This document shows, piece by piece, positions 1 to 63,202 of a stretch of DNA of 63,202 bases. This stretch comes from Folioceros fuciformis (lineage: Eukaryota). A model generated the notes under the pieces. That model was given only the letters and a program-made list of their open reading frames with translations, made no database searches and was not told the origin of the DNA. Made by a program: the position numbers and the translations under genes. The stretch spans positions 1 to 63,202 of the forward strand of contig JBNGIO010006432.1 in assembly GCA_049999805.1 (NCBI GenBank), in the 5' to 3' direction. Within the stretch, counting starts at the first letter, position 1. Each line of letters starts with the position of its first letter.

Positions 1-52
1 GGGGCTGGACAGTAGCGCCGTAGCACTGGTGGGTAGGAGATGAAAGAAGAAA

Positions 53-3000
53 TTAGCAGCGGGGAGATGTCAGTTGTCGCCCCGCATAATAAATCGGGTG
101 GTCCCTCTTCTTCTCATCTCGTTGGCTGAGCACGACTCCAATAGCAAAGGCTGAGACGTCGACATATACGTGGAATTTCTTGCTCCAATCGGGTCCTTTG
201 AGCGTTGGGGCAGTTACAAGCGTGGTCCTGAAATCCTGAAACGCATCCTCCCGTGCTGACGTCCACACCCATTCCTCATCCTTCCTCAACAACCTGGTCA
301 ACGGCGCTGCTCTTTTAGCGAAGTTCTTGATGAACCTCCTGTAGTATCCAACCATCCCAAGAAATCCCCTCAGGTCCTTTAGCGTGGTCGGTGGTTGGAG
401 TGCTTTAATGATCTTTACTTTGTCAGGATCCACCTCAATCCCTCTAGCCGAAATTTTATGCCCCAACAAGATACCTTCCTACATCCCGAAATAACACTTT
501 TCTGGGTGGAGGCATAGCTTGGCCTCTCTACACCTCTCCAGGCATTTCCTTAGGTGCTGTAGATGCTCCCCCGCTGACCCAAACACATAGAAATCGTCCA
601 GGAATACTTCCATTAAGTCTCGTAGGAAATCCTTAAAAATCTTGACAATTGTTCTCATGAAGGACCCTAGTGCTCCAGTCAGTCCAAATGCGCTGCGCTT
701 GTAGGCATATGTTCCCCAATCGGTGGTGAAGGCAGTTAACGGCCAGTCGCTCTCCCGAAGATGTAACTGGTTATACCCTGAGTACCCGTCCAAAAAGGAA
801 TACGTCATTTTCCCCACCACTAGGTCCAGAATGTTGTCAATGAAAGGTAACGGAAAGTGATCCTTTTGAGTCACCTTGTTCAACCTCATCCAGTCCTGGC
901 ATACTCGAATTTTCCTGGGCTGTTTCTTGGGTACCACTACAATTGGTGCCACCCATTCAGAGGTGACAATGGGATAAATGATGTCTACCTTCAGATACAG
1001 CTCTAGCTGTTCCTTTACTTTCAGGGAGTACTTTGGGTTCAACTAATACTGGGGTATCCTCACGGGCACTGCCCCTGGCTCCAGCTAGATCCTATGCTCC
1101 CCCCACTCCTTGGGAATGCCCTTCATATCTGTGACATCAAACGCAAACACATCAATAAACTCAGCCAGCAGGTCCTTCATCCCTTCCTCCAGCACCGCAT
1201 CCAGCTTGGTGGAGAACTTAAGGATTTTTCCTGGCAGGACCTCCACATCCTTGATCTCATCCGCCTGTACCCACTCTCGTTCGATTGGTGCTGAAGTAGC
1301 ACCAAACCCTTCCTCTAGCGTTTGAGGCTCTGCCTCCCTCATCCCCCATTCACAAAACAGCTCTTCAGAGGTGATCCTCGTGACGCCCTCCTGATCCTTA
1401 GGAATCCTCATGTCCAGGTCAGCCTCTTTGATCCCTTCCGATCCGACTACCTTGGTACCCTCTTGGGCTACCATCCGTTCCCTTCGGGCCTCCGCAGTAG
1501 TCCAAGGGACTACCTCACGTTCCCCTGAGGAAATTTCTTCTTCCCCCGTCTCCTCATCCACTTCCGCCTCTGTGACCCTATAACAACTAACCATAGGTAG
1601 CTGCCACAGGTAATCCTTCTCTTCCTCCGACCACGAGATATGCACAAACGGAAATCTTTCATCCTCATCTGCCTGCCCTTCCGTGTCTTTGGCTGAAGTG
1701 TACCCCTCCGTCTCAAAGGGTGTCTCACCTGCGTACATATCCTTACTCCAAGACAGACACATTCTTCCTTCCTTAGCCTTTGGATCCCAGTCCACTGGTT
1801 TAAAGCCTACTTCCTTCTGCCCCCATTTGAACGTGCACCTGGCACCATACATCCAGGTTCTGCCGATCAGCACCTCATAACCCGGGGCTTTCTGCCTGAT
1901 CACGACATAGTCCATGAGGTAGGGGATAGTTCCAATATGGGTTAATACCCCAAGAATTTCTCCGACTGGCGCCATTTTTGACATATCCGCCAATCGCAAG
2001 ACCTTGGCAATGTGCTCGATTTCCAAACCCAATTTCCTGGCTGTGTCTTCAGTCATAATGTTTACTCCAGACCCTGTGTCCAAAGGTACTTTCTTAATTA
2101 CACATCCCGCGATTTCGATTTGCAGCTCGGCTGGTCCTTGATCTGTCATGGTTACCAAATTCACAGCGTGCGTCCTTGGTCGCACCCTTGGCAGACTTGG
2201 TTTCCTCCTTGGTTGTGCCATCTTCAATGCTCGCCTCAACTACTGCCGATATCGCGGTGTATCTTGGAGCAATTGTCCAAAAGTCACCATGAATTTTTGA
2301 TCCATAATAGCTTCCGCCAAATCCAGCACTCGTGATCTCTCCTTCTCTACCCCTGCCGTCGGCCGAGAGGCCGGGTCCTTTGGCCTGTCCTGTTCCCTTG
2401 CTGGCGTGGTCTTGGCAAGCCCCCCTTTCGTTGCCGCATCCTCCAGCGATTGATTCAACTCCTCTTGGATCATATCAGCCACCTCCTGACGCACATCCGG
2501 AGGAAATCCCAATTTCCTCATTTCATCCAGCCGCAAATCCTTTCCTCCTTCTTCTGCCTTCTGGCCCGTCCCCTTCTCGAGTCGTCGTTGTTCCTCCACG
2601 CGCAGTGTTGACTCCTCGGCCCAGCCGCCTCTAAATTCCTCCTTACCCGAATTTTGTGGGGGTTCCTCTGTCCTTGGCAATTCTTGTTCCTCCTTGTTGA
2701 TCGGAGTGGTGGGGTCTTCTGTACTGGAGGATGTAGTTCGGTCCTTTCCTCCATGCTCCCTCTGCCCCGACTGCTTGTTCTTTGCTGCTTTTGCTCGTCC
2801 CCGAGTTCGGACGGCCATCGCAGGGGCTTCCTCGTAATATTGTCCATCCAAGCTACCCAATCCTTCCAACTTCCTCAACATGCTTTCTCCCGCATCTTCC
2901 CATACAGCCATTAATGCGTCCGTCACTGGTATCGCAGGAGGAGCACTTGGACCAGGGGCCTGAATCACCGCTACTGGGGTGGGGGTAATCCTTACGTGTT

Positions 3001-3430
3001 TCTTTGGCGCAGCACACAAAACGCTTCCGACCACATGGCCCATTTGCTTGCAGTCAGTGCACAACCTCTCATAGTCCCCATTCCCTTGGCGCGTCACCGA
3101 GGGACAGCTGTTCGCAAAGTGCCCTATGCCTCGACAATTATAGCATTGGATTGTTGTCAGCTGCGTCGAATTTCTGGGGGTCTGTCCTCGTATGGGTGCA
3201 TTGTTACGTAAATGTGGAGGGTAGACTGTCTTGGGGTATCCCATCATGGGCATCATTTCCTGAATTTGATAGGCGTCCTCCAAGTAAGCCTCCTCCTCCT
3301 CCTCTTCGTATTCCACAATCTGCACCTTAACCTGCGGACAACTCGCCTTGGAGTGTCCCTACTGTCCGCATGTTGAACAAAAAAGATTTGCCCTTCCCCC
3401 CGTCGCGACCCTCCTCCTCTCATGGTCCTT
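53..3430 (-). mobile_element. Ty3/Gypsy (non-chromovirus-like) gag-pol fragment: CCHC knuckles, protease, RT, start of RNase H; truncated at both ends
   Basis: One frame broken by TAG stops: CSTCGQ*GHSKASC, CYNCRGIGHFANSC, CTDCKQMGH (gag); LDTGSGVN (protease); FLDGYSGYNQ and VFLDDF (RT); PDWSKKFHVYVDVSAFAIG (RNase H). Confidence 0.95.
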
Positions 3431-4164
3431 TACAGCATTGTGTGAACCTCCAAAGTTTGGGGTAGTAGTTTGTTTTGGTTGGAAAAGGGTTAATAGTGGT
3501 ATGGTTTGGTTTTCTTTTTCTACTTATTTTCGCTAATTTTCCTTGATTTTCTGGTCATTTTTCGTATTTTTCTTTGTCCTAATTAGGTTAATTGACCAGG
3601 AAATAGTTGGTTTGGTTATAAGAGTGGGTATAGGTTTGGTCCCAGACCTGGGAAGGTTTAGGTTCGGTACCGGGCCACAGGGTTCGGAAGGTTTGAGTCT
3701 AGGTCTTGTGATTAGTTTAATATTTATTAAATATATATAATATTAAATAACAATATAATAATATTACATAATAAAAATAATAAAATAATGGTTTGAACAT
3801 AGGAACGGGTATCTGGGTATGTCAGTGTCAGGGGTCAGGGTCTGACGATAGGCTGGCTGATTGCTTGGCTGGCATGAACGGCCATGGAGGCCATGCCCTA
3901 GCTAGAGCTAGAGGCAGGGGTTGCGGCCGCCCCCATCTCCCCCCCCTCTCTCCCTTTCTCCCTTCCTCCTCCATTCCCTTCTTGCCCCCTCTTCTTCTTC
4001 TTCCCCTTCCCTCTCATCTCCCTTCCAATCTTTTTGTCCCTCTTCTTCTTGTGGATCCATATTGCAGGTAGGGGGAGAGACACCCAAAGTGTTGGGAGCG
4101 AAGGCTGCTACAGGAGGATCAGGAGCTGCGACCTTGCTCACCATCTCCGATTTCCAGATGCTCC

Positions 4165-5959
4165 TGCTGATTGGGACAAGAAATTCCATGTGTACGTGGA
4201 TGTTTCAGCCTTTGCCATTGGGACAGTCCTTAGCCAGCGGGATGAGAAGGGGAGGGACTACCCAATTTACTATGCTGGACGTCAACTTATGGAGGCTGAA
4301 CGCAAGTACACCACAACCGAGAGGGAGGCACTTGGCATGGTCTACTCTTGTCGTAAATTCCGCCACTACCTCCTCTCCTATGAGTTTGTCTTCCATGTTG
4401 ATCATTTTGCTCTCAAGCACCTAGTCAACAAGGCAGACCTATCGGGCCGCATAGCTCGCTGGATCTTGCTCTTGCAAGAGTTCACATTCACTGTGGAAAC
4501 AAGGGAAGGGCGCAGGCATGTGAATGCTGATTTTCTATCTAGGCTGAAAACGGGGAATGTGGTTCAGGACCAAGAAGATGATTTTCCGGATGAGGCATTT
4601 TCAGCAGACCTAGTGGAGAAGGAGAGGGCCAAACCAAATGTTAGGTTGCCAAGAGGTGAAGGTGCAGCACCAAATGAGAAGGGGAGAAGAGGGTCCCGTA
4701 AGCCTTCCTACCAAGAGGTGTCTGATTTTTTAGGCACGAGGGAATTTCTAGTTGATCTCGCACGGCAGCAGCAGCGTCTATTCTTGTACTTCACAAGGCT
4801 GGTGGTTAAGTACAAGGGCAAGCTGTATCGCACAGAAGCTGATGGCGTGGAGAGGTTGTGGGTCAAACCTGGCTAAGTGGAGCAAGTTATCAGCTCCCTA
4901 CATGAGGGAGAGGCTGGAGGCCATTCTGCAGCCCATGTGACCAGTAGAAAAATTCTGGCAGTAGGGTATTGGTGGCCAACAATGCATGCTGATGCTGGAG
5001 AATTCATCAAGAGGTGTGATGCATGCCAAAGGGTGGGGAAGCCTACTAGGACCACACAATGGCCATTGGTCCCCATCCTAGCCCTAGCACCATTTCAGAA
5101 GTGGGGGATTGATTTTGTAGGACCAATTCAGCCCAAGTCTAAGGGAAGGCAAAACCAATACATCCTGGTGGCAACTGACTACTGCACACGCATGGTGGAG
5201 GCCCAAGCTTTGCCCGTGGACACAGCAAATGTGGTGGCCCGATTTTTGTTTGAGCAAATCATCACAAGGTATGGGTGCCCGTTGGAGCTGGTGAGTGATA
5301 GGGGGACTCATTTCATCAATGAAGTAGTCAAGCACATGACTGAATATTTCAATATCAGTCATAGGAAGACCACTCCCTACAACCCTAAGGCCAATGGACT
5401 CACGGAGAAGGCTAATGGGCTGTTGTGCAAGATTCTCGGCAAGCTCACCGTTACCTATGCTCATGATTGGGATAGGAAGCTCCATTCAGCCTTGTGGGCG
5501 TATAGGACTGCTGAGAAGGTTACTACCCAGCAGACCCCTTATTACCTCACCTATGGACACTCACCGATCATGCCCATCGAATTTGAGGTACCTACCTTGA
5601 GAATGCAGGAGAGCAATCGATTGCCCGTGGAGGAGAGCCAGCTGGAGAGGCTAACCAGTTTTGTGCAGCATGATGAGGATAGGGAACGGGCCTTGGCTGT
5701 TTTCCTTGATGTGTAGGAGAGGAGGAAGAAGTGGCACGACCAGAAGTTGCGTAAACAAGAGTATGTTGTGCCTGGAGATTTAGCCTTGTTATATGACAAT
5801 AGGTACATGCACTTTCCAGGTAAGCTGCACTTGAGATGGATGGGACCTTACAGGGTGCTGGAAGTGTATGAGAATGGGTCCATCCAACTGCAGCACCTCA
5901 ACGGCCCTAACTTGCCAACTAGGGTTAATGGCTGGCGGGTGAAGAAATATTATCAGTAG
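4165..5959 (+). mobile_element. Ty3/Gypsy pol fragment: RNase H and integrase
   Basis: YTTTEREAL and HVNADFLSR (RNase H); HEGEAGGH...CDACQR zinc motif; WGIDFVGP, LVSDRGTHF, ANGLTEK (DDE core); WMGPY; no chromodomain; two in-frame stops. Confidence 0.95.
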
Positions 5960-5978
5960 TTGGCGAGGACGCCAATAA

Positions 5979-5991
5979 ATGAGAAGGGGAG
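5979..5991 (+). promoter_or_regulatory. Polypurine tract of the plus-strand Gypsy element
   Basis: ATGAGAAGGGGAG lies just after the integrase stop and 2 nt before the TG starting the LTR. Confidence 0.8.
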
Positions 5992-5993
5992 TA

Positions 5994-7292
5994 TGTGGAC
6001 TCCACATGCTGAATAGGTCCTTGGAAAATGGTAGGATTTCTCTTTTTGGGAATCTCTAAGTGAACCATGTGGTGAAATGGTTAAAAGATTAGGTTAGATT
6101 AGTAGCTAGATTAATGGTGAGGCGAGACGTGTCTTTGAAGGGTTGCTGGAATGATTTAATGAGAGAAGGGATGGAATGATTTGAGTGAGGAGGGAGAGGG
6201 TTGAGAGGCACTGACCATTTTGGTAGTCTTAAGAGGTTGGTCAATTTTGGTAAGGGCACCCAGTGGTGTCCTTGGGACACAACCCCTATTAGGTCAGAAC
6301 TAGGTTTGGGTCAAAGTTAGGGTTAGGTCAGAGTTAGGTTTAGGTCAAAATTAGGGGCGGCTTAGGTCAGAGAGAGATTGTTGGGTGGTTGACTGAGGCT
6401 AACCCTAATAGATAGAGATGGAGGTTTGGGCCAAGGTAGTATAAGAGGCTAGACCTGCCATTGAGGAGGGGGCTGTCTACGGTGCGATTTCCCTAGACCT
6501 TGGGTGCAGAACTCCTGGCTTAGGGCGCTGAGCTGGTTGAGACTAAACCAAGGTCTTGATTTCCCTTGCCACTAGGGAAACGTGGAGGATCCCAAGACTG
6601 CCAAGATTCGTGTGGCCGGATCCGCAACGGCTGACCACCTTGCATGCTGGCTGAGGTGAGGTTGCAGGGCCGTGAGCCAAGGAGGCTACCCAGCCCTAGG
6701 CCTTGCCTTTGCCTTGAAGGCTGCAAGAGGGAAGGCTGTTGTGTTCCAAATTGCAGGAGAGAAGGGTTGAGTTGCAGATTTTGGAAGTGGAAGTGTTGAA
6801 GTGAGGAGTTGAGCTGAAGTGAGGGGCTGGAGGGTGAAGTGAAGTGCTGAAGTGAAGGACTGAAGTGCTGAAGTGGTGGAATGAAGTGTTGGAGCTGGAG
6901 TGAGGAGCTAGCTGAAGTTGAGGTTCTCGTTCAGCTGCGGAGGTAGCTAGCACTAGGTGCTGAGAGTTGGAGGCCAGACTTGGGGATGGAGCCTCCTCTT
7001 AGCACTGAAGTGATTGATACTTGGAGCTGGAAATGAGGGCTGAAGACAATGCTGGAGTTCTCATTTTGTTGAGGCTGGGGTTGGTGTTGTGGTAGGAGCT
7101 GAAGACAGGACCGAGACTTCTGACCTATTGCTGTAGCACTTGGTATATGCTGATAGATAGGGTAAGATTAGGGAGATGTAGATAACCTTGACATTAGTTC
7201 ACTCCCTTGGGAGCGAATCATAAGACTGCAACGATAATAAGGGGAAGTGTGGCCCCTTGGTGGTTCTTGGGTGTGCAAGAAATCACTCCACA
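5994..7292 (+). mobile_element. 3' LTR of the Gypsy element (~1.3 kb)
   Basis: Starts TGTGGA after the PPT and ends TCCACA (6-bp terminal inverted repeat), exactly where Copia gag-like coding resumes on the minus strand. No partner LTR in the window. Confidence 0.72.
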
Positions 7293-7860
7293 CTTATTCT
7301 TATGTGCAAGATTATTGGGAGGAGGACAGTGAGTTCCTCTAGAAGTGGAAGTGGAGGGTTTGCTAGTTTGATTCCAGCATTTCTTACTACCAACAAAGAG
7401 AGCAGAGGTATTCCCAGGGGTGCTGGAAGAGTTGTTACCTTACCTCAATCTAGCTTCATGCATGATTCTGCTGATTAGAGTAGTTAGATTTAAAGGATTA
7501 CTAGCTGACATGCTACTAGTCTGTGCAGTAATAAAGTTGCCCCATGAGGGAGGTAAGGCTCTGAATAGGTGCATAACTTGTGTTTCGTCGTCCACTATTA
7601 GACTTGAGGAGATTACTGAATCTAAGGAGCCTTGCCAAGACTCTAGAAAATCTAGAACTAAATTTCCTTCAATCAATTTCAGGGATTGGAGTTGTTCCCG
7701 GGTGTATAACTTAAAGCCCATGCTCCCCTCTACATAGGTAGATTGCAATTTGTCCCACATTTCTTTGGATGCTTTTAGTCTTTTGATTATAGGGATTAAT
7801 CTATCTCCTACATGCAAGAGTATGTTGGAACAGGCTTGTGCATCTTTGAGAAGCCATGCA
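7293..7860 (-). mobile_element. Ty1/Copia gag fragment, interrupted by the Gypsy LTR
   Basis: KASKEMWDKLQSTY and LFRALPPSWGNFITA, then HEARLR*GNNSS...SALFVGSK, typical of Copia gag before the zinc knuckle. Confidence 0.85.
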
Positions 7861-7864
7861 GGTA

Positions 7865-8053
7865 AGTCAGCGTGACCTAGTGTTGGTTGTGCTTCAGAGC
7901 CTTACTGAAGGCCTTAGAGAATTTCTTAGTCAGCATGACCTAGTGTTGGTTGTGCTTCAGAGCCTTACTGAAGGCCATAGAGAATTTCTTAGTCAGCATG
8001 ACCTAGTGTTGGTTGTGCTTCAGAGCCTTATTGAAGGCCATAGAGAATTTCTT
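7865..8053. repeat. 63-bp tandem repeat x3 in the Copia leader/gag start
   Basis: AGTCAGCATGACCTAGTGTTGGTTGTGCTTCAGAGCC... starts at 7865, 7928 and 7991. Confidence 0.95.
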
Positions 8054-8229
8054 AATAAAAGCATTTCTATACCGGCTGCCCATGTGTGATAATTGATGCT
8101 ACTTAACTTATCAATCTGATATGCCCTGGAAATGGTCTGAGGTGGATTAGCCATTAAGTTAGATCTCCTAACGTTTATGATTGCTTGTGCATGATTTCTA
8201 ATTGAGTATTAAATTGTCATGCTGTCTCC

Positions 8230-8374
8230 TATATATATCGTCTAAATGAGCAGATAGACTATATATATCGTCTAANNNNNNNNNNATATATCGTCTAAAT
8301 GAGCAGATAGACTATATATATCGTCTAAATGAACAGATAGACTATATATATCGTCTAAATGAGCAGATAGACTA
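8230..8374. repeat. 30-bp tandem repeat containing an assembly gap
   Basis: ATATATATCGTCTAAATGAGCAGATAGACT repeated at least 4 times. Confidence 0.95.
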
Positions 8375-8608
8375 GAGAGTTCAGATGATGTCTAGATTGT
8401 GCAAGAGTTATTGATTGTGTGACTTGTTTATGTAGAAGACGAATGATGTCTGAATCCAAAAGACCAGAGGGACAAGAATGCCTGAGTATCTCAAAGGATT
8501 CTGGACAGAATCTCCGTAGTCTGTCCATTGGGTTATGCTATTTTACTGGCACAGAATCAGAGTCTGTCCAGTCTTTGTCATGCATTTCAGGCATGCTCTA
8601 CGATCGGT

Positions 8609-8620
8609 GCTCTGATACCA
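8609..8620 (-). promoter_or_regulatory. Primer-binding site (tRNA-iMet) of the Copia element
   Basis: Minus strand reads CA-TGGTATCAGAGC, the canonical plant iMet PBS. Confidence 0.9.
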
Positions 8621-8808
8621 TGAACCAGAGTAAAGGAGAGCACACACACAACGGAGAGGAGAGAATGCAAAGTGTGTGTTTTAATTATGAGCATGTACGA
8701 AGGTATTGAACAAGTCTATACGAGGAGGAGTCGCGTCTGTTCCGATCGTGTCTCTTACGATGATGCCTATTCAGAATAACGAGCTTCACGAAAGGAACCA
8801 GTTTCACA
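8621..8808 (-). mobile_element. Short 5' LTR of the Copia element (~190 bp)
   Basis: TGAA...TTCA(CA) abuts the PBS; ARP8-homologous sequence begins immediately beyond, at 8811. Confidence 0.65.
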
Positions 8809-8810
8809 CA

Positions 8811-9140
8811 GAGTGCACTTTTTGCCTTCCTCCTCATAGTCTTAAGCTACACAGCAAAGCATCTGCAAAAATTCGACTGTACTTGCTGAACAGGGGCACA
8901 CCAAAGAGTGAGACAGTCCGGCAACACCAAAGGAACTTGGTTCATTTAGATACCACTTTCACCTCTCGTGCTGTATACATCGAGGCAAAATTGATGCCAC
9001 TATTCTGCATGAGCTCTGCAAGGTGCCCTGTAAGGCGCATCGCACCTTGTCCCACAGTTTCGACTCCGACCTTCGTCATCACTTTCCCATGCAGAACTGC
9101 AATACGACCACGGGTAAGCAAGATGGCGCAAGCAATGCTA
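8811..9140 (-). pseudogene. Partial duplicate of ARP8 (exons plus introns)
   Basis: Near-identical to 15050-15378 (LHGKVMTKVGVETVGQGAMRLTGHLAELM), including intron sequence. Confidence 0.9.
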
Positions 9141-9620
9141 AGGACACCCAGCAAGTACTTACACTCCTCCCGATGCTCTGGTCGTTGGCATCAGCAGTTG
9201 ACAGGCACAGAGTCCTAGATCCCCCAAATTGCATACGTCATAATCAAAAGGTCGGTCGGCTCTCCATTTGCCCGACCGGATGCACACGCGAATGCGAACG
9301 CTGTCTCGACCTTGGACTCACCCGGCACCGCCTTCTCGTTTCACATCTGCCACACTAGCTGAATTTATGACAGTTCTGACATCCAACCGAATCAGAGCTA
9401 CCGCTGCATACGTCTCTGGCTTTCTTCTGGCCACAAATTCTCCAACGGCACCTCCGATCCAGCATCGCAGAATAATGGATCAGCTCTCAAATCCTCCTCC
9501 TTCCAGATCCGTACATAACCACCTCAGAAAAAGGCAGCTCGACCGATCTCCTCTCCAGCCGCAAGACCTTCTATCGCTTCCTGGGACGCGGGCAAGAACC
9601 GCAGCCGCAACCGCCTAACC
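9141..9620 (-). pseudogene. Degenerate F-box/kelch-like gene relic
   Basis: Minus-strand pieces AAVLARVP, AFAFACASG and LMPTTRASGGV*VLAG resemble F-box and kelch motifs; stops and frameshifts present. Confidence 0.4.
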
Positions 9621-10689
9621 ACCCACCAATTCAGGCACGCAAGTACACCACGGAGGATCTCAAAGGCTTCCACCACAGCAAACGTGCTCAGATGTCGCGA
9701 ATCAGCAACACAAAATTTGCAAGGAGTAATTGATCTTCCAATTGACCATATATGGCTCCCCTCTGCCGACTTGTTGCTGGCCAACTGCTCTTTCCGGTCT
9801 CCTCTCCTCTACTGCCCTGCTCGGAGATGGAAATACCAGATCCGAAGGGATCGGATCAGATCAGATGAGGAAGAATGGGCAGGCGGGGAAGGGATAGGCA
9901 AGAGCTTGGCTGCAGCAACGCCAGCTCAGGAAAACATGGTGCCACGCCGCGTCGGGTGTGGTCCAGCAGGGGACGTGGAAGTCGGAGAAAGGAAGGTAGA
10001 GTGAGAGGGGTAGGACTGCGAGAGTGGAGCAACCGTTCTGCTTCTGATTTCCTGGAAACAGCGCGCAACCAGAGCGAACCAGGCCGGTTTAGGTCGGTTG
10101 GTGGTTCTTGGTCAGACGACAGCGGCCTCCAACCAACCTTGCCCTTACGACAGGCACCCTTGTTCACACAGCCTGGCTGAACTCGGAGGTCCCTTCTGCT
10201 ACTCTGCAGTGTATTGCATGGTTGCCTGCACGTTATATCTTCTGCATCCACCGCCCTAGCCCGTCGTCTCTCAGGAGGGAAAGGACAAGAGGAGGAGAAA
10301 GACTTCTCTATGAATCCAATATGGACGGATTTTCCCATGATGGGACTTGGTAGGTCGTGTGTGAGCCCTGCGGGCGTTCTATTCGTGCTGGCTCAGCGTA
10401 GGGCTGGTGGGATTTCGTAGATCTTGCGGAAACCTACTCTTCGGTGAGATGGCAGGCAAGAAGGAAGAAGAAGAGCAGCAGGAGCAGCGGAGAGTGCTGG
10501 GAGGGCCGGGCTGCGAAGAGAAAGCGGGGCAACGGAGAGTGCCGGGAGGTCCAGAGTGCGCAGGATGTCTCCAAAAGCAACTGGAGCCTGCTTGGCAATC
10601 AGTGCGACTAGCCCTGAGTCTGCAGGGTACCAAAGTGGCGTGACGGCTGAAACCGTGGCGGATTTCCGTCATCAGGGCTAGGCTAGCTC

Positions 10690-11560
10690 TTTGAGGCTGT
10701 TGAAGGTTTGGGGCTTCTCGTGTGCACACACTGCTGCGTTTAGCAATCTCTCGCCTGCACCCTTCTGAAGCTTTTCTTGCACCTGATTCCATAACACTTG
10801 CGTGCCTCTTACAGGCATGTGCAAGGATGGGCAACCAGGACTTGGAGTATGGCAGGCAGCTGCATGCACAGATTGGAGGATAAGTCTAGAGGCTGATGCG
10901 TTCATTGCCAGACGTTAAGTGAACATGTATGTCAATTGTGGCAGCTTATATGACGCTCTACTTTCTTTCTTCGAAGCAACCTGATCAGAAACTCTGAATG
11001 TCATCACTGGAAGATATTCTCAGCAGGGGCATGGGGCAGGCAGCCTTTCTTATGCACGGACACATGCAAGGAGAAGGCACCTTTGCACCCAACTCTGTTA
11101 CATGTGTGTGCCTTCTTCAAGCATTTCCATGTGCGGGCACCCTGGCTTTGGACAAAGCGAAACAGATTCATGGGGAAATGAAGGAGTCTGGGCCTGACGC
11201 TGTTGTGGTTGTAGCCAAGGCTTCGGTTAACATGTATGCAAAATTGTGACAGCGTAAAGAACGCTCATGGCATGTTTGACGGGCTTGGTGAAAAGAATGT
11301 TGTGACGTGGACCATGATGCTATGATAGCAGCATACTTCCAGAAGGGCATGGCACAGGATGCACTCTCTCTGGACAGAGATGTGCAAGAAGAAATACCGT
11401 TGCTCTTTGCACCCCAGGTTTTCAACCTTCGTCTGCCTCCTACTAGCATGTGAGAGTGTGACAGCTTTCAACCTGGGAAGGCAGTTTCATGAAACATGGG
11501 CTTGAGGCAAGTGTGGTTGTTGCCGCCAGTTTGATGAACCTGTATGCTAAAGGTGAGTAG
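10690..11560 (+). pseudogene. PLS-class PPR pseudogene
   Basis: TLACLLQACARMG...GRQLHAQI, VNMYVNCGSLYDA, NSVTCVCLLQA...KQIHGEM, FDGLGEKNVVTWT, SLMNLYAKG in shifting frames with stops. Confidence 0.85.
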
Positions 11561-12289
11561 CACAGCTGATGCACTGCAGCCTGTGCTGAAGCAAGGTCAA
11601 GGTTAACACTGGGGTCTAACAAATAAATAATTGCCTCATAATACTTCTTTTCTCATTTAATCATTCTTTGAAATATATGCTGTGAGTAGATCACACAGCA
11701 GAAGCCTATCTCTTGGGACACACTAGAAAAGAATTAAGAACTAGAAAAGAATTAAGAAGTTTAGAGATATTGATACCGAAGACGGGAAATGAGTGTTTGA
11801 AAAGGGGCATTTTTCAAATAAATGTCTTTGAGCCTGGAACCGAAGTGAAAAACAGTTGCACACAAGAATCCAAATTTTTAAGAAAAATGATTTTTATTTT
11901 TTTACTTTTTCTTAGAAAAATATGAATTCTTACTCTTGCACTCAAAAATATGTCATATAACTTCAATTGTGTATTATACTTTATATTAAAAAGTTAAGAA
12001 TGTTAATATAATTTATAAATCAAATCACATAAATTTTTATTTTTCAGTATGAAAGTAGAAAATAACTTTCAATGAGATTCAAAAGAGAAGTAGCTAGACA
12101 TAAAAAGACTCTCTTACTCTATAGATGTACATTAAGACTACAAGTTCAAGTATATGTGTCTACATCCAAATCTAAGCAATCCAAGTCATTCCGAGTTGCT
12201 CGAATGAGGCCTACAAATGAATCGTCAGAGAATGTGGAGGACTATGATAATGAGGAAGTTGAAGCAGACAACAACTTAACCATGGGAGA

Positions 12290-12900
12290 ACTGGTGGGAG
12301 TCATATGGAGAAAGTATCCATGGATTCAATACAATGTTGAGACTAAGATAGTTTCATGTAAAATTCATAGGCAATATGGGAAGAAAAGTTAGCAACAACT
12401 AGTGCAATGGCACAGCAAACATCAAGTCCAATTCTATCAACAAACATGCTTTCCATGCAATTCAATGAAACTCAACTAGAGCCCGAGATCATGATAGTCC
12501 AAGATTTACGGAAGTGGTGAAGAATGCAGTGGGGTGTAGATATGATGGTCTAATTTATATGTTTTAAAAGGCATATGACCATGGCATAGTAGGAATAATG
12601 TATCTTTCATGCAATTTCATAATACAATTAATCTACAAGGTTAGAAAATATCTCGTCATGATACCATGATGACAAAGCTTGTGCTAAGATGGTAACATGC
12701 ATGACCTTTGATAAAGCTTGTGCTAAGATGGTCACATATATGGCCTCTGATAAAGCTTGTGCTGAGATGGTAACATATACATGGCCTCTAACATACGTTA
12801 AGATTTAACAATGTCGGATAACCTTGAATCCTATATTTGGTTTGATGATAAATGAATCCATGAAATCTTTGGTCTTCATGTTTATGAATAGTTTTTTTTT
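12290..12900 (+). mobile_element. Degenerate hAT-like (ZNF862-type) transposase relic
   Basis: WRKYPWIQYN...IVSCKIH zinc-finger-like start, HDDKACAKMV (in a ~39-bp triplication at 12668-12790) and FGLMINES, resembling the first catalytic xDESTD motif. Confidence 0.5.
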
Positions 12901-14182
12901 GGGGGTTTTTTAGAAAGAAAAAGATCTCCTTTTTTTAATGTAAAATGGCTTTAGGCCTGCAAGTTTAGACTGAAAGGGTCTGTCTATTTGACACTTTACT
13001 GAAGTAAAAATTATCTTGAGGAATAAAAAAGAAGAAGTAAAAGTTGGCTGTAAGACTCTATGTAAAACTTATTTGCTGAGGTATGCTCTATGTCCGAACT
13101 CCACGTCCTAAGCCTCGGCCTTGTAGCCGCACCAATAAGAGTGGAGTGCTAGGCTGGCCTCTTGGTTGTGGAGACGACTACGTCGTGGAGAGGACCAGGT
13201 CAAGGCTGAGGCTAAGGTCTATCGAATAAATAATTGGTTTATAATATTTTTTTTTCTTATTTAACCATTCCTTTAAACATATGCCTTGGGCAGATCACAC
13301 AACAGGAACATATCTCTGGGGATGCGCTAGAAAAATTTAATAAGTTTATTATGCCAAAGACTGTAAATGAGTCTTTGAGTGTACATGGAGGTAACCTGCA
13401 AGGTGTATTTATTGATTTCAAACCCACGAGGGGGGTACCTATTGATTTCAAACCCAAGAAGCTAGAAGCAGCTGAACTGACAGAGAACACTGACACACAC
13501 ATCCACTGACACACACATCCACATCCACTGACACACACATCCAGACATTATCATATACAATACATTAATTTGAAACCCTCAGTCTGACATATAATAAATA
13601 ATAGTCATATCATATATTATTAATTTAAAACAAGCAATCTGACATAGAATATTTAACCTTCATCGTGACATAGTACATGATTACTACTTGTATATTTCTG
13701 TACATGATTACTACTTGTATGTTTCTGATCACTACTTCTCGCCTCGCCTGTGGCGAATGCTCAATTGTGAAGTTATGATACCCAACCATACCAATACCAA
13801 ACCATACCAAACCAAACTATACTGTAACATGCCCTTGCTCTACATTGAGCTTGTTCAGTTTATAGGAGGAGTTGGTTTCAAGAATATATATATTTCATAT
13901 TTACTATTTAATTGCCTTGTAAGTAGGTAGTAGTTAACCCGGCCTTCATCTTTAGTTCCTTCGATAGGAGATCCCAAAACAAAGTATTTAGATGTTCCCA
14001 CCGAGAAAAACATCTGCCGACAAAGGAAAACTCAAGTCCTGTAAGGGTCAAATCGGTGACCAGAGTTAGACGAATTCCTCAACCCCCGAATTTCTAGTGA
14101 GTTGGAAACGTTGATTTGCCAGCATTGAGGGACAAGTCTATATAGCATCACCTCTGGTCCGATCCCTCTTCGGGTGCTGGTG

Positions 14183-16993
14183 CTAGGCAAGCACTTCAGG
14201 TTCGTCGTCCTGAGCCAGGGCGTGGATGATACTGGGTCCGAATTGTTCGAATTGCGCTGCTGTTACGCACCATGCTTCCTCGAAAGTACTCAGCTGAGGC
14301 AAAAGAGACGAGGCGCTTTGTTACATGTTAGCAGGTGCGGGTGTGAGCGCAGGAGTGAAGGGAAGTATGCAAGGGGAGGCTTGGCACTTACGTTGCACAA
14401 CATGTTGGCCCCGAACCACGCAGCATCCAGTCCTCGCACGGGGCGCAGAACATTCAATCCGTTGTACATGTCGCTGTGCAGGCATTTTTTTAGCTCCTTC
14501 TCAAGTCTCTCTGGGAACGGAAGCGACATAAGTGAGGTAAGAATGGATCCTTGGAAGCAGTGAATGTACGTACACCAAAGCCGGCAGACTACAAGGGTGA
14601 GATCCGACATATACCCGGCAGTCCAGGAAAAGAAGCTGTACCACCGGTCATGACTATCGTCTTATACCATTCGGCGTCCGCTGGGTCATCCACCTTGTAC
14701 TCCGCGCAGCGAGAAATGGAAGCAGCTACCGCCTGGCCCAGACCCAGAACTCCTCTGCAAGCTCCAACCATAGCACAACTTATATGGCGTGGGCAGGGTT
14801 GTCGACGACCGCACACATATAAGAAGCGAGACTCGGCTTTCAATTCTATGGCAGAGGCTCATACATGCATGCTCCAAGAACTTCCGAATGCGGCTCTGGG
14901 AAACAAATTGCAAATACAACAGACATGCGACAGCGAAAACCGGACGTACTGCAGGCCTCCGAGAAGAGGTTGGAACAGAATTTCAGGTGTCCGGTATCGC
15001 TCTTCGCGAAGAGTGAATTCGCCCTCAGTTCCGACGGAGCATGAAGCTGGAGTGCACTTATTGCCTTCCTCCTCATAGTCTTGAGCTACGTAGCAAAGCA
15101 TCTGCAAAAATTCGAGTGGACTTGTTGAACAGGGGCACACCAAGAGTGAGACAGTCCCGGCAACAGCAAAGGAACTTGGTTCATTTAGATACCTCTTTCA
15201 CCTCTCGTACTGTATACATCGAGGCAAAATTGACGCCACTATTCTGCATGAGCTCTGCAAGGTGCCCTGTAAGGCGCATCGCACCCTGTCCCACAGTTTC
15301 GACTCCGACCTTCCTCATCACTTTCCCATGCAGAACTGCAATACGACCACGGGTAAGCAAGATGACGCAAGCACTGCTAGCCTTGTTTACACACCATCTT
15401 GCGAGGGAGTCATTCATGGCCATGAGGAGAGCTTACTGGGAGTTAGCGTCGTCACATGGAAACCGAAGTTGACGACGATGCCTGAAGTTTGCCGGGCGGC
15501 AAACAAAGCCAACAGTGCCTGTAAAAGCAATCGCGTTCCTTCAATTCATCACGCCGGGCTGCTTGAGTTGGAGGAAACCTTCGTACAGAACCCAATCATG
15601 GTACCCAAGAGAGTACGGCCTGGAATACCTGATTCACGGAACACACAGCAGGCACACCCAGACTGAACAGGACCGAGAAGGTGACTTCCCTCAACTGCCT
15701 CCTGGCCGATCTAGCTTCTGCAGTGTCTGCAAGCAAGCATCTCTCATCAGGAGGAAGCATGCTGATACAAGCCTAAGCTCGATTGTAGGGACCACGCAAG
15801 CTGCGGATCTTACAGTCCTGATTGCACAGAGGCTCTGACACAACAATCGGCTGAAGTGTTGCCTTTGTCTGAGCACTGCATCACATGAAACAAATTAGAA
15901 GTAGTGTGAGACCCTCCCCGACAAGCCCACAAAGTGCACTTAGTGTGGGACTGACCAATCAAAAATGGTCGTAAAAAGCTGCTTCAAACGTGGTGCCAGA
16001 GGTGTTTCGATGTTGCCGAATTCCTGCAATTTAATCCAGACAACCCAGCAGGCAGGCACCCCAAACACCATTTATTTCAAGCTACCTTGGCAGGAAACCA
16101 ATCAGTTTCCGCAGAATTTTGCAGAGCAGCAACAATCCCAGCAAGCAGCACCAGAAAGGTGGGGATCCTGCCGTCCGGGAGATCGCAGTTGCTCCATCCG
16201 TACTTGCAATATCCAGATCCACCTGTTTCACAACACGCGCAAAGGTAAGACACGAATTCCTCTCATTCTACTACGAGTAATCCACCTGGAAACATTTCTT
16301 TCAAGGAAGGCATGACCCGGCCAGAAGCGATATTAAACGCGTTCAGCCTGAAATGTAAAACTCTCAGATGCAGCAAGCCAGCGCAGAATCCTAGGGTTTA
16401 CAATCAACAGAAGGACAGTTCTGCAGGGGGCGCTGACCATCCAAGATCACGGACACCGGAGCCTTCGCGCGGTCCATATAGATTTTCCGAAATGGCAGTG
16501 CATTTTTCTGAGCAGGCCTGTCAAAATGCAGCGCGACAACCGTGGTCAGCCTCCATGGCAAGCGCGCAACACTCTGGCAAACACTCACGCTTCGCTCGCC
16601 AGTAGTGAACTTCCATGCACGCCTCAACAGAAAATTGAGAGCAACACTTCAATCACACAGAGTCTTGCATCAGGAGCTCTAAACATCCTACTACTAGCCA
16701 ATCGCGGTATTGACCATCTACCTGCAAATAGTGCTAGGACCTTGGCGCAGATAAGTCTCCCCAAACATCACGTACTCCCACGTTTCCGGATCATGCGCAG
16801 TGCGCAGCAAATTTTCCCACAGAGAGTCATTCTTCGTCAGCAGCCAACAATTTCTGCAGGCCAAACCTGCTGCTACCAAATCCTCCACAGCTAAGCGCGA
16901 GAAGACGTTCAAAAGCAGATCGGGGGGCAGCGCACATGCGTATTGGCGAGCTTGAGGCCACACGCTCGTGGGATTCGCCTCGGACAACTCCAT
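14183..16993 (-). CDS. ARP8: Actin-related protein 8 (plant F-box plus actin fold), multi-exon
   Basis: F-box ALPPDLLLNVFSRL...LW; VILDG/GSGYCKYGWS; ERYRTPEILFQP; WYKTIVMTGGTASFPGLP; AAWFGANMLCN; last exon LSTFEEAWCVT ends at TAG 14183. Start ATG inferred. Confidence 0.9.
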
Positions 16994-18439
16994 GGATCGG
17001 CACAGCACAACGTACGTTCAGCAGAGGGCCTGCCACAGCCAAATAGGTGCTCAGACATCAGGCGAGCTAGCGGCTTCAACAAAAGCTGTTCCCCGCAGTC
17101 GCCTCTCGCCTGGACAGGTTTTCTGGTAGAACAGAAACACGGATTCCAGGCTTGACAAGCATGAAACTCTCATGACAAACGTTTGCAGAGGCGAGGCAAA
17201 ATTTGTCCTCCTACGTTCAAAGTCCAGGCTGTAAAACGATGGGGGTGCGGCCTATCCACGTCACGGCTCACACCACGGCCTTTCCGCAGCCAAGGAAACA
17301 GGAAGTAACCGGCGGCAGCACGCTAGCTATACTGTCACGATGGCTGACATTAGTTAAAGCAGGTGCGGTTCAGACTCTGTCAACGCATGCAAATCTCTGA
17401 GCAACTAGGAGCAGCATTATCGATGCAAGCACGCCCCTTCAGACCACCAAAAGCCTCACCTCCATGTCCACGCTAGCAACAGTTTGGAACCACGGCCTGT
17501 AACCTCGTTCTCCAGCCGGAGAACTGAGGAACAGATCTGGAAAAACTCCTGCACGATCGCTTCCACTGGGACAAGGACTTGGTTATGATCAACACAAAGG
17601 CACTCGGCAGTGCCTTTGACGAACTTGGACACCTATATCGACCGGAAAGAGAGGCTTGACGCAGTAGGAGGCGGTGGTACGCTCCTCGCACACACCCGCG
17701 GGCGGCTGTCGTCAAGGAGACGGAGCGCCGAAACACGTCTCCTGATTCACGACCGTGAGTGACAGACTCATTCGGAAGACAGGCCTTTCACAGCCGCTCC
17801 CGAGCAGTTGCTGAGCATCGCAGACGCGACTACGGCCACAACAAGTTGGGCTGATCGGCGACAGCGTCTGTGGAAAAGGGAGCGATCCCGCGAAGGCAGC
17901 GGGAGCAGCACCTGGAACTCTTAATTGCCGTCAGAAGCCAAAGACTCCAAATATCTGGTTTCAGCGGTATAGGTGTTAGTTTCGCCCGGCTACATAGGCC
18001 ATGGCATGAAAGGTTGTACAAGCACACGTGCCTGCCATCCAGTTTATCTTTTGTGCATATTCACACATGTACATATTTCACGACGCTCACTGGTTGCTCC
18101 CTTTTGGCACCCTTTTTGTGACGTGTTGGAACAAGAACGACAAGAAAATGTTGAGCTCCATATGCTTCCGACATTGAGTATTGAATTCTAAACTATGGGA
18201 AAGAGATTGAAGTATCGTGTTCTGCCCAAGTATCAAGGGGAGCGTCAACAAGGCCAGAAGTACCCACCACCATTACCCCCTAAGAAACCTTGGAGAGAAA
18301 GAGACCTTGAGAGAGGACCAAAAACACATTGGAAAAGGCCTCCCATTCTTGAAGAGGCTCCCCGAGAAACCATCGTACATCCCAAGTTTGAATCTCCTTT
18401 GCCACCCCCCTTACAAGTTCCTCCCAGACGCAAAAGTCT

Positions 18440-19200
18440 TGTCAGAACAAACAACACCTGGTGCAAGACTTTGGATCACGAGTGTGCCTCGAAATGTGAT
18501 TCAGGATTTCATCCTCAAACATGTTGTGGTGGAACCAACACATTATACAAGATCTTCAAAGCCGGACAAAGTTTTGTGGGGGTGAGATTCTCCATCCCCT
18601 TCTACCTCTACAAAATTCTAAGACATGCAGTACCAATATCAACCTATGAATGTCTTCACAGATAGCACATCCTCAAATACTATCCGGGTACAAGTCTCCT
18701 AATGCTTATGGATTCAGGCCACCATTTCAATCTGAAACGTAAGTTTCCATACAAACCAAACTCCTTGCTTTCCAAATCATGAAACAACCTCACATCTTCA
18801 AGCCTTAATCAATCATCGGAGACAACAGGACCAACTCCTATTTTCAAAACCAAGTTCGAAAGATAGGACAAAATGCCACAGTGTATGATAAGAAATTGGT
18901 GCCTTATTACCCAAATGCAGCTCGAAACAGGGCTTCCTTCACTCTCCAATCTTTCGTAGGAGCTCGTGCTTTCGATCGACGAAATGCTAGCTATTTGAAG
19001 TGAGCATTCCCATCTTGTAGCAAGCTTCAAGATTTTGTATCTCGAGAACCTTTGGTATGACAAAACTTCGAATACAAATTCCTATCTTGGGTTGCTCTTT
19101 TTCAACAGACTTGTGAGTGGAAACCCAAGACACATGCGAACACCTAAGACCATGAATCAAACATTCATGAAATTCGAAAAGGATCCTCCTGGCATGTCTA
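18440..19200 (+). mobile_element. Highly eroded Gypsy integrase relic
   Basis: CDSGFHPQTCCGGTNTLYKIFKAG resembles the integrase zinc region (HxGxCGGH...KILRAG); further weak motifs downstream. Confidence 0.3.
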
Positions 19201-20369
19201 ACCAAGGCATATTTTCAGGTACTATAGCAACATTTTAAATTATCATCAAAATTCATCACAAGAAATAACAAATGCTCCTTTTGTATTCCTTTTGCAGACC
19301 GAGCAAAGAGGATTCATAAGAAGATCTTCAAAGATTAGCACTACAGAGGTATGCAAGAACAACACCCATGAAACCTACAATTAAGAAGAGTAATCTCCTT
19401 TCCTCCTCCTTCTTCTTCTTCATCATCATCTTCTTCTTCTTTGTGTTAAACCAATGAGGAAGATCTTGCTTTAGGTTACAACCAAACAATTAGTGCATTT
19501 GTTACTTTGCTTTTGGAAATTAAAAGGATAAGCCAACCCTATATAAGATGGTTTAGGAGGGAAGAGGAAGCAACAAACAAGTGTATGCATATCAACTAAG
19601 ATCTTCATGAATATGTTGCTAAAGAAGTGACTCTTATGTGGATCTATTTCACAATACAAAATAAGGCACACTTGATAAGTAATATTTTACATAGTTACAG
19701 TCTATGATTATGCAGAAATGCGACCACTTATCTCTATTTGTGTGCTAAATGAGTGCACTAATAAAGGATGTGCAAATTTTCTACTATTTCACATATGATG
19801 TTACAGATTATTGTAAAATGTGCAATATATTTCTACTTCTATGCTTATTTTTATTTTTCTGTTTTATATAGAAATAAAATGAAAGAAGTATAATATCTTT
19901 ATTAATTGATTATTTAATTCAAAGATGATTTAATGATTTTAATATGCACGTCATTTATCTCTCTAAAGTNNNNNNNNNNNNNNNNNNNNNNNNNNNNNNN
20001 NNNNNNNNNNNNNNNNNNNNNNNNNNNNNNNNNNNNNNNNNNNNNNNNNNNNNNNNNNNNNNNNNNNNNTCTCTAAAGTACCTGGTTTTTTTTCTCTATC
20101 TTTTTCATACATTTTTTTTGGATAATAAAAAATTTATTATTATAGAAGATGTAAAAACATATTTATTCTAATTTAAAAGGAAGAACCTTTAAGAGAACAC
20201 TTAAACAACCATAGTCCAATTACAGACCTCTACTTAAGTAGAGGAACACTTGCAACGAAAAAGCACCTTTCTCTACTTCCCTACTTCCCTACTTCGACAA
20301 CAAAGGACTCCAAGAATGTGGTAATCCTTGATGTCATCACAAGAGCAAAGAGAGTGCAGTTGTTTAAGA

Positions 20370-21075
20370 ATGCTGTTGACACCCAAACCTCCATGGCTAA
20401 AATAGTTGTGTTCTCAAACGTGATAGGAAGGGATACTTGTGGTTTGGGTAGTGAACGTTTTCTACAGTGCAGTCAAAAGTGATTGGGAGAGCAGCTTGAT
20501 CCATGTGCAAAGGAAGAAGACAATACAATACCAAATGCTACATGTTGATCCCCTTGTTGGGAGATAGCTGATATGTGTCAAATTCCTTCTTTAGAGCTGC
20601 ATCTATGAATCCTTGTATGAAAGTAGTGGAGCCCCTTACGAAACTGAAGAGAGCACACCATGTTAGAGACCATATCTGGGGTGGGAGAGCTTAGAAGAGA
20701 AAAGTTCAAAAGCCTTCTTTATGGAGTCCAGTTCAAAAGCCTTCTTTACAGAGTTATGTCTAGTCAGTTGCTTCAAATGTTGTTGACACCAAAACCTCCA
20801 TGGCTAAAAGAGGGGTGCCCTCAAATGTGATGGGAAGGGATAATTATGGTTTGAGTAGCGAAGGTTTCTTATAATGCAATCAAAAGTGATTGGGAGAGCA
20901 GCTTAGTCGATTCGTAAAAGAAGATAATACAATACCAAATGCGACATGTTGATCCCCTTATTGGGGAGATAGCCAAAATGTGTCAAATTCCTTCTTTAGA
21001 GCTGCATCTATGAATTCTTGTATGAAAGTAGTCGAGCCCCTCCTGAAACTGACGAGAGCACACCATGTTAGAGAC
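20370..21075 (-). mobile_element. CRE-like non-LTR retrotransposon relic, duplicated in tandem (~20370-20670 and ~20778-21075)
   Basis: Two direct copies; minus strand reads GSTTFIQEFIDAALKKE...GDQHVAFGI...FTNRLS and later FSHGGFGV, matching the post-RT region of CRE/RLE-type elements. Confidence 0.5.
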
Positions 21076-21084
21076 ATACCATTT

Positions 21085-21245
21085 CACAATTCAAGCCCGC
21101 CCTCCCACTTCTTTGCTGGCCACAATTCAACCCCCTCCTGCCACTTCTTTGATGGCCACAATTCAACCCTGCCCTACCACTTCTTTGCTCGCCACAATTC
21201 AAGCCCGCCCTACCACTTCTTTGCTCGCCACAATTCAGCCCGCTT
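21085..21245. repeat. 36-bp minisatellite, about 4.5 copies
   Basis: CACAATTCAAGCCCGCCCTACCACTTCTTTGCTCGC variants at 36-bp spacing. Confidence 0.9.
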
Positions 21246-23011
21246 TGTGCTCGGAGGCCTCCTACTCGAGCTTGGAACTCATAGTCACGGTGAGTGAGTG
21301 CGGAGGGAAAATGCCTCAGGATTTCAAATCTTGATTGCTAAGCTTGTGCGCTAAGGCTGAGAAAGTGGCTCGATAGTTCTGCAGACTTCTACAGCTTAGT
21401 AGATGTGCATGCGTGAAGAGTCGTGGGGAAAAGGCGTGGAAAAGGATGTTGCAGAATGTGGCCATGGAGGTGAGGGCGTCGTGCCTTCCACTTGACGAGG
21501 AGGAGAGATGACAAGGAGCGGCTAATAATGCAGTGGCAAAATAGGTAATGTACATGTGTACGAGTGTATGTAGGAGGTATTATTTAATGGATTCGATAAC
21601 GGGAGGCGTTGGATGCGTCATGACACATCCTGTAGCGCAAGACACGCCTCGTATCCAGGTCCATTCATTTGGATGTAGTACGTATGATTCGTAAAGTCGA
21701 GGAAGTGTAAAAGTGAGCGGCCTTTCCTAAAAAGTGCAAAGTTCTCGTAAGAAAGTACCGAGTCCCAGTCGGTCAGAAGTGGAAAGCGCAATGGGCTCGG
21801 AGGCGTCCCGGGAGCCCGGTGTCGGCTGGAAGCGCTTTCACAAATTGTGGCAAGTCAGCTATGGTACGAGTATCCAGCGATGGTGGCCAGCTCGCCGATT
21901 GCACTTTGCGACTCTTACGAGGCCGAGGGAAAAGCGAAGGAAGGCAAGGAGGCGAAGGAATTGCTCAGGCACGGGCGTGCTACTGACAGCCCATGCATGA
22001 TCTCTACAGTAGCCTGGGCAATGGCCACCCCGACGTACACACCCGTACAGGGCATGGCAGCCTTTCGCACACTCCCAGACTCGTACACGTACTGAACGTG
22101 GCGCTTTCTGTTTTCTCTCCTGCCAGCCCCCAGTTGGTTCATGAACGGGACAGAGTCTGGATGCCGTCTTTCACTGTTCCTGGAGGGATGGACGTACATA
22201 CTGCGTGAAAAGTATTGTGTGCAAGGAGACGTGGCTCGTTCGAGAGCAAGGCACGTTGGTTTCCCTCGTGCGACACACCTGTATCTGGTTGGATGGCGCG
22301 GATGCTGATCCGGACGCTGATCCGGATGCTAGAGGTAGAGTTGCAAGTTGTGATGGTTTGAAGTTATTTGTGGAAGAAAGTTGTTCGTTTCTAGGAGGAA
22401 TCTGTGGCCTGACCACGGCAGAGCGCTTGTCCGTAAAGCCTTTTCTTTTCGGGCGCTGGCGTGCCTGGCCTGTTCAACCTTCCTGCCGGAGACTTCTGAC
22501 AAAGAGCACTACGGGGCGATCATTACCGAGGGGCGGAGCGAGGCTGGCCACTGTGCTGTGTGGATGCTGGCTGCGTCGCGTGCTCTGTTGCGGATCTGGA
22601 CAAGACGAGCTGAGGAAAAGACGAGTGTCCAGCACTAGGGCTGCTGACACTTTTTTGGATGACTGTGCGGGATATTGAGTCTCGACTATTGACGAGTAAT
22701 CAATCATCCGTCCTGCTGCCTGCCAGCACAGCGGTAGTTCAGACAGCCTTCTTGAAAGGGCGTCTAGGTTGACGGCATCTGTATCCGGAGACCGCGGAGG
22801 CTGGACGCGGTCCATCAACATGATGTCTACAGCAGTGCACGACTCTTGCGGAATAGAATATGTAGATACATTTTCTTGGTCGATACATAGTAGCATGTAC
22901 CTCTTGGATACGTAGGCGGTGGTAGCCCAACGCCAGGAGGTGTGGAGTCTGGACAAGAGCCTCGGCCAACTCGCGTGCAGCTCGTTTTAGCTACACTTGG
23001 GAAGGAGAATC

Positions 23012-26007
23012 TTAACAGGGTGGCAAGGTGACATATTGACATAGAAAGAGGTCTGACAGAGACTTGCCATGCCTGTCCAGCCGACGTGAACAAGTGACCC
23101 CACCGTCGAGCACGCCCGTCAGAACAACATTCAAGGCACAAACTCCCCCGACCTGGTAGATCTTTATCTGCAGATGGCTGTCTTCCGTTGGTTGCCTTTT
23201 GGCCCACAACCATGTGGCACGTGGGTCAGGATTTGGTGGAGTGACCTCACCTTTTTCGCTTTCCAGGAGAGGTTCTGCTACCTGCTTCACCCACTGGGTG
23301 GTTATGACCTTCCTCAGTCTCGGAAGATCCGTTGGACAATGTGGGATCAGACTGACGTTTAGTTGGTTCCCCTTATCCCCTGTTCTGCTGTGTGCAACTT
23401 CATATAAAGGGATGCTGACGCCTCCGGGAGCAGGTTGACAAACAGGAGCACGCACACATGCTACGATTGCCGGTTCAGATTTCGGAATGCTAGTGCTGTT
23501 GCCTTGGTTGTACTGCTGCTCATTTGTTTTACCACATCCGCTGGGCCTCATGCTGCTCCTCCATGTTACCTTTTCTCGTGGCACCTGCAACATCCGGTTA
23601 GTGGGGACAGCTCACGGTACAACTAGGTTGGTTGTGTGCAGACATCAGGTTTTTCTGAGCAACACAGCTCGTACCAGGACCTTGGTCAATAGAACTTGAT
23701 CCTTGTATCCAGTACTGCAGAGATCCGAGGGGGCTGTGAGCTTCTTGACATCCATTTCATTGACAGAAACGTACACAATGCTTCTACAACAGATACTTGA
23801 GACCATTTGGATTTCATTGTAAGAATACCTGATGCCTCCCCCTCCGGCTGGACCATTGGTGTACAATGCCTCAAATTCTTCTGTGAACAATAGCGCATGA
23901 GCTCGTGACTGGAAGAGCCCATCCATACGCAGCCTAACTTCGGTAGCCAGCCCACCCATACGCTCACTACCCCTTAATCCGGCCTGAACTCTTGGCCACA
24001 CTCTCAAGCTGTCTACTCCGATCATATATGACAGAACATGCTTAGTGCTTCCAGGAACAGCTTCTTCCATCCATGCCCGCACCTATTTTCGCATAGTGAA
24101 AATGAGAAACGACGACCCTTCAATTTCAATACAACCGGTCGATTCTTGGATATAGCTAACCTTTGTCCTCACCAGATGATCTCCAGCAGCAGCTCTGTCT
24201 TCACAGTACGGGCCTCCGTATGATATCTCTCCCCACCCTTTCACCCCGCAGTGCTGTAAGCCCAAAAAAGTCCAGCCAATCAGATTAACAGGTGGTGCTC
24301 ATGGATGAGTTAAATTGCTGCTGCACTACAGTGACATTGATCGGAAAGGTATCTGACCTCTGGTATGAGGCGGAGCAGTCTCTCCGGGCACAAAGGGAGA
24401 GACGGCCGAGCACCTTTAGCTAGCACCCTGTCCTTGCTCTGTGGTTCGAATGATACACTTGTGAAGTCAACCACCTGTCCAGCATAACATAATTTTCAGA
24501 TCAAACAACCCAGCACACAAGACGCAATATGTGCACACGAACTAGGGTACAACACTACGCTCTCACCACATCGGGTGTGACGTACGAAGCAGGATCTCCA
24601 ATCTCATACAGAAGTTGCTGTGCACATGTGGCGGCACTAAGTTCTCCACCACTGCCAGGAGCTTTGCATAAGACAGTTGTGCCATCCCAGCTGACCTCAG
24701 CATAGGGCAATGAGACGTCGAGTAACTGCTGTATTGGGAACTTCCTGTGCTGGTCAGCTGTCGAGCCATGTTATCAACCAATTACAAATGTAGTTTACAT
24801 GCTTACACTCAAGCTATTGTCTCACAAAGAACATCAATAACAGACGAACAAGAGTAAGGGGACACCAGGGTGCATGTAGTATCCTCCAGTCAGCTGGCAG
24901 CCACATTCAAGGAGATGTCCAGCCAGGGTTCCTTGAGCTAGTAGGTCGAATTGATCCCAATCCCAACCGAGCTCATATACCTGGACGCCCAGGACAGACT
25001 ATTGAGGAATGTGTATGTCATAGCCCTACACCCTTCCCATGAGAGTTAGGGGGCAACTGTCGAGAAAAGTCCAGAGACAACTGCTTATTGCAGAGGAGTT
25101 TGATCCATCTTACCATGGGTGCTAAAAATAAAGCGGCATCAGCCGTCCGAGATGTAAGTATTACATTAGGATTTCCAGACTCCAAAGCATGAACAATGGG
25201 AGCTGCACCAAGGTACGTGCTGGAACCCTGCAAACCCTATCACCCTCATTCAACTTGCTCACCCAAACATCCAACACAAAAAATCATAACTTAGTGAGCT
25301 TAGAATTGCTCACCACAAGACTATTACTGTTTTGTTCTTCAAACACCACAGCAACATTCACTTGCAAATTCAACTCACTTGCTGTCTTCAGGACTTGACT
25401 CTGAGCTCCAAGCGGATCAGCTACAACGAAAAGAGATATCCATCAGCTGAAAGAGGCTTCAGAGCGTCTACAGCATTCCATTAACGCCAGGACTTACTTG
25501 CACCCATGTTGGTGACAATGCATACTGCCTGGTTCACTGCAACAGGCAGAAGTACCTCCATCCATGAAGCAACTGCATACAGAGAAAAATGGGTCAACAT
25601 TGCAGGTTATGACTTCACCACAGGGCACAACATAAATGGAAGACAACGTAAATTTTTGGCCGGAAGAGCTAATACTTCGAGGATCATAACCCAGGCCCCC
25701 ATCGGCCATTGCATCGAACCGGTTTGCAAGAGTCCGCTCAGCCAGACACTCGAGCACGAGGTAATGCAAGTTTGGGACTTGGGTCAGCAGCTTCAATGCA
25801 GCAGCAATCCTGTCTCCAGCGAAACCAGCTCCACATCCAACGCTAACTGTGTGCTTGCGTCGGATAGGATTTGGCCTCTGGAAAGATACAACACCGTGAA
25901 CGGCTGTGTGGAGGCACTCTTAATACTATTCAGCATGTGAATTGCCCCCTTCTTACCGATTTCACCACACAGTCGCTTGCAGACCCCACATCCCTGGAGT
26001 CAGCCAT
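23012..26007 (-). CDS. Acyclic terpene utilisation AtuA / DUF1446 family protein, multi-exon
   Basis: VGCGAGFAGDR...YLVLECLAERTL, YLGAAPIV...RTADAALFLAPM, GEISYGGP, LYTNGPAGGGG, AHSRTGDKGN, RRLDRHGKSLSD. Confidence 0.92.
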
Positions 26008-26369
26008 CGCGGAAGCCCACTCTGGTACCCGCTATAGTAACGTCAAAGGCTGAAGAAGAGGAGAATTTCCGAAAGTTCTGTCACCGGAGCTATGACCCTT
26101 CCGTAGCCACGATGAATGACTGAAATGCTGAGGCAGGAGCAGAAGTTTACGACCGTTAGAAAAATCAAAGAGCCATTGCGCTGGAAACTTTAGTCGTCGA
26201 ATAGCTTGAGAAAGCTGCGGAAGAACAGGAGAGCTGGACCTCCGGATTCACACATGACGCACAACGTCCAAAGCATGCTGGCCGCTGTGAGCTTTTTGTC
26301 ATCAATTTCTTTTCCAAAAGAACCAAAAACAACAATTAAAAAAAGGACTTTGGTTGTCTTTTAACCTGA

Positions 26370-27040
26370 TATCCCCGTCTCCAGCTGACCCATGTGGATC
26401 CAAGGCCTTATTCAGATCCTTGCGTTAGCCATGGCTCGAGAATTTGTGACTAGAAAAGACTATCCGCCGTACGCAACCCATAACTCATGATTGAAATAGC
26501 CCACCCGTGGGCGGCCTGCTTTTCGAAACCAGTCCAGTTGTTCGTTCAGTGCCCTTTGATCCGGCCTGAATGCTTGGTCACGATCCCAGGCTATCTTACT
26601 TCAATGACAGGTGACAGGCTACCAGCAACAACCTCCTCCATCCATGCCCCACCTACTTCTGCATAGTGATGAGACATCTATCTTCATCTGTTCTACAGTA
26701 CTCTGGCATTTGGTTCTTGCGCATATTTAACCTATCACCTCACGAGCTTGTCTACAGAAGCTGCTCCTCTTTTTACAACATGGACCGCCATGGGGTATGT
26801 CTTCCGGACCTTCACACCTCAATGCTATTAGCCCAGAAGCCCAGCCAATCAGATATTCAGGCGGTGGTCAATAACAAGTTACATAATTTGCTGCATTAGG
26901 GAGACATTGGGTGTGTCGTGTACATGCTCATCACCAGTGTAATGTCTCAAAGAAAGGCAGTAATAGATGTACACAAGTAAGGGGACAACAGGGTGCGTGT
27001 TGTATCCTCCGGTAAGGGGCAGCTACATTCAAGAGCGATA
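26370..27040 (-). pseudogene. Degenerate partial duplicate of the AtuA-like gene
   Basis: Colinear similarity to ~23840-24915, e.g. AGTAAGGGGACAACAGGGTGCGTG vs AGTAAGGGGACACCAGGGTGCATG; TCCATCCATGCCC and ATCCGGCCTGAA are shared. Confidence 0.75.
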
Positions 27041-27202
27041 TTCACCGGCGTGAATATCATACTTTCATAATGGCCAGTCTAGCGGATTGAAATCTGAGAG
27101 AGGCAAGGAGACGAAGTTTAGAATAAATCTGATAGCACTTTGATCATCGAATTTCTACTGGGGACGGATGGAGCAACAGCTTAGGGATCACGATGAAAGA
27201 TA

Positions 27203-30200
27203 ATGTTTTGCCAGCAGCTTGGCTTGTCCTGGAATGATCATGGCAGAGATTTTCCCGGCAACCCCTCCGCAGGAACCAAGGGTCGTAAATGGCAGATGCA
27301 AACTACCGCCGCGACAAGTCTTGTTCAGCACCAAGTCCTTCACTATCAATCTCTTAAGACGGCATCCAGCTGTGGGCAGGAGATTGGCGTGGTGCAAAAG
27401 AGGTGCGCTTCTACGAAGGAAATTGCTATGTGGGCAGTGGAGTTATTTTGAATCCTATCTGAATTTGACAGAGTAGCGACTGCTAGTGTTGTGAACCTGC
27501 CACGTTCAATGCAGTGCAGGAGGGTGAGAAAGAAGCTGACCAGCGAAAACTTTATGTCCAACATGATCTACTCGGTCGAAGAAGATCTGAAAAGAAGGTA
27601 CTCCTACTTGTTTAACCCCTACATCAGCGCTAGCTCCAGCTCGGTTGGTCGGTGTCCGCAAAAAGTACCAGTGGATCTCATGGATATTTTCGCGCTTGAG
27701 AAGGTGGGGGAATTAGAAGAATGTGATCTCTTTGACCGCCAGCTATTGGAGACATTCCCAAAGAAAGAGCTGCAAGGGAAGGTTGTGATGGTCCGTTGTG
27801 ATCTCAATGTGGTCTTCAAAGATAGTAAAATTGTTGATGAAAACTTGCGGCTCATGGTACCCACAATTACCTATTTGGCTGAGGTTGGTTCAAAGGTGGT
27901 CCTTGTGAGTCATTGGACTGTATCAAAGGAAAACAGACAGACCTCATCAATTGCAGGTGTGGTGCATTATGCTTTGCTGTGTACACATCGTGGAGCCTCT
28001 TTCCGATTAACCTTGTCACTCACCTATTAGGATGTCTTACTCATGCAGATGCCTTATGTCGTCTTATGAACCGAAGAATTCTATGGACAACCCATGCTGT
28101 TGGGGAAGAGGCAGAGGAGAAGATTCGCAATTTGGATAATGGGGACGTGCTGTTGCTTGGAAATATGAAGCAGTACAAAGCCGAGGATGCCAATGATGCA
28201 GCCTTCTCCAGGGCTTTGACAGCCAAAGTGGACCACCTTGTCAATGATGCTTTCTGTGTGTCTCATAGAGTGCTTGCATCTACAGTGGGAGCAGCTTCTT
28301 TTACATGTGCCAGACTTGCAGGTCTACAGCTTGCGAAGGAGCTTTTCTTTTCACAGAATATTCTTCAGAGTCGCATACACCCGTTTGTAGCAATTGCATG
28401 TCCTTTTCCTTCCAAACTGATAAATATTTGCTTCGCACAAGTGCTATCTTTGCTCGAGCATCACATTCAGGGGGCTGGCTGCTACCTACATGCGGTATAG
28501 TTACTTGCTTTCAGATCAGGTATGGTGACCTCAAGGTGAGCTCTTTACTTTGCAGATTGGAGGGGGGAAGCTGTCAGATAAAGTGGATGCTCTTCATCAA
28601 CTGCTCTCTCGGTGCGACAAAATCTTTGTCACTGGAGCCATGGTGTTTCCCCTGCTTGAAGCAGCTGGTCTGCCAGTGCCTGCATCTTGTACAGAGCGAC
28701 ACATGTTATCAGAAGCTTTAGAGCTTCTCCTTTCAGCTCGTGAAAACCAGGTTGAGCTTGTTCTCCCTAAGGATTTGATGCTTGCCAAGGACAATGCATC
28801 ACATCTCACCACCAACATTACAATATCTCAGCCAGTCCCACATGGTGCGTTCATATTTGCTGCTTCGTGTCTTTGGGAGATCAGTTGGTAACAAATACCA
28901 TGATCCTGTGTTCTGCTTTACCGCCTCACATTTCTAGCGGTATGTGCAGGGTGGCAGCCTGTAGATCTTGGACCAGAAAGCTTGGACGACATAGCTCACT
29001 CCGTTAGGCAGAGCAAGGTATGCTTCGGCTGTTTTCTGTCTCTGACAAAGTATAGGACAACAGCTTCACACACACTCACAAAGTCTTACCTACACATATG
29101 CCCATCGCTGCAGATGGTTCTCTGGTTTGGTCCCTGTGGAATGGGCCATGCCGCAGGTTCTACCACAGGACTGCTCTCACTTGCAAGGGTTATATCAAAG
29201 CAAAGTGCACAAGGATGTATCACAGTTGCCGGAGGAAAAGACGTCGTCAAGGGACTACGAGAAGCAGGCGTGATCAGCATGATCAGCCACGTATCCGTAT
29301 GTGGAGCAGCATTTTGGCAGCTGCTGAAGGGACGTACACTTCCAGGAGTTGCTTCTCTCGACCCAGTTAAGACCTACTTCTGGCTCGTGGAATGTGCTCT
29401 GTGTTGGAATGGACGCTTGTCCCGCATCTTCTGCTGGTGTGGATGGGGAAAGACCGTACTTTGTTTCACCCCCTGCTGATGAGTCTGTCCTTACCCCCAA
29501 CATTCAGGTGGCACCCACGCCTCCAGACTGGGAAAGAGTCTACAAGGATCCCTTCCTCCCCCTTACTGTGGATATTGGATGTGGTGAGAACTGTGCCTTC
29601 AAGTCTGGTTTCTTTCTTGGCAATTCCGGAAGTGCGTCTTTTGGAAGTGAAAACAGCTGTCGTCATCTCTGGCAGGGAACGGGCTATTCATTCTGAAGAT
29701 GGCAGGCAGCTTCAGTTCGAGAAATTTTCTTGGGTTTGAAGTTTTTCCGAAGGTGTGAGTCTCACCACGTAATTCAACACGTTTACCAATCCTGCCCAGG
29801 CAACAGACCAGCGTCCAGCCAGCTGATAGTTGCTTGTTACTGCAGTTAGTTGCACGATGCGCTGATTCTGCTAAAGCCAACGGACTTCTTAACGCGTGAG
29901 TAACCATCGAATAAGGCCTTCCTTTGAGTCCCACGGTATTCTGCGGTGGATTCCTCTCATTCCGAGTGTGTCTTGCGGTACAGGCATTTCATTGCTGCAA
30001 ATGCCACCTCGTCCTACAGCAGAATAATCGCGTCCTATCCTGGAGATGTCTCTCTCGTCACCATACAGGTAACGCAGACAGCGGAGCTGTGTACACCAGA
30101 CCGCTCCGCCCCGTGTACAGGCCCTTGTCTCACACACTCCATGCATGCAGTGTCCGGACCCTAACTTCAGCAAACCAGATAGCCGGTGGAGGATGGTGCA

Positions 30201-30553
30201 GAGACAGCTTGTGGAAGCCATCACAACAAGTCTGAGTCCCGGAGGGAAGGTACCGTGCTTCGCTAGGCAACGTACGTGAACGAACCCTGGCCAGACAACA
30301 CGCCCTGACAGCCCCTTCCCACGTGCAGGTGTTCCTCCAATCCGACGTGAAATGCGTGCTGGAAGCCTTGATGCAGGAGTTCAGGCTCCACGGGGGAGGA
30401 ATATTCGCACTCAGCTCCGAACACCTCACGCCAAACGCCTGCGACGAGAACGGATGGTTGAACTTCAACCCCCTGGAAGCATCTACAGACTGGGAGGATC
30501 ATGCCCTGCAGCGCGGCGATCGAATGTTCCGAGTGCTCCTCGCCAAACTTTAG
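27203..30553 (+). CDS. Phosphoglycerate-kinase-like domain fused to a tRNA (guanine-N7)-methyltransferase (TrmB-type) domain, multi-exon
   Basis: PGK-like: GKVVMVRCDLNV, VNDAFCVSHR, IGGGKLSDK, VDLGP, LLKGRTLPGVASLD. TrmB-like: LTVDIGCG/NG, NFLGFEV, IQ/CPDPNF, VFLQSDV, NPLEASTDWEDH. No stop between the domains after splicing; start exon inferred. Confidence 0.85.
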
Positions 30554-31079
30554 CGTCATTCAAACTTCACCGTGAAGGCATTTTTCTACACGGGACTCGG
30601 TACTCGGTACTTCACTTCACACTTCCACCATGGAGTTTTTGAGGCGCTAGTACCAAGGGCATCACTCCCTCTGAGGAACCCCATCGATCGAAGCTCAAGA
30701 TCTTTGATAACCACGTCCTCTTAATGCGCTGATGTAAACCCTAAACCATAATCCCAACATTGCGTTCGTTACGGACAAGGACACCGGTTATGGTAAATTG
30801 TTTGCGAACCCATACTGTTTGACCTAGAAATGACAGATAATGAAAACAAATTGATATGTTTATTAAACGTTTGGGGATGAAGTACACTATGACGCATGGG
30901 TCATCCGCCCACGTTAAGTAACAAAGGAAGCTAGTTTTTTGTAAGCCATGGAGGCCTAGGGTGAAGCTAGGCTGCAATGAGGGATCCGTTGCAGTATTTT
31001 GGCCCACTATATTACGACTGCAAACTTCGCCCTTTCTGACCTTCGGGCTGTTGGACCTTCAACCCCGGGATATTGAATC

Positions 31080-31285
31080 ACACTTTCCGATCAGTTGGCC
31101 GTTGGGCCTGGACATGCCGGGATCTTAAATCTGCGGCCACTTTCCGCTCTGTGGGCTGTTGGGCCTGGACATCTCGGAATCTGGAATCACCGGCCACTTT
31201 CCGCTCTGTGGGCTGTTGGGCCTGGACATCCCGGAATCTGGAATCACCGGCCACTTTCCGATCAGTTGGGTTGATGGGCCTGGAC
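31080..31285. repeat. 57-bp tandem repeat, about 3.5 copies, between convergent genes
   Basis: CCACTTTCCGCTCTGTGGGCTGTTGGGCCTGGACATCTCGGAATCTGGAATCACCGG. Confidence 0.92.
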
Positions 31286-31381
31286 TGCCCGGCTACCAAC
31301 ACAGTGGCACCTGGCAGGTTTCCCCGGGGACAGCTGCGCCTTGTCCACATGCTATATTATGCTCTCCTTCACCTACGGGAT

Positions 31382-34300
31382 CTAGTTCCCGATCGCCTCG
31401 CCTGGCCACTTTGGATATACTCGCTTGTACAAGGCCAGGCATGCAGAATCCCGTTGCTGAATCACTCCGTCAAATGTGCATTTCATCGCCCCTACAACCA
31501 AAGCACGAGTCAGCTTGGAGTGAAGAGTAAGCAGGTACTATCCCAATCAAACTTTGGAGCCAATCAGGAAAGTGTGTCCAACCATGTGTTCCAACAGGTT
31601 CGATTATCCGCCCACGCCTTCCATACTTTGTCCATAGTTCCACTGGCTGCAAGATAAGGAAGCACACAGGTTTGAGTCACACAACAGCCCATTCGATGCG
31701 TCACGCTCTCAGTTAGACGAATACAAGTTCCAGTTACCTTGAACCACCGGACATCCTCAGGGTTATGAAACATAAACCGTATCACGGCTCTCCGCTTCTG
31801 CACCCGTTGTGGGTACCTGCCATAAACGTGTGTCAGCATCACTTGCTCCATCCCAACATGGGCATGAGCCACATGCAACTTCAAGCGGTCCACAATGGCG
31901 AGTTACGAAAACTGTACCCTGAAAGTACAATCTTCTTTAGGATGATCCGGTCAGGATCCACATTCTTCAACAGTCCAGAAGCCACCATCTCTTTCACTCC
32001 CTGCTCGTCATCTTTCAGCAATATCACAGGGGCAGGAGGGAAAGTAATTGGAGCATAAGCACTAGCCACTAGGAACTGTCCTGCACTCAAGAACCTTTCG
32101 AACTTATGTTTATTGGTATTAAGATTGTCGGCAGAAAAAATGGGCCTGCATCCAGTACGTATATTAATACACACGCGAGACAGATCCCCTTGAAAACAAA
32201 GAACAAGCTGGGAGAGACAAACCTGGTGGTAAACTGCCGGAAACCCACATGAAAGGTTAGCTCATCCTTGGACCTGATCTTGCTTCGACACATGTCTGTC
32301 ATCTTGATGCTATGCACACACAAGCTACAATCAGAAACGACCACACGAGCACAAATCACTAGACAGGAGTTCTTTAGTAGAGCTCAGTTGCTTAGGACAC
32401 TTTTTTTGTTGAAAATAATAGCTCATACTCATGCCCCACTCAGAATTCTGAGTCTACAGGAGGAAGAAATCTAACCTGAAGTGGACGACAGACAGCTTGG
32501 CTTCATGCTTCAACAACCCACAGGCAACGATAAATTTCGTGTCTTTAGATGCCAACAGGTTTCGGGCTGGACCAGAGGGCACACCACACAGGTGTACCCG
32601 CACGAAAGTGCCAGCAGTCACACAGCCCAGTCCGGGACCCTCTACAACCTCCTCAGCCAGTCTCAAAACCAGCTTTCGAGTCCTCTGAAAGTTTTGAAAT
32701 GAAAAAATTCTTGCATACTCTGGAGGCAGTGACTCCTGTGCAACAAAAGAACTGGTGTAAAGTTGCCCATGCATAACAAGGAAACAAAGCCCAAAACAAA
32801 TTTTTCCATCTCCACTTCTGTTTCAGAATCTGAAAAAATAGAACAAACCTTTGGATCCCAGGACGACGATCGAAACGATGACATGGCCCTGTACCTGGCA
32901 AAACGCTGTTTTGCAGGAACATCAGTTGGAGTGTCGACATCATCTGGAAATTCTGCAAGGCACATTCACAGAAGACATTTAGCACCAAATTCTCACCCAC
33001 AAATAGGTCACACGCTGCACCCTCTGCACACGATTTTTGTCACATCCAATCCAAATGCAACTTGTCTGATTTACCTTCATCCGTCTTTCGGGCAGCTTTC
33101 AGTCGGCGCAATTCTGCATCCCGTTGAGCTGTAGTTTGCTCATCCTCCTCCTCCTGAAAGACGGGAAAATGTATCCTCAGCACAAGCCAGTATACGTCAT
33201 CAGGCGAGCTGCAAAAATTATACTCGCCATCGTCTCACTCCGCCCATCTTCATCGTCCCAAACAGAGGATGGAGGTCCTCTAATGTCACCAGAACACTCG
33301 TCTGAAACGTGACCATCCTCATCTTCCCCCATTTCCATTTCCACTGCTTCAGCCATGTCTTCATCACCATCACCAGTATCATCTTCAGCTTCAGAGTCAG
33401 AGGCCTCATCCAAAAACCAGGATGCCTAAAAAACAGAGCGTAAGTCAACCCCAAAATTGAATATTTGCATAGCAGGTGCTTCGAAGAAAGAACTCCACAA
33501 ATAGTGTTCAAGGCAGAGATAAAGCAGTGCACATTCACCTGGTACTTGGACGTCCCCACAGGTAACTTTTTCTGTGCTCTCCGAGAAGCAGCATTCTTCG
33601 CTTCAGCCAGCTCCATCTCAGTTGGCCATGTCTGCAACCAGTCATATCTCGTTACAGGGGCCAGACCCTTCACATCCCCGACTGCCATAATCACTCCCAA
33701 CTCACGCATTTACCTGCTCACCGGCGAGGGGGTCTGGGACATTTGTGATGATGAGGGGTTCTTGTAGCTCAGGGTTGGGGGTGAGAGAAGACAATGTCTG
33801 CAGACAGTGGCAAGGATCACCAGCACATTAAACAAAGGCGGAGAAAGAAAGAACCACGGGGAACGGTAACGGGTTGAGCAGTAACGCAACCTCAAGGACC
33901 AGCTCATCGACGAGCATGGCATCGTCTGTCGCTTTGGATTTTCTCCGCCTTGCAGATAAGGGGAAGGGATCATCCATGACATCTATTTTCGCTATTTGAA
34001 AGTCACCAATTGCAGGAACATGGACCTGTTTCGAGAAGTCATGAGGAAAACCAAAGAAAAATCTACCAATGACCATGCAAGCTATCACAAGGGAGAGTAC
34101 ATGCAAAAGATATGAATGTGGCTACCAGTTGATTCACAGAAAGCGCTCGCCCTCGCACATATCCAGAGAGGAAAAGCATCCCTTTCTCTGGTTCTACAGG
34201 ATCTTCAATATAGTCTACCTGCACCCAGACAGAACGACCTGAGTCTAGGACTTATGCAGCGGTGATGACAATAAAAAGCAGGCATAAGTGAAAAAAAGGA

Positions 34301-35754
34301 GGAAAACCTTTTGGGCGAGAATATAGGGTCGTTGGCTGCGCCATACTGGTTGTGATACTCGGAGCTCGGCCAATTGTCTCAGAACCTGACGCACAACAAA
34401 CACAGTGAGACAGGAGAGGGAATGAGTAAACGAATCCAAATCACATACACAACCGCACAAGACGATGAAACTGCAACGTGCCTCAGTGGTAGAACACAGA
34501 CCTGGTGGTGATCAGGGACACTGTCCGTGGAGAAGATTTTTGAGTCCTCTGGCAGTTCCCCTTGCAAAGCTGCTGTAGCTGCCTTTTTTACGTCAGCACG
34601 CTTCTTGGCTGGGACATTGATGAGACCCTACAAAAACGACTGAGCTGTGATACAATCTCAACAATTATTACAGAATACGACAATGTTGAAAGGGTACAAG
34701 GCATTCACATAAGCTCACCAGCATAAAACCGATAGAAGAGGGAAAGCCTTGTGCCTTCAAAATTGAGAGACGCGCTTTCCCTTCAGCGTCAATGTAAGGC
34801 TCCTCGTGGTCCGCAGCAATCACGAACGCAACTACGTCCGCCACCTGGATAACGCTGACAATGGTGAGCACCGGTAAAGTAAGCTATGGCTTTGACAGCA
34901 GTTCAAACCAGGCGGCCATGACGGCACCCACCTTAGAAACCTCCAAAATAGTCTCGATATCCTCAGCCGGTGTGGCTATCACCTGCGTTTCACATTTGTC
35001 AGAGGAGCGAGCGTGGTGATGATCAGGCTCACCAAGAGTAGAGAAAAATGTGAAACTAAAAAAGCTAGGCACATGTGCACACCGTCAATCTTATTTTGTG
35101 TCTAGAACAAGGCTTAGTGGGGAGATGCCGAAAAATGGGAGCAGGCACGTGGTCTTCGCCCTCCGAACACGCAGCCAGGATATCATCCTTCAGCCGCTCC
35201 AAGTCGACGTGCGAGGACAACGCAACCAGAGCCTGCGACAGAGTGGATGAGCGAGTGATCACGACAAACATCAACATCAATGTCAAAATATCCGATTTTA
35301 CCAAAACGCGAGGGGGAGCCCCATCGGCGGTGCTGGATCTCTTCTCCGCCAGCACTTGGGCTCGTTTCATGTTCCGCATCTGCCCACAATGTAGCACAGG
35401 AATCACGATCCGGAAGCCAAGGATACTGCCCTCATCAATCCAAACCCCTAAACCCAGCCACAAAGGTTAAAAAAAAATAAAAGTAAAAGAAAACCCACAT
35501 CTTTGTTGCGCTGGAGTCTCAAGGTTCTGGCAACTGGGGCAGCGGAAGCAAGCCGAGGAACAGCCTTGCCGGTAGTCCCAGCCTCTGCAAAACAAGGAGG
35601 CAGATAGGTCAGGCCGCCATCAACAGAATGGATCGTGAAATCAGCCAAATCGAGGAACAAAGCACCAACCTTTATGCGCATGACGCGACGACTTGGAAGC
35701 AAACCGAGTCTTGTGTGGCTTATTCTTCTGCGTTCTAGCTAGTGAGGGCGCCAT
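31382..35754 (-). CDS. TSR1: Pre-rRNA-processing protein TSR1 homolog, multi-exon
   Basis: QKNKPHKTRFASK start; FPDDVDTP...AKQRFARYRAMSSFRSSSWDPK; LPPEYARIFSF; HVGFRQF; DPDRIILKKIVLSG; VIRFMFHNPEDVRWFK; LYKRVYPKW end. Confidence 0.95.
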
Positions 35755-35808
35755 GCTGGGCCGAACGCGGAGCAACAAATTTGCTTCCCGCCCTCTCCTC
35801 CCTACTTG

Positions 35809-35816
35809 TATTTATA
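35809..35816 (-). promoter_or_regulatory. Putative TATA box of TSR1
   Basis: TATAAATA on the minus strand about 55 bp upstream of the ATG. Confidence 0.55.
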
Positions 35817-35837
35817 GCCGTCGAAGTATAGGGTCCA

Positions 35838-35995
35838 TCAAAGTAATATATACATCTAAATAGAAACGTTTATTGCCGAAACTGGTATGGTCGATCAAAG
35901 TAATATATATCTATTTAGACACTTTTATTGCCGAAACTGGTATGGCGATCCAGTACTATATACCTATTTAGACACTTTTACTGCCAAAACCGGAA
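35838..35995. repeat. ~57-bp degenerate tandem repeat x3 in the TSR1/kinase divergent intergenic region
   Basis: TCAAAGTAATATATA...TTTATTGCCGAAACTGGTATGG repeated. Confidence 0.8.
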
Positions 35996-36876
35996 TGGAC
36001 CTTTATCCCGCTTCCGTTACCAAAACTGGTATGCACCGAACCTTTACCGGGCTGGTATGCACCTTTATGCCGACCCTGGAATGCCTTCAATTCCTTTGGA
36101 CCTTGAATTTTTAACTATGGGATCCCGGATTCCCGTTGTTCTCTTCAGTAAGAGACAATTCATTTGCACTTGCTGCAGGTCGTACATGCGTACGCAGCGG
36201 AATGGACGCACGAGTAAGAAGAAAACGCGCGAGACGCGTCTCGTGTCCCAAGTTCCTTCCCGGTGCAGGATCCCGAAGAGAGCGTTCCCACCTGCGGGTC
36301 CGCTAAATGCTTCTCTGGGGGCTTGCGATTCCTAATACGCAAGGAACGCGACCGTGCGATGAAGGAATCCGAGTCGCACTAATTTCAACGCGCAGTTGTG
36401 GTGAAAACGCGGTTTTATCAGACGAGACGTAATGTAACCCTAAAACGTAAAAATGACGAACGGGCCTGGTCGGAGTGAGAAGTACAGAGTCCCGTTGCAG
36501 CGGGTGGAGCTCCGAGGGAGTGTCTCGGCCACCCAGGCAACCAGTTGCGGGCACGGGGCTGAAGCGGCCACAATGTTGAGCGCGCTGCGATCTGGATCGT
36601 GAAGGAGGCAGTTTGCAGCTGAGGCAACAGGTGGTAGGATTTGCATTCGGATTTGCATTCGCATTTACAGCTGGAAGCAGGGGTCAGGTATGTGGATCGC
36701 AGCAGCTTGAGCAGCTGGTTGCCGAGTGATTTGAGCTGAGCTGAGCTGGCTGGAAGCTTGCGGGGGATTCTGCACTTGAATGCGAGTTCTGGAAGGGGGG
36801 TTGGAGGAGGAGGGAGTGAGAGAGGAGACGGAGGGGAGTCAGCAGCTGGAGGGGCACGCTCGCACTGACGGGACGA

Positions 36877-38423
36877 ATGGCCTTCGTGTCCAAGTGGATG
36901 TGCTGCTGCGCGCGAGGCGAGGGCAGGTAATTTTAAGTTTCCGGACTGTGAATTTGGGTATCTTGTGATCCTGTTTAGGAAGGTGCATCCTGGGGCATGC
37001 GGGCGGGTATTTTCCGGAATTGTCTTTGTCGTGGGAAGTGGGATTGTTGTGTGTGAGCGTTGAATGTGCATCTGCTTGGGGGCGCTGTGCAGGCCCGATA
37101 AGAAGGATAAGGGTACGTGGCGGATATTCTCGTTGAAGGAGTTACAAGCCGCCACGAACAGCTTCAATTACGACAACAAGCTTGGGGAAGGAGGGTTTGG
37201 GAGTGTGTACTGGGGACAGCTCTGGGATAGCACGCAGGTGGGTTGCTGATTTCCACGATGTTGGTCATTGGTTGTGGATGTGTATGGGGATGGGGATGGT
37301 GTTTGGATGGGTCGGTGGGTGAGTGGGTGTATTGATGTGTATCGCTCGTTTGGTTTTTTTGTTTTGGTTTTGTGGAAAAGATCGCCGTCAAGAGATTGAA
37401 GGTGTGGAGCACGAAAGCGGAGATGGAATTTGCTGTGGAAGTTGAGATCCTGGGGCGAGTTCGACACAAGAATCTGCTTAGCCTTCGGGGCTACTGTGCT
37501 GAAGGGCAAGAGCGGCTCATTGTGTACGATTATATGCCGAATTTGAGCTTGCTGTCCCACTTGCATGGGCAATTCGCATCCGAGTCACAGCTCGACTGGC
37601 GAAGGAGGATGAGCATTGCGATTGGATCTGCTGAGGGCCTCGCGTAAGTGGTGATGCTGATTTTGCTTCGCGCCTTTCGTGTTGTTGTTACTTTAGGCTA
37701 GACATTGTGCCTGCCCCACCCCTACCGTCACCTCACCCGAAGAATGTGCTCTGTGTCAGGTACCTGCATCACTACTCCACGCCTCACATCATCCACCGTG
37801 ATGTCAAGGCCAGCAATGTTTTGCTTGACTCTAATTTTGATGCGCAAGTGGCTGACTTCGGTTTTGCCAAGCTCATCCCAGATGGTGCCACTCATGTGAC
37901 CACGAGGGTAAAGGGGACCCTGGGCTACCTAGCTCCAGAGTACGCTATGTGGGGGAAAGTGTCGGAGAGCTGCGATGTTTACAGCTTCGGGATCTTGTTG
38001 CTGGAACTCATCAGTGGGAAGAAGCCAATTGAAAAGCTGGGACCTGGGACGAAACGGACAATAGTCGAGTGGGCTGCACCTTTGGTCTTCCAAGGGAAAC
38101 TCGAAGACCTTGTAGACCCGAAGCTGAATGGCAGGTATTCAGAGGACGAGCTGAGAAGAGTCGTGCAGGTTGCAACAATGTGTGCGCAGAGCACCCCAGA
38201 AAACAGGCCCACCATGTTGGAAGTCGTACAACTCCTAAAAGGAGAAGTGAAGGATAAGGCCGCCAAGGTGGAAAATGGGCAAGATGGTGACACGAAGTTG
38301 AAGCTCGACACTGTCAAGTACGAGGAGGAATTGCTGGCTGCAGACGATGGATCCGCGGAGTCCAACTCCGGAAATACAAATGAAGGTATCCATGCCGCTC
38401 GGCCTGGGGAGAAAGTCCACTGA
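36877..38423 (+). CDS. PTI1-like receptor-like cytoplasmic kinase, 4 exons
   Basis: [65 protein letters not shown] introns join the ORF pieces. Confidence 0.95.
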
Positions 38424-39109
38424 CCACACTTAGCACTGTCCATCTATCTAGTTAAATGTACTAATAAGTCTGGTCCTAAGCTTGGACTGACGTCCAAGAT
38501 AATCCACCGCTACGAGTTGCTTTTGTAGTGGTGGTTTGTATGTGATCTGGTGAGTCAGGTAGTGCTTGTTGGACCGTTCTGTGCGGCATTAGGTGCGTAG
38601 GATTATTTCATTGTGTCTCGCCCTTCCCATCTTTCTTTTGGGCGACCCACATCCTGTTGTCCATAAGGTTCAGAAGATTTAGGCTTCAGTACAGAAATAA
38701 ACGTTGAGGGACTGGTGTCTACTTTCATTCTGTGTTTGTAATATCTGCACCCACGCAATCCTTGTCGGTATGATTCTAAGTGTAGCAGGAAATAAAGGAG
38801 GACCGGTTGTCGCCCAAACACAGCGCAGGAGCAGGAGTAGGCAATTCAAGCCGCTGCTGCTGTGGTCACGGCTGACGGTCGACAATTATGTTCTTCACAG
38901 GTTTTCTCATTTTTGTCACTCCTTTTTACGACTGAAGGGTCGAAACTGTTCAGAGTCCTCCGTCACCCCCACACCTCTTCTTCGGAAAGCCCCACTTCAT
39001 GTAGCCCAAGACTGAGGAAAGTTGCGGCCATCTTCACTTGTGTCCGCCCGCGCCCGTCACATGATCACTGATTTCACCTCCTGAAAGAAAGCAGCCACAA
39101 TATGTGTTA

Positions 39110-39655
39110 TCCTCAAATATGTGTTATCCTCTTTGACATGTTATCCTCTTTGACATGTTATCCTCTTTGACATATTATCCTCTTTGACATNNNNNNNNNN
39201 TCCTCTTTGACATGTTATCCTCTTTGACATATTATCCTCTTTGACATGTTATCCTCTTTGGCATGGCATAGTGGACACAGAGTATCTGCCCTCTTTCGTA
39301 AGAAAACACATACCACTTGTGCTCTTTCGTAAGAAAACACATACCACTTGTGTCCGCTTTGGTATCAAGACAAATGAAATCCTCTTCAAGGTAGGGTAAA
39401 ATCTTCTTCCAAGTAGGGTGAATAGAAGGACATCACAGACTCCGCTTTACCATTGATCAAGACAAATGAAATCCTCTTCTGGGTAGGGTGANNNNNNNNN
39501 NCTTTACCATTGATCAAGACAAATGAAATCCTCTTCTGGGTAGGGTGAATAAAAGGACATCACAGACTGCACTTTACCATTGATCAAAACAAATGAAATC
39601 CTCTTCTGGGTAGGGTGAATAGAAGGACATCACAGATTGCCCTTTACCATTGAAA
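39110..39655. repeat. Minisatellite cluster (17-bp, ~31-bp and 70-bp units) with gaps
   Basis: TGTTATCCTCTTTGACA array; CTTTACCATTGA at 39502, 39572 and 39642. Confidence 0.92.
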
Positions 39656-39854
39656 GTGAAAACACACCTCACTTTTTGTGTTTTGCTTCTACCTTGTGCA
39701 TTTCAGCTCCACCATGGCATGCCAAAGCGGTCAATCTCTATCCACTTGTTTCTTCTTGGGTATCTAGAGCACACCCACTTTCCATTTCTATATTTTTTTA
39801 TTTCCACTTTAACAAACAAACCAAATTGGACCCTGGACCTTGGACTTTGCACTA

Positions 39855-40092
39855 AAGGCGACCTAGCAATCGCAAGACACGTGCACACATTTGAGTGACT
39901 TCTTCACGAGACTGCAAACTCACACAAACACTTTCATGCCTATTTCCTTTTGTCGTGGAGAGGATCTATAAGGCGTAAGGCGACCTAGTAATCGCAAGAC
40001 ACGTGCACAAATTTGAGTGACTTCTTCACGAGATTGCAAACTCACACAAACACTTTCATGCCTATTTCCTTTTGTCGTGGAGAGGATCTATA
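39855..40092. repeat. 122-bp direct duplication
   Basis: AAGGCGACCTAG...GGAGAGGATCTATA starts at 39855 and 39977. Confidence 0.92.
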
Positions 40093-40489
40093 CGGCATAT
40101 GCTTTAGGGTTGTCCCAAGCCTAGGAATTGGCTCGCTCTTGATGCATCCTCATTGTATGCGGGAGCGCAATCACCTCCAGGCCCATTCCAACCTTTAGCC
40201 CCGGTTCAGAGGCCCAGCCTTGGCTAAGCATAGCGAGCGAGACAATGCCCGTTCACAAGCCTAGCCTTGGCTAAGCTTAGTGGGCAAAGGCCTTCACGGG
40301 CACCAATAGCCCATTTCTCCTTCACTTTGTAGTTCCTTATTTGATAGCAACTTCCAAAGCATGGCACTCAAACCAGCAAGCTCATCGTTAGCAAACCCTA
40401 TTTCTTGGTAGTAAATAAGAGCCATTCACAATGACATGTTCGCCTTCCATGATTTCAACACTTATGAAAGATAGCAAAGACAAGCTAGC

Positions 40490-40800
40490 CCTAGAGGAGC
40501 ATTAGGAGATGCATCACTTATGGTGGAGTTGGATGATTGTTGTATGTTTCTACAATCCCTTCAAGCTTGTGCAAGGGGTTCAGCCTTAGAAATCATTAAG
40601 CATGTGCATGCAAATGTGTTGGTTATTGGGGCTAAGCCTCATCCATTTTTATGTAGTAAAAGCTTTTATGGACACATACGTAAAGTTTAACAACTTGGAA
40701 CAAAGAGTATCAAATAGATATTTCCAAAAAACAATTTGCAATGAAGGGGCATGGCAATTTCAAGGTTTTCTCACCAAGGAATTGTCTAGGAAGCCTTTTG
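40490..40800 (+). pseudogene. PPR gene relic
   Basis: SLQACARGSALEIIKHVHANV and VVKAFMDTYVKFNNLE resemble L/S PPR motifs, frameshifted. Confidence 0.6.
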
Positions 40801-43079
40801 TCTCTACACGATAATCGAACGAGCATGAAATAGAAATGGAATGGTAGCCAAAGTAGAAAATTAGAAAGTTCACTAGAGTAGCTTGCTCTTTTCAACTAAC
40901 AAAACTTTAATACAAAAGAACTTAGTTCAATCTGCTAGCTTGGCTTACGATCATCTCAAAGTCTCTTTCTAGACCATCCAATGCTGATCTTGTGCGCCTA
41001 ATTGGTTGCAAACAAGTTCATATTGACGTATGCCATCATTCTTCAAGGATGAATGTATACCTGGGACACGAAGTAAAAATTGGAGACTATGGCACCTTGT
41101 AGCCTGGTAGGCATATTGGACGTGTAGAAAAGATTAAAAGCATGCTTGCCCTATTGTCTACAAGCCCTTTTGTTTCCTATTGGAAGCAAAGCCCAAAATC
41201 GAAAACCCTGAAGGTAGACAACACGAAGAAACACTACACATTGCTATTGCCAGCAAATTAGTAGCATTTCCAAGTTCCTGCTAAAAGAGGGCTTGTTTCA
41301 AGGCCTATATTGATCTAGTCTTGAAGATGGCTGCATGGAGAAGGGCAATAATTGCACCTTCAAACTAAGGGCCAGGACCAACGTTGATGGCGCGAGGATT
41401 GAATGCCTTCTAGATTATGCTTCACTAGGAGCATAACTAACCAAATCTAATGATAAGAATCGCAGAAATAGGTCATGGTATAGAGGTGGTCAGGCAGAAC
41501 TTCACTCTTTGCTGCATTGCACTCTACCATGGAGATTGATAAGAAGCCTTTTGGGCAGTACCAATTGCCAACAAGCAAAAAAAAACATTCCACACATCCA
41601 AAAGCTGGGTTGGCTGAGTCTAGGAGAGAAAAAAAACTCTTATTGTAAACATAGGGTAAAGAGAAGGAGCATGATATTGTTGTGACCACAGCAATTAAGT
41701 CTAGAAAAATCCACCATGTTAGACAACAAAAGAAATATTGTAGGTACATACCACCTACTACTCCTTGCCAGAAGACAAGATGACTTTCGGATTGCTTCTA
41801 ATATCTTAGGACAACACAACTGCAATGATGGTGATATTGACAACAATATTGTTGTCCTCATGTGTCGTTTGTTGAGCCTTCACTAAAAAATGCTACACAA
41901 GACAACACTACAAATCATTCGTGAAAAGCAAGAATATGCATTCACGCTAGTAATTAACAAAGCAATGAAAATCACCACCTTATTGGTTATTCCCAACTAT
42001 CCAAGGCCTTATTGGGGCCGGCTCTACGATCCAAAACCAAAAGATCTAATCCTCCCTCTCAGCTACATAGTGTTTTTTGGAATCTATAAACAAAATTCTA
42101 GATACATTGTTTCCCACGCCTTGTCGCCTTCAGTGTAATATTTGTGCATGATTTTGCATGATTTACAACGAAGACATGTGCACTATGCTACAAGCATTTT
42201 CTCCGTCCCACTCAAACATAAGGCCCTTGCTACGTATGGACAAGTCCAATAGGACCAGTTGATTTTGAACTGCCATGTTACTTTAGCTTGCCTCCAAAAA
42301 CCTATGCAAGCACATGTGCGTTATAGAAGGGCAACTCGTTGCAATTGCACTCACTAATTCTTGAACAACGTCTATGCTATAGGAGTCCCTTCAGAAAACG
42401 CGCTATGCACCAACTACTTTTTGCAATGGGAGCTGGTTAGACTATTGTTTAGGAAAGATATTGCACACATTATGCAGGGCATGTAATGGCCCAACCCTAG
42501 TGTCTACATCTAAATCTAGTGAATTACGAGGGCTCCGCATGCATTCGACAATTGCCACTACTATATGTGTTGGTTGGTAGTGGGATAATTCCCTCATCTA
42601 AAGGTATTTCCGAAGTAGACCTAGAGGATTTCTCCCAACTAGCACCTTCATAGTGCTTCTGCAACAAGGCTTTTTGGAGTTATGGTCTAACTAGCGGCCT
42701 CACTATTACTACACAGTACGGCCGGGGATGTATCGGACCAGGGCAAATCCGCCCTTCTTGGTTTTGGGGCGCCCTTGTCTTGGTCCTTCCTTGTAGGGGC
42801 ATTCCTAGGTGTCGTGGTACTATTTGTTTGTCGGTTCTTAGCTTGGTTCGATGATAACATGTTTTGTGGTTTTACCAAGGACTTGGATTGCAGTAGGAAG
42901 GCTGGACTCCACGGCGCAAGGTTGGATGGCTTATTTGTGCATGTTGCCTGGTGGAACATGTTGTTGTGTGTTAGGCGAATGGTGTGGATGCGGTAAGTGA
43001 GAATAGGGGAACCAGTATGTTGGAGTAAAGACATACTTCATAGTCAGATTTCAAGCTTCTTTACGGTTGAGCTATCCAA

Positions 43080-43400
43080 GAAATGGTGGCCTCTTGTTCA
43101 GTTGTGAGAAAGTGGTCCCTTGTTCAATGGTGGCCTCTTGTTCAGTTGTGAGAAAGTGGTCCCTTGTTCAGTTGTGAGAAAGTGGCCCCTTGTTCANNNN
43201 NNNNNNNNNNNNNNNNNNNNNNNNNNNNNNNNNNNNNNNNNNNNNNNNNNNNNNNNNNNNNNNNNNNNNNNNNNNNNNNNNNNNNNNNNNNNNNNNCTTG
43301 TTCAGTTGTGAGAAAGTGGCCCCTTGTTCATTTGTGAGAAAGTGGCCCCTTGTTCATTTGTGAGAAAGTTGCCCCTTGTTCAGTTGTGAGAAATGTGAGA
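43080..43400. repeat. 26-bp tandem repeat spanning a gap
   Basis: CTTGTTCAGTTGTGAGAAAGTGGCCC repeated. Confidence 0.93.
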
Positions 43401-43732
43401 AACGAGCCTTCTAGGAGAAACGGCACAGTTGGCACAAGAAATGGGTTGGCTTCATAGTTGGAAAAATATTTCTTTCTTGTTTAAGCTTATGGAATGATTG
43501 CTAAAGATGGACCAAATTAAATAATAAATCATTATATTATATTTTTCGCTCATTATACTTTTTTTTCCGAAAGTTATCAGTACTCATTGAATTCTTTTAC
43601 CACAACTCATTCATTTCGGTTTGTGGCCCTTCCCATCCATAGAATATGTTCGAATGGTCTCCATAATGGTGGCCACCTAACCTTCTCATCCATAGAACAT
43701 GTTGGAACGGTCTACATAATGGTGGCCACCTA

Positions 43733-44310
43733 ACCGCACACTAATCCTAATAATAGTCGCAACGCAAAAGTGTAGTAAGAGCATTCTTACACTGGAAAGG
43801 CAAAGTGTTATGGTGAAAGCATTCTAGCACTTTAATTATAAAGTTTTGTCTAGCACAACGATCGAGCCAAAAATAATTAAACTTTTGGCTAGCACAATGA
43901 ACGATCCAAAAATATTTAAAATTTGGCTAGCACAATGAACGACCCAAAAGTAATTAAAATTTGGCTAGCACAATGAACAACCCAAAAATAATTAAAATTT
44001 TGGCTAGCACAACAACTAAGCCAAAAATAATTATACTTTTGGTTAGCACAACGACCGAGCCAAAAATAATTAAAATTTTGTGTAGCACAACAACTAAGCA
44101 AAAAATAATTAAAATTTTGGTTAGCACAATGATCGAGCCAAAAAATTAAAATTTTGGCTAGCCGCACACTAATCCTAATAATAGTCGCAACGCAAAAGTG
44201 TTATAGTAAGAGCATTCTTACACTGGAAAGGCAAAGTGTTATAGCGAGAGCATTCTAGCACTTTAATTGTAAAGTTTTGGCTATCACAACAATGGAGCCA
44301 AAAATAATTA
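43733..44310. repeat. Compound repeat: ~39-bp AT-rich array within a ~430-bp higher-order duplication
   Basis: TTTTGGCTAGCACAA...AAAATAATTAAAA units; CCGCACACTAATCCTAATAATAGTCGCAACG occurs at ~43734 and ~44162. Confidence 0.88.
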
Positions 44311-44479
44311 ATTCCGCCTGCATTTGCATTGAAGAAGAGGAAGCTGGTTGAAACAGAAATTTGAGGAAGAGGAGAGCACACAAACTGGTGTGCCCGTAGC
44401 CAGCGCTTTGGCTTTCATGTGTTCGAAGTCAGTCCGACTGAGGAAGCCTGTGGGAAGGAGCGCATTTTCTGCACTCGAG

Positions 44480-44950
44480 AGAAAGAGCGTGAGAAGCAAG
44501 TGCTGTGACCCGTGTGTGCCTCCTACATGCAAAGGGACAGCAATGTGCGCAGCCCAGGCTGGGAGGCGGGGAGCAGCAGCAGCTTCACTGGCAAAGCAAA
44601 GAGCAAGGTGCTTGACCGTGATGTGGTTGTTGGCAACAGTTTGGTGGAAGTGTATGCAAAGCGTGGGAGCCAAGCAGAAGACGCTGAGGATGCGTTTGAC
44701 GGACTCCGCGAAAAGAAGGCGGGGTCATGGAATGCCATGCACGACGGTAGGGTATTCCCGTCCCGACACAGCATGTGGACAGCCTGGGGATCTTGAAAGG
44801 GTCTCGAACCGATGTGCTCTTCGGTGGCAGCGTGGTAGACATGTATTGCTGGTGTGGGAGCGTGGTGGATGCACATGGTCTGAAAGAGACGTGGGGTCCT
44901 GGAGACAGTGCACTGATCGCAGGCGGAGCCTATTAGGGAGTCAGTCAAGG
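44480..44950 (+). pseudogene. PPR gene relic
   Basis: LDRDVVVGNSLVEVYAKRGS...AEDAFDGLREKKAGSWNAM, then a second VDMYC...G motif; frameshifted. Confidence 0.7.
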
Positions 44951-46920
44951 AGTGTTGAACCCGTTTCAGATGAGCGCAATGGGAGACGATAGCGTGCCCC
45001 AGCCGGCATCACCTTCCGCTGTGTACTGCAGTGTGCAGTCAAGTGGGTCAGAAACCTTACACCGGTGGCCGGATTCGGGAGGACTCACTCACAGCAGATG
45101 CATGCCAAGAACCTTCCCAAGCCAGAGTCGCGCACGGAAGGCGAAGTTTCCAGGATTCACGAAAAGTGGCGTCGTGAAGGCACGGATAAGGCTAATGCTC
45201 GCTTTGCTCTCTCTTGTTTGTTGTATTGTAGATGATTTAATACTCACAAGTAGGATGTGTACATCGTATTTTTTTGAATGATGTAACTTCAGGATATGCG
45301 GCATGGGGACATCCTCTTCCTAGGTTCGTGAGATGACATGAAATCGAATGACTCTAATATGTTGTACAAAAGAAGACGAGTTTACTTTGAATTCTCGGTT
45401 GTTGTGCTGTCAGGCTCTCAAAGATCCGAAGAAGAATGAGAAGGAGATAGGACTGTCACAAATCACATGGAAGATTTGTAGGCTAGGCAAAGGAGCTTGG
45501 ACAAGAGGAGATCTGTGGAAGATAAGATAGTCGACATGAGGTGAAGGAGGTATACTATGTGCTTGGGTGAAGGAGGTATACTATGTGCTTGGGTAGTGGG
45601 TCAGTGTGTTGTTGGGCGGCCCAACAACACACTGACAGAATAAACTGACAGAATAAAATGTCACACATCGCATGGAAGATTTGTAGGCCAGACAAAGGAG
45701 CTTGGAGGAGAGGAGAGGAGATCTATAAGTCGACATGAGGTGAAGGAGGTGTACCATGTACCTTAGGTAGCGGCGGCCTAACAACACACTGACAAAAGAA
45801 AGCAAAATAAAGTGCATGAGAAGTGTGGTACCAATGGTGCTACATTCATGTTGTGTGTCGTGGTCATGATCTGTTCAACATGGACATGACATTGTGTGTA
45901 CGTGTAGGAGGATTAAAGGAGGAGATGCAGCCTATCCCATCATGAATCCTAACCATATTTGTACCTCACATAGTGCTCCTGTTGCTCCTCTTGTTCTGCC
46001 TCCTTGTAACTGTCGGCATTTGTATTCGCGAGGACATCATGAAAGTCAATAGGGATGACATAAGTACACCCAACATGAAAAGTGTTACATAACAAAAAGT
46101 TGAGGGCAAGGATTGCAACCCACGAAGTCCTTGCTGGATTGCTTCCTATGGCTACAACTCTATCTCTGACAGTTGCCCATTGCTTTCCGATAGAGACAAA
46201 GACATGCACTTCTTTGTGGCTTGTTGGATGCCGATTGTTTTTCTGACAGAGACAAAGACATGCACTTCTTCTATGGCTTGTTGGACATTCAATGCATTGC
46301 TTTTGGACATAAGCATGTAGAGACAGAGACATGCACTTCTGTTGCAGCTTGGATGACACCCATTGCATTGCTTTGGGACATAGACACATGGACAAAGACA
46401 TGCAAATCTTCTACAACTTATGGCACAAACAACAATACGCACTTCTATTATTGAGCCATTATTGAGCCGAGAGCCAACCAACGACATCTAGCTTATGGTT
46501 TCATACTAGTTTTCAATGTTCCATCTTCATGTTGGACTTGCAGTATTACAAGCTATATTCCCAAAACTATCTTCCTTTTGGTATAAATAGTTACATGTAC
46601 CAACACAGCACAACATGCAATTATAATATACATATTTAGTAAACTCATCTACATATGTTTGTTTTAAATATACATATAAAATTGAAATCAGGAGAGGACT
46701 TCAAAAAAGTGATTTGTATCATGGTCAATCGAGATGGACGAGAATTTTACTCATCCCGAAGAAGAAAACCGCCATAATTTGACTGTAAACCAGTGTAGTG
46801 AATGTTTCGTCTTTGATCTTAGGTGGACCAAGTTCACTCAAAAATCTTTACGCAATCTGGCGCCATCTGCAACCTCCCTGCCCACCCCGGGAAAATGCGG
46901 TGACGTGGAGTAGAAAGGCT

Positions 46921-47145
46921 TCCCATCCCATCCCATCCCATCCCATCCCATCCCATCCCATCCCATCCCATCCCATCCCATCCCATCCCATCCCATCCCA
47001 TCCCATCNNNNNNNNNNNNNNNNNNNNNNNNNNNNNNNNNNNNNNNNNNNNNNNNNNNNNNNNNNNNNNNNNNNNNNNNNNNNNNNNNNNNNNNNNNNNN
47101 NNNNNNNCCCATCCCATCCCATCCCATCCCATCCCATCCCATCCC
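46921..47145. repeat. (CCCAT)n microsatellite with a gap
   Basis: Perfect pentanucleotide array. Confidence 0.98.
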
Positions 47146-48645
47146 GAGCGCGACAGGAGCGCGATGAAGACGGAAACTGGAAAAGTTTGAAAGGAGCGTG
47201 TGCGGACTTGGGTAGGCGGAGACAGACGAATAGTACATACATGAAAATGAATGACTTATTACGGGCACCCGAAGTGACGCGACGCGACGCTTCGCGACCC
47301 GGCCTGACCTGACCCAACGGCGCTACGGCAGAGCGTCATCCACCCAGCGTCCAGCGCAACAGCTAGCCAGCCAGGCAGGCAGGCTGCACACACAGAGGGG
47401 TACACATGCACGTCTCCCCCATGGGAGTCAGAATACAGCTAGCTAGCTTGCTGCCTCGCAGTGCAACCACAATTGAGGGCAGGCAACAACAGGGTACGAT
47501 TCACGAATGGGTGGGGACACTCTCACCTCACCTCACCTCACCTCACCTCACCTCACCGGTCGCGATTCAGCCAGAATAGGACCGGAGTGGGTGGACCGTG
47601 GAAACGGGAGTGGGAAGATTGAAGGGACTCCAAAGCCTCATCAATCAGGCCCGTCCGTCCCTTGCCCTATTTTACCTGCACAAAAGCGACGCACAACAAA
47701 GCCACACACACCCACACATACACACCGGACCGGACCGGACCGGACAGACCCGTGAACAACCTACCTTCCTTCCTACTGTTAACATGGAACCAGGGTGTGC
47801 CTGCCCTGACCTGCCTCGGTACACTCTCCGTGATGCCCACTGCACTGCACTCCTATCCTGGCCAGCTATGTATGTACCAGTATTCTTGTAAATATACACC
47901 CGACGATATCTGTACATGCGCCTGTCTGCCATCAAACGCACGTACCTTCCTTTCTTGCCTCTGCTGCCAAGCAAGCCTCCACCCTGCAGGTCTTCGCACT
48001 CGTCGACCGGCTGTCAGTCACCATGAGATGAGAGGCCCGTCTGCAGAGACCACAGTATGTACGCACACACACACTCACATACTCTTGGGCCAGGCAGGCG
48101 TCACATGCAGGACAGCAGCTGATTCCAAACATTCCGGCTGCTACGGGCACAATCTGTAAGGAGTCAGAATCAACACGGGGATCTTGTCCCCCTCTAACGC
48201 GAAAACAGTCTACAAGTTCAAGATTTTGAAATTCGTGGAACTCGTACCCAGCTTCCCCACTTGATCAGGAAGAGGCAACCATATATCCTCATAAGTACAA
48301 TAATTAACCATCTCCTATGAACAGGCCCATAGTCAGTAGCCATCAATAGTACCGCATCTACTCGAAACGGATTGCCTACCACCAGGTCCAACAGAACATA
48401 CAAGTAAGGAAAAGCCCAAAGTCAAGCTTTCAGAGAGACGTGGGATTTGCTTCTGTTCGAAGCAAGTTCAACTAATCAGGTTCTCGCTCCAGCCAGATGA
48501 CGTCTGGCGGTGCTCTTGCCCGTACCCACGATACAACCTTCAACTTCTTGCCTGTGCCCCAAGCATGCACACATAACAAGAACTTGCTGCACGGGATTAC
48601 ACATGTTTCCAAGCCTTACTTCTGAAAACATGGAACACAAACTCT

Positions 48646-50210
48646 CTAGTGTTTTTTCTTTTGATGGTGGAAACGCACAACAACACACGTGATGTTATCT
48701 GCACTTCCTCGCTTCTTAGCTTCGTCTCTGAGTTTCTTGGCAGCTAATTCGCAGTCCTCAATAGGCTGCACCATCTCCACAGCATCCTACACCGCACCAC
48801 CAAGAAACGAGTCGTTAGTGAAACACAAAGTCGTGCCCTACATGCCGCTGGACAGGATGCCCATCACGCCTTGCTTGCTGAACATGAACATAACCAAAAA
48901 CAATAAAAACAAAAAGCTCTACCTCATTCATCACAACATCCCAAAGCCCGTCACTTGCCAAAACGAGAAACTCTACTTCCTCATTGATCACTTGCTCCTG
49001 GAAAGCCGGCATACAATGGACATGCATCTAAGAAAAGAGAGCGACCTGGGAGCAGGAATTCGCCAAAAAAACCCTACAGACAACCCCAACCAAGCAATAC
49101 CTGAATCTCTGGGTCAGGAACAACGTATCGCTTCAGAAGGCGGTCACCAAATGCTCGAGACACAGCAAGGACACCTCCGACTCGCCATGTACCTGATTCC
49201 CAGCTCCAAAAGTCAGAAAATCGTCCACGTGCACCGACCGGGCCCATGAACCAAGAGTGAATTGAGAGCGGAGCGCTACGAGGAAGATAACTCTTACCGG
49301 CCCACATAACCACACCTCCAGCTTCCTCAATACGTTGTCGCTCGTCAGTGCGATTAGGCTTGTGATCTTGAGAAAGGGCCACAGCTGAAGCAAAGCCCGA
49401 GCAGATGTTAGCTCAGAAGACTTTTCACAGATTCCGACACGCCGAAAGGAAGGGACACGTACCTTTGCCGCCTCTGCAAATTACAGCCCTGGAGTCTCCA
49501 ACATTGGCGACCAGCAAACGGTCTCCGACATAGACAGCTGTGGACGCAGTTGACCCGGCATCCCTGTGCTGACTATGCTCCTCCTTCAGGTACGCAGCAT
49601 CAGTGTCCTTGTAGCTCTCTTCTGTTAAAACCCATACAAAGACGGAAGATAAATAAAAGGCTTCAAACGAGTCACCGAGCCACATCAAGATTGCACTTAG
49701 CGTGACAAAGAGGTCGACACGTACGGATAGCCTCTCTGGTATTACTGAAGAATTTGGGGTGATTGATCAGGTTTTGGAAAAGGTTGTTTTTCACATACTC
49801 GGCCGCCCTGTGGCCACCGTGCCCTGCAGCCAGGGAAAACAAAACCATCATCGCTATGTGCAATACAAAACCACGAGAGCGAGGCATTATCAAATGAGCG
49901 AAACGGTTGCGACCAAGAGAGTCGGCAAGAACTTACCGTCGAAAACGCCAAACAGTCCCACCACTTGACCGGACTTCTCCTCAATTTTGGCGTCGTAAAA
50001 GTCCTCCATGGAAGCGCGCTTTCCAAACGAGCTGGCGAAGCCATAGCTGAACCTCTTATCCTTACTGTTCACAGCCACGGCAAAGCCCGTTAGATCGGCG
50101 CATCCAAAAGGCCACCGATAGCCGCAGCTCCACACTAGGGCCAGCGGTGCGCACCTCATTCCCGAGCCGCTACTATCCGAGGGGCTGCCGGAGGAATTAG
50201 AGGTCAACAT
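48646..50210 (-). CDS. Protein phosphatase 2C (clade F-like), multi-exon
   Basis: [84 protein letters not shown]. Confidence 0.95.
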
Positions 50211-51171
50211 TATCTTGCTGCACGTTCCCCCAATCGTGCTACGCTTTGGCCACTCTCATTCCAATGCCAAGTCAACCTCCGCTCCTGCTCATTCCGAATA
50301 TTTAACACCCAGCGGCATCCGAATCGCAGTCTTCCGGCCCTGCATGTGTTATATACAACAACCAGCTGCTTCCCCAACCTTTCTTGCCGCAAAAGTCACT
50401 TCACATAATCGTCCGCTGCCACAGCTCCCACCACCCGAACCAGCCAACTTTCCTCGCCTCCTTCTCCGCCTCTCCACTTAAAACCTAACACTCCCGACCA
50501 CCGAAAACTCCCAGATCAGCACCCAACCACGCACAATCAAGACCGCACGCTCACAGATCCAAGGCAAGAACAAGTCCCCAATCGTCGCCGCGCTCCCACT
50601 ATCACCCGCGCATCCACGGTTTCCAAACTCTCTTCAAAGCAAACAACAAACACAAAGCACAGCTGCATCAACCACCGTGTCGTAGAGTAGAGAACTAGCA
50701 CTCCCCCAACCTTACAACAACTGTAGTGCACCGCCTCCCTATCTCAAACAAGACTACAAGGCCCTTTCCTGGCCAGCACATTCAACCATCCTCCTTGGCT
50801 CTTCCGAAAAAGAGCCAGGAATTCCTCCGAGGTCCACCGCGATCTGCATCTGAGGTGCCAGAGAAGCAAGCGCCGGCCGCGAGAGCAGAGGAAGGCAAGG
50901 AAGAGTCGAGGAAGGACCCGGGGCCAGGTCCCGAGGCGTCCCTGCAGGGCGCGGGCAAGGCGCAGGCAGGACGAGCTCACCTGGATCAGCGACGATCAGC
51001 TGGTGACTTGCGGCGACATTCTGGAGCAGAACCATGAGGGCCTCGGGGAGGCACGAGGTGCAGCGATGGCGGCTCCCTCCCGCAGCTCAAGAACGAAAAA
51101 CCAGACGCAGGAGTGGCTCATCGGTGAAGAAAGGTGGAAGCAGCCTCCGGCTCTACCTCTGCCCCTACTCC

Positions 51172-51231
51172 TGACCCTGACCCTGACCCTGCCCTTGACC
51201 CTCACCCTGACCCTGACCCTGACCCTGACCC
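51172..51231. repeat. (TGACCC)n microsatellite
   Basis: Imperfect hexanucleotide array upstream of the PP2C. Confidence 0.9.
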
Positions 51232-51556
51232 GATCCCCGGTTAGTTAACGCGGCCTCGGGTTACCCCGGCGCGGGATTAGCCCTACTCCCCAGAGGTCAC
51301 TCGCCATCGGATCGGATACAAACGCGCATCGGCCGTCCACGTGTAGGCCCGGCGCGCTGCCCGAGGCTCTACCCCGCGCCTTTGACTGCGCCCGCCCACC
51401 TTGTTGACTGTGATGACAAGCTCGATCAGGTCTTACTTCTCACCCGAAAAGATTCAGCAACGACTCACAAGCGTCTCGATTCGAATGCTTTGTTTACAAT
51501 TTTGTGTTGATGAGAAACGGCTCCTGGTGAAGGTGGATGTGGCTGGGCTCTTCAAT

Positions 51557-52779
51557 CTATGGACACAAAAGCAGAACCTTGGCCACCTCCAGCATTTCGG
51601 GCCGGAGGTTAGGATCGTTGGAAACGCAGCTGATGGCCACAGATGCCAATCTGAGGAATTCTTCGGGGCAAAATTTCTGCCCCAGCTTGGGATCCGCCAG
51701 GTTAGTGATTGCTCCATCAGCATGAAGCTGGTGTGCTGAATGCAGCAGCGATGGCTGGGTTGCAGCAGATGGTTTCCTCCCACTCACGAGCTCCAGGAGC
51801 AGAAGCCCGAAACTGAAGACGTCGCTTTGGGTCGAGAATGTGGAATGTGATGATTCTTGGAGCTCCGGGGCGAGGTAATCGCAGCAGCTGGCCTTGAGCG
51901 GGGCGTCGCCTTCCAGCAAGTTCTGGAATCCGAATTCGGCGAGAGTGGGATGGAAGTTGGAGTCCAGGAGGATGTTGCTTGCTCTAAGTCCGCCATGGAC
52001 TGTCCGATGAACGCGGTGCAGATGTCTGCCATCAGTCCATCCAAAGAACAATTGAGTTCAGACAACTTTTAGAAAGAGAAATCACTCGCAGTTGGGGTAT
52101 GTCAGGCTACGGCTGGGATGTGGAATGCTCTACTTACAGCAAACCCTCGGCCGCTCCAAGGACGATGCGCACTCGTCGCTCCCAGGTGAGGACGTTCGCC
52201 GATGCTTTGTTCCCGTGGAGGTGTGCCAAGAGACTGCCGTTAGGCATGAAGTTGTGGACCAGCATCCGCTCTCCTCCTTCGACGCAAAACCCTCGGATGC
52301 TGAGCAGGTTCTTGTGACTGATCTGTGCCAGGACGTTCACCGCGTCGCAGAATTCCTGCTCAGGTTTGGTGGCCACGGCGCTCATCCTCATCACAACGAT
52401 CTGCAGCAAAGCAACCAGAATCCGGCAAGGAGGAGACGAAATGTCACATTTTCACGAGAGATCAGAAAGCATCCGTCACACAAGAGGTCTGGGAAGGGCG
52501 TGCTACTTCGTTTCTGTCCTCCAGCCTGCCGTGGTAACTTGGACCGAGGGATCCTGCGGCGGTGACCAGGCCGTGCTCGTCCACAATTTTGGCATTCCCG
52601 CTTCGGAATCTTCTGGCATCACAAAGAACAGCATAGCTTACTGAGACTCCTCACTCTCGATCTCGCTGGTCAGTAAATATCACACATCGTCACATCCGAT
52701 CTCACCTTCTCTGTCCATGCTTCCTTCGCCTGACCAGGCCGAGAGTGACAGCGTTTAGCAGCTTGCGGATGCGCGCCAT
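51557..52779 (-). CDS. PTI1-like cytoplasmic kinase paralog, predicted pseudokinase, multi-exon
   Basis: ISHKNLLSIRGFCVEGGERMLV, YLAPE, SDVFSFGLLLLELVSGRKP are present, but catalytic motifs are altered (IVVMR, HGGLRASN, AEFG). Start inferred. Confidence 0.82.
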
Positions 52780-53656
52780 CCCCCGACCTCAATCCTCGAA
52801 AACGTTCTCCCCGGTCAGAGAGCCTGGAGAAGGGATGGAGGAAGTCCCTCCTTCAGACTGGAAACCACCGCTTCCCGCAGAAACTAAATACGGAGAGGCA
52901 GTGGATCCCCGTGATCAAGACAGCCAAGACTGGTTGGGGTTTCACCCTTCTCCTTTTTCATACTTCTACATACTCTCTGTATTTTGTTCACGATTAAACC
53001 TGCTGAAGCTGGTTGAGATCTTTTGCGCGTCTTCTCCGTCGGCCATGTTTGAGGCAAAGGGTTGGCTGATGGCGGTGGCAGTGGTGGGTTCAGGTGCATC
53101 GCTGGTGGGACCTCCCCTGTTTCATTTGCTGAGGAAACGATGTCGGACAAGGAGTGCGAAAACACAGGTTACTTGAAGCAAGGTCTGGCTGGCGATGCGG
53201 CTATGGAGGGAGTGAAGGCAGCCAGCACATTCTCAGGCGTGATGTAGAGAAAGTCACGTGGAAGACCTTCAGGTACTGGGATGGGGAAGCTCAAGTGCCG
53301 AAGAACGTAGGACGTCGTCTGATCATTTCTAGGTTTAAGAACGTTTGAAGTTCGTCATTCCCTCATGTGTCATATTGGTACGTAGGTACTCATTTCTATT
53401 CAGGAGAAGAAAGTGAGGAGACCTCTGTCCAGATCCGTTACTCTGTGGCCATCCCGCCAAGAACCGGAGACAAAGGATAGCATCAGGCAAGCCCGTAAGG
53501 CCCAATTTAAAATTGCTGGCGTACTCGGGTAGACAGACAGTTTGTTCGTAGCTTTAAAATCAATTAAAGGGTTCGGGGTTGGCTGAGGTTAACACTACCT
53601 AACCAGCACTGGTGCAGGAATCGATCAAAGCAGGCACCGCACAAGCCTGCTTGGCG

Positions 53657-54724
53657 ATGGAGACGAGGGTATGCGTCCGGGGCCCAATGAAGCCATGTTA
53701 CGAGAACATCCTCACACCCGAGGCACTGCAATTCGTTGCGGATCTGCACCGGAGAGTGCATCTCAGCGTGAAGGATGCCATGGAGCGACGGCGAGAGCAA
53801 CACGCGCGTTTCGCAGCGGGCGGCTTCCCGGAATTGGATCCAGCGACGAGGGAAATCCGGCAAGGGGAATGGTCATGTGAAGGCGTCGAGCCAGAGATCC
53901 TATCCTCCCGGCGACGGGTGCAGATCAAATTCTTAGGTCCAGAATCGCGGAAGACGCTCATGGAATTAGTACGAGGATTTCCATCCGACAGCGAAGCCGA
54001 GGAGGATGTACAGTCGGAGATGAATGACGAAGAGCTCAGCCTTGCTTGGGACAGCATAATCCTAGAGCACATCAGCCTCCGGGAATTCGTACACGGCGAT
54101 ATCACCTACGGCGACCTCGAACAGGACACGACTTACAGCATCGACGACGAGCATTCCCCCTTGTTGATGGTCTGTCCCCGCCCCTGGCATCTAACGGAGC
54201 CAAACGTGGAGGTGGACGGGGAGCCAGTTGTAGCCGCGGTCTTCGATTTCGGGCTCTTCTTCTTCCACAACCACGCCGTCTTCAGAGACAGGCACGGCGG
54301 GTGCGGCCCTTTCTTTCACCTCCCTCAGATGGAGCACTCCCGGGAGGCCGCCATCTGGAAGACCGTGTTCGAGGTCGCGGAGACTGCAGTTCAAGCTCCT
54401 CGGCATTCCATCCGCGGGACCTTGATCATCGAGACCCTGCCGGCCGTGTTCCAAATGCACGAGATGCTCTATGAGTTGCGGGAGCATTCGGGCGGAATGT
54501 GTGCCAAAATTGGCGAGTCGTCCCACTTCGACCTCAACAAGCCTACCGACAGGGAGCTTTCTAGGGAGAGAATCACGTTCAAGACTCGGACCCTAATACG
54601 TGAAGCTGTTAATCTCGTCCGCGCAACTTGCTGGTTGCGCGGGGTCCAATTACTTTTACCGCGTGATCGTCCGTCGTTCACTAGAATGTCTATTATGAGA
54701 CGTGAAGCGCGAGGTTCTTCATAA
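53657..54724 (+). CDS. Malate-synthase-like ORF, intronless, lacking the C-terminal half
   Basis: ILTPEALQFVADLHR; DPATREIRQGEW; PRPWHL; FDFGLFFFHN; GPFFHLPQMEHSREAAIW; LIIETLPAVFQMHEMLYELREHS; similarity decays afterwards. Confidence 0.8.
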   Translation: METRVCVRGPMKPCYENILTPEALQFVADLHRRVHLSVKDAMERRREQHARFAAGGFPELDPATREIRQGEWSCEGVEPEILSSRRRVQIKFLGPESRKTLMELVRGFPSDSEAEEDVQSEMNDEELSLAWDSIILEHISLREFVHGDITYGDLEQDTTYSIDDEHSPLLMVCPRPWHLTEPNVEVDGEPVVAAVFDFGLFFFHNHAVFRDRHGGCGPFFHLPQMEHSREAAIWKTVFEVAETAVQAPRHSIRGTLIIETLPAVFQMHEMLYELREHSGGMCAKIGESSHFDLNKPTDRELSRERITFKTRTLIREAVNLVRATCWLRGVQLLLPRDRPSFTRMSIMRREARGSS

Positions 54725-54869
54725 TTTTCAAGTTCATCAGGTAGAAGATCATTTTTCTTAACAAGAACTGCTCCTCAGTGTGCTAGAACGAAGACAAAGA
54801 TGAGAACCGAACCAGTGGCAGTTATATTTATGTCGTGTGTTTTGGTTAAGTCGCTCTGGTTTTTCGAAG

Positions 54870-55290
54870 TTCAGCCCTTTTGCCTTGGCGAGTACATGTT
54901 CGTCCAGAACAAGCTCGTTGGCTGGGTTTCACTTGCTGCAATCGGGAAGAAAAGAGACACCAAGGTTCCGTTACGTAAGGGGCGCTCGCAATCTCCCCTC
55001 CCCGAGAAGATTTGACCACCGTGTTCGAGGCCGTCGTCACCGCAAACAGCGCTCCTCGGCGTTCGATCCGGGCCACCACCGTGCGCATCGAGATGCTCAC
55101 GGCCGTGTTCCAAAGGCATGAGATGCTCTTCAAGTTGAGGGAGCATTAGGCGGCCACCCGACATTGGACAACGCCTTGAAGCATATCTTCCCTTCCATCT
55201 CCCGATCGGGGACCAGGAGCGCATGAGTCAGATCTTTCGAATTAGCGCTGATCGATGCAGCCGTCGCGGAGTCCGGATCCTCTTTGGAGC
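54870..55290 (+). pseudogene. Second, degenerate malate-synthase-like fragment in tandem
   Basis: TVFEAVVTANSAPRRSIRATTVRIEMLTAVFQRHEMLFKLREH* parallels 54360-54490. Confidence 0.75.
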
Positions 55291-55455
55291 TGCCTGCTGT
55301 CCGGTCGCACTGCGCACCGGCCAAGTGGAACTCTGCCTCATCAGGATGCCCTGCCCTGCGAGGGTGAGCAAGAGAACCCTACCTGGACTCCTCGGAGGTA
55401 CGAAGCTTGCTGGTTCTGTACGCAAGCACATCAACCTCAAAGCAGCGGCTGCTTC

Positions 55456-58359
55456 TTAGGGTCGACCCTTGCAGCTGCAACAGCCGGCTGCGAACCGATG
55501 CACACGGAAACCATCCCTCACAACGATCTGTCTCTGTTCCAGCCTCGACATGATCTCGGTAGAACTGTGGCAGTCACTGCACATGCGTAGATTTTTCGTT
55601 ACCAGTAGAGGTGCCCCGTTAGGTGTGTTCAAGAGACCAAACGCCAGAGCTAGCTTCTCCGCATGACCGCAGAGGGCGTCTTCCTTTTCCTTCTCACACC
55701 CTGGCTTCAACACCAATTTTGTGTGAGGTACGTGGCCTCCTTCCTGCTTCAGACGTGAATTCGAGCTGTCTACCTTGTGCGCAATATCCTCTCTCCTTTC
55801 TCCTACCAGGAATGAATGTACCTGCTTATTCACCTCCACGGTCGCCACTGCAGGTTTCTTGTTAGCTCCTGCTGCCATTCTCTGTGTTTCAATCCTGTTC
55901 ACGTCGGTCCACCTACCTGCATCTGCGTACGCGTTGGCCATGAGAACATGAGCTGACGCGTTTTTGGGGTCCACCTTAACAATGCGTTCAAAACACCAGA
56001 TGGCCCTTTCTATATCACCGTGACTTTTGCAGGCGTTCAACAGAGACGTCAAGCCCACAACGTTACTTTCAAATTGGCCCTCGCATGATAATAGCATCTT
56101 CTCTGCCTCATCTAGATGGCCAGCACGACCAAGAAGATCAATCATGCAGGTGTAATGTTCAAAAGTAGGTTTGATGCCGTGCTCCTCCGCCACAGAATCG
56201 AAGTATTTGCAACCCTCGTGGACCAGTCCCTCATGGCTGCATGCTACTAGAAGGCAAGTGAAAGTGGCATCATTAGGCTCCACACCCGCAGCTAACATCT
56301 CCTCGAAACAAGCTAGTGCCTTGTGACCTTCATCACACGCACCATACCCAGCAATCAGCGCTGTCCATGTCACCACATCCTTTCTGTTCATGTTGTCAAA
56401 GACCTGGAGTGCATCGTCCAGTTCACCACATTTTGCATACATGTCCACCAGGGCGTTGCCCACCACTAAGTCATCCAGCAGTCCTCTTTCAACAATCTGT
56501 GAGTGCAGTTGCATGGCCTTCTGTAAGGCACCAGTGCTTGCGCAGGCCTTCAGAAGGCAAGCGAAAGTAACATGATCAGCCAAAATGAGGCCCGCCTCCT
56601 CCATTTGTCCATACACAACAAGCGCCTCTTGGCCGAGTCCTTGCTGTGCATAACCAGCAATCAGGACGGTCCATGTCACCACATTCTTGGTGGCCAAGCT
56701 CTCAAAAACCTGGCGTGCATCGTCCAGTTCACCACATTTTGCATACATGTCTACAAGGCACGTGCCCACCACCACGTCATTCAGCAGTCGTCTTCCCACA
56801 ATCTGTGAGTGCAGCTGCCTGCCCTTCTGCAAGGCACCACTGCTTGCACAGGCCTTCAAAAGGCAAGCAAAAGTGACACGGTCAGCCAAGATGAGGCCCG
56901 CCTCCTCCATCTGTCCATACACAAGAAGCGCCTCCTGGCCGAGTCCTTGCTGTGCATACCCGGCTATCAAGGCAGTCCACGTCACCACATCCTTGGTGTT
57001 CATGCTGTCAAAAACCTGGCGTGCATCTTCCAGTTCACCACATTTTGCATACATGTCCACCAGGCAGTTACCCACCACCACGTTATCCACCAGTCCCCTT
57101 CCAACAATCTGTGAGTGCAGCTGCCTGCCCTTCTGTAAGCCACCCGTGCTTGCACAGGCCTTCAAAAGGCAAGAAAAAGTAACATGGTTCGCCACTACCA
57201 GCCCCTCCTGCTCCATTTGTCCATACACAACAAGTGCCTCATGTCCGAGCCCATGCTGGGAATAGCCAGCAATCAGCACCGTCCATGTCACCACATCCCT
57301 TGTGGCCATGCTGTCGAAAACCTGGCGAGCATCTTTCAGTTCGCCACATTTTGCGTACATGTCCACCAGGCAGTTGCCAACAAACACGTTAGTAGAAACC
57401 CCACTCTGCACCACATCACAGTGCACTTTTCTGCCAGATTCTAAGTCGGCAGCCATTGCACAAGCTTGAAGGGCAGCCACGAAGACGTGAGCATCCGCCT
57501 TCACTCCTGAACTACGCATCTCATGGTAGAGTTGTACGGCCTCGTTAGGTTTCCCATTCCTAGCGTAGGCCGAGATTATGGAAGACCACATGAAGGCATC
57601 CGGTTCGCCCACCCTCTTGAGCACATCCATGGCCTCCTCTAGCCTACCTCCGCATGCATACATGCGCAAGATATGGTTCCCCAAGTATGCATTCGACTCG
57701 TACCCAAGTTGGACACTGAGGGTATGAACTCGTCGCCCCACAACCAAATCCTTCCTGGCAGTACACAGTTTAAGCACAGTGCAAAACAGGTCGGGAGAAA
57801 CAGCAGAGCCTGTCTGCGCCAGATATTCCAGGGCTCTCACGGCCTCAAGAAGCCTCCCCTGCCCACATAACAAGCTCACGGTTCCAGCCGTCACAACCCC
57901 CAATTCCAATCTTGCACGCCGCCCAGCTCCAATATTATCTGAAGGAAAGGCAGCATGGCTCATCTGCAAATCCAAGGAAACGAGCTGCTCATCAACCCAA
58001 GCTGGCTTGCACATGTTGTTTAACCACAGCACCTCGCCGGACCCCTTCCGCCGGAAATCAGGTGAACGGGAGCGCTTCTTATCTCGTCTGTTGTCCCACC
58101 ACATGGTCGGGTCCAGAAAGAATTGCTTCCACAAATGCTCCTGGCCCTGCTCCTGCTCCTGGCAACCACCATCTCTGGACAACCCATCCCTACCAACACC
58201 CTGTCTCGGAAGTGGACGTGCTGCGCTGCTGCACCTGGAGGCTTTGTCTGCCAGGGCTTGACTTCCTAAGCTGAGTTGACTGGGCGGAGCTCGACGAATC
58301 TCTGCACCCACACCAGATTGCTGGGTCCACAACGAGTCTGGCTGCCATACTGTAGCCAT
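55456..58359 (-). CDS. PLS-class PPR protein with C-terminal DYW:KP (GRP-type) deaminase domain and N-terminal PDF motif; intronless, 967 aa
   Basis: Repeated P-L-S motifs; E motifs; KKPAVATVEV in place of the PG box; HAEKLALAFGL; CSDCH; terminal CSCKGRP. Confidence 0.95.
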   Translation of the reverse strand: MATVWQPDSLWTQQSGVGAEIRRAPPSQLSLGSQALADKASRCSSAARPLPRQGVGRDGLSRDGGCQEQEQGQEHLWKQFFLDPTMWWDNRRDKKRSRSPDFRRKGSGEVLWLNNMCKPAWVDEQLVSLDLQMSHAAFPSDNIGAGRRARLELGVVTAGTVSLLCGQGRLLEAVRALEYLAQTGSAVSPDLFCTVLKLCTARKDLVVGRRVHTLSVQLGYESNAYLGNHILRMYACGGRLEEAMDVLKRVGEPDAFMWSSIISAYARNGKPNEAVQLYHEMRSSGVKADAHVFVAALQACAMAADLESGRKVHCDVVQSGVSTNVFVGNCLVDMYAKCGELKDARQVFDSMATRDVVTWTVLIAGYSQHGLGHEALVVYGQMEQEGLVVANHVTFSCLLKACASTGGLQKGRQLHSQIVGRGLVDNVVVGNCLVDMYAKCGELEDARQVFDSMNTKDVVTWTALIAGYAQQGLGQEALLVYGQMEEAGLILADRVTFACLLKACASSGALQKGRQLHSQIVGRRLLNDVVVGTCLVDMYAKCGELDDARQVFESLATKNVVTWTVLIAGYAQQGLGQEALVVYGQMEEAGLILADHVTFACLLKACASTGALQKAMQLHSQIVERGLLDDLVVGNALVDMYAKCGELDDALQVFDNMNRKDVVTWTALIAGYGACDEGHKALACFEEMLAAGVEPNDATFTCLLVACSHEGLVHEGCKYFDSVAEEHGIKPTFEHYTCMIDLLGRAGHLDEAEKMLLSCEGQFESNVVGLTSLLNACKSHGDIERAIWCFERIVKVDPKNASAHVLMANAYADAGRWTDVNRIETQRMAAGANKKPAVATVEVNKQVHSFLVGERREDIAHKVDSSNSRLKQEGGHVPHTKLVLKPGCEKEKEDALCGHAEKLALAFGLLNTPNGAPLLVTKNLRMCSDCHSSTEIMSRLEQRQIVVRDGFRVHRFAAGCCSCKGRP

Positions 58360-60676
58360 GGTTCAAGGACCACTACGAGTCTGAGAAAAGGTTATGGCAG
58401 GCCGCTCATCATACAGTGTACGACCACACAACATACGGTTTAGAGGTGGTTTGGAGGAGCTTGATGAGACAAGGCCGCTCACGAATCCAGTAACCCACAG
58501 CCTTCATAGCGGCCAGGCCAGGCTTGATGGACTGACCTGGATGGTGGATGGCAGTGGCCACAAAGCTGCAAACAGCAAACAGCTCCTTTAGTCTGGATTT
58601 GATTTATCACAAGCCTTTTTGTCCACTGGGAAAATCCAGCCATGGCAAACTCTTAAGCCCCTTCGCTCTGGTTCTGATCTATCGCAGGCGTTGATATGAG
58701 CAGGTGCAGAATATGTTTTAGCCGAGGAGATGCCCCCATGGTTCTCCGTCGCAGGGCATCAGGACCAAGAACACCGAACCGAGGTTGAAAAATACATGGA
58801 TTTTACAACCCTCTTTGGAATAGAATCACCATTACACCCATGAAAAGAAGAAATAGCTGAGTCAACACACATTCGCATTTACGGTTGAAGACAGACCAAC
58901 TACGGCGCGGTGGAACAAGTGTGAAGTCTGCTTCGTGGAAGAAATCTGGAGTGCCGTTCAGTCACAAGATGATCGTGTGGGCTGGAGGAGTCGAGAAACG
59001 GAGTGCTCGTTGTACTGTAGACAAACTACCCCTTCCTTCCGAATCGAGGTATTTTTAAATAGATCCAAACATTCCAGATCCTCAGTTGTCTTTCCGACAG
59101 ATTTACTGGAAAGCGGAGTCACGATAAGGGAGGGTTTCCATAGCCTACCGATTCGTGGGTGGGAAGCACGGTGAACTGCTACAAGAACTCAAACCATATT
59201 GTAAGTCTTCAATAGCAAGTCCAAGCTCACGCCGTGTCACAGTGGCTCTGCATCGTGCACATAAAAAACCAACCGATATCACCACCATGAAAGATCAGCC
59301 TTCTATGACCTCAAAATCCACCTCAATAACTATGAAGACACGTCAGATTTGACCAGTTCGATTCCCCCCGCACTGTCCTAGTCCACACAGAATCCTTCCC
59401 ACATTCAACCTCACGCACCCCGGTCCTCACACCAACCCACATTCCACAGGAGATTAAGACTGCTCCCCTTCCACTCAAGACTTGTACAGAAAGAAACTCT
59501 AGCATGTGATAGCTAGTAGTTGAAGAGTCAGAAGACACGCCAGCTACCAATTCGCAATGCTGGAACCCAAGGAACAACTTCCAGCCACACCATGCCACAT
59601 GTCCAGTCTGCAACGTCCAGCCTCCGCTAAACCCACTCTTCATCCAGAAAACCGTTCCTTCGAGGTGGACGAAGATCAGAGGCCTGAGTCCAGATTGAAT
59701 TCAGTTTTAACCTGGTTTCGTTACGATCGGAAAGCAACAATAGGGTTAGGAGAATAGTGACTCCGTTAGTTCATCGCGACCATTACAACGACAGCACGTG
59801 AGCTAGGCCAAACACAAGTTGAGCACAAAATGCATGAGCCTCATCAATAATGTAGCAACTGATAGCCGTTAGAACAAGACAGATTTAAAAAATAGTGATG
59901 ACACTCCATGTGATGGGCAGATGAACCCAACCATCTCTGCAGCTTAGCAGGTAAAAGGTCAGAGCCACCTCTGCGTTGATAAATTTCAGTGTCAGTAAGC
60001 AAAGACACCTGGCAAAGTAAAAACCTCACTCAGCTAACAAGGAAATACGGTCAGCACATCTGATGTCTGCTGAAAATTTAACAATTTCTAGCTTGTATCT
60101 GGTCTAAAAGAGAGACGGGGTCAGTGCAGGTGTGAAGGCGTATTCTCAGGGTCCAATAGTACACCACATAAAACCCAGGCTATTGTAACATCCAGCCTCT
60201 GCAACAACCTGGGGAGCTCGGTTAGGATCCACATACAGCGCAACGACTGTCAGCACAATGACGTGAGCTCTCTTGAGTTAGATCCAAATGCATGCCACAG
60301 ACTCGCCTGTACCCCTAGCCGAATGGTCACCGCCTCCCAACCAGTCCAGTCACCTGCTAGAGGATCCGACTTAAAAAGCCTTCCAAGTCGCCTGAATGTC
60401 TTTCCTGCAATTATGATTTGTAACTTCGTGGCACCCAAAGAACTTCAACAAAACATCAAGAATAAGATGCCTCAGGGACGTATCTTCAGTGCAAGACCTG
60501 TGCCTCCACCCTGCCCCATCGTCCCCGTGTCTCATTGCAGAAGGGGCAGTGACTAACACCAAAATGTACAGGAGAAGTTAGCATACAACAGCTCCCCACG
60601 TCATCTTTCACGAAGGACCGCCGTTCCACGTGTAGACACCGCTGTGCAGTAATCAGGAGGAAAGAACAGTGCAATG

Positions 60677-63202
60677 CTACCGGCTCATCTCGGACATGAA
60701 CCGCTCATATTCTGACTCAACGGCATTGTTCTGCTGGCCACTTGAGGCAGAGACACTAGCAGTGTTTGCCCAAGGGGGTGGCATGCCACCAGGAGGTGGA
60801 GGTGGCGGCTGTGAGGGAGGCGCACTCGTTGGCGGAGGCGGGGGTGCTGGATAATAGCCAGGATATTGAGGCATGGGCATGTAAGAGCTGCTTCCCATCG
60901 GGCCAACAGGTGCACTAGAAGGTCGTGTTCCTGGCCTGGGACCCATGACATTAATAGGGCTTGGAGGCATCCCAGGAATGCTGGGTCCAGCAGCAGGTGT
61001 ACCTGGCAGTGTCCCTGCAGCAGGTGGCTGTGCTGGTTGACCAGGTGGAGGGGGTCCTGATGGCGGAGCCCCTTGAGAAGGGAGTCCTGAGTACACACTG
61101 TAAGGTCCTCCATAAATTGGAGGAGGAGGACCACGGGGAGGTCCACCGGGAGGTGGCGGTCCCGCAGGTGGTGGTGGCCCATACATATTACCTGGAGGCG
61201 GACCATATGGACTGTATGGCGGATGACCACCAGGGGCCACCCAGGGCGGCATCCTCATCTGACCGGCTGGGGGTCCACGAGGTGGTTGTTGCTGTGAAGA
61301 CTGCTGGGATGGTGGGACCTGCGGTGGTGGCTGTTGCTGCTGTGGAGGAGGATATCCTCCACCCATCATCTCCATTCCGCCTGGATGTGGCCCACCAGAA
61401 GGAGGAGGACGACCTGCAACTCGCACTGCTAAGATTTTACCATCAAGTCTGTATCCGTTCATATGAGTAACAGCCTGCGCTGCACAAGTGGAATCAGTAT
61501 ACTTCACAAACCCATACCCCTTGCTAGATCCATTCATTCTGTCACGAATGACCTTAGCATCCTCCACCCGACCAAATGGAGAAAACAACCGCAAAAGACC
61601 CTCATCGTCCACAGAATTGGGCAAGTACCCAACATATAAATTTGAGTCATCACCATCCTTACTGAACTTCGAACCACCACTAGTACCTGGAGGTCCTTGG
61701 TAAAAGCTATTAGTAAACCCCTGCTGTTGAGGCATCCCACCTGTTCCCGGAGGCGTGCCCATAGGAGGACCCATGGCTCCTGCCCCTACAAATGTGTCCG
61801 ACAGACTACCCAGCCCTGGACTGCCACCCATCCTTCCTGCACCCATACCTCCACTGCCTGGTGCTCCAGCACCAGCACTTCCAGAACCCGACCCACTTCC
61901 AGCACCTGCTGACCAGGGCCCTCCCTGGCCCTGCGGGCCTGGAAGGGATAGCTGAGGTCCAGCCGGCCCTGCGCTGCGCCCAACCTCTCCACTGCCAGTA
62001 CTGCCATCACCGCCTCCCAATTCAGCCAGAAAACTCTTGTACTCATCATCCATCTTGTTACCTTGCGTAGAGCCCTTGAGCGGACAGTCAAGGGTAGGAT
62101 GCCCACCGTCACCACAGATGCGGCAGCTCACATCACTCTTGAAGGTAGAATGACGGGCTGGGCATGCATATTGACGATGACCCGGCTCCCCGCATAACCG
62201 ACAGTACTCATCATCTCTGATAGTCCCATTAAGAGCTGCAAGCTCCCGAAGTTGAGCCCGCTTGTGCTCATTTCTCCCTTCTTCCACAGGCACCAGCAAT
62301 TTCTCGACCATCCCACCGGCTTTCTCCAAGCCATCAGCTGTATCTGCCTCTATCAACACATGCAGATCTTCATTTTCAGAAGGATCTGGCTTCATGTCGC
62401 GCCTTTGCTGTGACCGACCTTCTTTCACGGAGCCCTTGCCCCGTATCACTATCTTGGCACCGGTTTCCCTTTCCATCCGCTTCTGGGTGTTACCACGAGG
62501 GCCAATGATGAGACCAATGAAATTGTACCCAGGATACTCCTTAACGGGAATGTACAACTTCTTGTACAATTTCGGTGGCTTGTAGTCCGCAGGAGGTTTG
62601 AAATGAGGATTCTTCTTTATCAGCTGCGTGATAATCTCCTGTCTCTCTCTCGTCAACTTCTCTCGTGCCCTATACTCGCGGGTGTTGATCCTTATCCCCA
62701 TATTATCATAGATTGGTTCTGGAGACGGAGACCTCGCACCATCGGGCCTCTCATCAAGAACCTACAAGAAAACCCACTCCATAAGCAGACCCAAACCCTC
62801 CTCTCGACTCTTACAGGTTCCTCTGACCCACATTGTCAAACCCACAAACAACCATGCGAAAAGACACCCACCAACGCAGTCCACAAACCACAGAACATCA
62901 GCAACCCCTTCAAGCAATTCTGCCATACCTGCCCCGTGGACAACTTCCTGTTGATATCCAGCAGCTTGATATTCAGCGCCTGCAACTCCGGATCCAACTC
63001 CACTCCACCAGTCAGCTCCTTCACAAACTCAGGAAGCTGAATCTGGCCGAGCAGCTGCCTGGGGGCATCATCAGCCCACCTGGACTTACGCTTCCTCACA
63101 CTCCCTTCCCCATCCTGATTCTCCCCCTCCCCATCCGGCTGCGGCCCCCACCTGCTCCGCCTCCTCTTACCAGAACCGCCATCCGCCGCAGCGACCTGGC
63201 TC
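60677..63202 (-). CDS. SF1: Splicing factor 1 / branchpoint-bridging protein; 5' end outside the window, intron ~62762-62928
   Basis: [24 protein letters not shown]2 [15 protein letters not shown]; two CCHC knuckles; RRM (LYVGYL...KGYGFV); Pro-rich tail. Confidence 0.97.

Follow-up and report, generated by a model that had tools for sequence, protein, structure and literature searches.

A degenerate phosphoglycerate kinase joined to a divergent TrmB-family methyltransferase domain in Folioceros fuciformis, a further member of a land-plant fusion family

A gene of Folioceros fuciformis encodes a degenerate phosphoglycerate kinase (PGK) fused to a TrmB-like methyltransferase domain, and it is an orthologue of the PGK-methyltransferase family of land plants. 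It lies on the forward strand of a 63,202-nucleotide stretch of DNA (contig JBNGIO010006432.1 of assembly GCA_049999805.1, positions 1 to 63,202; hereafter the window), where a scripted spliced model joins 13 coding exons between positions 27234 and 30553 to yield a protein of 691 amino acids. This protein consists of a basic N-terminal extension of about 97 residues (pI 9.9, net charge +8), a full-length PGK fold of about 390 residues and a TrmB-family class I SAM methyltransferase domain of 204 residues, which is joined directly to the C-terminal helix of the PGK fold. In its sequence, the protein has lost PGK ligand residues and has retained SAM-binding and core TrmB residues. The explanation that we favour, to which we give about an even chance of being correct, is that it represents an RNA methyltransferase rebuilt around a dead PGK module.

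The existence of such a fusion is not new in itself, and the gene described here is a further member of the family. The maize protein ZmPGK5, published in 2020, is a PGK that lacks catalytic motifs and carries an added methyltransferase domain (PMC7761438; here and below, statements from the literature refer to the available parts of the papers cited). A sequence-only reading of the window had also anticipated similar fusions among uncharacterized plant gene models, and these are indeed plentiful. The domains PF00162 and PF02390 occur together in at least 56 proteins among 120 matches listed, including those of Diphasiastrum, Ginkgo, Cryptomeria and many angiosperms, and three Streptophyta protein clusters (64, 101 and 117 members) carry the fusion. 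With the addition of open reading frames (ORFs) from de novo fern transcripts that contain both domains (Pteridium P0321, 687 aa; Psilotum P0320, 696 aa), the architecture survey proposed in that reading finds the combination to be common to a lycophyte, two ferns, gymnosperms and many angiosperms. Proteins of about 795 residues labelled PF06962 were also considered as PGK-methylase fusions and were rejected, as they are tandem PGK-PGK proteins.

Fusion proteins are monophyletic in a tree of the TrmB domain (14 rows, support 100/100) and in a tree of the PGK domain (11 rows, SH-aLRT 100, in a set assembled without ordinary plant PGKs). Both trees, together with the open spliced frame, place the window protein within the ZmPGK5-type family, and sorghum and other grass members share its clade in each. 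The two domain trees are congruent, and the branching order of the fusions agrees with the phylogeny of plants, indicating a single ancient fusion that has been inherited vertically. Its conservation reaches back to the common ancestor of vascular plants or earlier. Like the window protein, members of the ZmPGK5 group have an N-terminal PGK without catalytic motifs followed by a C-terminal IPR003358/PF02390 domain (PMC7761438). The window protein differs in that it comes from a lineage outside seed plants and shows the same level of identity (42-46%) to members from ferns, lycophytes and gymnosperms. The maize study gives a 509-aa model for ZmPGK5, predicts a nuclear location and proposes horizontal transfer from bacteria (PMC7761438). 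Among the papers that we found, the architecture is described only there, as far as the available text goes, and our literature search found no paper that assigns a function to the PGK-TrmB fusion.

The sequence-only reading regarded the locus as a single gene, which is borne out by a spliced frame that is free of internal stop codons and ends at a TAG codon (30551-30553). Eleven introns of the model have GT-AG borders and one has GC-AG borders. The model aligns end to end with the Pteridium fusion protein (46% identity over 597 residues, E 4e-180) and with full-length fusion proteins of other plants, and a tblastn search with a lycophyte fusion protein gives colinear matches from 27740 to 30550. 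All splice evidence comes from contigs of run X2 of a relative, which is presumed to be RNA; a further run, X1, which contains 0.59 of the sampled words, yielded no contig on the window. Seven of the 12 introns agree with these contigs exactly at the cut given below, four agree within 1-3 bases or with intervening letters, and intron 7 alone is left unbridged. An Rfam search of positions 25000-33000 produced no match.

Translation is predicted to start at the ATG at 27234, which is the first in-frame ATG past a stop codon at 27201-27203 located immediately ahead of it. A spliced X2 contig begins at 27137, such that the 5' untranslated part of exon 1 extends at minimum over 27137-27233. An alternative ATG at 27203 was rejected as the start; its frame cannot enter exon 2, and it is not retained in the close relative. 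The earlier proposal of a full-length PGK-like chain therefore stands, whereas one continuous chain from 27203 does not, since three exons precede the PGK core. Coding exon 1 (27234-27402; X2 joint 27400/27513, cut +2, GT..AG) carries the start codon and the basic, poorly conserved N-terminal extension, and 12 of its 14 listed differences from X2 alter the encoded residue. Exon 2 (27515-27597) rests on the model; here X2 skips 27550-27699 and has 39 other letters, with the same frame kept as judged by eye.

The PGK-like domain begins in exon 3 (27701-27956; motifs RCDLNV and SHWTVS; PF00162 profile 5-73, E 4.7e-11; X2 joint 27951/28044, cut +5), and the remainder of its N lobe is encoded by exon 4 (28049-28395; LLGNMKQY and DAFCVSHR; profile 70-187, E 1.6e-25). 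The intron that follows is the GC-AG intron, and its joint (28395/28556) is seen in X2. Exon 5 (28556-28844; profile 185-277, E 7e-17; X2 joint 28843/28949, cut +1) encodes C-lobe sequence that includes IGGGKLSDK. It is followed by exon 6 (28950-29017; model, with X2 joint 29015/29112, cut +2) and by exon 7 (29114-29365; model; profile 298-379, E 3.1e-12), in which the domain ends with GGKD, SVCGAA and LPGVASLDP. When ten ORF pieces were searched against Pfam, all four located between 27452 and 29479 matched PF00162 (42.7, 90.3, 61.9 and 46.6 bits; cut-off 27), jointly covering profile positions 5-379 of 379, and five of the ten pieces had no match of any kind. The gene product thus belongs to the PGK fold family with its whole two-lobe domain above the gathering score. 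Substitutions relative to X2 in exons 3 and 4 comprise 10 synonymous and 9 non-synonymous changes, numbers that are few for a selection test and that come from the 40 of 85 differences listed.

Intron 7 (29366-29507, 142 nt, GT..AG, phase 0) separates the PGK-like and TrmB-like parts, and its retention would stop the frame after 41 codons. We consider it very improbable that a decaying PGK and a neighbouring TrmB gene have been read mistakenly as one, or that the PGK half is an active kinase. In the relative, the PGK part and the TrmB part do reside on separate contigs (depths 15.6 and 71.2), and the junction is crossed by 17 letters only: the first contig runs to 29366 and then has 17 letters, of which 15 match the start of exon 8, where our threshold for a bridge was 31. 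Short TrmB-only ORFs are also present in transcriptomes. However, these ORFs begin inside the PGK C-terminal helix, the junction in the window is in phase 0 with no stop and no need for a start codon, both domains are covered by single ORFs in fern transcripts and by many RefSeq models, and the two domain trees agree. Activity of the PGK half is opposed by the loss of its kinase ligand residues.

The motifs quoted in the sequence-only reading (SHWTVS, LLGNMKQY, DAFCVSHR, GGKD, SVCGAA, DIGCGNG and CPDP) are all present in the spliced model, and 38 ordinary PGKs show no variation at the canonical counterparts of the altered PGK motifs. Conservation among these 38 proteins reaches at least 95% in 95 columns, of which the window protein keeps 61, more than any other sampled fusion member (43-58 in 30 others), whereas every canonical PGK keeps at least 87. 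The description of the PGK part as a pseudo-enzyme is supported by these counts, and the protein would be expected to have no kinase activity.

The individual ligand sites lead in the same direction. The 3-phosphoglycerate (3-PGA) ligands (D23, N25, R38, H62, R65, R122 and R170 in human numbering) occupy columns that are all invariant in the 38 canonical PGKs. The window protein has D, N, H and R at D23, N25, H62 and R170, and Asn, Val and Lys at R38, R65 and R122, and so departs from the set expected of an active PGK (EC 2.7.2.3). The nucleotide/Mg site, formed by K215, K219, N336, E343 and the GGGD and STGGGA loops, is likewise incomplete. K215, K219 and D374 are kept, but N336 is replaced by Phe, E343 by His and G373 by Lys, and T393, G394 and G396 of the STGGGA loop are replaced by Val, Cys and Ala. 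The altered invariant columns correspond to human R38, R65, R122, N336, E343, G373 and T393-G396. In the rest of the fusion family N25, H62, K215 and D374 have been lost as well. Equivalent 3-PGA-binding residues are listed for ZmPGK1 in the maize study (PMC7761438).

These patterns bear on the suggestion that 3-PGA, ATP or another phospho-metabolite still binds to the dead PGK domain, which would adjust the methyltransferase allosterically and link carbon status to tRNA methylation. Such an arrangement seems improbable to us. Parts of the 3-PGA pocket (the Arg-x-Asp of the first strand, His169, Arg/Lys170 and Lys219, in human numbering) are invariant in the window protein and 30 other fusions, both lobes of the fold are complete (Pfam profile 5-379), and the window copy adds N25, H62, K215 and D374. 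However, these last four residues are gone across the family, and the window protein itself is without R38, R65, N336, E343 and both glycine loops. With most canonical 3-PGA and ATP/Mg ligands gone, the metabolite or nucleotide sensing proposed in the sequence-only reading is not supported, and no evidence of any kind ties the gene to carbon metabolism.

The TrmB-like domain is distributed over six exons. The first, exon 8 (29508-29583; model), aligns with fusion and stand-alone TrmB proteins and encodes the first part of SAM motif I (DIGCG). The motif is split by an intron (29584-29675) and is completed (NG) in exon 9 (29676-29752; model, conserved columns, X2 joints within 2 bases), which also supplies the motif II Glu (LGFEV). 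Exon 10 (29846-29895; model; X2 joint 29750/29844, cut +2) and exon 11 (29984-30068; AANATS; model; X2 joints 29895/29985 and 30065/30148) lead to exon 12 (30151-30249), where the motif IV loop QCPDPNF..RWRM is recognized by alignments, by a residue table and by a Methyltransf_4 (PF02390) match. Exon 13 (30329-30553; model; tblastn to P0002, E 4e-19) encodes FLQSD and STDWE and ends with the stop codon; X2 coverage extends to 30570. The Methyltransf_4 match, obtained in one downstream ORF piece, scores just 19 bits (cut-off 24) because the domain is split over these exons.

Membership of the PF02390 family is evident from the spliced model, which matches stand-alone PF02390 proteins over about 200 residues (E 1e-41 to 1e-51), and TrmB is the only methyltransferase family to give good matches. 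When profiles were scored on orthologues, full fusion proteins reached 85-87 bits for PF02390, and four of them reached 36.9-82.4 bits for the NCBIfam equivalog model TIGR00091, below its cut-off of 112.65 bits. The domain shares its class I SAM methyltransferase fold family with bacterial TrmB (B. subtilis 2FCA/7NYB, E. coli 3DXX, S. pneumoniae 1YZH) and aligns with the B. subtilis protein along residues 27-208 of 213 (E 1e-11). Motif I (D-x-G-x-G-x-G), the acidic residue of motif II and the D-P of motif IV are shared with these enzymes, as are D180, T217 and E220 (E. coli numbering), which are D, T and E in the window.

Across the 87 fusion-clade rows of the residue table, which were not de-duplicated, the D, G, G and G of motif I are kept in 85, 85, 82 and 85 rows, the motif II Glu in 85, D180 in 85, T217 (as S or T) in 87, E220 in 87 and R155 (as R or K) in 75. 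In the de-duplicated set (n=53), the picture at the active-site loop is different. The catalytic Asp (E. coli D144, A. aeolicus D133, within a D-P-W/H motif) is present in the window as QCPDPNF, but this position is Asn in 43 of 53 sequences, including Ginkgo, and Val in Pteridium; an acidic residue at position 144 or 146 occurs in 51 of the 53, the exceptions being Ginkgo and Pteridium. The basic loop (R150, H151, R154 and R155 in E. coli) is replaced in the window by Pro, Asp, Trp and Arg, such that R155 is its sole surviving residue. Trp occupies the R154 column in 49 of the 53 fusion-clade sequences, and the H151 column is acidic or Gln. Among the 53 rows outside the 87 in which the R154 column has Trp, Arg is found at R154 in 51 and His at H151 in 45. 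The fusion clade therefore carries a P-(D/E)-x-R-W-R loop in place of the canonical basic loop. The sequence-only reading had called the TrmB part intact-looking. Its DIGCGNG and CPDP motifs are present, but the domain belongs to a fusion-specific clade whose basic loop has been replaced and in which most members have Asn at the catalytic Asp.

The closest non-fused relatives are plant stand-alone proteins of the TRM8b type (Arabidopsis At5g17660, rice LOC_Os01g35170; PMC5740945, PMC2956550), which are 40-44% identical to the window domain over about 200 residues. Proteins of about 300 residues were assigned to the At5g17660 type because they agree with it in length (312 aa) and in where the domain lies (PF02390 starting near residue 115). 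Like the window protein, they come from streptophytes and have an N-terminal extension of about 100 residues. However, they lack a PGK domain and form a separate clade with the canonical CPDPHFKKRHHKRR loop and a TERE motif, and the window protein, placed in the other clade and without a KKRHHKRR loop, is not one of them. This stand-alone clade includes Gastrolobium, Aristolochia, Cocos, Flemingia and Drosera, and groups with Chara and Spirogloea.

It appears improbable, to much the same degree as metabolite sensing, that the protein is a TrmB orthologue doing the usual work of an organellar tRNA m7G46 methyltransferase, with the PGK part as a functionless passenger. The exclusive similarity to TrmB methyltransferases would fit, as would the catalytic Asp, R155, D180, T217 and E220 of the window copy and a basic N-terminal extension like those of organellar presequences. 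However, plants retain the stand-alone clade with its full canonical loop, and Aristolochia has both genes. Moreover, the PGK-like domain is full length with many invariant columns from ferns to angiosperms, whereas a passenger would decay. In addition, Arabidopsis chloroplast tRNAs carry m7G46 (10.1101/2024.06.14.598963), and Arabidopsis is reported, in the available text of PMC7761438, to be without the fusion. The Arabidopsis observations contradict the notion that the fusion is required for G46 methylation in plastids.

A more serious possibility, though still well short of probable, is that both halves are pseudo-enzymes, and that the TrmB-like domain has lost methyl transfer but keeps binding to SAM, or to RNA alone, with the protein acting as a non-catalytic regulator, chaperone or scaffold. 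The prevalence of Asn at the catalytic position is consistent with this, as is the complete absence of an acidic residue at 144/146 in Ginkgo and Pteridium. Mutants that match the R154, H151 and catalytic Asp changes are inactive or nearly so: R154A abolishes the activity of E. coli TrmB and H151A leaves less than 10% (PMC10130221), and the D133N exchange inactivates A. aeolicus TrmB (PMC6320965). The stem branch of the fusion clade in the TrmB-domain tree is long (0.86 changes per column), and the gene appears dispensable in Arabidopsis (PMC7761438). Opposing these points, the SAM motifs, D180, T217 and E220 are almost invariant, the acidic residue at 144 or 146 in nearly all sequences resembles selection for a working active-site loop, and the window copy has the canonical Asp.

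Our favoured explanation would assign separate roles to the two halves of the protein. The PGK fold would be complete but catalytically dead, and the methyltransferase domain would be the working part, still methylating RNA, most likely at guanine N7. Substrate recognition may have been rebuilt, since the clade-specific P-(D/E)-x-R-W-R loop stands in place of R150, H151 and R154, and the dead PGK domain probably provides positioning or recognition, by analogy with Trm82/WDR4 for Trm8/METTL1. In yeast Trm8-Trm82 and human METTL1-WDR4, the TrmB-family catalytic unit needs a large non-catalytic partner (PMC6320965); that partner is a separate WD40 protein, whereas here it would be a fused PGK fold. 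The motif IV stretch of the window resembles that of METTL1 (E 0.98, a weak match). A candidate target is G46 of organellar tRNAs, redundantly with stand-alone TRM8b, or another site.

Several observations sit uneasily with this explanation. Besides the Asn and Trp substitutions noted above, no new basic patch is evident on the PGK-like domain: fusion-specific conserved basic columns are absent there, except for one Glu-to-Lys change near the C-terminal helix, and the net charge of the domain rises modestly (-7 to +6 in fusions versus -20 to -1 in canonical PGKs). Also, the orthologues reach at most 82 bits against the TIGR00091 model, the gene is absent from Arabidopsis and ZmPgk5 is weakly expressed in maize according to the available text of PMC7761438, and there is hardly any expression of the long PGK genes of soybean (PMC13259330).

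A bolder version, which we regard as unlikely, is that the dead glycolytic fold has taken over substrate recognition for a methyltransferase of TrmB descent, which would have given up m7G46 formation in favour of an orphan site (e.g. the anticodon m7G of organellar tRNAs), or that the protein acts as a SAM-responsive regulator. The window copy, with its least-decayed PGK and canonical Asp, would then be closest to the ancestral state. The enzyme responsible for anticodon m7G in organellar tRNAs was listed as unidentified in the available text of a 2018 review (PMC6320965).

Fused PGK folds have precedents in the multidomain 'dead' PGK-like proteins of kinetoplastids and in the Thermotoga PGK-TIM protein, and the kinetoplastid proteins are also a precedent for PGK domains that lack substrate-binding residues (PMC7729029). 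Their partner domains are cyclic-nucleotide-binding, HTH, PAS or TIM domains, and the lineages are unrelated to the plant fusion (PMC7729029). The word 'methyltransferase' is absent from 300,000 of the 303,628 characters of that review.

The fusion has been retained from ferns and lycophytes to grasses, and therefore has some function, yet neither half resembles a standard enzyme. The database name 'phosphoglycerate kinase', and the counting of such genes as PGK isozymes in gene-family papers, are misleading when metabolism is annotated. The family would add to the incomplete list of plant RNA-modification enzymes if its methyltransferase half acts on a new RNA target, and it would then clearly illustrate the reuse of a dead metabolic enzyme as a built-in partner domain. 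As an early-diverging and less decayed member, the gene in the window is useful for comparative and biochemical work on this family.

Pfam scans of stop-to-stop open reading frames (ORFs) in the window, which is eukaryotic DNA with short introns, gave four separate PGK matches on the + strand between 27452 and 29479 (42.7-90.3 bits; cut-off 27 bits) that in combination span profile positions 5-379 of 379. A single ORF (30073-30279) matched Methyltransf_4 at 19 bits, below the cut-off of 24 bits, and the remaining five of the ten ORF pieces scanned with Pfam had no match. Two full-length homologues, retrieved using exon 4, were then aligned by tblastn to guide a gene model, and splice sites were enumerated by script. 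The resulting model (27234-30553, +) comprises 13 exons encoding 691 amino acids; of its 12 introns, 11 are GT-AG and one (28396-28555) is GC-AG. The last residues of the PGK-like part are in exon 7, which ends at 29365, and the methyltransferase domain begins with exon 8 at 29508 after a phase 0 intron of 142 nt, whose retention would introduce a stop after 41 codons. Family scans used single window exons and orthologues.

Every motif cited in the sequence-only reading is found in the spliced model, including DIGCGNG, which is split by intron 8 and joined on splicing. The start proposed there, 27203, must be moved, as this ATG is out of the model frame and is altered in a close relative; 27234 is the first in-frame ATG downstream of a stop. 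The non-model frame of exon 1 (27197-27451, +) that holds the 27203 ATG ends four codons past the exon 1-2 junction, and its third position takes 8 of the 14 listed differences from the relative. This frame may represent a short upstream ORF, or may be open by chance.

Splicing was evaluated using X2, a run from a related organism whose contigs are 90-99% alike to the window and whose RNA nature is putative (guessed by the tool). Joints in X2 match seven of the 12 model introns exactly at the stated cut, the GC-AG intron among them; for four more introns, the joints are off by 1-3 bases or have a few intervening letters. No X2 contig bridges intron 7, at the PGK/TrmB junction, at the tool's 31-letter criterion; one contig terminating at 29366 carries 17 extra letters, 15 of which are identical to the start of exon 8. 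A single mRNA is independently supported, because both domains are carried on one de novo transcript ORF in two ferns, Pteridium aquilinum (687 aa) and Psilotum nudum (686 and 696 aa). Many RefSeq models likewise span both domains. An additional X2 joint (28315 to 28550) deletes the end of exon 4, and an X2 piece (28366-28477) extends into intron 4, both of which we take to be minor isoforms or unspliced RNA. Three short fusion-clade ORFs retrieved from other plants appear to be TrmB-only: P0134 and P0135, which start within the C-terminal helix of the PGK-like domain, and P0319, a 310-aa Psilotum isoform from a cluster listing. These may be fragments, or short isoforms that lack most of the PGK part.

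The gene is flanked upstream, at a distance of about 1.2 kb, by a divergent AtuA-family gene (23012-25919, -; AtuA and AtuA ferredoxin-like domain matches) and downstream by a convergent, multi-exon Tsr1/BMS1-type ribosome-biogenesis gene (31564-34121, -; RIBIOP_C, the Tsr1/BMS1 C-terminal domain, and AARP2CN matches). The latter may explain the length (2576 nt) and higher depth of the X2 contig that carries the TrmB exons. Between the two convergent 3ʹ ends resides a tandem repeat (31081-31292; 57-bp unit, 3.7 copies, 87% matches) that translates as repeated peptide units in two + frames. Nothing points to a functional link between the fusion gene and either neighbour, and an Rfam scan of 25000-33000 gave no match. 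Elsewhere in the window, G+C content falls to 0.36 (12001-14000) and 0.375 (18001-20000) vs approximately 0.47-0.55 in the remainder.

The gene belongs to a known, uncharacterised PGK-methyltransferase family. Its architecture was published by Massange-Sanchez et al. in 2020 (PMC7761438), who describe maize ZmPGK5 as missing four of nine PGK motifs, carrying a C-terminal IPR003358 methyltransferase domain, being weakly and steadily expressed, and having an unclear role. They report counterparts in poplar, Ricinus, Vitis, Sorghum and rice, and none in Arabidopsis. A 2026 paper on the soybean PGK family reports long members (up to 674 aa) that are hardly expressed (PMC13259330), and its main text is silent on the extra domain. 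Our literature searches found no functional study of the fusion.

That similar fusions might exist among plant gene models was borne out. Of 8000 candidates scored with a Diphasiastrum protein as query, 519 matched (E up to 0.001), and PF00162 and PF02390 occur together in 56 of the 120 matches listed. These 56, annotated as ‘phosphoglycerate kinase’ or ‘uncharacterized protein’, represent a lycophyte, Ginkgo, Cryptomeria, magnoliids, monocots and eudicots. Three clusters of this architecture (64, 101 and 117 members) occur in the ESM Atlas, from Streptophyta wherever the source is known. No PGK match is present in the proteins of Chara braunii and Spirogloea muscicola that rank among the nearest TrmB relatives. 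The window protein shares 42.6-46.4% identity (about 600 residues) with members from ferns, gymnosperms and lycophytes, and is thus nearly equidistant from all three. In the trees of both domains it occupies an unresolved position at the base of the fusions; it therefore derives from a lineage outside seed plants. Three metagenomic proteins of about 795 aa (P0059, P0062 and P0063) were rejected as methylase fusions: each carries two complete tandem PGK domains, and its PF06962 ‘rRNA methylase’ label is a weak match inside a PGK domain.

To assess the PGK-like half, the window and 30 other fusions were compared with 38 ordinary bacterial and cyanobacterial PGKs over 95 columns, each at least 95% conserved among the latter. 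The window retains 61 of these columns and the other fusions 43-58 (median 47), whereas each ordinary PGK retains at least 87, in agreement with the earlier proposal of a pseudo-enzyme. In what we take to be human PGK1 numbering, the window lacks R38, R65, R122 (Lys instead), N336, E343, G373 and T393/G394/G396, and retains D23, N25, H62, H169, R170, K215, K219 and D374; most seed-plant fusions additionally lack N25, H62, K215 and D374. The domain is full length, many invariant columns are common to the fusion family, and PGK-like domains of fusions are monophyletic on a long stem. By these alignments, it is a conserved pseudo-enzyme and not a remnant in decay; of the copies sampled, that of the window is the least decayed. 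The partly retained 3-PGA pocket is the one point in favour of a metabolite sensor, as the sequence-only reading had suggested, and we regard this role as improbable.

The methyltransferase domain of an orthologue aligns with Bacillus subtilis TrmB (residues 27-208 of 213, E 1e-11) and more weakly with Escherichia coli TrmB, Streptococcus pneumoniae TrmB and human METTL1. Orthologues score 85-87 bits in Pfam, above the cut-off, but at most 82.4 bits against the NCBIfam TrmB equivalog, below its cut-off of 112.65. A whole-library search with a TrmB-only fragment recovered 1814 relatives (E up to 0.001), including stand-alone streptophyte proteins of about 300 aa whose length and domain position agree with those reported for Arabidopsis At5g17660 (AtTRM8b, predicted to be chloroplastic) and its rice counterpart OsTRM8b (PMC5740945, PMC2956550). 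A stand-alone protein coexists with a fusion in Aristolochia californica. On a tree of 42 rows, the fusion domains group as a single clade (14 rows, support 100/100, stem 0.86), and stand-alone angiosperm proteins cluster apart from them with Chara and Spirogloea (92/87). Because the two clades are separate, the fused domain is, on this tree, an old paralogue rather than the ordinary enzyme carrying an added part.

About 97 aa long, the N-terminal extension is basic (pI 9.9, net +8) and, by comparison with X2, fast-evolving, as are organellar presequences; maize ZmPGK5 was predicted to be nuclear from a 509-aa model (PMC7761438). A plain organellar m7G46 enzyme carrying a passenger domain has little probability, given the separate stand-alone clade and the long retention of the PGK fold. 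Moreover, m7G46 is reported on chloroplast tRNAs of Arabidopsis (preprint 10.1101/2024.06.14.598963), the very plant from which the fusion is reported missing (PMC7761438).

TrmB residues were numbered as in E. coli, following PMC10130221 and the above alignment of the orthologue domain with bacterial TrmB. In the stand-alone clade, CPDPHFKKRHHKRR and TERE are retained; the counterparts in the fusion clade are QCP(N/D)P(D/N)F..P(E/D)xRWRM and (S/T)DWE. The corresponding window residues are Asp (D144), Pro (R150), Asp (H151), Trp (R154), Arg (R155), Ser-Asp (T179-D180), Thr (T217) and Glu (E220). The domain, first described as intact-looking, does keep DIGCGNG and the catalytic-position Asp, but its basic loop is replaced and its clade lies apart from stand-alone TrmB. 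Among 53 fusion-clade sequences de-duplicated at 90%, Trp occupies R154 in 49, and the 144/146 pair is N/D in 43, D/N in four, D/D in three, D/S in one, V/N in Pteridium and N/N in Ginkgo, such that 51 carry an acidic residue at one position or the other. Motif I, the motif II Glu, D180, T217 and E220 are near-invariant in the clade (rows not de-duplicated). In E. coli TrmB, D144A, R154A and R155A abolish multiple-turnover activity and H151A leaves <10% (PMC10130221); the Aquifex aeolicus enzyme is inactivated by both D133A and D133N (PMC6320965). The main alternative is that in most species the fused methyltransferase domain, too, has lost catalysis and that the protein is a regulator or scaffold, which we consider unlikely, although less so than either the sensor or the plain m7G46 enzyme.

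The locus is thus one gene encoding a conserved fusion of a dead kinase fold with a constrained but rewired TrmB-type domain. The reading we favour, with about even confidence, is that the protein would not be a kinase and that the methyltransferase domain would be its working part, with altered substrate recognition. Methyl transfer to RNA is probably retained, as selection maintains both the SAM site and an acidic residue in the active site. The PGK fold would probably serve as a fixed non-catalytic partner, by analogy with Trm82/WDR4, the partner that Trm8/METTL1 requires (PMC6320965). To the published family, this work adds a member from a non-seed plant with its exon structure, a family-wide tally of lost PGK residues, and a fused TrmB domain that forms its own clade, in which the basic loop is replaced and the acidic residue is movable.

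Follow-up and report, generated by a model that had tools for sequence, protein, structure and literature searches.

Why should an RNA editing factor carry, at its N-terminus, a motif of the plant organellar ssDNA-binding (OSB) proteins? Plant organelle RNA editing owes its specificity to PLS-class PPR proteins, which are being made into programmable C-to-U and U-to-C editors; the moss proteins PPR56 and PPR65 have been studied in a heterologous assay in E. coli (PMC6397227). The question is raised by a gene in the window analysed here, a stretch of 63,202 nucleotides from Folioceros fuciformis (contig JBNGIO010006432.1). Judged by its sequence, the gene at 55456-58359 on the minus strand encodes a PLS-class PPR editing factor of the DYW:KP type (GRP variant) with one N-terminal PDF module.

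The reading frame is intact and consists of a single exon of 967 amino acids, one run from ATG to stop, with a stop codon one codon 5' of the ATG. The 51-residue peptide on which the original prediction was built is encoded exactly, on the minus strand. The interval given for it (57982-58135) did not hold, however: the true end is 58134, and at 154 nt the interval is one nucleotide too long and out of frame in both directions. Residues 1-75 (58135..58359, minus strand) form a presequence, delimited by low pLDDT, low identity to the closest homologue (P0163) and the lack of any Pfam family. In the full-length AlphaFold model, residues 1-66 have pLDDT values below 50 and are modelled as disordered; they contain 8 K+R against 5 D+E, and 19 S/T/A. 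The modelled disorder and this composition make the presequence a probable candidate for an organelle transit peptide. The first PPR-like hairpin begins at residue 158, and the motif does lie, as had been claimed, between such an N-terminus and the first PPR.

The PLS-class PPR array spans residues 158-779 (56023..57888, minus strand) and comprises 18 helical hairpins in the model; Pfam matches it as PPR (E 1.2e-92 in 12 stretches) and PPR_2 (E 2.1e-90). The 306-bp tandem repeat that Tandem Repeats Finder reports at 56343..57389, without strand (3.4 copies, 85% matches), consists of duplicated 102-aa PLS triplets within the array. The array is followed by the E motif region (E1/E2) at residues 780-842 (55834..56022, minus strand; Pfam E_motif PF20431, E 2.5e-15), where two E hairpins are modelled at 767-796 and 801-830. 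The C-terminal DYW:KP deaminase-like domain, assigned from Pfam and alignment to the GRP variant, covers residues 835-967 (55459..55857, minus strand) and has 8 residues in common with the Pfam E_motif match; Pfam DYW_deaminase (PF14432) matches residues 875-965 with an E-value of 9.7e-31. HAE at 899-901 and CSDCH at 927-931 represent the HxE and CxxC zinc-ligand patterns. When the domain is aligned with 53 homologous DYW domains, KKPAVATVEV is found to replace the PG box KKxPGxSWIE, a 4-residue gap falls where PG-type domains have xHPQ, and the C-terminal triplet is GRP. The motif in the place of the PG box, here KPAVA, is the one that we take to be called KPAxA. KP-type domains are described as having a replaced PG box, an alanine in HAE and a last triplet other than DYW, as in the GRP variant (PMC9478123), and all three of these regional features are found here. 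A conserved Lys88 is also ascribed to DYW:KP domains (PMC11845758). K922 (LLVTKNLRMC) falls on position 88 if the 133-residue domain is counted back from its C-terminus, a numbering of our own.

The protein resembles the DYW:KP proteins of the GRP variant, i.e. the hornwort candidate and designer KP2/KP3 U-to-C editors: it has the PLS array and the E motifs, KPAxA for the PG box, HAE, the 4-residue gap and the C-terminal GRP; by our C-terminal count, K922 would be a candidate equivalent of Lys88. It differs from them in its N-terminus, since the accounts consulted in PMC9478123 and PMC11845758 give a PLS tract and C-terminal domains and no PDF module. Designer KP proteins are reported to function without one (PMC9478123), so that catalysis as such does not require the module. 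OSB proteins, for their part, are described as acting in DNA recombination and as having an SSB-like OB fold followed by 1-5 PDF copies (PMC13393729, PMC6963530). They share with the present protein nuclear encoding and organelle targeting by an N-terminal presequence, the targeting being putative here. In contrast to them, the present protein has one N-terminal PDF motif and no OB fold, placed before a PPR-E-DYW editing body. SSB is absent from the best 25 of 38 Pfam families for the whole protein, which beyond its N-terminal 156 residues consists of PPR, E and DYW. With the PDF motif N-terminal and no OB fold among these Pfam matches, the domain content indicates that the protein is not an OSB.

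The PDF motif was reportedly defined by Zaegel et al. in 2006. It is described as a unit some 50 residues long that is marked by the conserved signature Pro-Asp-Phe (PMC6963530). Residues 76-126 (57982..58134, minus strand), located by exact translation, comprise 51 residues including P100-D101-F102, and in an alignment of 108 sequences this triplet and R91 occupy invariant columns. When the 51 residues were run with phmmer against a set of 1.84 billion representative proteins, 514 matches reached E<=1e-3, of which 94 had E<=1e-10 and 13 had E<=1e-30; 32 of the best 150 matches show the OSB architecture, with a Pfam SSB domain preceding the motif copies. A profile made solely from the 56 motif copies of 32 SSB-domain proteins matches residues 76-126 with 69.4 bits across all 50 profile positions (Z=1.84e9, E=1.1e-14). 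Because a profile of OSB copies matches from end to end, we regard the stretch as a genuine PDF motif; the HMM match on which the original prediction of an OSB-type motif had been made to depend is there. How the search is done matters: a word-index search with the 51-mer alone gave one candidate and no significant match, whereas the exhaustive search recovered the 514, and Pfam, which has no model for the PDF motif, reports no family at E<=1 for residues 1-156.

The motif has the complete conserved core of the OSB copies (W, P, WWDNR, K, PDF, K, LW, P-WV), i.e. W2, P9, W12, D14, R16, K19, P-D-F, K30, L36, W37, P43, W45 and V46. The sole strongly conserved column from which it departs is position 29, where it has R; the usual residue there is H (55 of the 59 PPR-borne copies, 44 of the 56 OSB-borne ones). 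PPR-borne copies differ from OSB-borne ones in having preferences of their own at positions 5, 8, 20 and 33: F5 is present in 88% vs 32%, D8 in 81% vs 12% and K20 in 64% vs 27%, and G33 is mostly lost relative to the OSB copies. Could the resemblance be due to chance, or could an OSB fragment merely abut a PPR gene? The motif is short, and there are merged-looking models such as P0153. The E-value at that database size, the uninterrupted reading frame and the recurrence of this arrangement in over 100 independent proteins speak against it, and this explanation is effectively refuted.

According to AlphaFold, the motif is the central part of a folded module at residues 65-137 (57949..58167, minus strand), made up of a helix (65-82), two strands (87-89 and 102-104) around a loop (90-101) and a second helix (122-136). 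The loop is basic, with 6 K+R in 12 residues, and the module contains five tryptophans. An AlphaFold2 model of residues 66-136 with alignment A1 has a mean pLDDT of 90.9 and a pTM of 0.77, and the full-length model reproduces the same elements; the module is thus predicted with confidence to be a discrete helix/hairpin/helix unit. It is connected to the PPR tract by a flexible linker at residues 138-157 (57889..57948, minus strand), recognized by its pLDDT (below 50 for residues 138-153 in the full-length model) and low identity. A Foldseek search against the PDB found no neighbour of the module (two matches at E<=10, the best at E 3.1, and none at E<=0.001), so the fold supplies no independent hint of function. 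At the sequence level, the A1 profile matches, with its OB-fold part, SSBs of known structure from bacteria and mitochondria; these SSB OB folds, at profile positions 31-133, are its only matches, and the PDF part matches no PDB sequence.

Identity to P0163 is 9/75 in the presequence, 31/51 in the PDF motif, 5/34 in the linker (127-160) and 369/619 in the PPR array. In this comparison of sequences the PDF motif is conserved as much as the PPR tract and both of its flanks have diverged. This bears on the idea that the motif has no role in the mature protein, being removed with the transit peptide, serving import only or representing the relic of a decaying fusion. Its location within the first 126 residues and its absence from 78 of 120 homologues would fit this idea. 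However, it is conserved like the PPR tract where its flanks are not, its core is intact, and a confident fold is unusual for a presequence. Moreover, copies in 61 further PDF-PPR proteins start anywhere from residue 2 to 223, mostly behind a presequence of variable length. We therefore consider a motif without a mature role highly improbable.

The original prediction had implied a special link between the PDF motif and DYW:KP proteins. The 120 closest homologues divide into 42 with 1-3 PDF copies at the N-terminus and 78 with none; the motif is found in 16 of 38 canonical HSE/DYW proteins, 2 of 12 KP-like proteins and 24 of 67 whose DYW signature is not intact. None of the 78 negatives has a copy at a domain E-value of 1e-3 or below, and two weak partial matches above that value are to fern proteins. 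A search targeted at the PDF motif yielded 67 candidates, 64 of them significant; all 64 are PPR proteins by precomputed Pfam annotation, with matches from Sphagnum, Calypogeia and Diphasiastrum. The OSB-only profile confirmed 61 of 62 further PDF-PPR proteins, in most of which the copy is near the N-terminus. The order of presequence, 1-3 PDF copies and PLS PPR array is hence common to 42/120 homologues and 61/62 further proteins, some of which have 2-3 PDF copies. The targeted set includes 32 canonical DYW proteins with a PDF motif, mostly from Sphagnum and Calypogeia, and in the parts of the literature consulted DYW:KP is not reported for mosses or liverworts (PMC9478123, PMC13386178). The implied link was not borne out. 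A KP-specific association is ruled out by the co-occurrence counts in the homologues, and since the motif is frequent in canonical DYW proteins, the gene is one member of a large PDF-PPR group, represented here in mosses, a leafy liverwort and a lycophyte, and not a singular fusion. From its occurrence, the module appears as an accessory of PLS editing factors generally and not as a device specific to U-to-C editing.

In the closest-homologue sample the motif was found in 0 of 45 fern and seed-plant proteins, 25 of which are from seed plants. This taxonomic boundary is blurred by P0119, a PDF-bearing fragment whose nearest matches are fern proteins. Some of the PDF-less homologues, e.g. P0197 and P0162, still have N-terminal sequence in their ORFs. 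Among the database models there are apparent mergers, such as P0153, in which PDF copies lie at residues 144 and 682.

In a FastTree phylogeny of 415 motif copies, 57 of the 59 PPR-borne copies fall into one clade (support 84) together with eight copies from short unclassified proteins, and the tree requires 9 label changes vs 52-59 in 200 shuffles. In an IQ-TREE quick tree of 158 distinct copies, with 5 label changes vs 38-53 in shuffles, the main PPR clade has 95 members and excludes seven PPR-borne copies, including those of the present gene, P0163 and P0193. Monophyly of all PPR-borne copies is not rejected by the AU test (p-AU 0.646) and lies 15.6 log-likelihood units above the free quick tree. 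Built on just 50 columns and from many paralogues, the trees are evidence of clustering rather than of history.

What could the module contribute to an editing factor? The reading that we tentatively favour, with a confidence that falls a little short of even, is that of a sequence-independent clamp on single-stranded nucleic acid that adds affinity beside the PPR tract. The module would survive transit-peptide cleavage and remain at the mature N-terminus, where it would act as such a clamp irrespective of sequence. PPR tracts read RNA 5' to 3' starting from their own N-terminus; a module that precedes the tract on a leash of about 20 residues would therefore sit at the RNA exit, on the 5' side. 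There it might grip the RNA through its aromatic W/F residues and the basic loop, and this grip would add avidity and keep the editing site single-stranded in lineages without MORF helpers. The module seems dispensable for many relatives, however, being absent from 78 of the 120 homologues, among them 10 of the 12 KP-like proteins.

The biochemistry of the OSBs poses a further difficulty. PDF motifs are reported to be responsible for ssDNA binding, and in AtOSB1 to be sufficient for it (PMC4166229, PMC6963530), and recombinant AtOSB1 and AtOSB2 are described as preferring ssDNA to dsDNA or RNA (PMC4166229). At face value this preference favours a tether over RNA binding: the module would bind ssDNA at transcription bubbles, R-loops or replication and recombination intermediates, and would concentrate the editor at the nucleoid for the editing of nascent transcripts. 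This was the main idea of the original prediction, which also named extra nucleic-acid affinity, and is the main rival of the clamp. The PPR-borne motif keeps the whole conserved OSB core, and a flexible leash would permit simultaneous contacts to DNA and RNA. On the other hand, the systematic differences between PPR-borne and OSB copies (F5, D8, K20 and G33) are compatible with a shifted ligand, and the module occurs in hundreds of paralogues with different RNA targets, which a general RNA-handling role fits at least equally well. We rate a nucleoid tether as somewhat unlikely, though to be taken seriously.

Alternatively, the module might mediate protein-protein contacts, either in oligomerisation or in docking to OSBs or other editosome components. 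AtOSB2 is reported to be a tetramer, but the same work, as far as consulted, credits the motif with ssDNA binding and not with assembly (PMC6963530). The phmmer matches include many PDF proteins with 2-13 copies, and the 2-3 copies of some PDF-PPR proteins would also suit such a role. The five tryptophans and the basic loop are, however, typical of nucleic-acid contacts, and we consider a protein-protein module improbable.

The fusion itself seems to have escaped description. In the literature searched, no account of PDF-PPR proteins was found, in agreement with the earlier statement that no functional description of the combination is known. In a kingdom-wide fusion survey (PMC13386178), the words OSB and PDF have no occurrences. 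The RRM-PPR fusions described there (PMC13386178) are similar in that a PPR protein carries an extra single-strand-binding domain, but the domain is a different one. MORF/RIP proteins, described as restricted to seed plants and acting in trans (PMC13386178), may offer a functional analogy only, as non-PPR accessories to PLS editing factors; their sequence is unrelated, and the PDF module is fused in cis, here in bryophyte and lycophyte proteins.

Returning to the clamp, it is conceivable, although we think it doubtful, that PDF-PPR proteins are an old, perhaps ancestral, form of land-plant editor, in which the clamp was captured once from an OSB gene and helped in cis before MORF proteins, acting in trans, assumed that task in seed plants. 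Such an ancestral clamp would account for a fusion that is frequent in mosses, liverworts, hornwort-like KP proteins and lycophytes but missing from the sampled seed-plant homologues; the apparent complementarity of PDF and MORF comes from a sample biased towards relatives of one protein.

For the family, the finding means that the PDF motif is not confined to OSB proteins, which bears on OSB censuses that, as described, require the PDF motif together with an OB fold (PMC13393729). It also suggests that many PPR gene models are cut short directly behind the PDF motif. Editing in bryophytes and lycophytes is highly efficient without MORF helpers, and the PDF module is a candidate for the helper function; alternatively, it may couple editing physically to the nucleoid. 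Designer editors could be fitted with the module, provided that it increases the affinity for RNA.

The original prediction placed an OSB-type PDF motif at 57982..58135. The quoted peptide is encoded letter for letter by window 57982-58134 on the minus strand; the given end did not hold, because an interval of 154 nt yields the peptide on neither strand. These positions correspond to residues 76-126 of a 967-aa ORF (55456..58359, minus strand). An in-frame stop lies one codon upstream of its ATG, and the simplest gene model is therefore one exon that begins with this ATG. Pfam assigned 12 PPR stretches (E 1.2e-92) to the protein, placed an E motif at residues 780-842 and a DYW deaminase domain at residues 875-965, and had no match at E≤1 in the first 156 residues. 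In the alignment, the C-terminal domain has KPAVA in the place of the PG box and HAE instead of HSE; it also shows a 4-residue gap and ends in GRP. This indicates a KP type by the criteria in the available excerpts of PMC9478123, which name two variants in hornworts, GRP being one of them. With a domain length of 133 residues, K922 would be equivalent to Lys88 as numbered in excerpts of PMC11845758. The PPR array also contains a 306-bp tandem repeat (window 56343-57389, 3.4 copies, 85% matches), which consists of recently duplicated 102-aa PLS triplets.

Elsewhere in the window, LTR retroelement pieces span 1085-5716: a zinc-knuckle (gag-like) ORF (2240-3325, minus), an RT-RNaseH ORF (4034-4876, plus) and an integrase ORF (4877-5716, plus), with only stops between the adjacent ORFs. 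A neighbouring splicing-factor-1/BBP-like gene (60677-62701, minus) combines an SF1 helix-hairpin, a KH and an RRM domain with a long tail rich in Pro and Gly; the open-ended ORF upstream of it (62836-63201, minus) probably holds its first exon. ORFs with malate synthase domains (53612-54724, plus) and with a protein kinase domain's C-terminal half (37707-38423, plus) probably represent exons of nuclear genes with introns.

According to the available excerpts of PMC6963530, PMC4166229 and PMC13393729, the PDF motif spans 50 residues and has a conserved Pro-Asp-Phe, and plant OSBs carry at least one copy C-terminal to the OB fold, where it is responsible for ssDNA binding. The 51-residue motif was compared with 1.84 billion representative proteins by exhaustive phmmer. 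Of the 514 matches at E≤1e-3, 94 reached E≤1e-10 and 13 reached E≤1e-30. Most of the matched proteins are 250-600 residues long and contain 2-13 such stretches close to the C-terminus. When the best 150 were scanned with Pfam (E≤1e-5), the motif copies followed an SSB domain in 32; of the others, 5 had PPRs, one a kinesin motor and three weak matches to other families, while 109 had no family. As the original prediction had proposed, a profile was built from OSB repeats only (56 copies, all from the 32 SSB-bearing proteins). It aligned over its whole length to residues 76-126 with 69.4 bits (E 1.1e-14 even with Z set to 1.84e9). R91 and P100-D101-F102 are invariant in an alignment of 108 sequences, and W77, P84, W87, D89, K94, L111, W112, P119 and W121 are conserved in at least 90%. 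With its OB-fold part, the profile of this alignment also matches bacterial and mitochondrial SSBs of known structure, and the comparison set is therefore really the OSB family. Together, these results confirm the motif's identification as PDF. Two matched proteins, P0053 (1526 aa, a kinesin motor and PDF copies in three stretches) and P0078 (1920 aa, FAF/DUF5474 matches and PDF copies in nine stretches), may be further fusions or merged gene models.

AlphaFold2 modelled residues 66-136 with the 108-sequence alignment at a mean pLDDT of 90.9 and a pTM of 0.77. In this model, a basic loop (NRRDKKRSRSPD; K+R 6 of 12 residues) lies between two short strands, with one helix before them and another after. 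A Foldseek search of the PDB found no structural neighbour of the module (best E 3.1). In the model of the whole protein, made with an alignment of 61 sequences (mean pLDDT 89.0), the N-terminus (residues 1-66) is disordered, the PDF module (65-137) is confident and the linker (138-153) is again disordered; 18 PPR hairpins begin at residue 158, and two E hairpins and then the DYW domain come after them. The predicted position between N-terminus and PPR array is thus borne out in the model, where the disorder on both sides suggests that the module is a separate bead on a flexible leash. The closest homologue, P0163, is likewise of GRP type and 59% identical overall. Identity is 31/51 in the PDF motif, 9/75 in the presequence, 5/34 in the linker, 369/619 in the PPR array, 36/63 in E and 92/125 in DYW. 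The motif is a conserved island between two diverged flanks, which favours a function in the mature protein; that it is a relic was ranked behind every functional reading.

The OSB-only profile was then used to scan the best 120 of 4198 significant homologues (8000 candidates scored), with a cut-off of domain E≤1e-3 at Z=1.84e9. Among these 120, 42 carry 1-3 PDF copies, and in 41 of the 42 the motif precedes the PPR array. By source, tallied by hand from the protein names of the same best 120, the motif was found in 37/47 Diphasiastrum complanatum proteins, 1/1 from Calypogeia fissa, 2/20 Logan and 2/7 JGI/ENA proteins, but in 0/20 from ferns (Adiantum 14, Ceratopteris 6), 0/13 from Cryptomeria, 0/10 'Gb_' proteins and 0/2 from angiosperms. 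Three D. complanatum models (P0173, P0233, P0242) start at a Met directly after the place of the motif in their paralogues and are probably truncated annotations, so the PDF frequency is probably underestimated. P0153, from the same species, has copies at residues 144 and 682 and is probably a merger of two genes. The 155-aa fragment P0119, which is nearest to Adiantum and Ceratopteris proteins, holds a full PDF and then the start of a PPR, and the Adiantum models P0165 and P0209 show weak partial matches at the extreme N-terminus (26.2 and 15.5 bits). Ferns may thus also have the fusion, hidden by truncated models.

The original prediction implied a link to DYW:KP proteins, which the counts did not support. 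Among the 53 of the 120 homologues with an intact HxE...CxxCH signature, the motif is present in 16/38 HSE/PG-type, 2/12 HAE/KP-like (P0163, GRP; P0193, DRH) and 0/3 HCE-type proteins; outside this set it occurs in 24/67. Some KP-like ORFs have N-terminal sequence without PDF, which indicates that the motif is facultative. A second search with the PDF region of the homologue P0245 gave 64 significant hits from 67 candidates, all 64 PPR proteins by precomputed Pfam: 38 from Sphagnum (seven species), 4 from Calypogeia fissa, 7 from Diphasiastrum and 15 others. The OSB-only profile confirmed a copy in 61 of 62 new proteins, starting at residues 2 to 223; 32 of them have a canonical HSE...DYW, and none has HAE. 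Judged by the sequences from both searches, the fusion is widespread among the PLS editing factors of bryophytes and one lycophyte and is not tied to U-to-C editors. That the combination is an artefact was ranked last among the explanations.

PPR-borne copies share the whole OSB core, but have preferences of their own (F5, D8, K20, no G33); the host protein has F5, D8 and K20 but retains G33. Trees built from the 50 motif columns show strong clustering of the PPR-borne copies, with 9 label changes (FastTree; 52-59 in 200 shuffles) or 5 (IQ-TREE quick; 38-53 in shuffles), although paralogue kinship inflates this clustering. The two programs disagree on whether the host protein's copy and its nearest relatives fall inside the main PPR clade. 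A single PPR clade was not rejected by the AU test (constrained tree better by 15.6 lnL, p-AU 0.646), and one capture event behind all PPR-borne copies is possible. The PDF copies of P0044 (366 aa, no Pfam family) group with the PPR-borne rather than the OSB copies; its N-terminal half looks OB-fold-like by eye, and it may be an intermediate form.

Among the full texts searched, there was no description of a PDF-PPR fusion, functional or otherwise, in line with the original prediction. The words OSB and PDF are both absent from a kingdom-wide survey of fused domains in editing factors, published in 2026 (PMC13386178). Both parts belong to known families, and the host gene is one member of a large, apparently undescribed architecture.

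Homology, fold, tethering, conservation and distribution are directly supported for this module; its function is a reading beyond those data. Designer KP proteins edit without it (excerpts of PMC9478123), so that it is an accessory with no part in catalysis. Excerpts of PMC4166229 attribute ssDNA binding to the PDF motif, and a module N-terminal to a PPR tract is located where bound RNA exits at its 5' side. On these two grounds we rank first a sequence-independent clamp on RNA that would add avidity. The tether to ssDNA or nucleoids in the original prediction comes second; AtOSB1/2 prefer ssDNA to RNA (same excerpts). A protein-protein role follows the tether. MORF proteins are restricted to seed plants according to the available part of PMC13386178, and an RNA clamp would matter in lineages without them.

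Follow-up and report, generated by a model that had tools for sequence, protein, structure and literature searches.

An intact gene for a candidate GRP-type PPR-DYW:KP RNA editing factor carrying an N-terminal OSB-type PDF motif

Described KP proteins

To our knowledge, enzymes that turn uridine into cytidine within RNA are known only from U-to-C editing. All of the KP/GRP proteins assayed in the literature that was searched were synthetic (consensus-designed), and no native one was found there. According to PMC9478123, the KP class is limited to lineages with U-to-C editing, its matching to U-to-C sites by the PPR code was reported, and GRP and DRH are the two hornwort variants of the KP domain. 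The same paper describes two designers based on the GRP consensus, KP2 and KP3, which gave 26% and 22% U-to-C editing in E. coli, respectively, with C-to-U editing undetectable. Lys88 is essential for U-to-C editing by the KP designers, and its substitution turns KP2, KP3 and KP6 to C-to-U editing. The synthetic KP6 carries out C-to-U editing in vitro and in human cells; U-to-C editing could not be reconstituted in vitro. In the published model, the lysine attacks C4 and a Schiff-base intermediate forms, which is then resolved. Consensus-designed KP proteins stall at the protein-RNA cross-link in bacteria. The four hornwort genomes described contain between 1,583 and 2,308 PPR genes each.

A complete gene with a GRP-type DYW:KP domain

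The stretch of DNA analysed here (the window, 63,202 nucleotides) is plant nuclear DNA. Positions 55456..58359 on its minus strand, on which all features described below are located, hold a single unbroken open reading frame of 967 amino acids followed by a stop codon. Together with the Pfam matches, this defines a complete intron-less CDS for a PDF-PLS-E1-E2-DYW:KP protein (P0001), which is laid out as a presequence, one OSB-type PDF motif, (P1-L1-S1)x5-P2-L2-S2-E1-E2 and a DYW domain of 133 aa. The exact sequence was absent from a collection of 15 billion proteins in an exact look-up; the best relative, P0002, is colinear with it and 59% identical over 910 aa. The presequence (aa 1-73; 58141..58359) may be an organelle-targeting peptide; its composition is 8 R+K, 7 D+E, 11 S+T and 8 A in 73 aa, and Pfam gave no match on aa 1-170. 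A bacterial-type scan, irrelevant for a plant nuclear gene, returned no promoter-like sites and three terminator-like ones against 3.8 expected. Elsewhere in the window, malate-synthase fragments were found at 53612-54724 and 55018-55146, retroelement pieces lie in the neighbourhood of the gene, and a decayed PPR remnant occupies ~10704-11505, which was read from an ORF listing and whose frame at ~10767-11243 holds four stops.

We consider it probable, at roughly 80%, that a seedless land plant, most likely a hornwort, carries this gene in its nucleus, and that the product edits organellar RNA site-specifically as a factor of the PPR-DYW:KP, GRP type. The evidence for the type comes from the C-terminal domain. 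A preliminary description had assigned the span 55456-55862, which corresponds to the stop codon plus residues 833-967, to a GRP-ending DYW:KP deaminase; the domain is now set at aa 835-967 (55459..55857). The Pfam family DYW_deaminase (PF14432) matched with E 9.7e-31 for the whole protein and 4.2e-32 for the C-terminal 164 aa. A phmmer search against PDB chains gave 1.3e-42 for the synthetic PPR-DYW protein 9kfx and ~2e-27 for the DYW domains of OTP86 and DYW1; at the sequence level, the similarity to DYW domains is thus far beyond chance. The AF2 model reached a pLDDT of 96.9, and Foldseek superimposed it on 9kfx_A, a solved PPR-DYW:RNA complex, with a TMq of 0.89 and an rmsd of 1.9 Å over 200 columns.

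The hallmarks named in the preliminary description were all found again. The KP box reads N-K-K-P-A-V-A-T-V-E-V where PG-type domains have K-x-P-G-x-S-W-I-E-V; within K835-P-A-V-A, Ala837 and Ala839 are shared with 29/31 and 28/31 KP rows of the alignment, whereas the HSE rows have Gly and Ser there in 32/33. The zinc-binding His and the catalytic Glu, whose roles are taken from OTP86 H892/E894, lie in H899-A900-E901 (55657..55665), that is, HAE rather than HSE. The KP-typical Ala between them is present in 31/31 KP rows and is Ser in 33/33 HSE rows, while the His and Glu are invariant in 68 rows. The CxxC site is likewise intact: C927-S-D-C930-H931 (55567..55581) provides the CxxCH zinc ligands, with C, C and H invariant in the 68 rows and the two cysteines equivalent to OTP86 C920/C923. 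K922 (55594..55596) occupies another invariant column and is Lys88 in KP numbering, proposed in the literature as the nitrogen donor and cross-linking residue; M926 is Met92 when counted from K835. The domain is three residues shorter than the PG type (xHP is missing), giving 133 aa from K835, and it ends with G965-R966-P967 (55459..55467) in place of D-Y-W, directly before the stop. These hallmarks match the KP/GRP features, including HAE, that are given in PMC9478123 and discussed in PMC11332814.

The alignment of 68 rows has 13 invariant columns, all of which are kept in this protein, and at each of the eight columns that separate the 31 KP rows from the 33 HSE rows the protein has the KP residue. 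Six positions depart from the KP consensus of at least 80% (V841, A860, E935, G950, F951 and G965), two of which, E935 and G965, are GRP-typical, while the other four are not. E935 lies at the Lys position after CxxCH, which is Lys in 27/31 KP and 32/33 HSE rows and T, E, E and Q in the other four GRP rows. An Asp/Lys pair is thereby lost, as the Asp of DYW is gone and the Lys called K103 in the paper, which our own count puts one position off that number, is replaced by Glu. G950-F951 is private to this protein; the KP rows have Ala-His there (27/31 and 26/31).

In the 88-row tree, the protein falls in a GRP clade of five (SH-aLRT 98). In the 42-row tree, the GRP clade (100/98) lies inside the KP clade (97/91). 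Placement among the DYW:PG domains had been set beforehand as a check on the preliminary description: grouping the protein with 15 HSE...DYW rows was rejected by the AU test on 42 rows (p 0.0018), in which, as in the 88-row test, the groups were named after a tree had been seen. The preliminary description withstood this check. With 88 rows, a clade of the other 31 KP rows that leaves this protein out was not rejected (p 0.255). That constraint still permits a sister position and, therefore, the stricter 42-row test was used instead; nesting of the protein inside KP, rather than a sister position, rests on the smaller tree. Motifs, discriminating columns, trees and the AU test against a PG placement thus uphold the earlier assignment to DYW:KP, GRP type. 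The GRP group has already been described, and the protein is a further member, clustering with four other GRP-ending proteins and sharing up to 73% identity with any GRP domain retrieved.

A comparison was made with the GRP-type PPR-DYW:KP proteins of hornworts, for which PMC9478123 cites Gerke et al. 2020, and with KP2/KP3. As described there, they have the same P2-L2-S2-E1-E2-DYW C-terminal architecture, the same KP box, HAE, three-residue loss (133 aa), Lys88 and Met92; like the present protein, they do not have the conserved Lys after CxxCH, and both end in GRP. Compared with KP2/KP3 by their descriptions, the protein is natural, has 18 PPR motifs and bears an N-terminal PDF motif; it differs from the KP rows in its private Gly-Phe in place of Ala-His. 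With the DYW:PG C-to-U factors (OTP86, DYW1, 9kfx) it shares the fold, zinc ligands, catalytic Glu, active-site Lys and the PLS-E1-E2 RNA-reading module. However, identity to these is 32-44%, the PG box, the Ser of HSE and the DYW end are all replaced, and the reaction expected of the protein would run in the reverse direction.

By homology, then, the protein would carry out U-to-C editing. An alternative, which we regard as unlikely, is that it is a working factor that performs C-to-U or bidirectional editing at its native site and is no dedicated U-to-C editor. The protein has every residue needed for canonical deamination by zinc and glutamate, KP6 edits C-to-U as noted above, and Lys88 substitutions flip KP2, KP3 and KP6 to C-to-U, which suggests that the direction of editing is finely balanced. 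Lys88 is, however, intact in this protein, and the GRP-based KP2 and KP3 gave U-to-C editing in E. coli with C-to-U undetectable. The confinement of the KP class to U-to-C lineages, and its matching to U-to-C sites by code, also argue against this alternative, both as stated in PMC9478123.

The PPR tract, its repeats and the candidate target

The PLS-type PPR tract (aa 155-766; 56062..57897) comprises 18 motifs, (P1-L1-S1)x5 + P2-L2-S2, matched by the Pfam PPR families with E-values of 1e-92 to 1e-44; our own segmentation supplied the 5th and last residues. The E1-E2 region follows at 55858..56061, with a Pfam E_motif match at aa 780-842 (E 2.5e-15) and four helices in the AF2 model. An intragenic tandem repeat with a 306-bp period and 3.4 copies (56343..57389; TRF, 85% matches) consists of the S1-P1-L1 units aa 325-426, 427-528 and 529-630 and part of the next unit. 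Identity between the units is 78-85% at the protein level and 83-88% at the DNA level. Between the three units, dN/dS is 0.20-0.21 at a dS of 0.36-0.56, and 5/6 specificity (code) positions vary, compared with 24/96 other positions (Fisher p 0.007). Purifying selection acts on the internal units, and the differences between them cluster at the specificity positions. A dN/dS of ~0.2 together with five of six differing specificity positions argues for a working gene, and the low ratio at such dS values indicates that the constraint long persisted after the duplication. The earlier statement that the gene is intact is supported by the open 2.9-kb frame, the 13/13 invariant columns of the 68-row alignment and the dN/dS between repeat units.

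These data also bear on a second alternative, namely that the gene is a paralogue that has recently become redundant or is decaying, with a frame that is still open and a product that has ceased to edit any site. The number of PPR genes per hornwort genome makes turnover likely, the private G950 and F951 fall at conserved KP positions, gene debris (malate-synthase fragments, a PPR remnant and retroelement pieces) lies nearby and the internal units are homogenised. Against this, a 2.9-kb frame has stayed free of stops with every invariant column kept, and the constraint between units has been accompanied by preferential divergence of the specificity positions; we consider decay very unlikely. 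It is highly improbable that the protein is an RNA-binding PPR protein with a non-catalytic DYW:KP domain, such as one that stabilises RNA or assists by giving or receiving a domain in trans, because, although some DYW proteins work in trans with E-type partners, the domain is complete (both zinc-site ligand sets, catalytic Glu and Lys88) and is preceded by its own full PLS-E1-E2 tract.

For a U-to-C editing factor of this kind, import into the plastid or mitochondrion would precede RNA binding. Each of the 18 PPR motifs would then recognise one base via its 5th and last residues, so that ~18 nt of single-stranded RNA would be bound. With S2 at -4, a register that we assume, the P and S motifs would read 5'-..UG.UA.UG.AG.UA.A...[U]-3'. 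E1 and E2 would bring the DYW:KP domain into place above the uridine to be edited, and U would be converted to C by Zn (H899, C927, C930), E901 and K922 (Lys88). The U-to-C activity, RNA target, organelle targeting and host are all predictions. The 5th/last residue pair is shared with P0002 in only 8/20 motifs and, therefore, no conserved target can be argued. A hornwort-like host would be consistent with PMC9478123, according to which hornworts have two variants, DRH and GRP. No named hornwort sequence was present among the matches of the protein, and a search of the ESM Atlas with the relative P0002 returned only generic PPR/DYW clusters of Streptophyta.

An N-terminal PDF motif and its possible meaning

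The PDF motif is a stretch of ~50 aa with a Pro-Asp-Phe signature that is common to OB-fold organellar ssDNA-binding (OSB) proteins, and single-stranded nucleic acid binding was reported for AtOSB1 (both in the review PMC6963530). One copy was located by phmmer and alignment at aa 74-131 of the present protein (57967..58140). The 58-aa segment keeps the pattern L-W, F-F, P, W-W-D-N-R, K, P-D-F, K, L-W, P-W-V, Q-L, L-D; the six invariant and 12 nearly invariant columns of the motif were all checked on an aligned block. An exhaustive phmmer search with the N-terminal segment yielded 582 representatives at E<=1e-3, of which 126 reached E<=1e-10, and a word-index search with a 76-aa N-terminal piece among longer proteins gave six candidates, none of them significant. 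Among 38 sampled matches to the motif, 18 have an SSB OB-fold upstream of it and five have PPR repeats; one match is named OSB1-like, and the SSB-fold proteins bear 1-13 copies. The motif was modelled by AF2 with a pLDDT of 83, and Foldseek found no match to this model in the PDB at E<=0.001. Compared with the OSB proteins, the conserved pattern is the same, but here the motif occurs once, at the N-terminal end of a candidate editing factor of the PPR type that has no OB fold.

The motif is an unexpected addition to this candidate editing factor. It is conceivable, though we hold this only tentatively, that the protein is a natural U-to-C editor with an OSB-type PDF single-strand-binding motif before its PPR tract, in a PDF-PPR fusion class. 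Such a class would span the KP editors P0002, P0007 (GRP) and P0012 (DRH), which were read as hornwort, in addition to fern and lycophyte PLS proteins (P0199, P0244). No description of a PDF-PPR fusion was found in the searchable literature, a search that lay outside Gerke 2020, Gutmann 2020 and the supplements. The motif would probably add non-specific affinity for single-stranded nucleic acid or nucleoid tethering, which is speculation.

Hornwort genomes hold many such genes and, therefore, the value of this one is that of a test object and not of the discovery of a kind. As an intact natural GRP-type candidate that shows signs of selection and whose 18-motif code can be read, it could serve to probe the native reaction, the release step and the target. 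Less expected are the duplication of intragenic units that then diverged at their specificity positions, and the fusion of a PDF motif to an editor. If the latter reading is true, the motif could keep the editor attached to nucleoids or to transcripts as they are made, or could help to hold the RNA through a slow cross-linking chemistry.

The DYW:KP domain and its GRP ending

The span 55456-55862, which the preliminary description had read as a GRP-ending DYW:KP deaminase, forms the 3' terminus of one open frame of 2.9 kb on the minus strand (55456..58359) that encodes 967 amino acids followed by a stop. The GC content of the gene is 53%, against 49% across the window. Pfam detected PPR repeats over aa 155-766 (best E 1e-92), followed by an E motif (aa 780-842, E 2.5e-15) and a DYW_deaminase domain (aa 875-965, E 9.7e-31). 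By our own segmentation, from which the motif boundaries are taken, the protein consists of a presequence (aa 1-73), a conserved N-terminal motif, eighteen PPR motifs arranged as (P1-L1-S1)x5 + P2-L2-S2 (aa 155-766), E1 and E2 (aa 767-834) and a DYW domain of 133 aa (aa 835-967). The C-terminal 164 aa match three distinct PDB sequences, namely the synthetic PPR-DYW protein 9kfx (1.3e-42), the DYW domain of OTP86 (1.9e-27) and DYW1 (2e-27).

The domain starts with K-K-P-A-V-A-T-V-E-V, H-A-E occupies aa 899-901 and C-S-D-C-H aa 927-931, and G-R-P directly precedes the stop. The KKPAVA box, HAE, CxxC and GRP end reported earlier are all present in the translated frame. With K835 as residue 1, the active-site lysine becomes number 88 and the Met ahead of CxxCH number 92, in agreement with the numbering of DYW:KP proteins in PMC11845758 and PMC9478123. 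According to PMC9478123, DYW:KP domains are confined to hornworts, lycophytes and ferns and are distinguished from DYW:PG domains by changes in the PG box, at the HxE site and in the final triplet; HAE has a highly conserved Ala, the xHP residues are absent from most KP domains and V95 is replaced by M92. The same paper describes two hornwort KP variants, DRH and GRP, and states that GRP proteins lack the Asp of DYW, whose partner Lys is changed to Glu. The differences listed in PMC11332814 are Ala for Ser, a deletion of three to four residues and the KP sequence as such. All the KP and GRP features taken from these two papers are found in the window protein. At the column of its Glu935, Lys is found in 27 of 31 sequences of DYW:KP type (KP rows) and 32 of 33 of the HSE...DYW (PG) type (HSE rows), while the four other retrieved GRP-ending proteins have T, E, E and Q; by our count this column is one position off the 'K103' of PMC9478123.

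A 68-row alignment has eight columns in which the KP rows (31) can be told apart from the HSE rows (33) at a level of at least 70% in each group; the window protein is of KP type at all eight. Four residues depart from the KP consensus of at least 80% and are not GRP-typical: V841, A860, G950 and F951. The Gly-Phe at aa 950-951 (window 55510-55515, minus strand) belongs to a stretch conserved in the DYW:KP domain, R-D-A-H-R-V-H, and takes the place of Ala (27 of 31 KP rows) and His (26 of 31).

Relatives, trees and predicted fold

The exact protein is absent from a collection of 15 billion protein sequences, in which aa 780-967 gave 91 matches. The top 30 or so are assembly-derived and carry HAE (HKE in two) together with KP-type boxes; their last three residues are GRP (P0002, P0004, P0007 and P0008), DRH or a similar triplet, or something else. 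Lower in the ranking are named KP-like proteins from ferns and seed-plant proteins of the ordinary HSE...DYW type. The best relative, P0002, is colinear over 910 aa with 59% identity. It cannot be called a same-target orthologue, since both specificity residues are shared in only eight of 20 motifs.

A quick maximum-likelihood tree was made from 88 DYW domains, after P0044, P0075 and P0091 (odd tails) and P0080 (signature missing) had been dropped from 92 proteins. The window protein was placed in a five-member GRP-ending clade (SH-aLRT 98), nested in a 32-row HAE/HKE clade (90) and separate from all HSE rows; five HSE/HTE rows grouped with the PG rows. A more careful tree was based on 42 of these rows, the 46 omitted including four flagged as long-branched, and supported the GRP clade (100/98), a KP clade of 25 rows (97/91) and an HSE clade of 15 rows (100/96). 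In both AU tests, the groups were named only after a tree had been seen. With 88 rows, a tree in which the remaining 31 KP rows form a group that excludes the window protein could not be rejected (delta lnL 15.4, p 0.255), which says little on PG membership because this constraint still permits a sister position. With 42 rows, forcing the protein to group with the 15 HSE rows costs 39 lnL and is rejected (p-AU 0.0018). The proposed DYW:KP (GRP) class is borne out by the hallmarks, the eight KP columns, the GRP clade and this rejection.

An AlphaFold2 model of aa 767-967, built from the 68-row alignment, has a mean pLDDT of 96.9 and a pTM of 0.88. When the model was compared with the PDB using Foldseek, the best match was 9kfx_A, the synthetic protein in complex with its RNA (E 3.9e-20, TMq 0.89, rmsd 1.9 A over 200 columns). 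OTP86 and DYW1 came next among these model-based matches, and then, much weaker, bacterial cytidine-deaminase toxins. The protein resembles OTP86 in that the zinc ligands and catalytic residues given in PMC7611903 (H892, E894, C920, C923 and K915) have aligned counterparts, H899, E901, C927, C930 and K922, respectively, all in invariant columns.

Internal repeat and N-terminal PDF motif

A 306-bp tandem repeat (56343-57389, minus strand; 3.4 copies, 85% matches) corresponds to three S1-P1-L1 units that are 78-85% identical among themselves. Their identity to the units of P0002 is only 49-67%, and the P0002 units are 47-64% alike mutually. As the units resemble each other more than those of P0002, they were duplicated or homogenised within this lineage. 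The dN/dS between units is 0.20-0.21 (dS 0.36-0.56). The three units disagree at five of their six specificity positions, compared with 24 of the 96 remaining ones (one-sided Fisher p 0.007). Such a pattern would be expected if duplication of a constrained scaffold was followed by retuning of the residues that read the bases. Together with the open 2.9-kb frame and the preservation of all 13 invariant alignment columns, the dN/dS and specificity divergence of the units argue, at the level of sequence, for a live gene. V841, A860, G950 and F951 and the debris-rich neighbourhood count against full typicality.

The N-terminal motif (aa 74-131; window 57967-58140, minus strand) has no Pfam match. 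Searched exhaustively with phmmer, 1.84 billion representatives yielded 582 matches (E<=1e-3), of which 126 reached E<=1e-10; many contain two to 13 copies of the motif. Among 38 sampled matches, Pfam placed an SSB OB-fold ahead of the motif in 18 (16 above the curated cut-off), PPR repeats in five, a kinesin motor in one, other weak matches in two and nothing in 12. One match, P0201 from Drosera capensis, is named OSB1, mitochondrial-like. The aligned block of the window protein conserves the pattern L-W, F-F, P, W-W-D-N-R, K, P-D-F, K, L-W, P-W-V, Q-L, L-D. Judged by its sequence, the segment is the PDF motif of OSB proteins, a motif of about 50 aa that suffices for ssDNA binding in AtOSB1, according to a review (PMC6963530). 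AlphaFold2 predicts a helix, a small sheet and a helix for aa 60-150 (pLDDT 83), a model for which Foldseek found no PDB match.

The motif also precedes the PPR tract in two other GRP proteins (P0002 and P0007) and one DRH protein (P0012), the only carriers among the 101 PPR relatives P0002-P0102, and it is N-terminal in one fern PPR protein (P0199, Adiantum capillus-veneris) and one Selaginella moellendorffii PPR protein (P0244). The five PPR-bearing phmmer matches lack a deaminase signature. Our literature search, which did not cover Gerke 2020 and Gutmann 2020, found no paper on a PDF motif-PPR fusion. The presence of this motif at the N-terminus of a candidate PPR editing factor is modestly surprising.

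Genomic setting and proposed editing chemistry

The window is plant nuclear DNA in which gene debris is abundant around the PPR gene. Ty3/gypsy-like retroelement pieces comprise a reverse transcriptase (479-1042, minus), a zinc knuckle (in 2240-3325, minus) and RNase H plus integrase (4034-5716, plus). Decayed PLS-type PPR remnants lie at about 10704-11505 and at 44593-44984 (plus; tblastn to the PPR tract, E down to 7e-19), with L- and S-motif-like pieces scattered over different frames with stops. Exon-sized frames for an AtuA ferredoxin-like domain (23012-23593, minus), phosphoglycerate kinase (27913-28500, plus) and two protein-kinase domains (37707-38423, plus; 51557-52051, minus) are probably exons of ordinary nuclear genes. 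A 370-aa frame (53612-54724, plus) matches malate synthase over its N-terminal domain and roughly half of its TIM barrel and then ends. Just 3' of the PPR gene, a second fragment of 43 aa (55018-55146, plus) shares 65% identity with residues 251-292 of that frame, and both look like pseudogene pieces. The upstream neighbour on the same strand is a splicing factor 1/BBP-like gene (60677-62701, minus), a 674-aa frame with SF1 helix-hairpin, KH and RRM domains. A hornwort origin is consistent with the GRP type and with large hornwort PPR families; 1,583-2,308 PPR genes are given for the four hornwort genomes listed in PMC13386178.

Each PPR motif is usually decoded from its fifth and last residues. 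By this code, the P and S motifs would read U, G, U, A, U, G, A, G, U, A, A, with no base assigned to the L motifs and the first P1. With S2 at -4, which we take to be the register, the target of the DYW domain would be a uridine lying four bases further 3' than the S2 position.

In E. coli, the GRP-consensus designer proteins KP2 and KP3 gave U-to-C conversion of about 26% and 22%, respectively, without C-to-U editing (PMC9478123). Lys88 is essential, and its replacement turns such enzymes to C-to-U editing (PMC11845758). The synthetic proteins are reported to remain cross-linked in bacteria, and KP6 also to deaminate C in vitro (PMC11332814). No experimental assignment of a native hornwort KP protein to its site was found in the literature searched. 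For the window protein, we infer U-to-C activity, target and host. It joins an already described class (DYW:KP, GRP) and is moderately interesting as a naturally occurring protein on which U-to-C chemistry could be studied.
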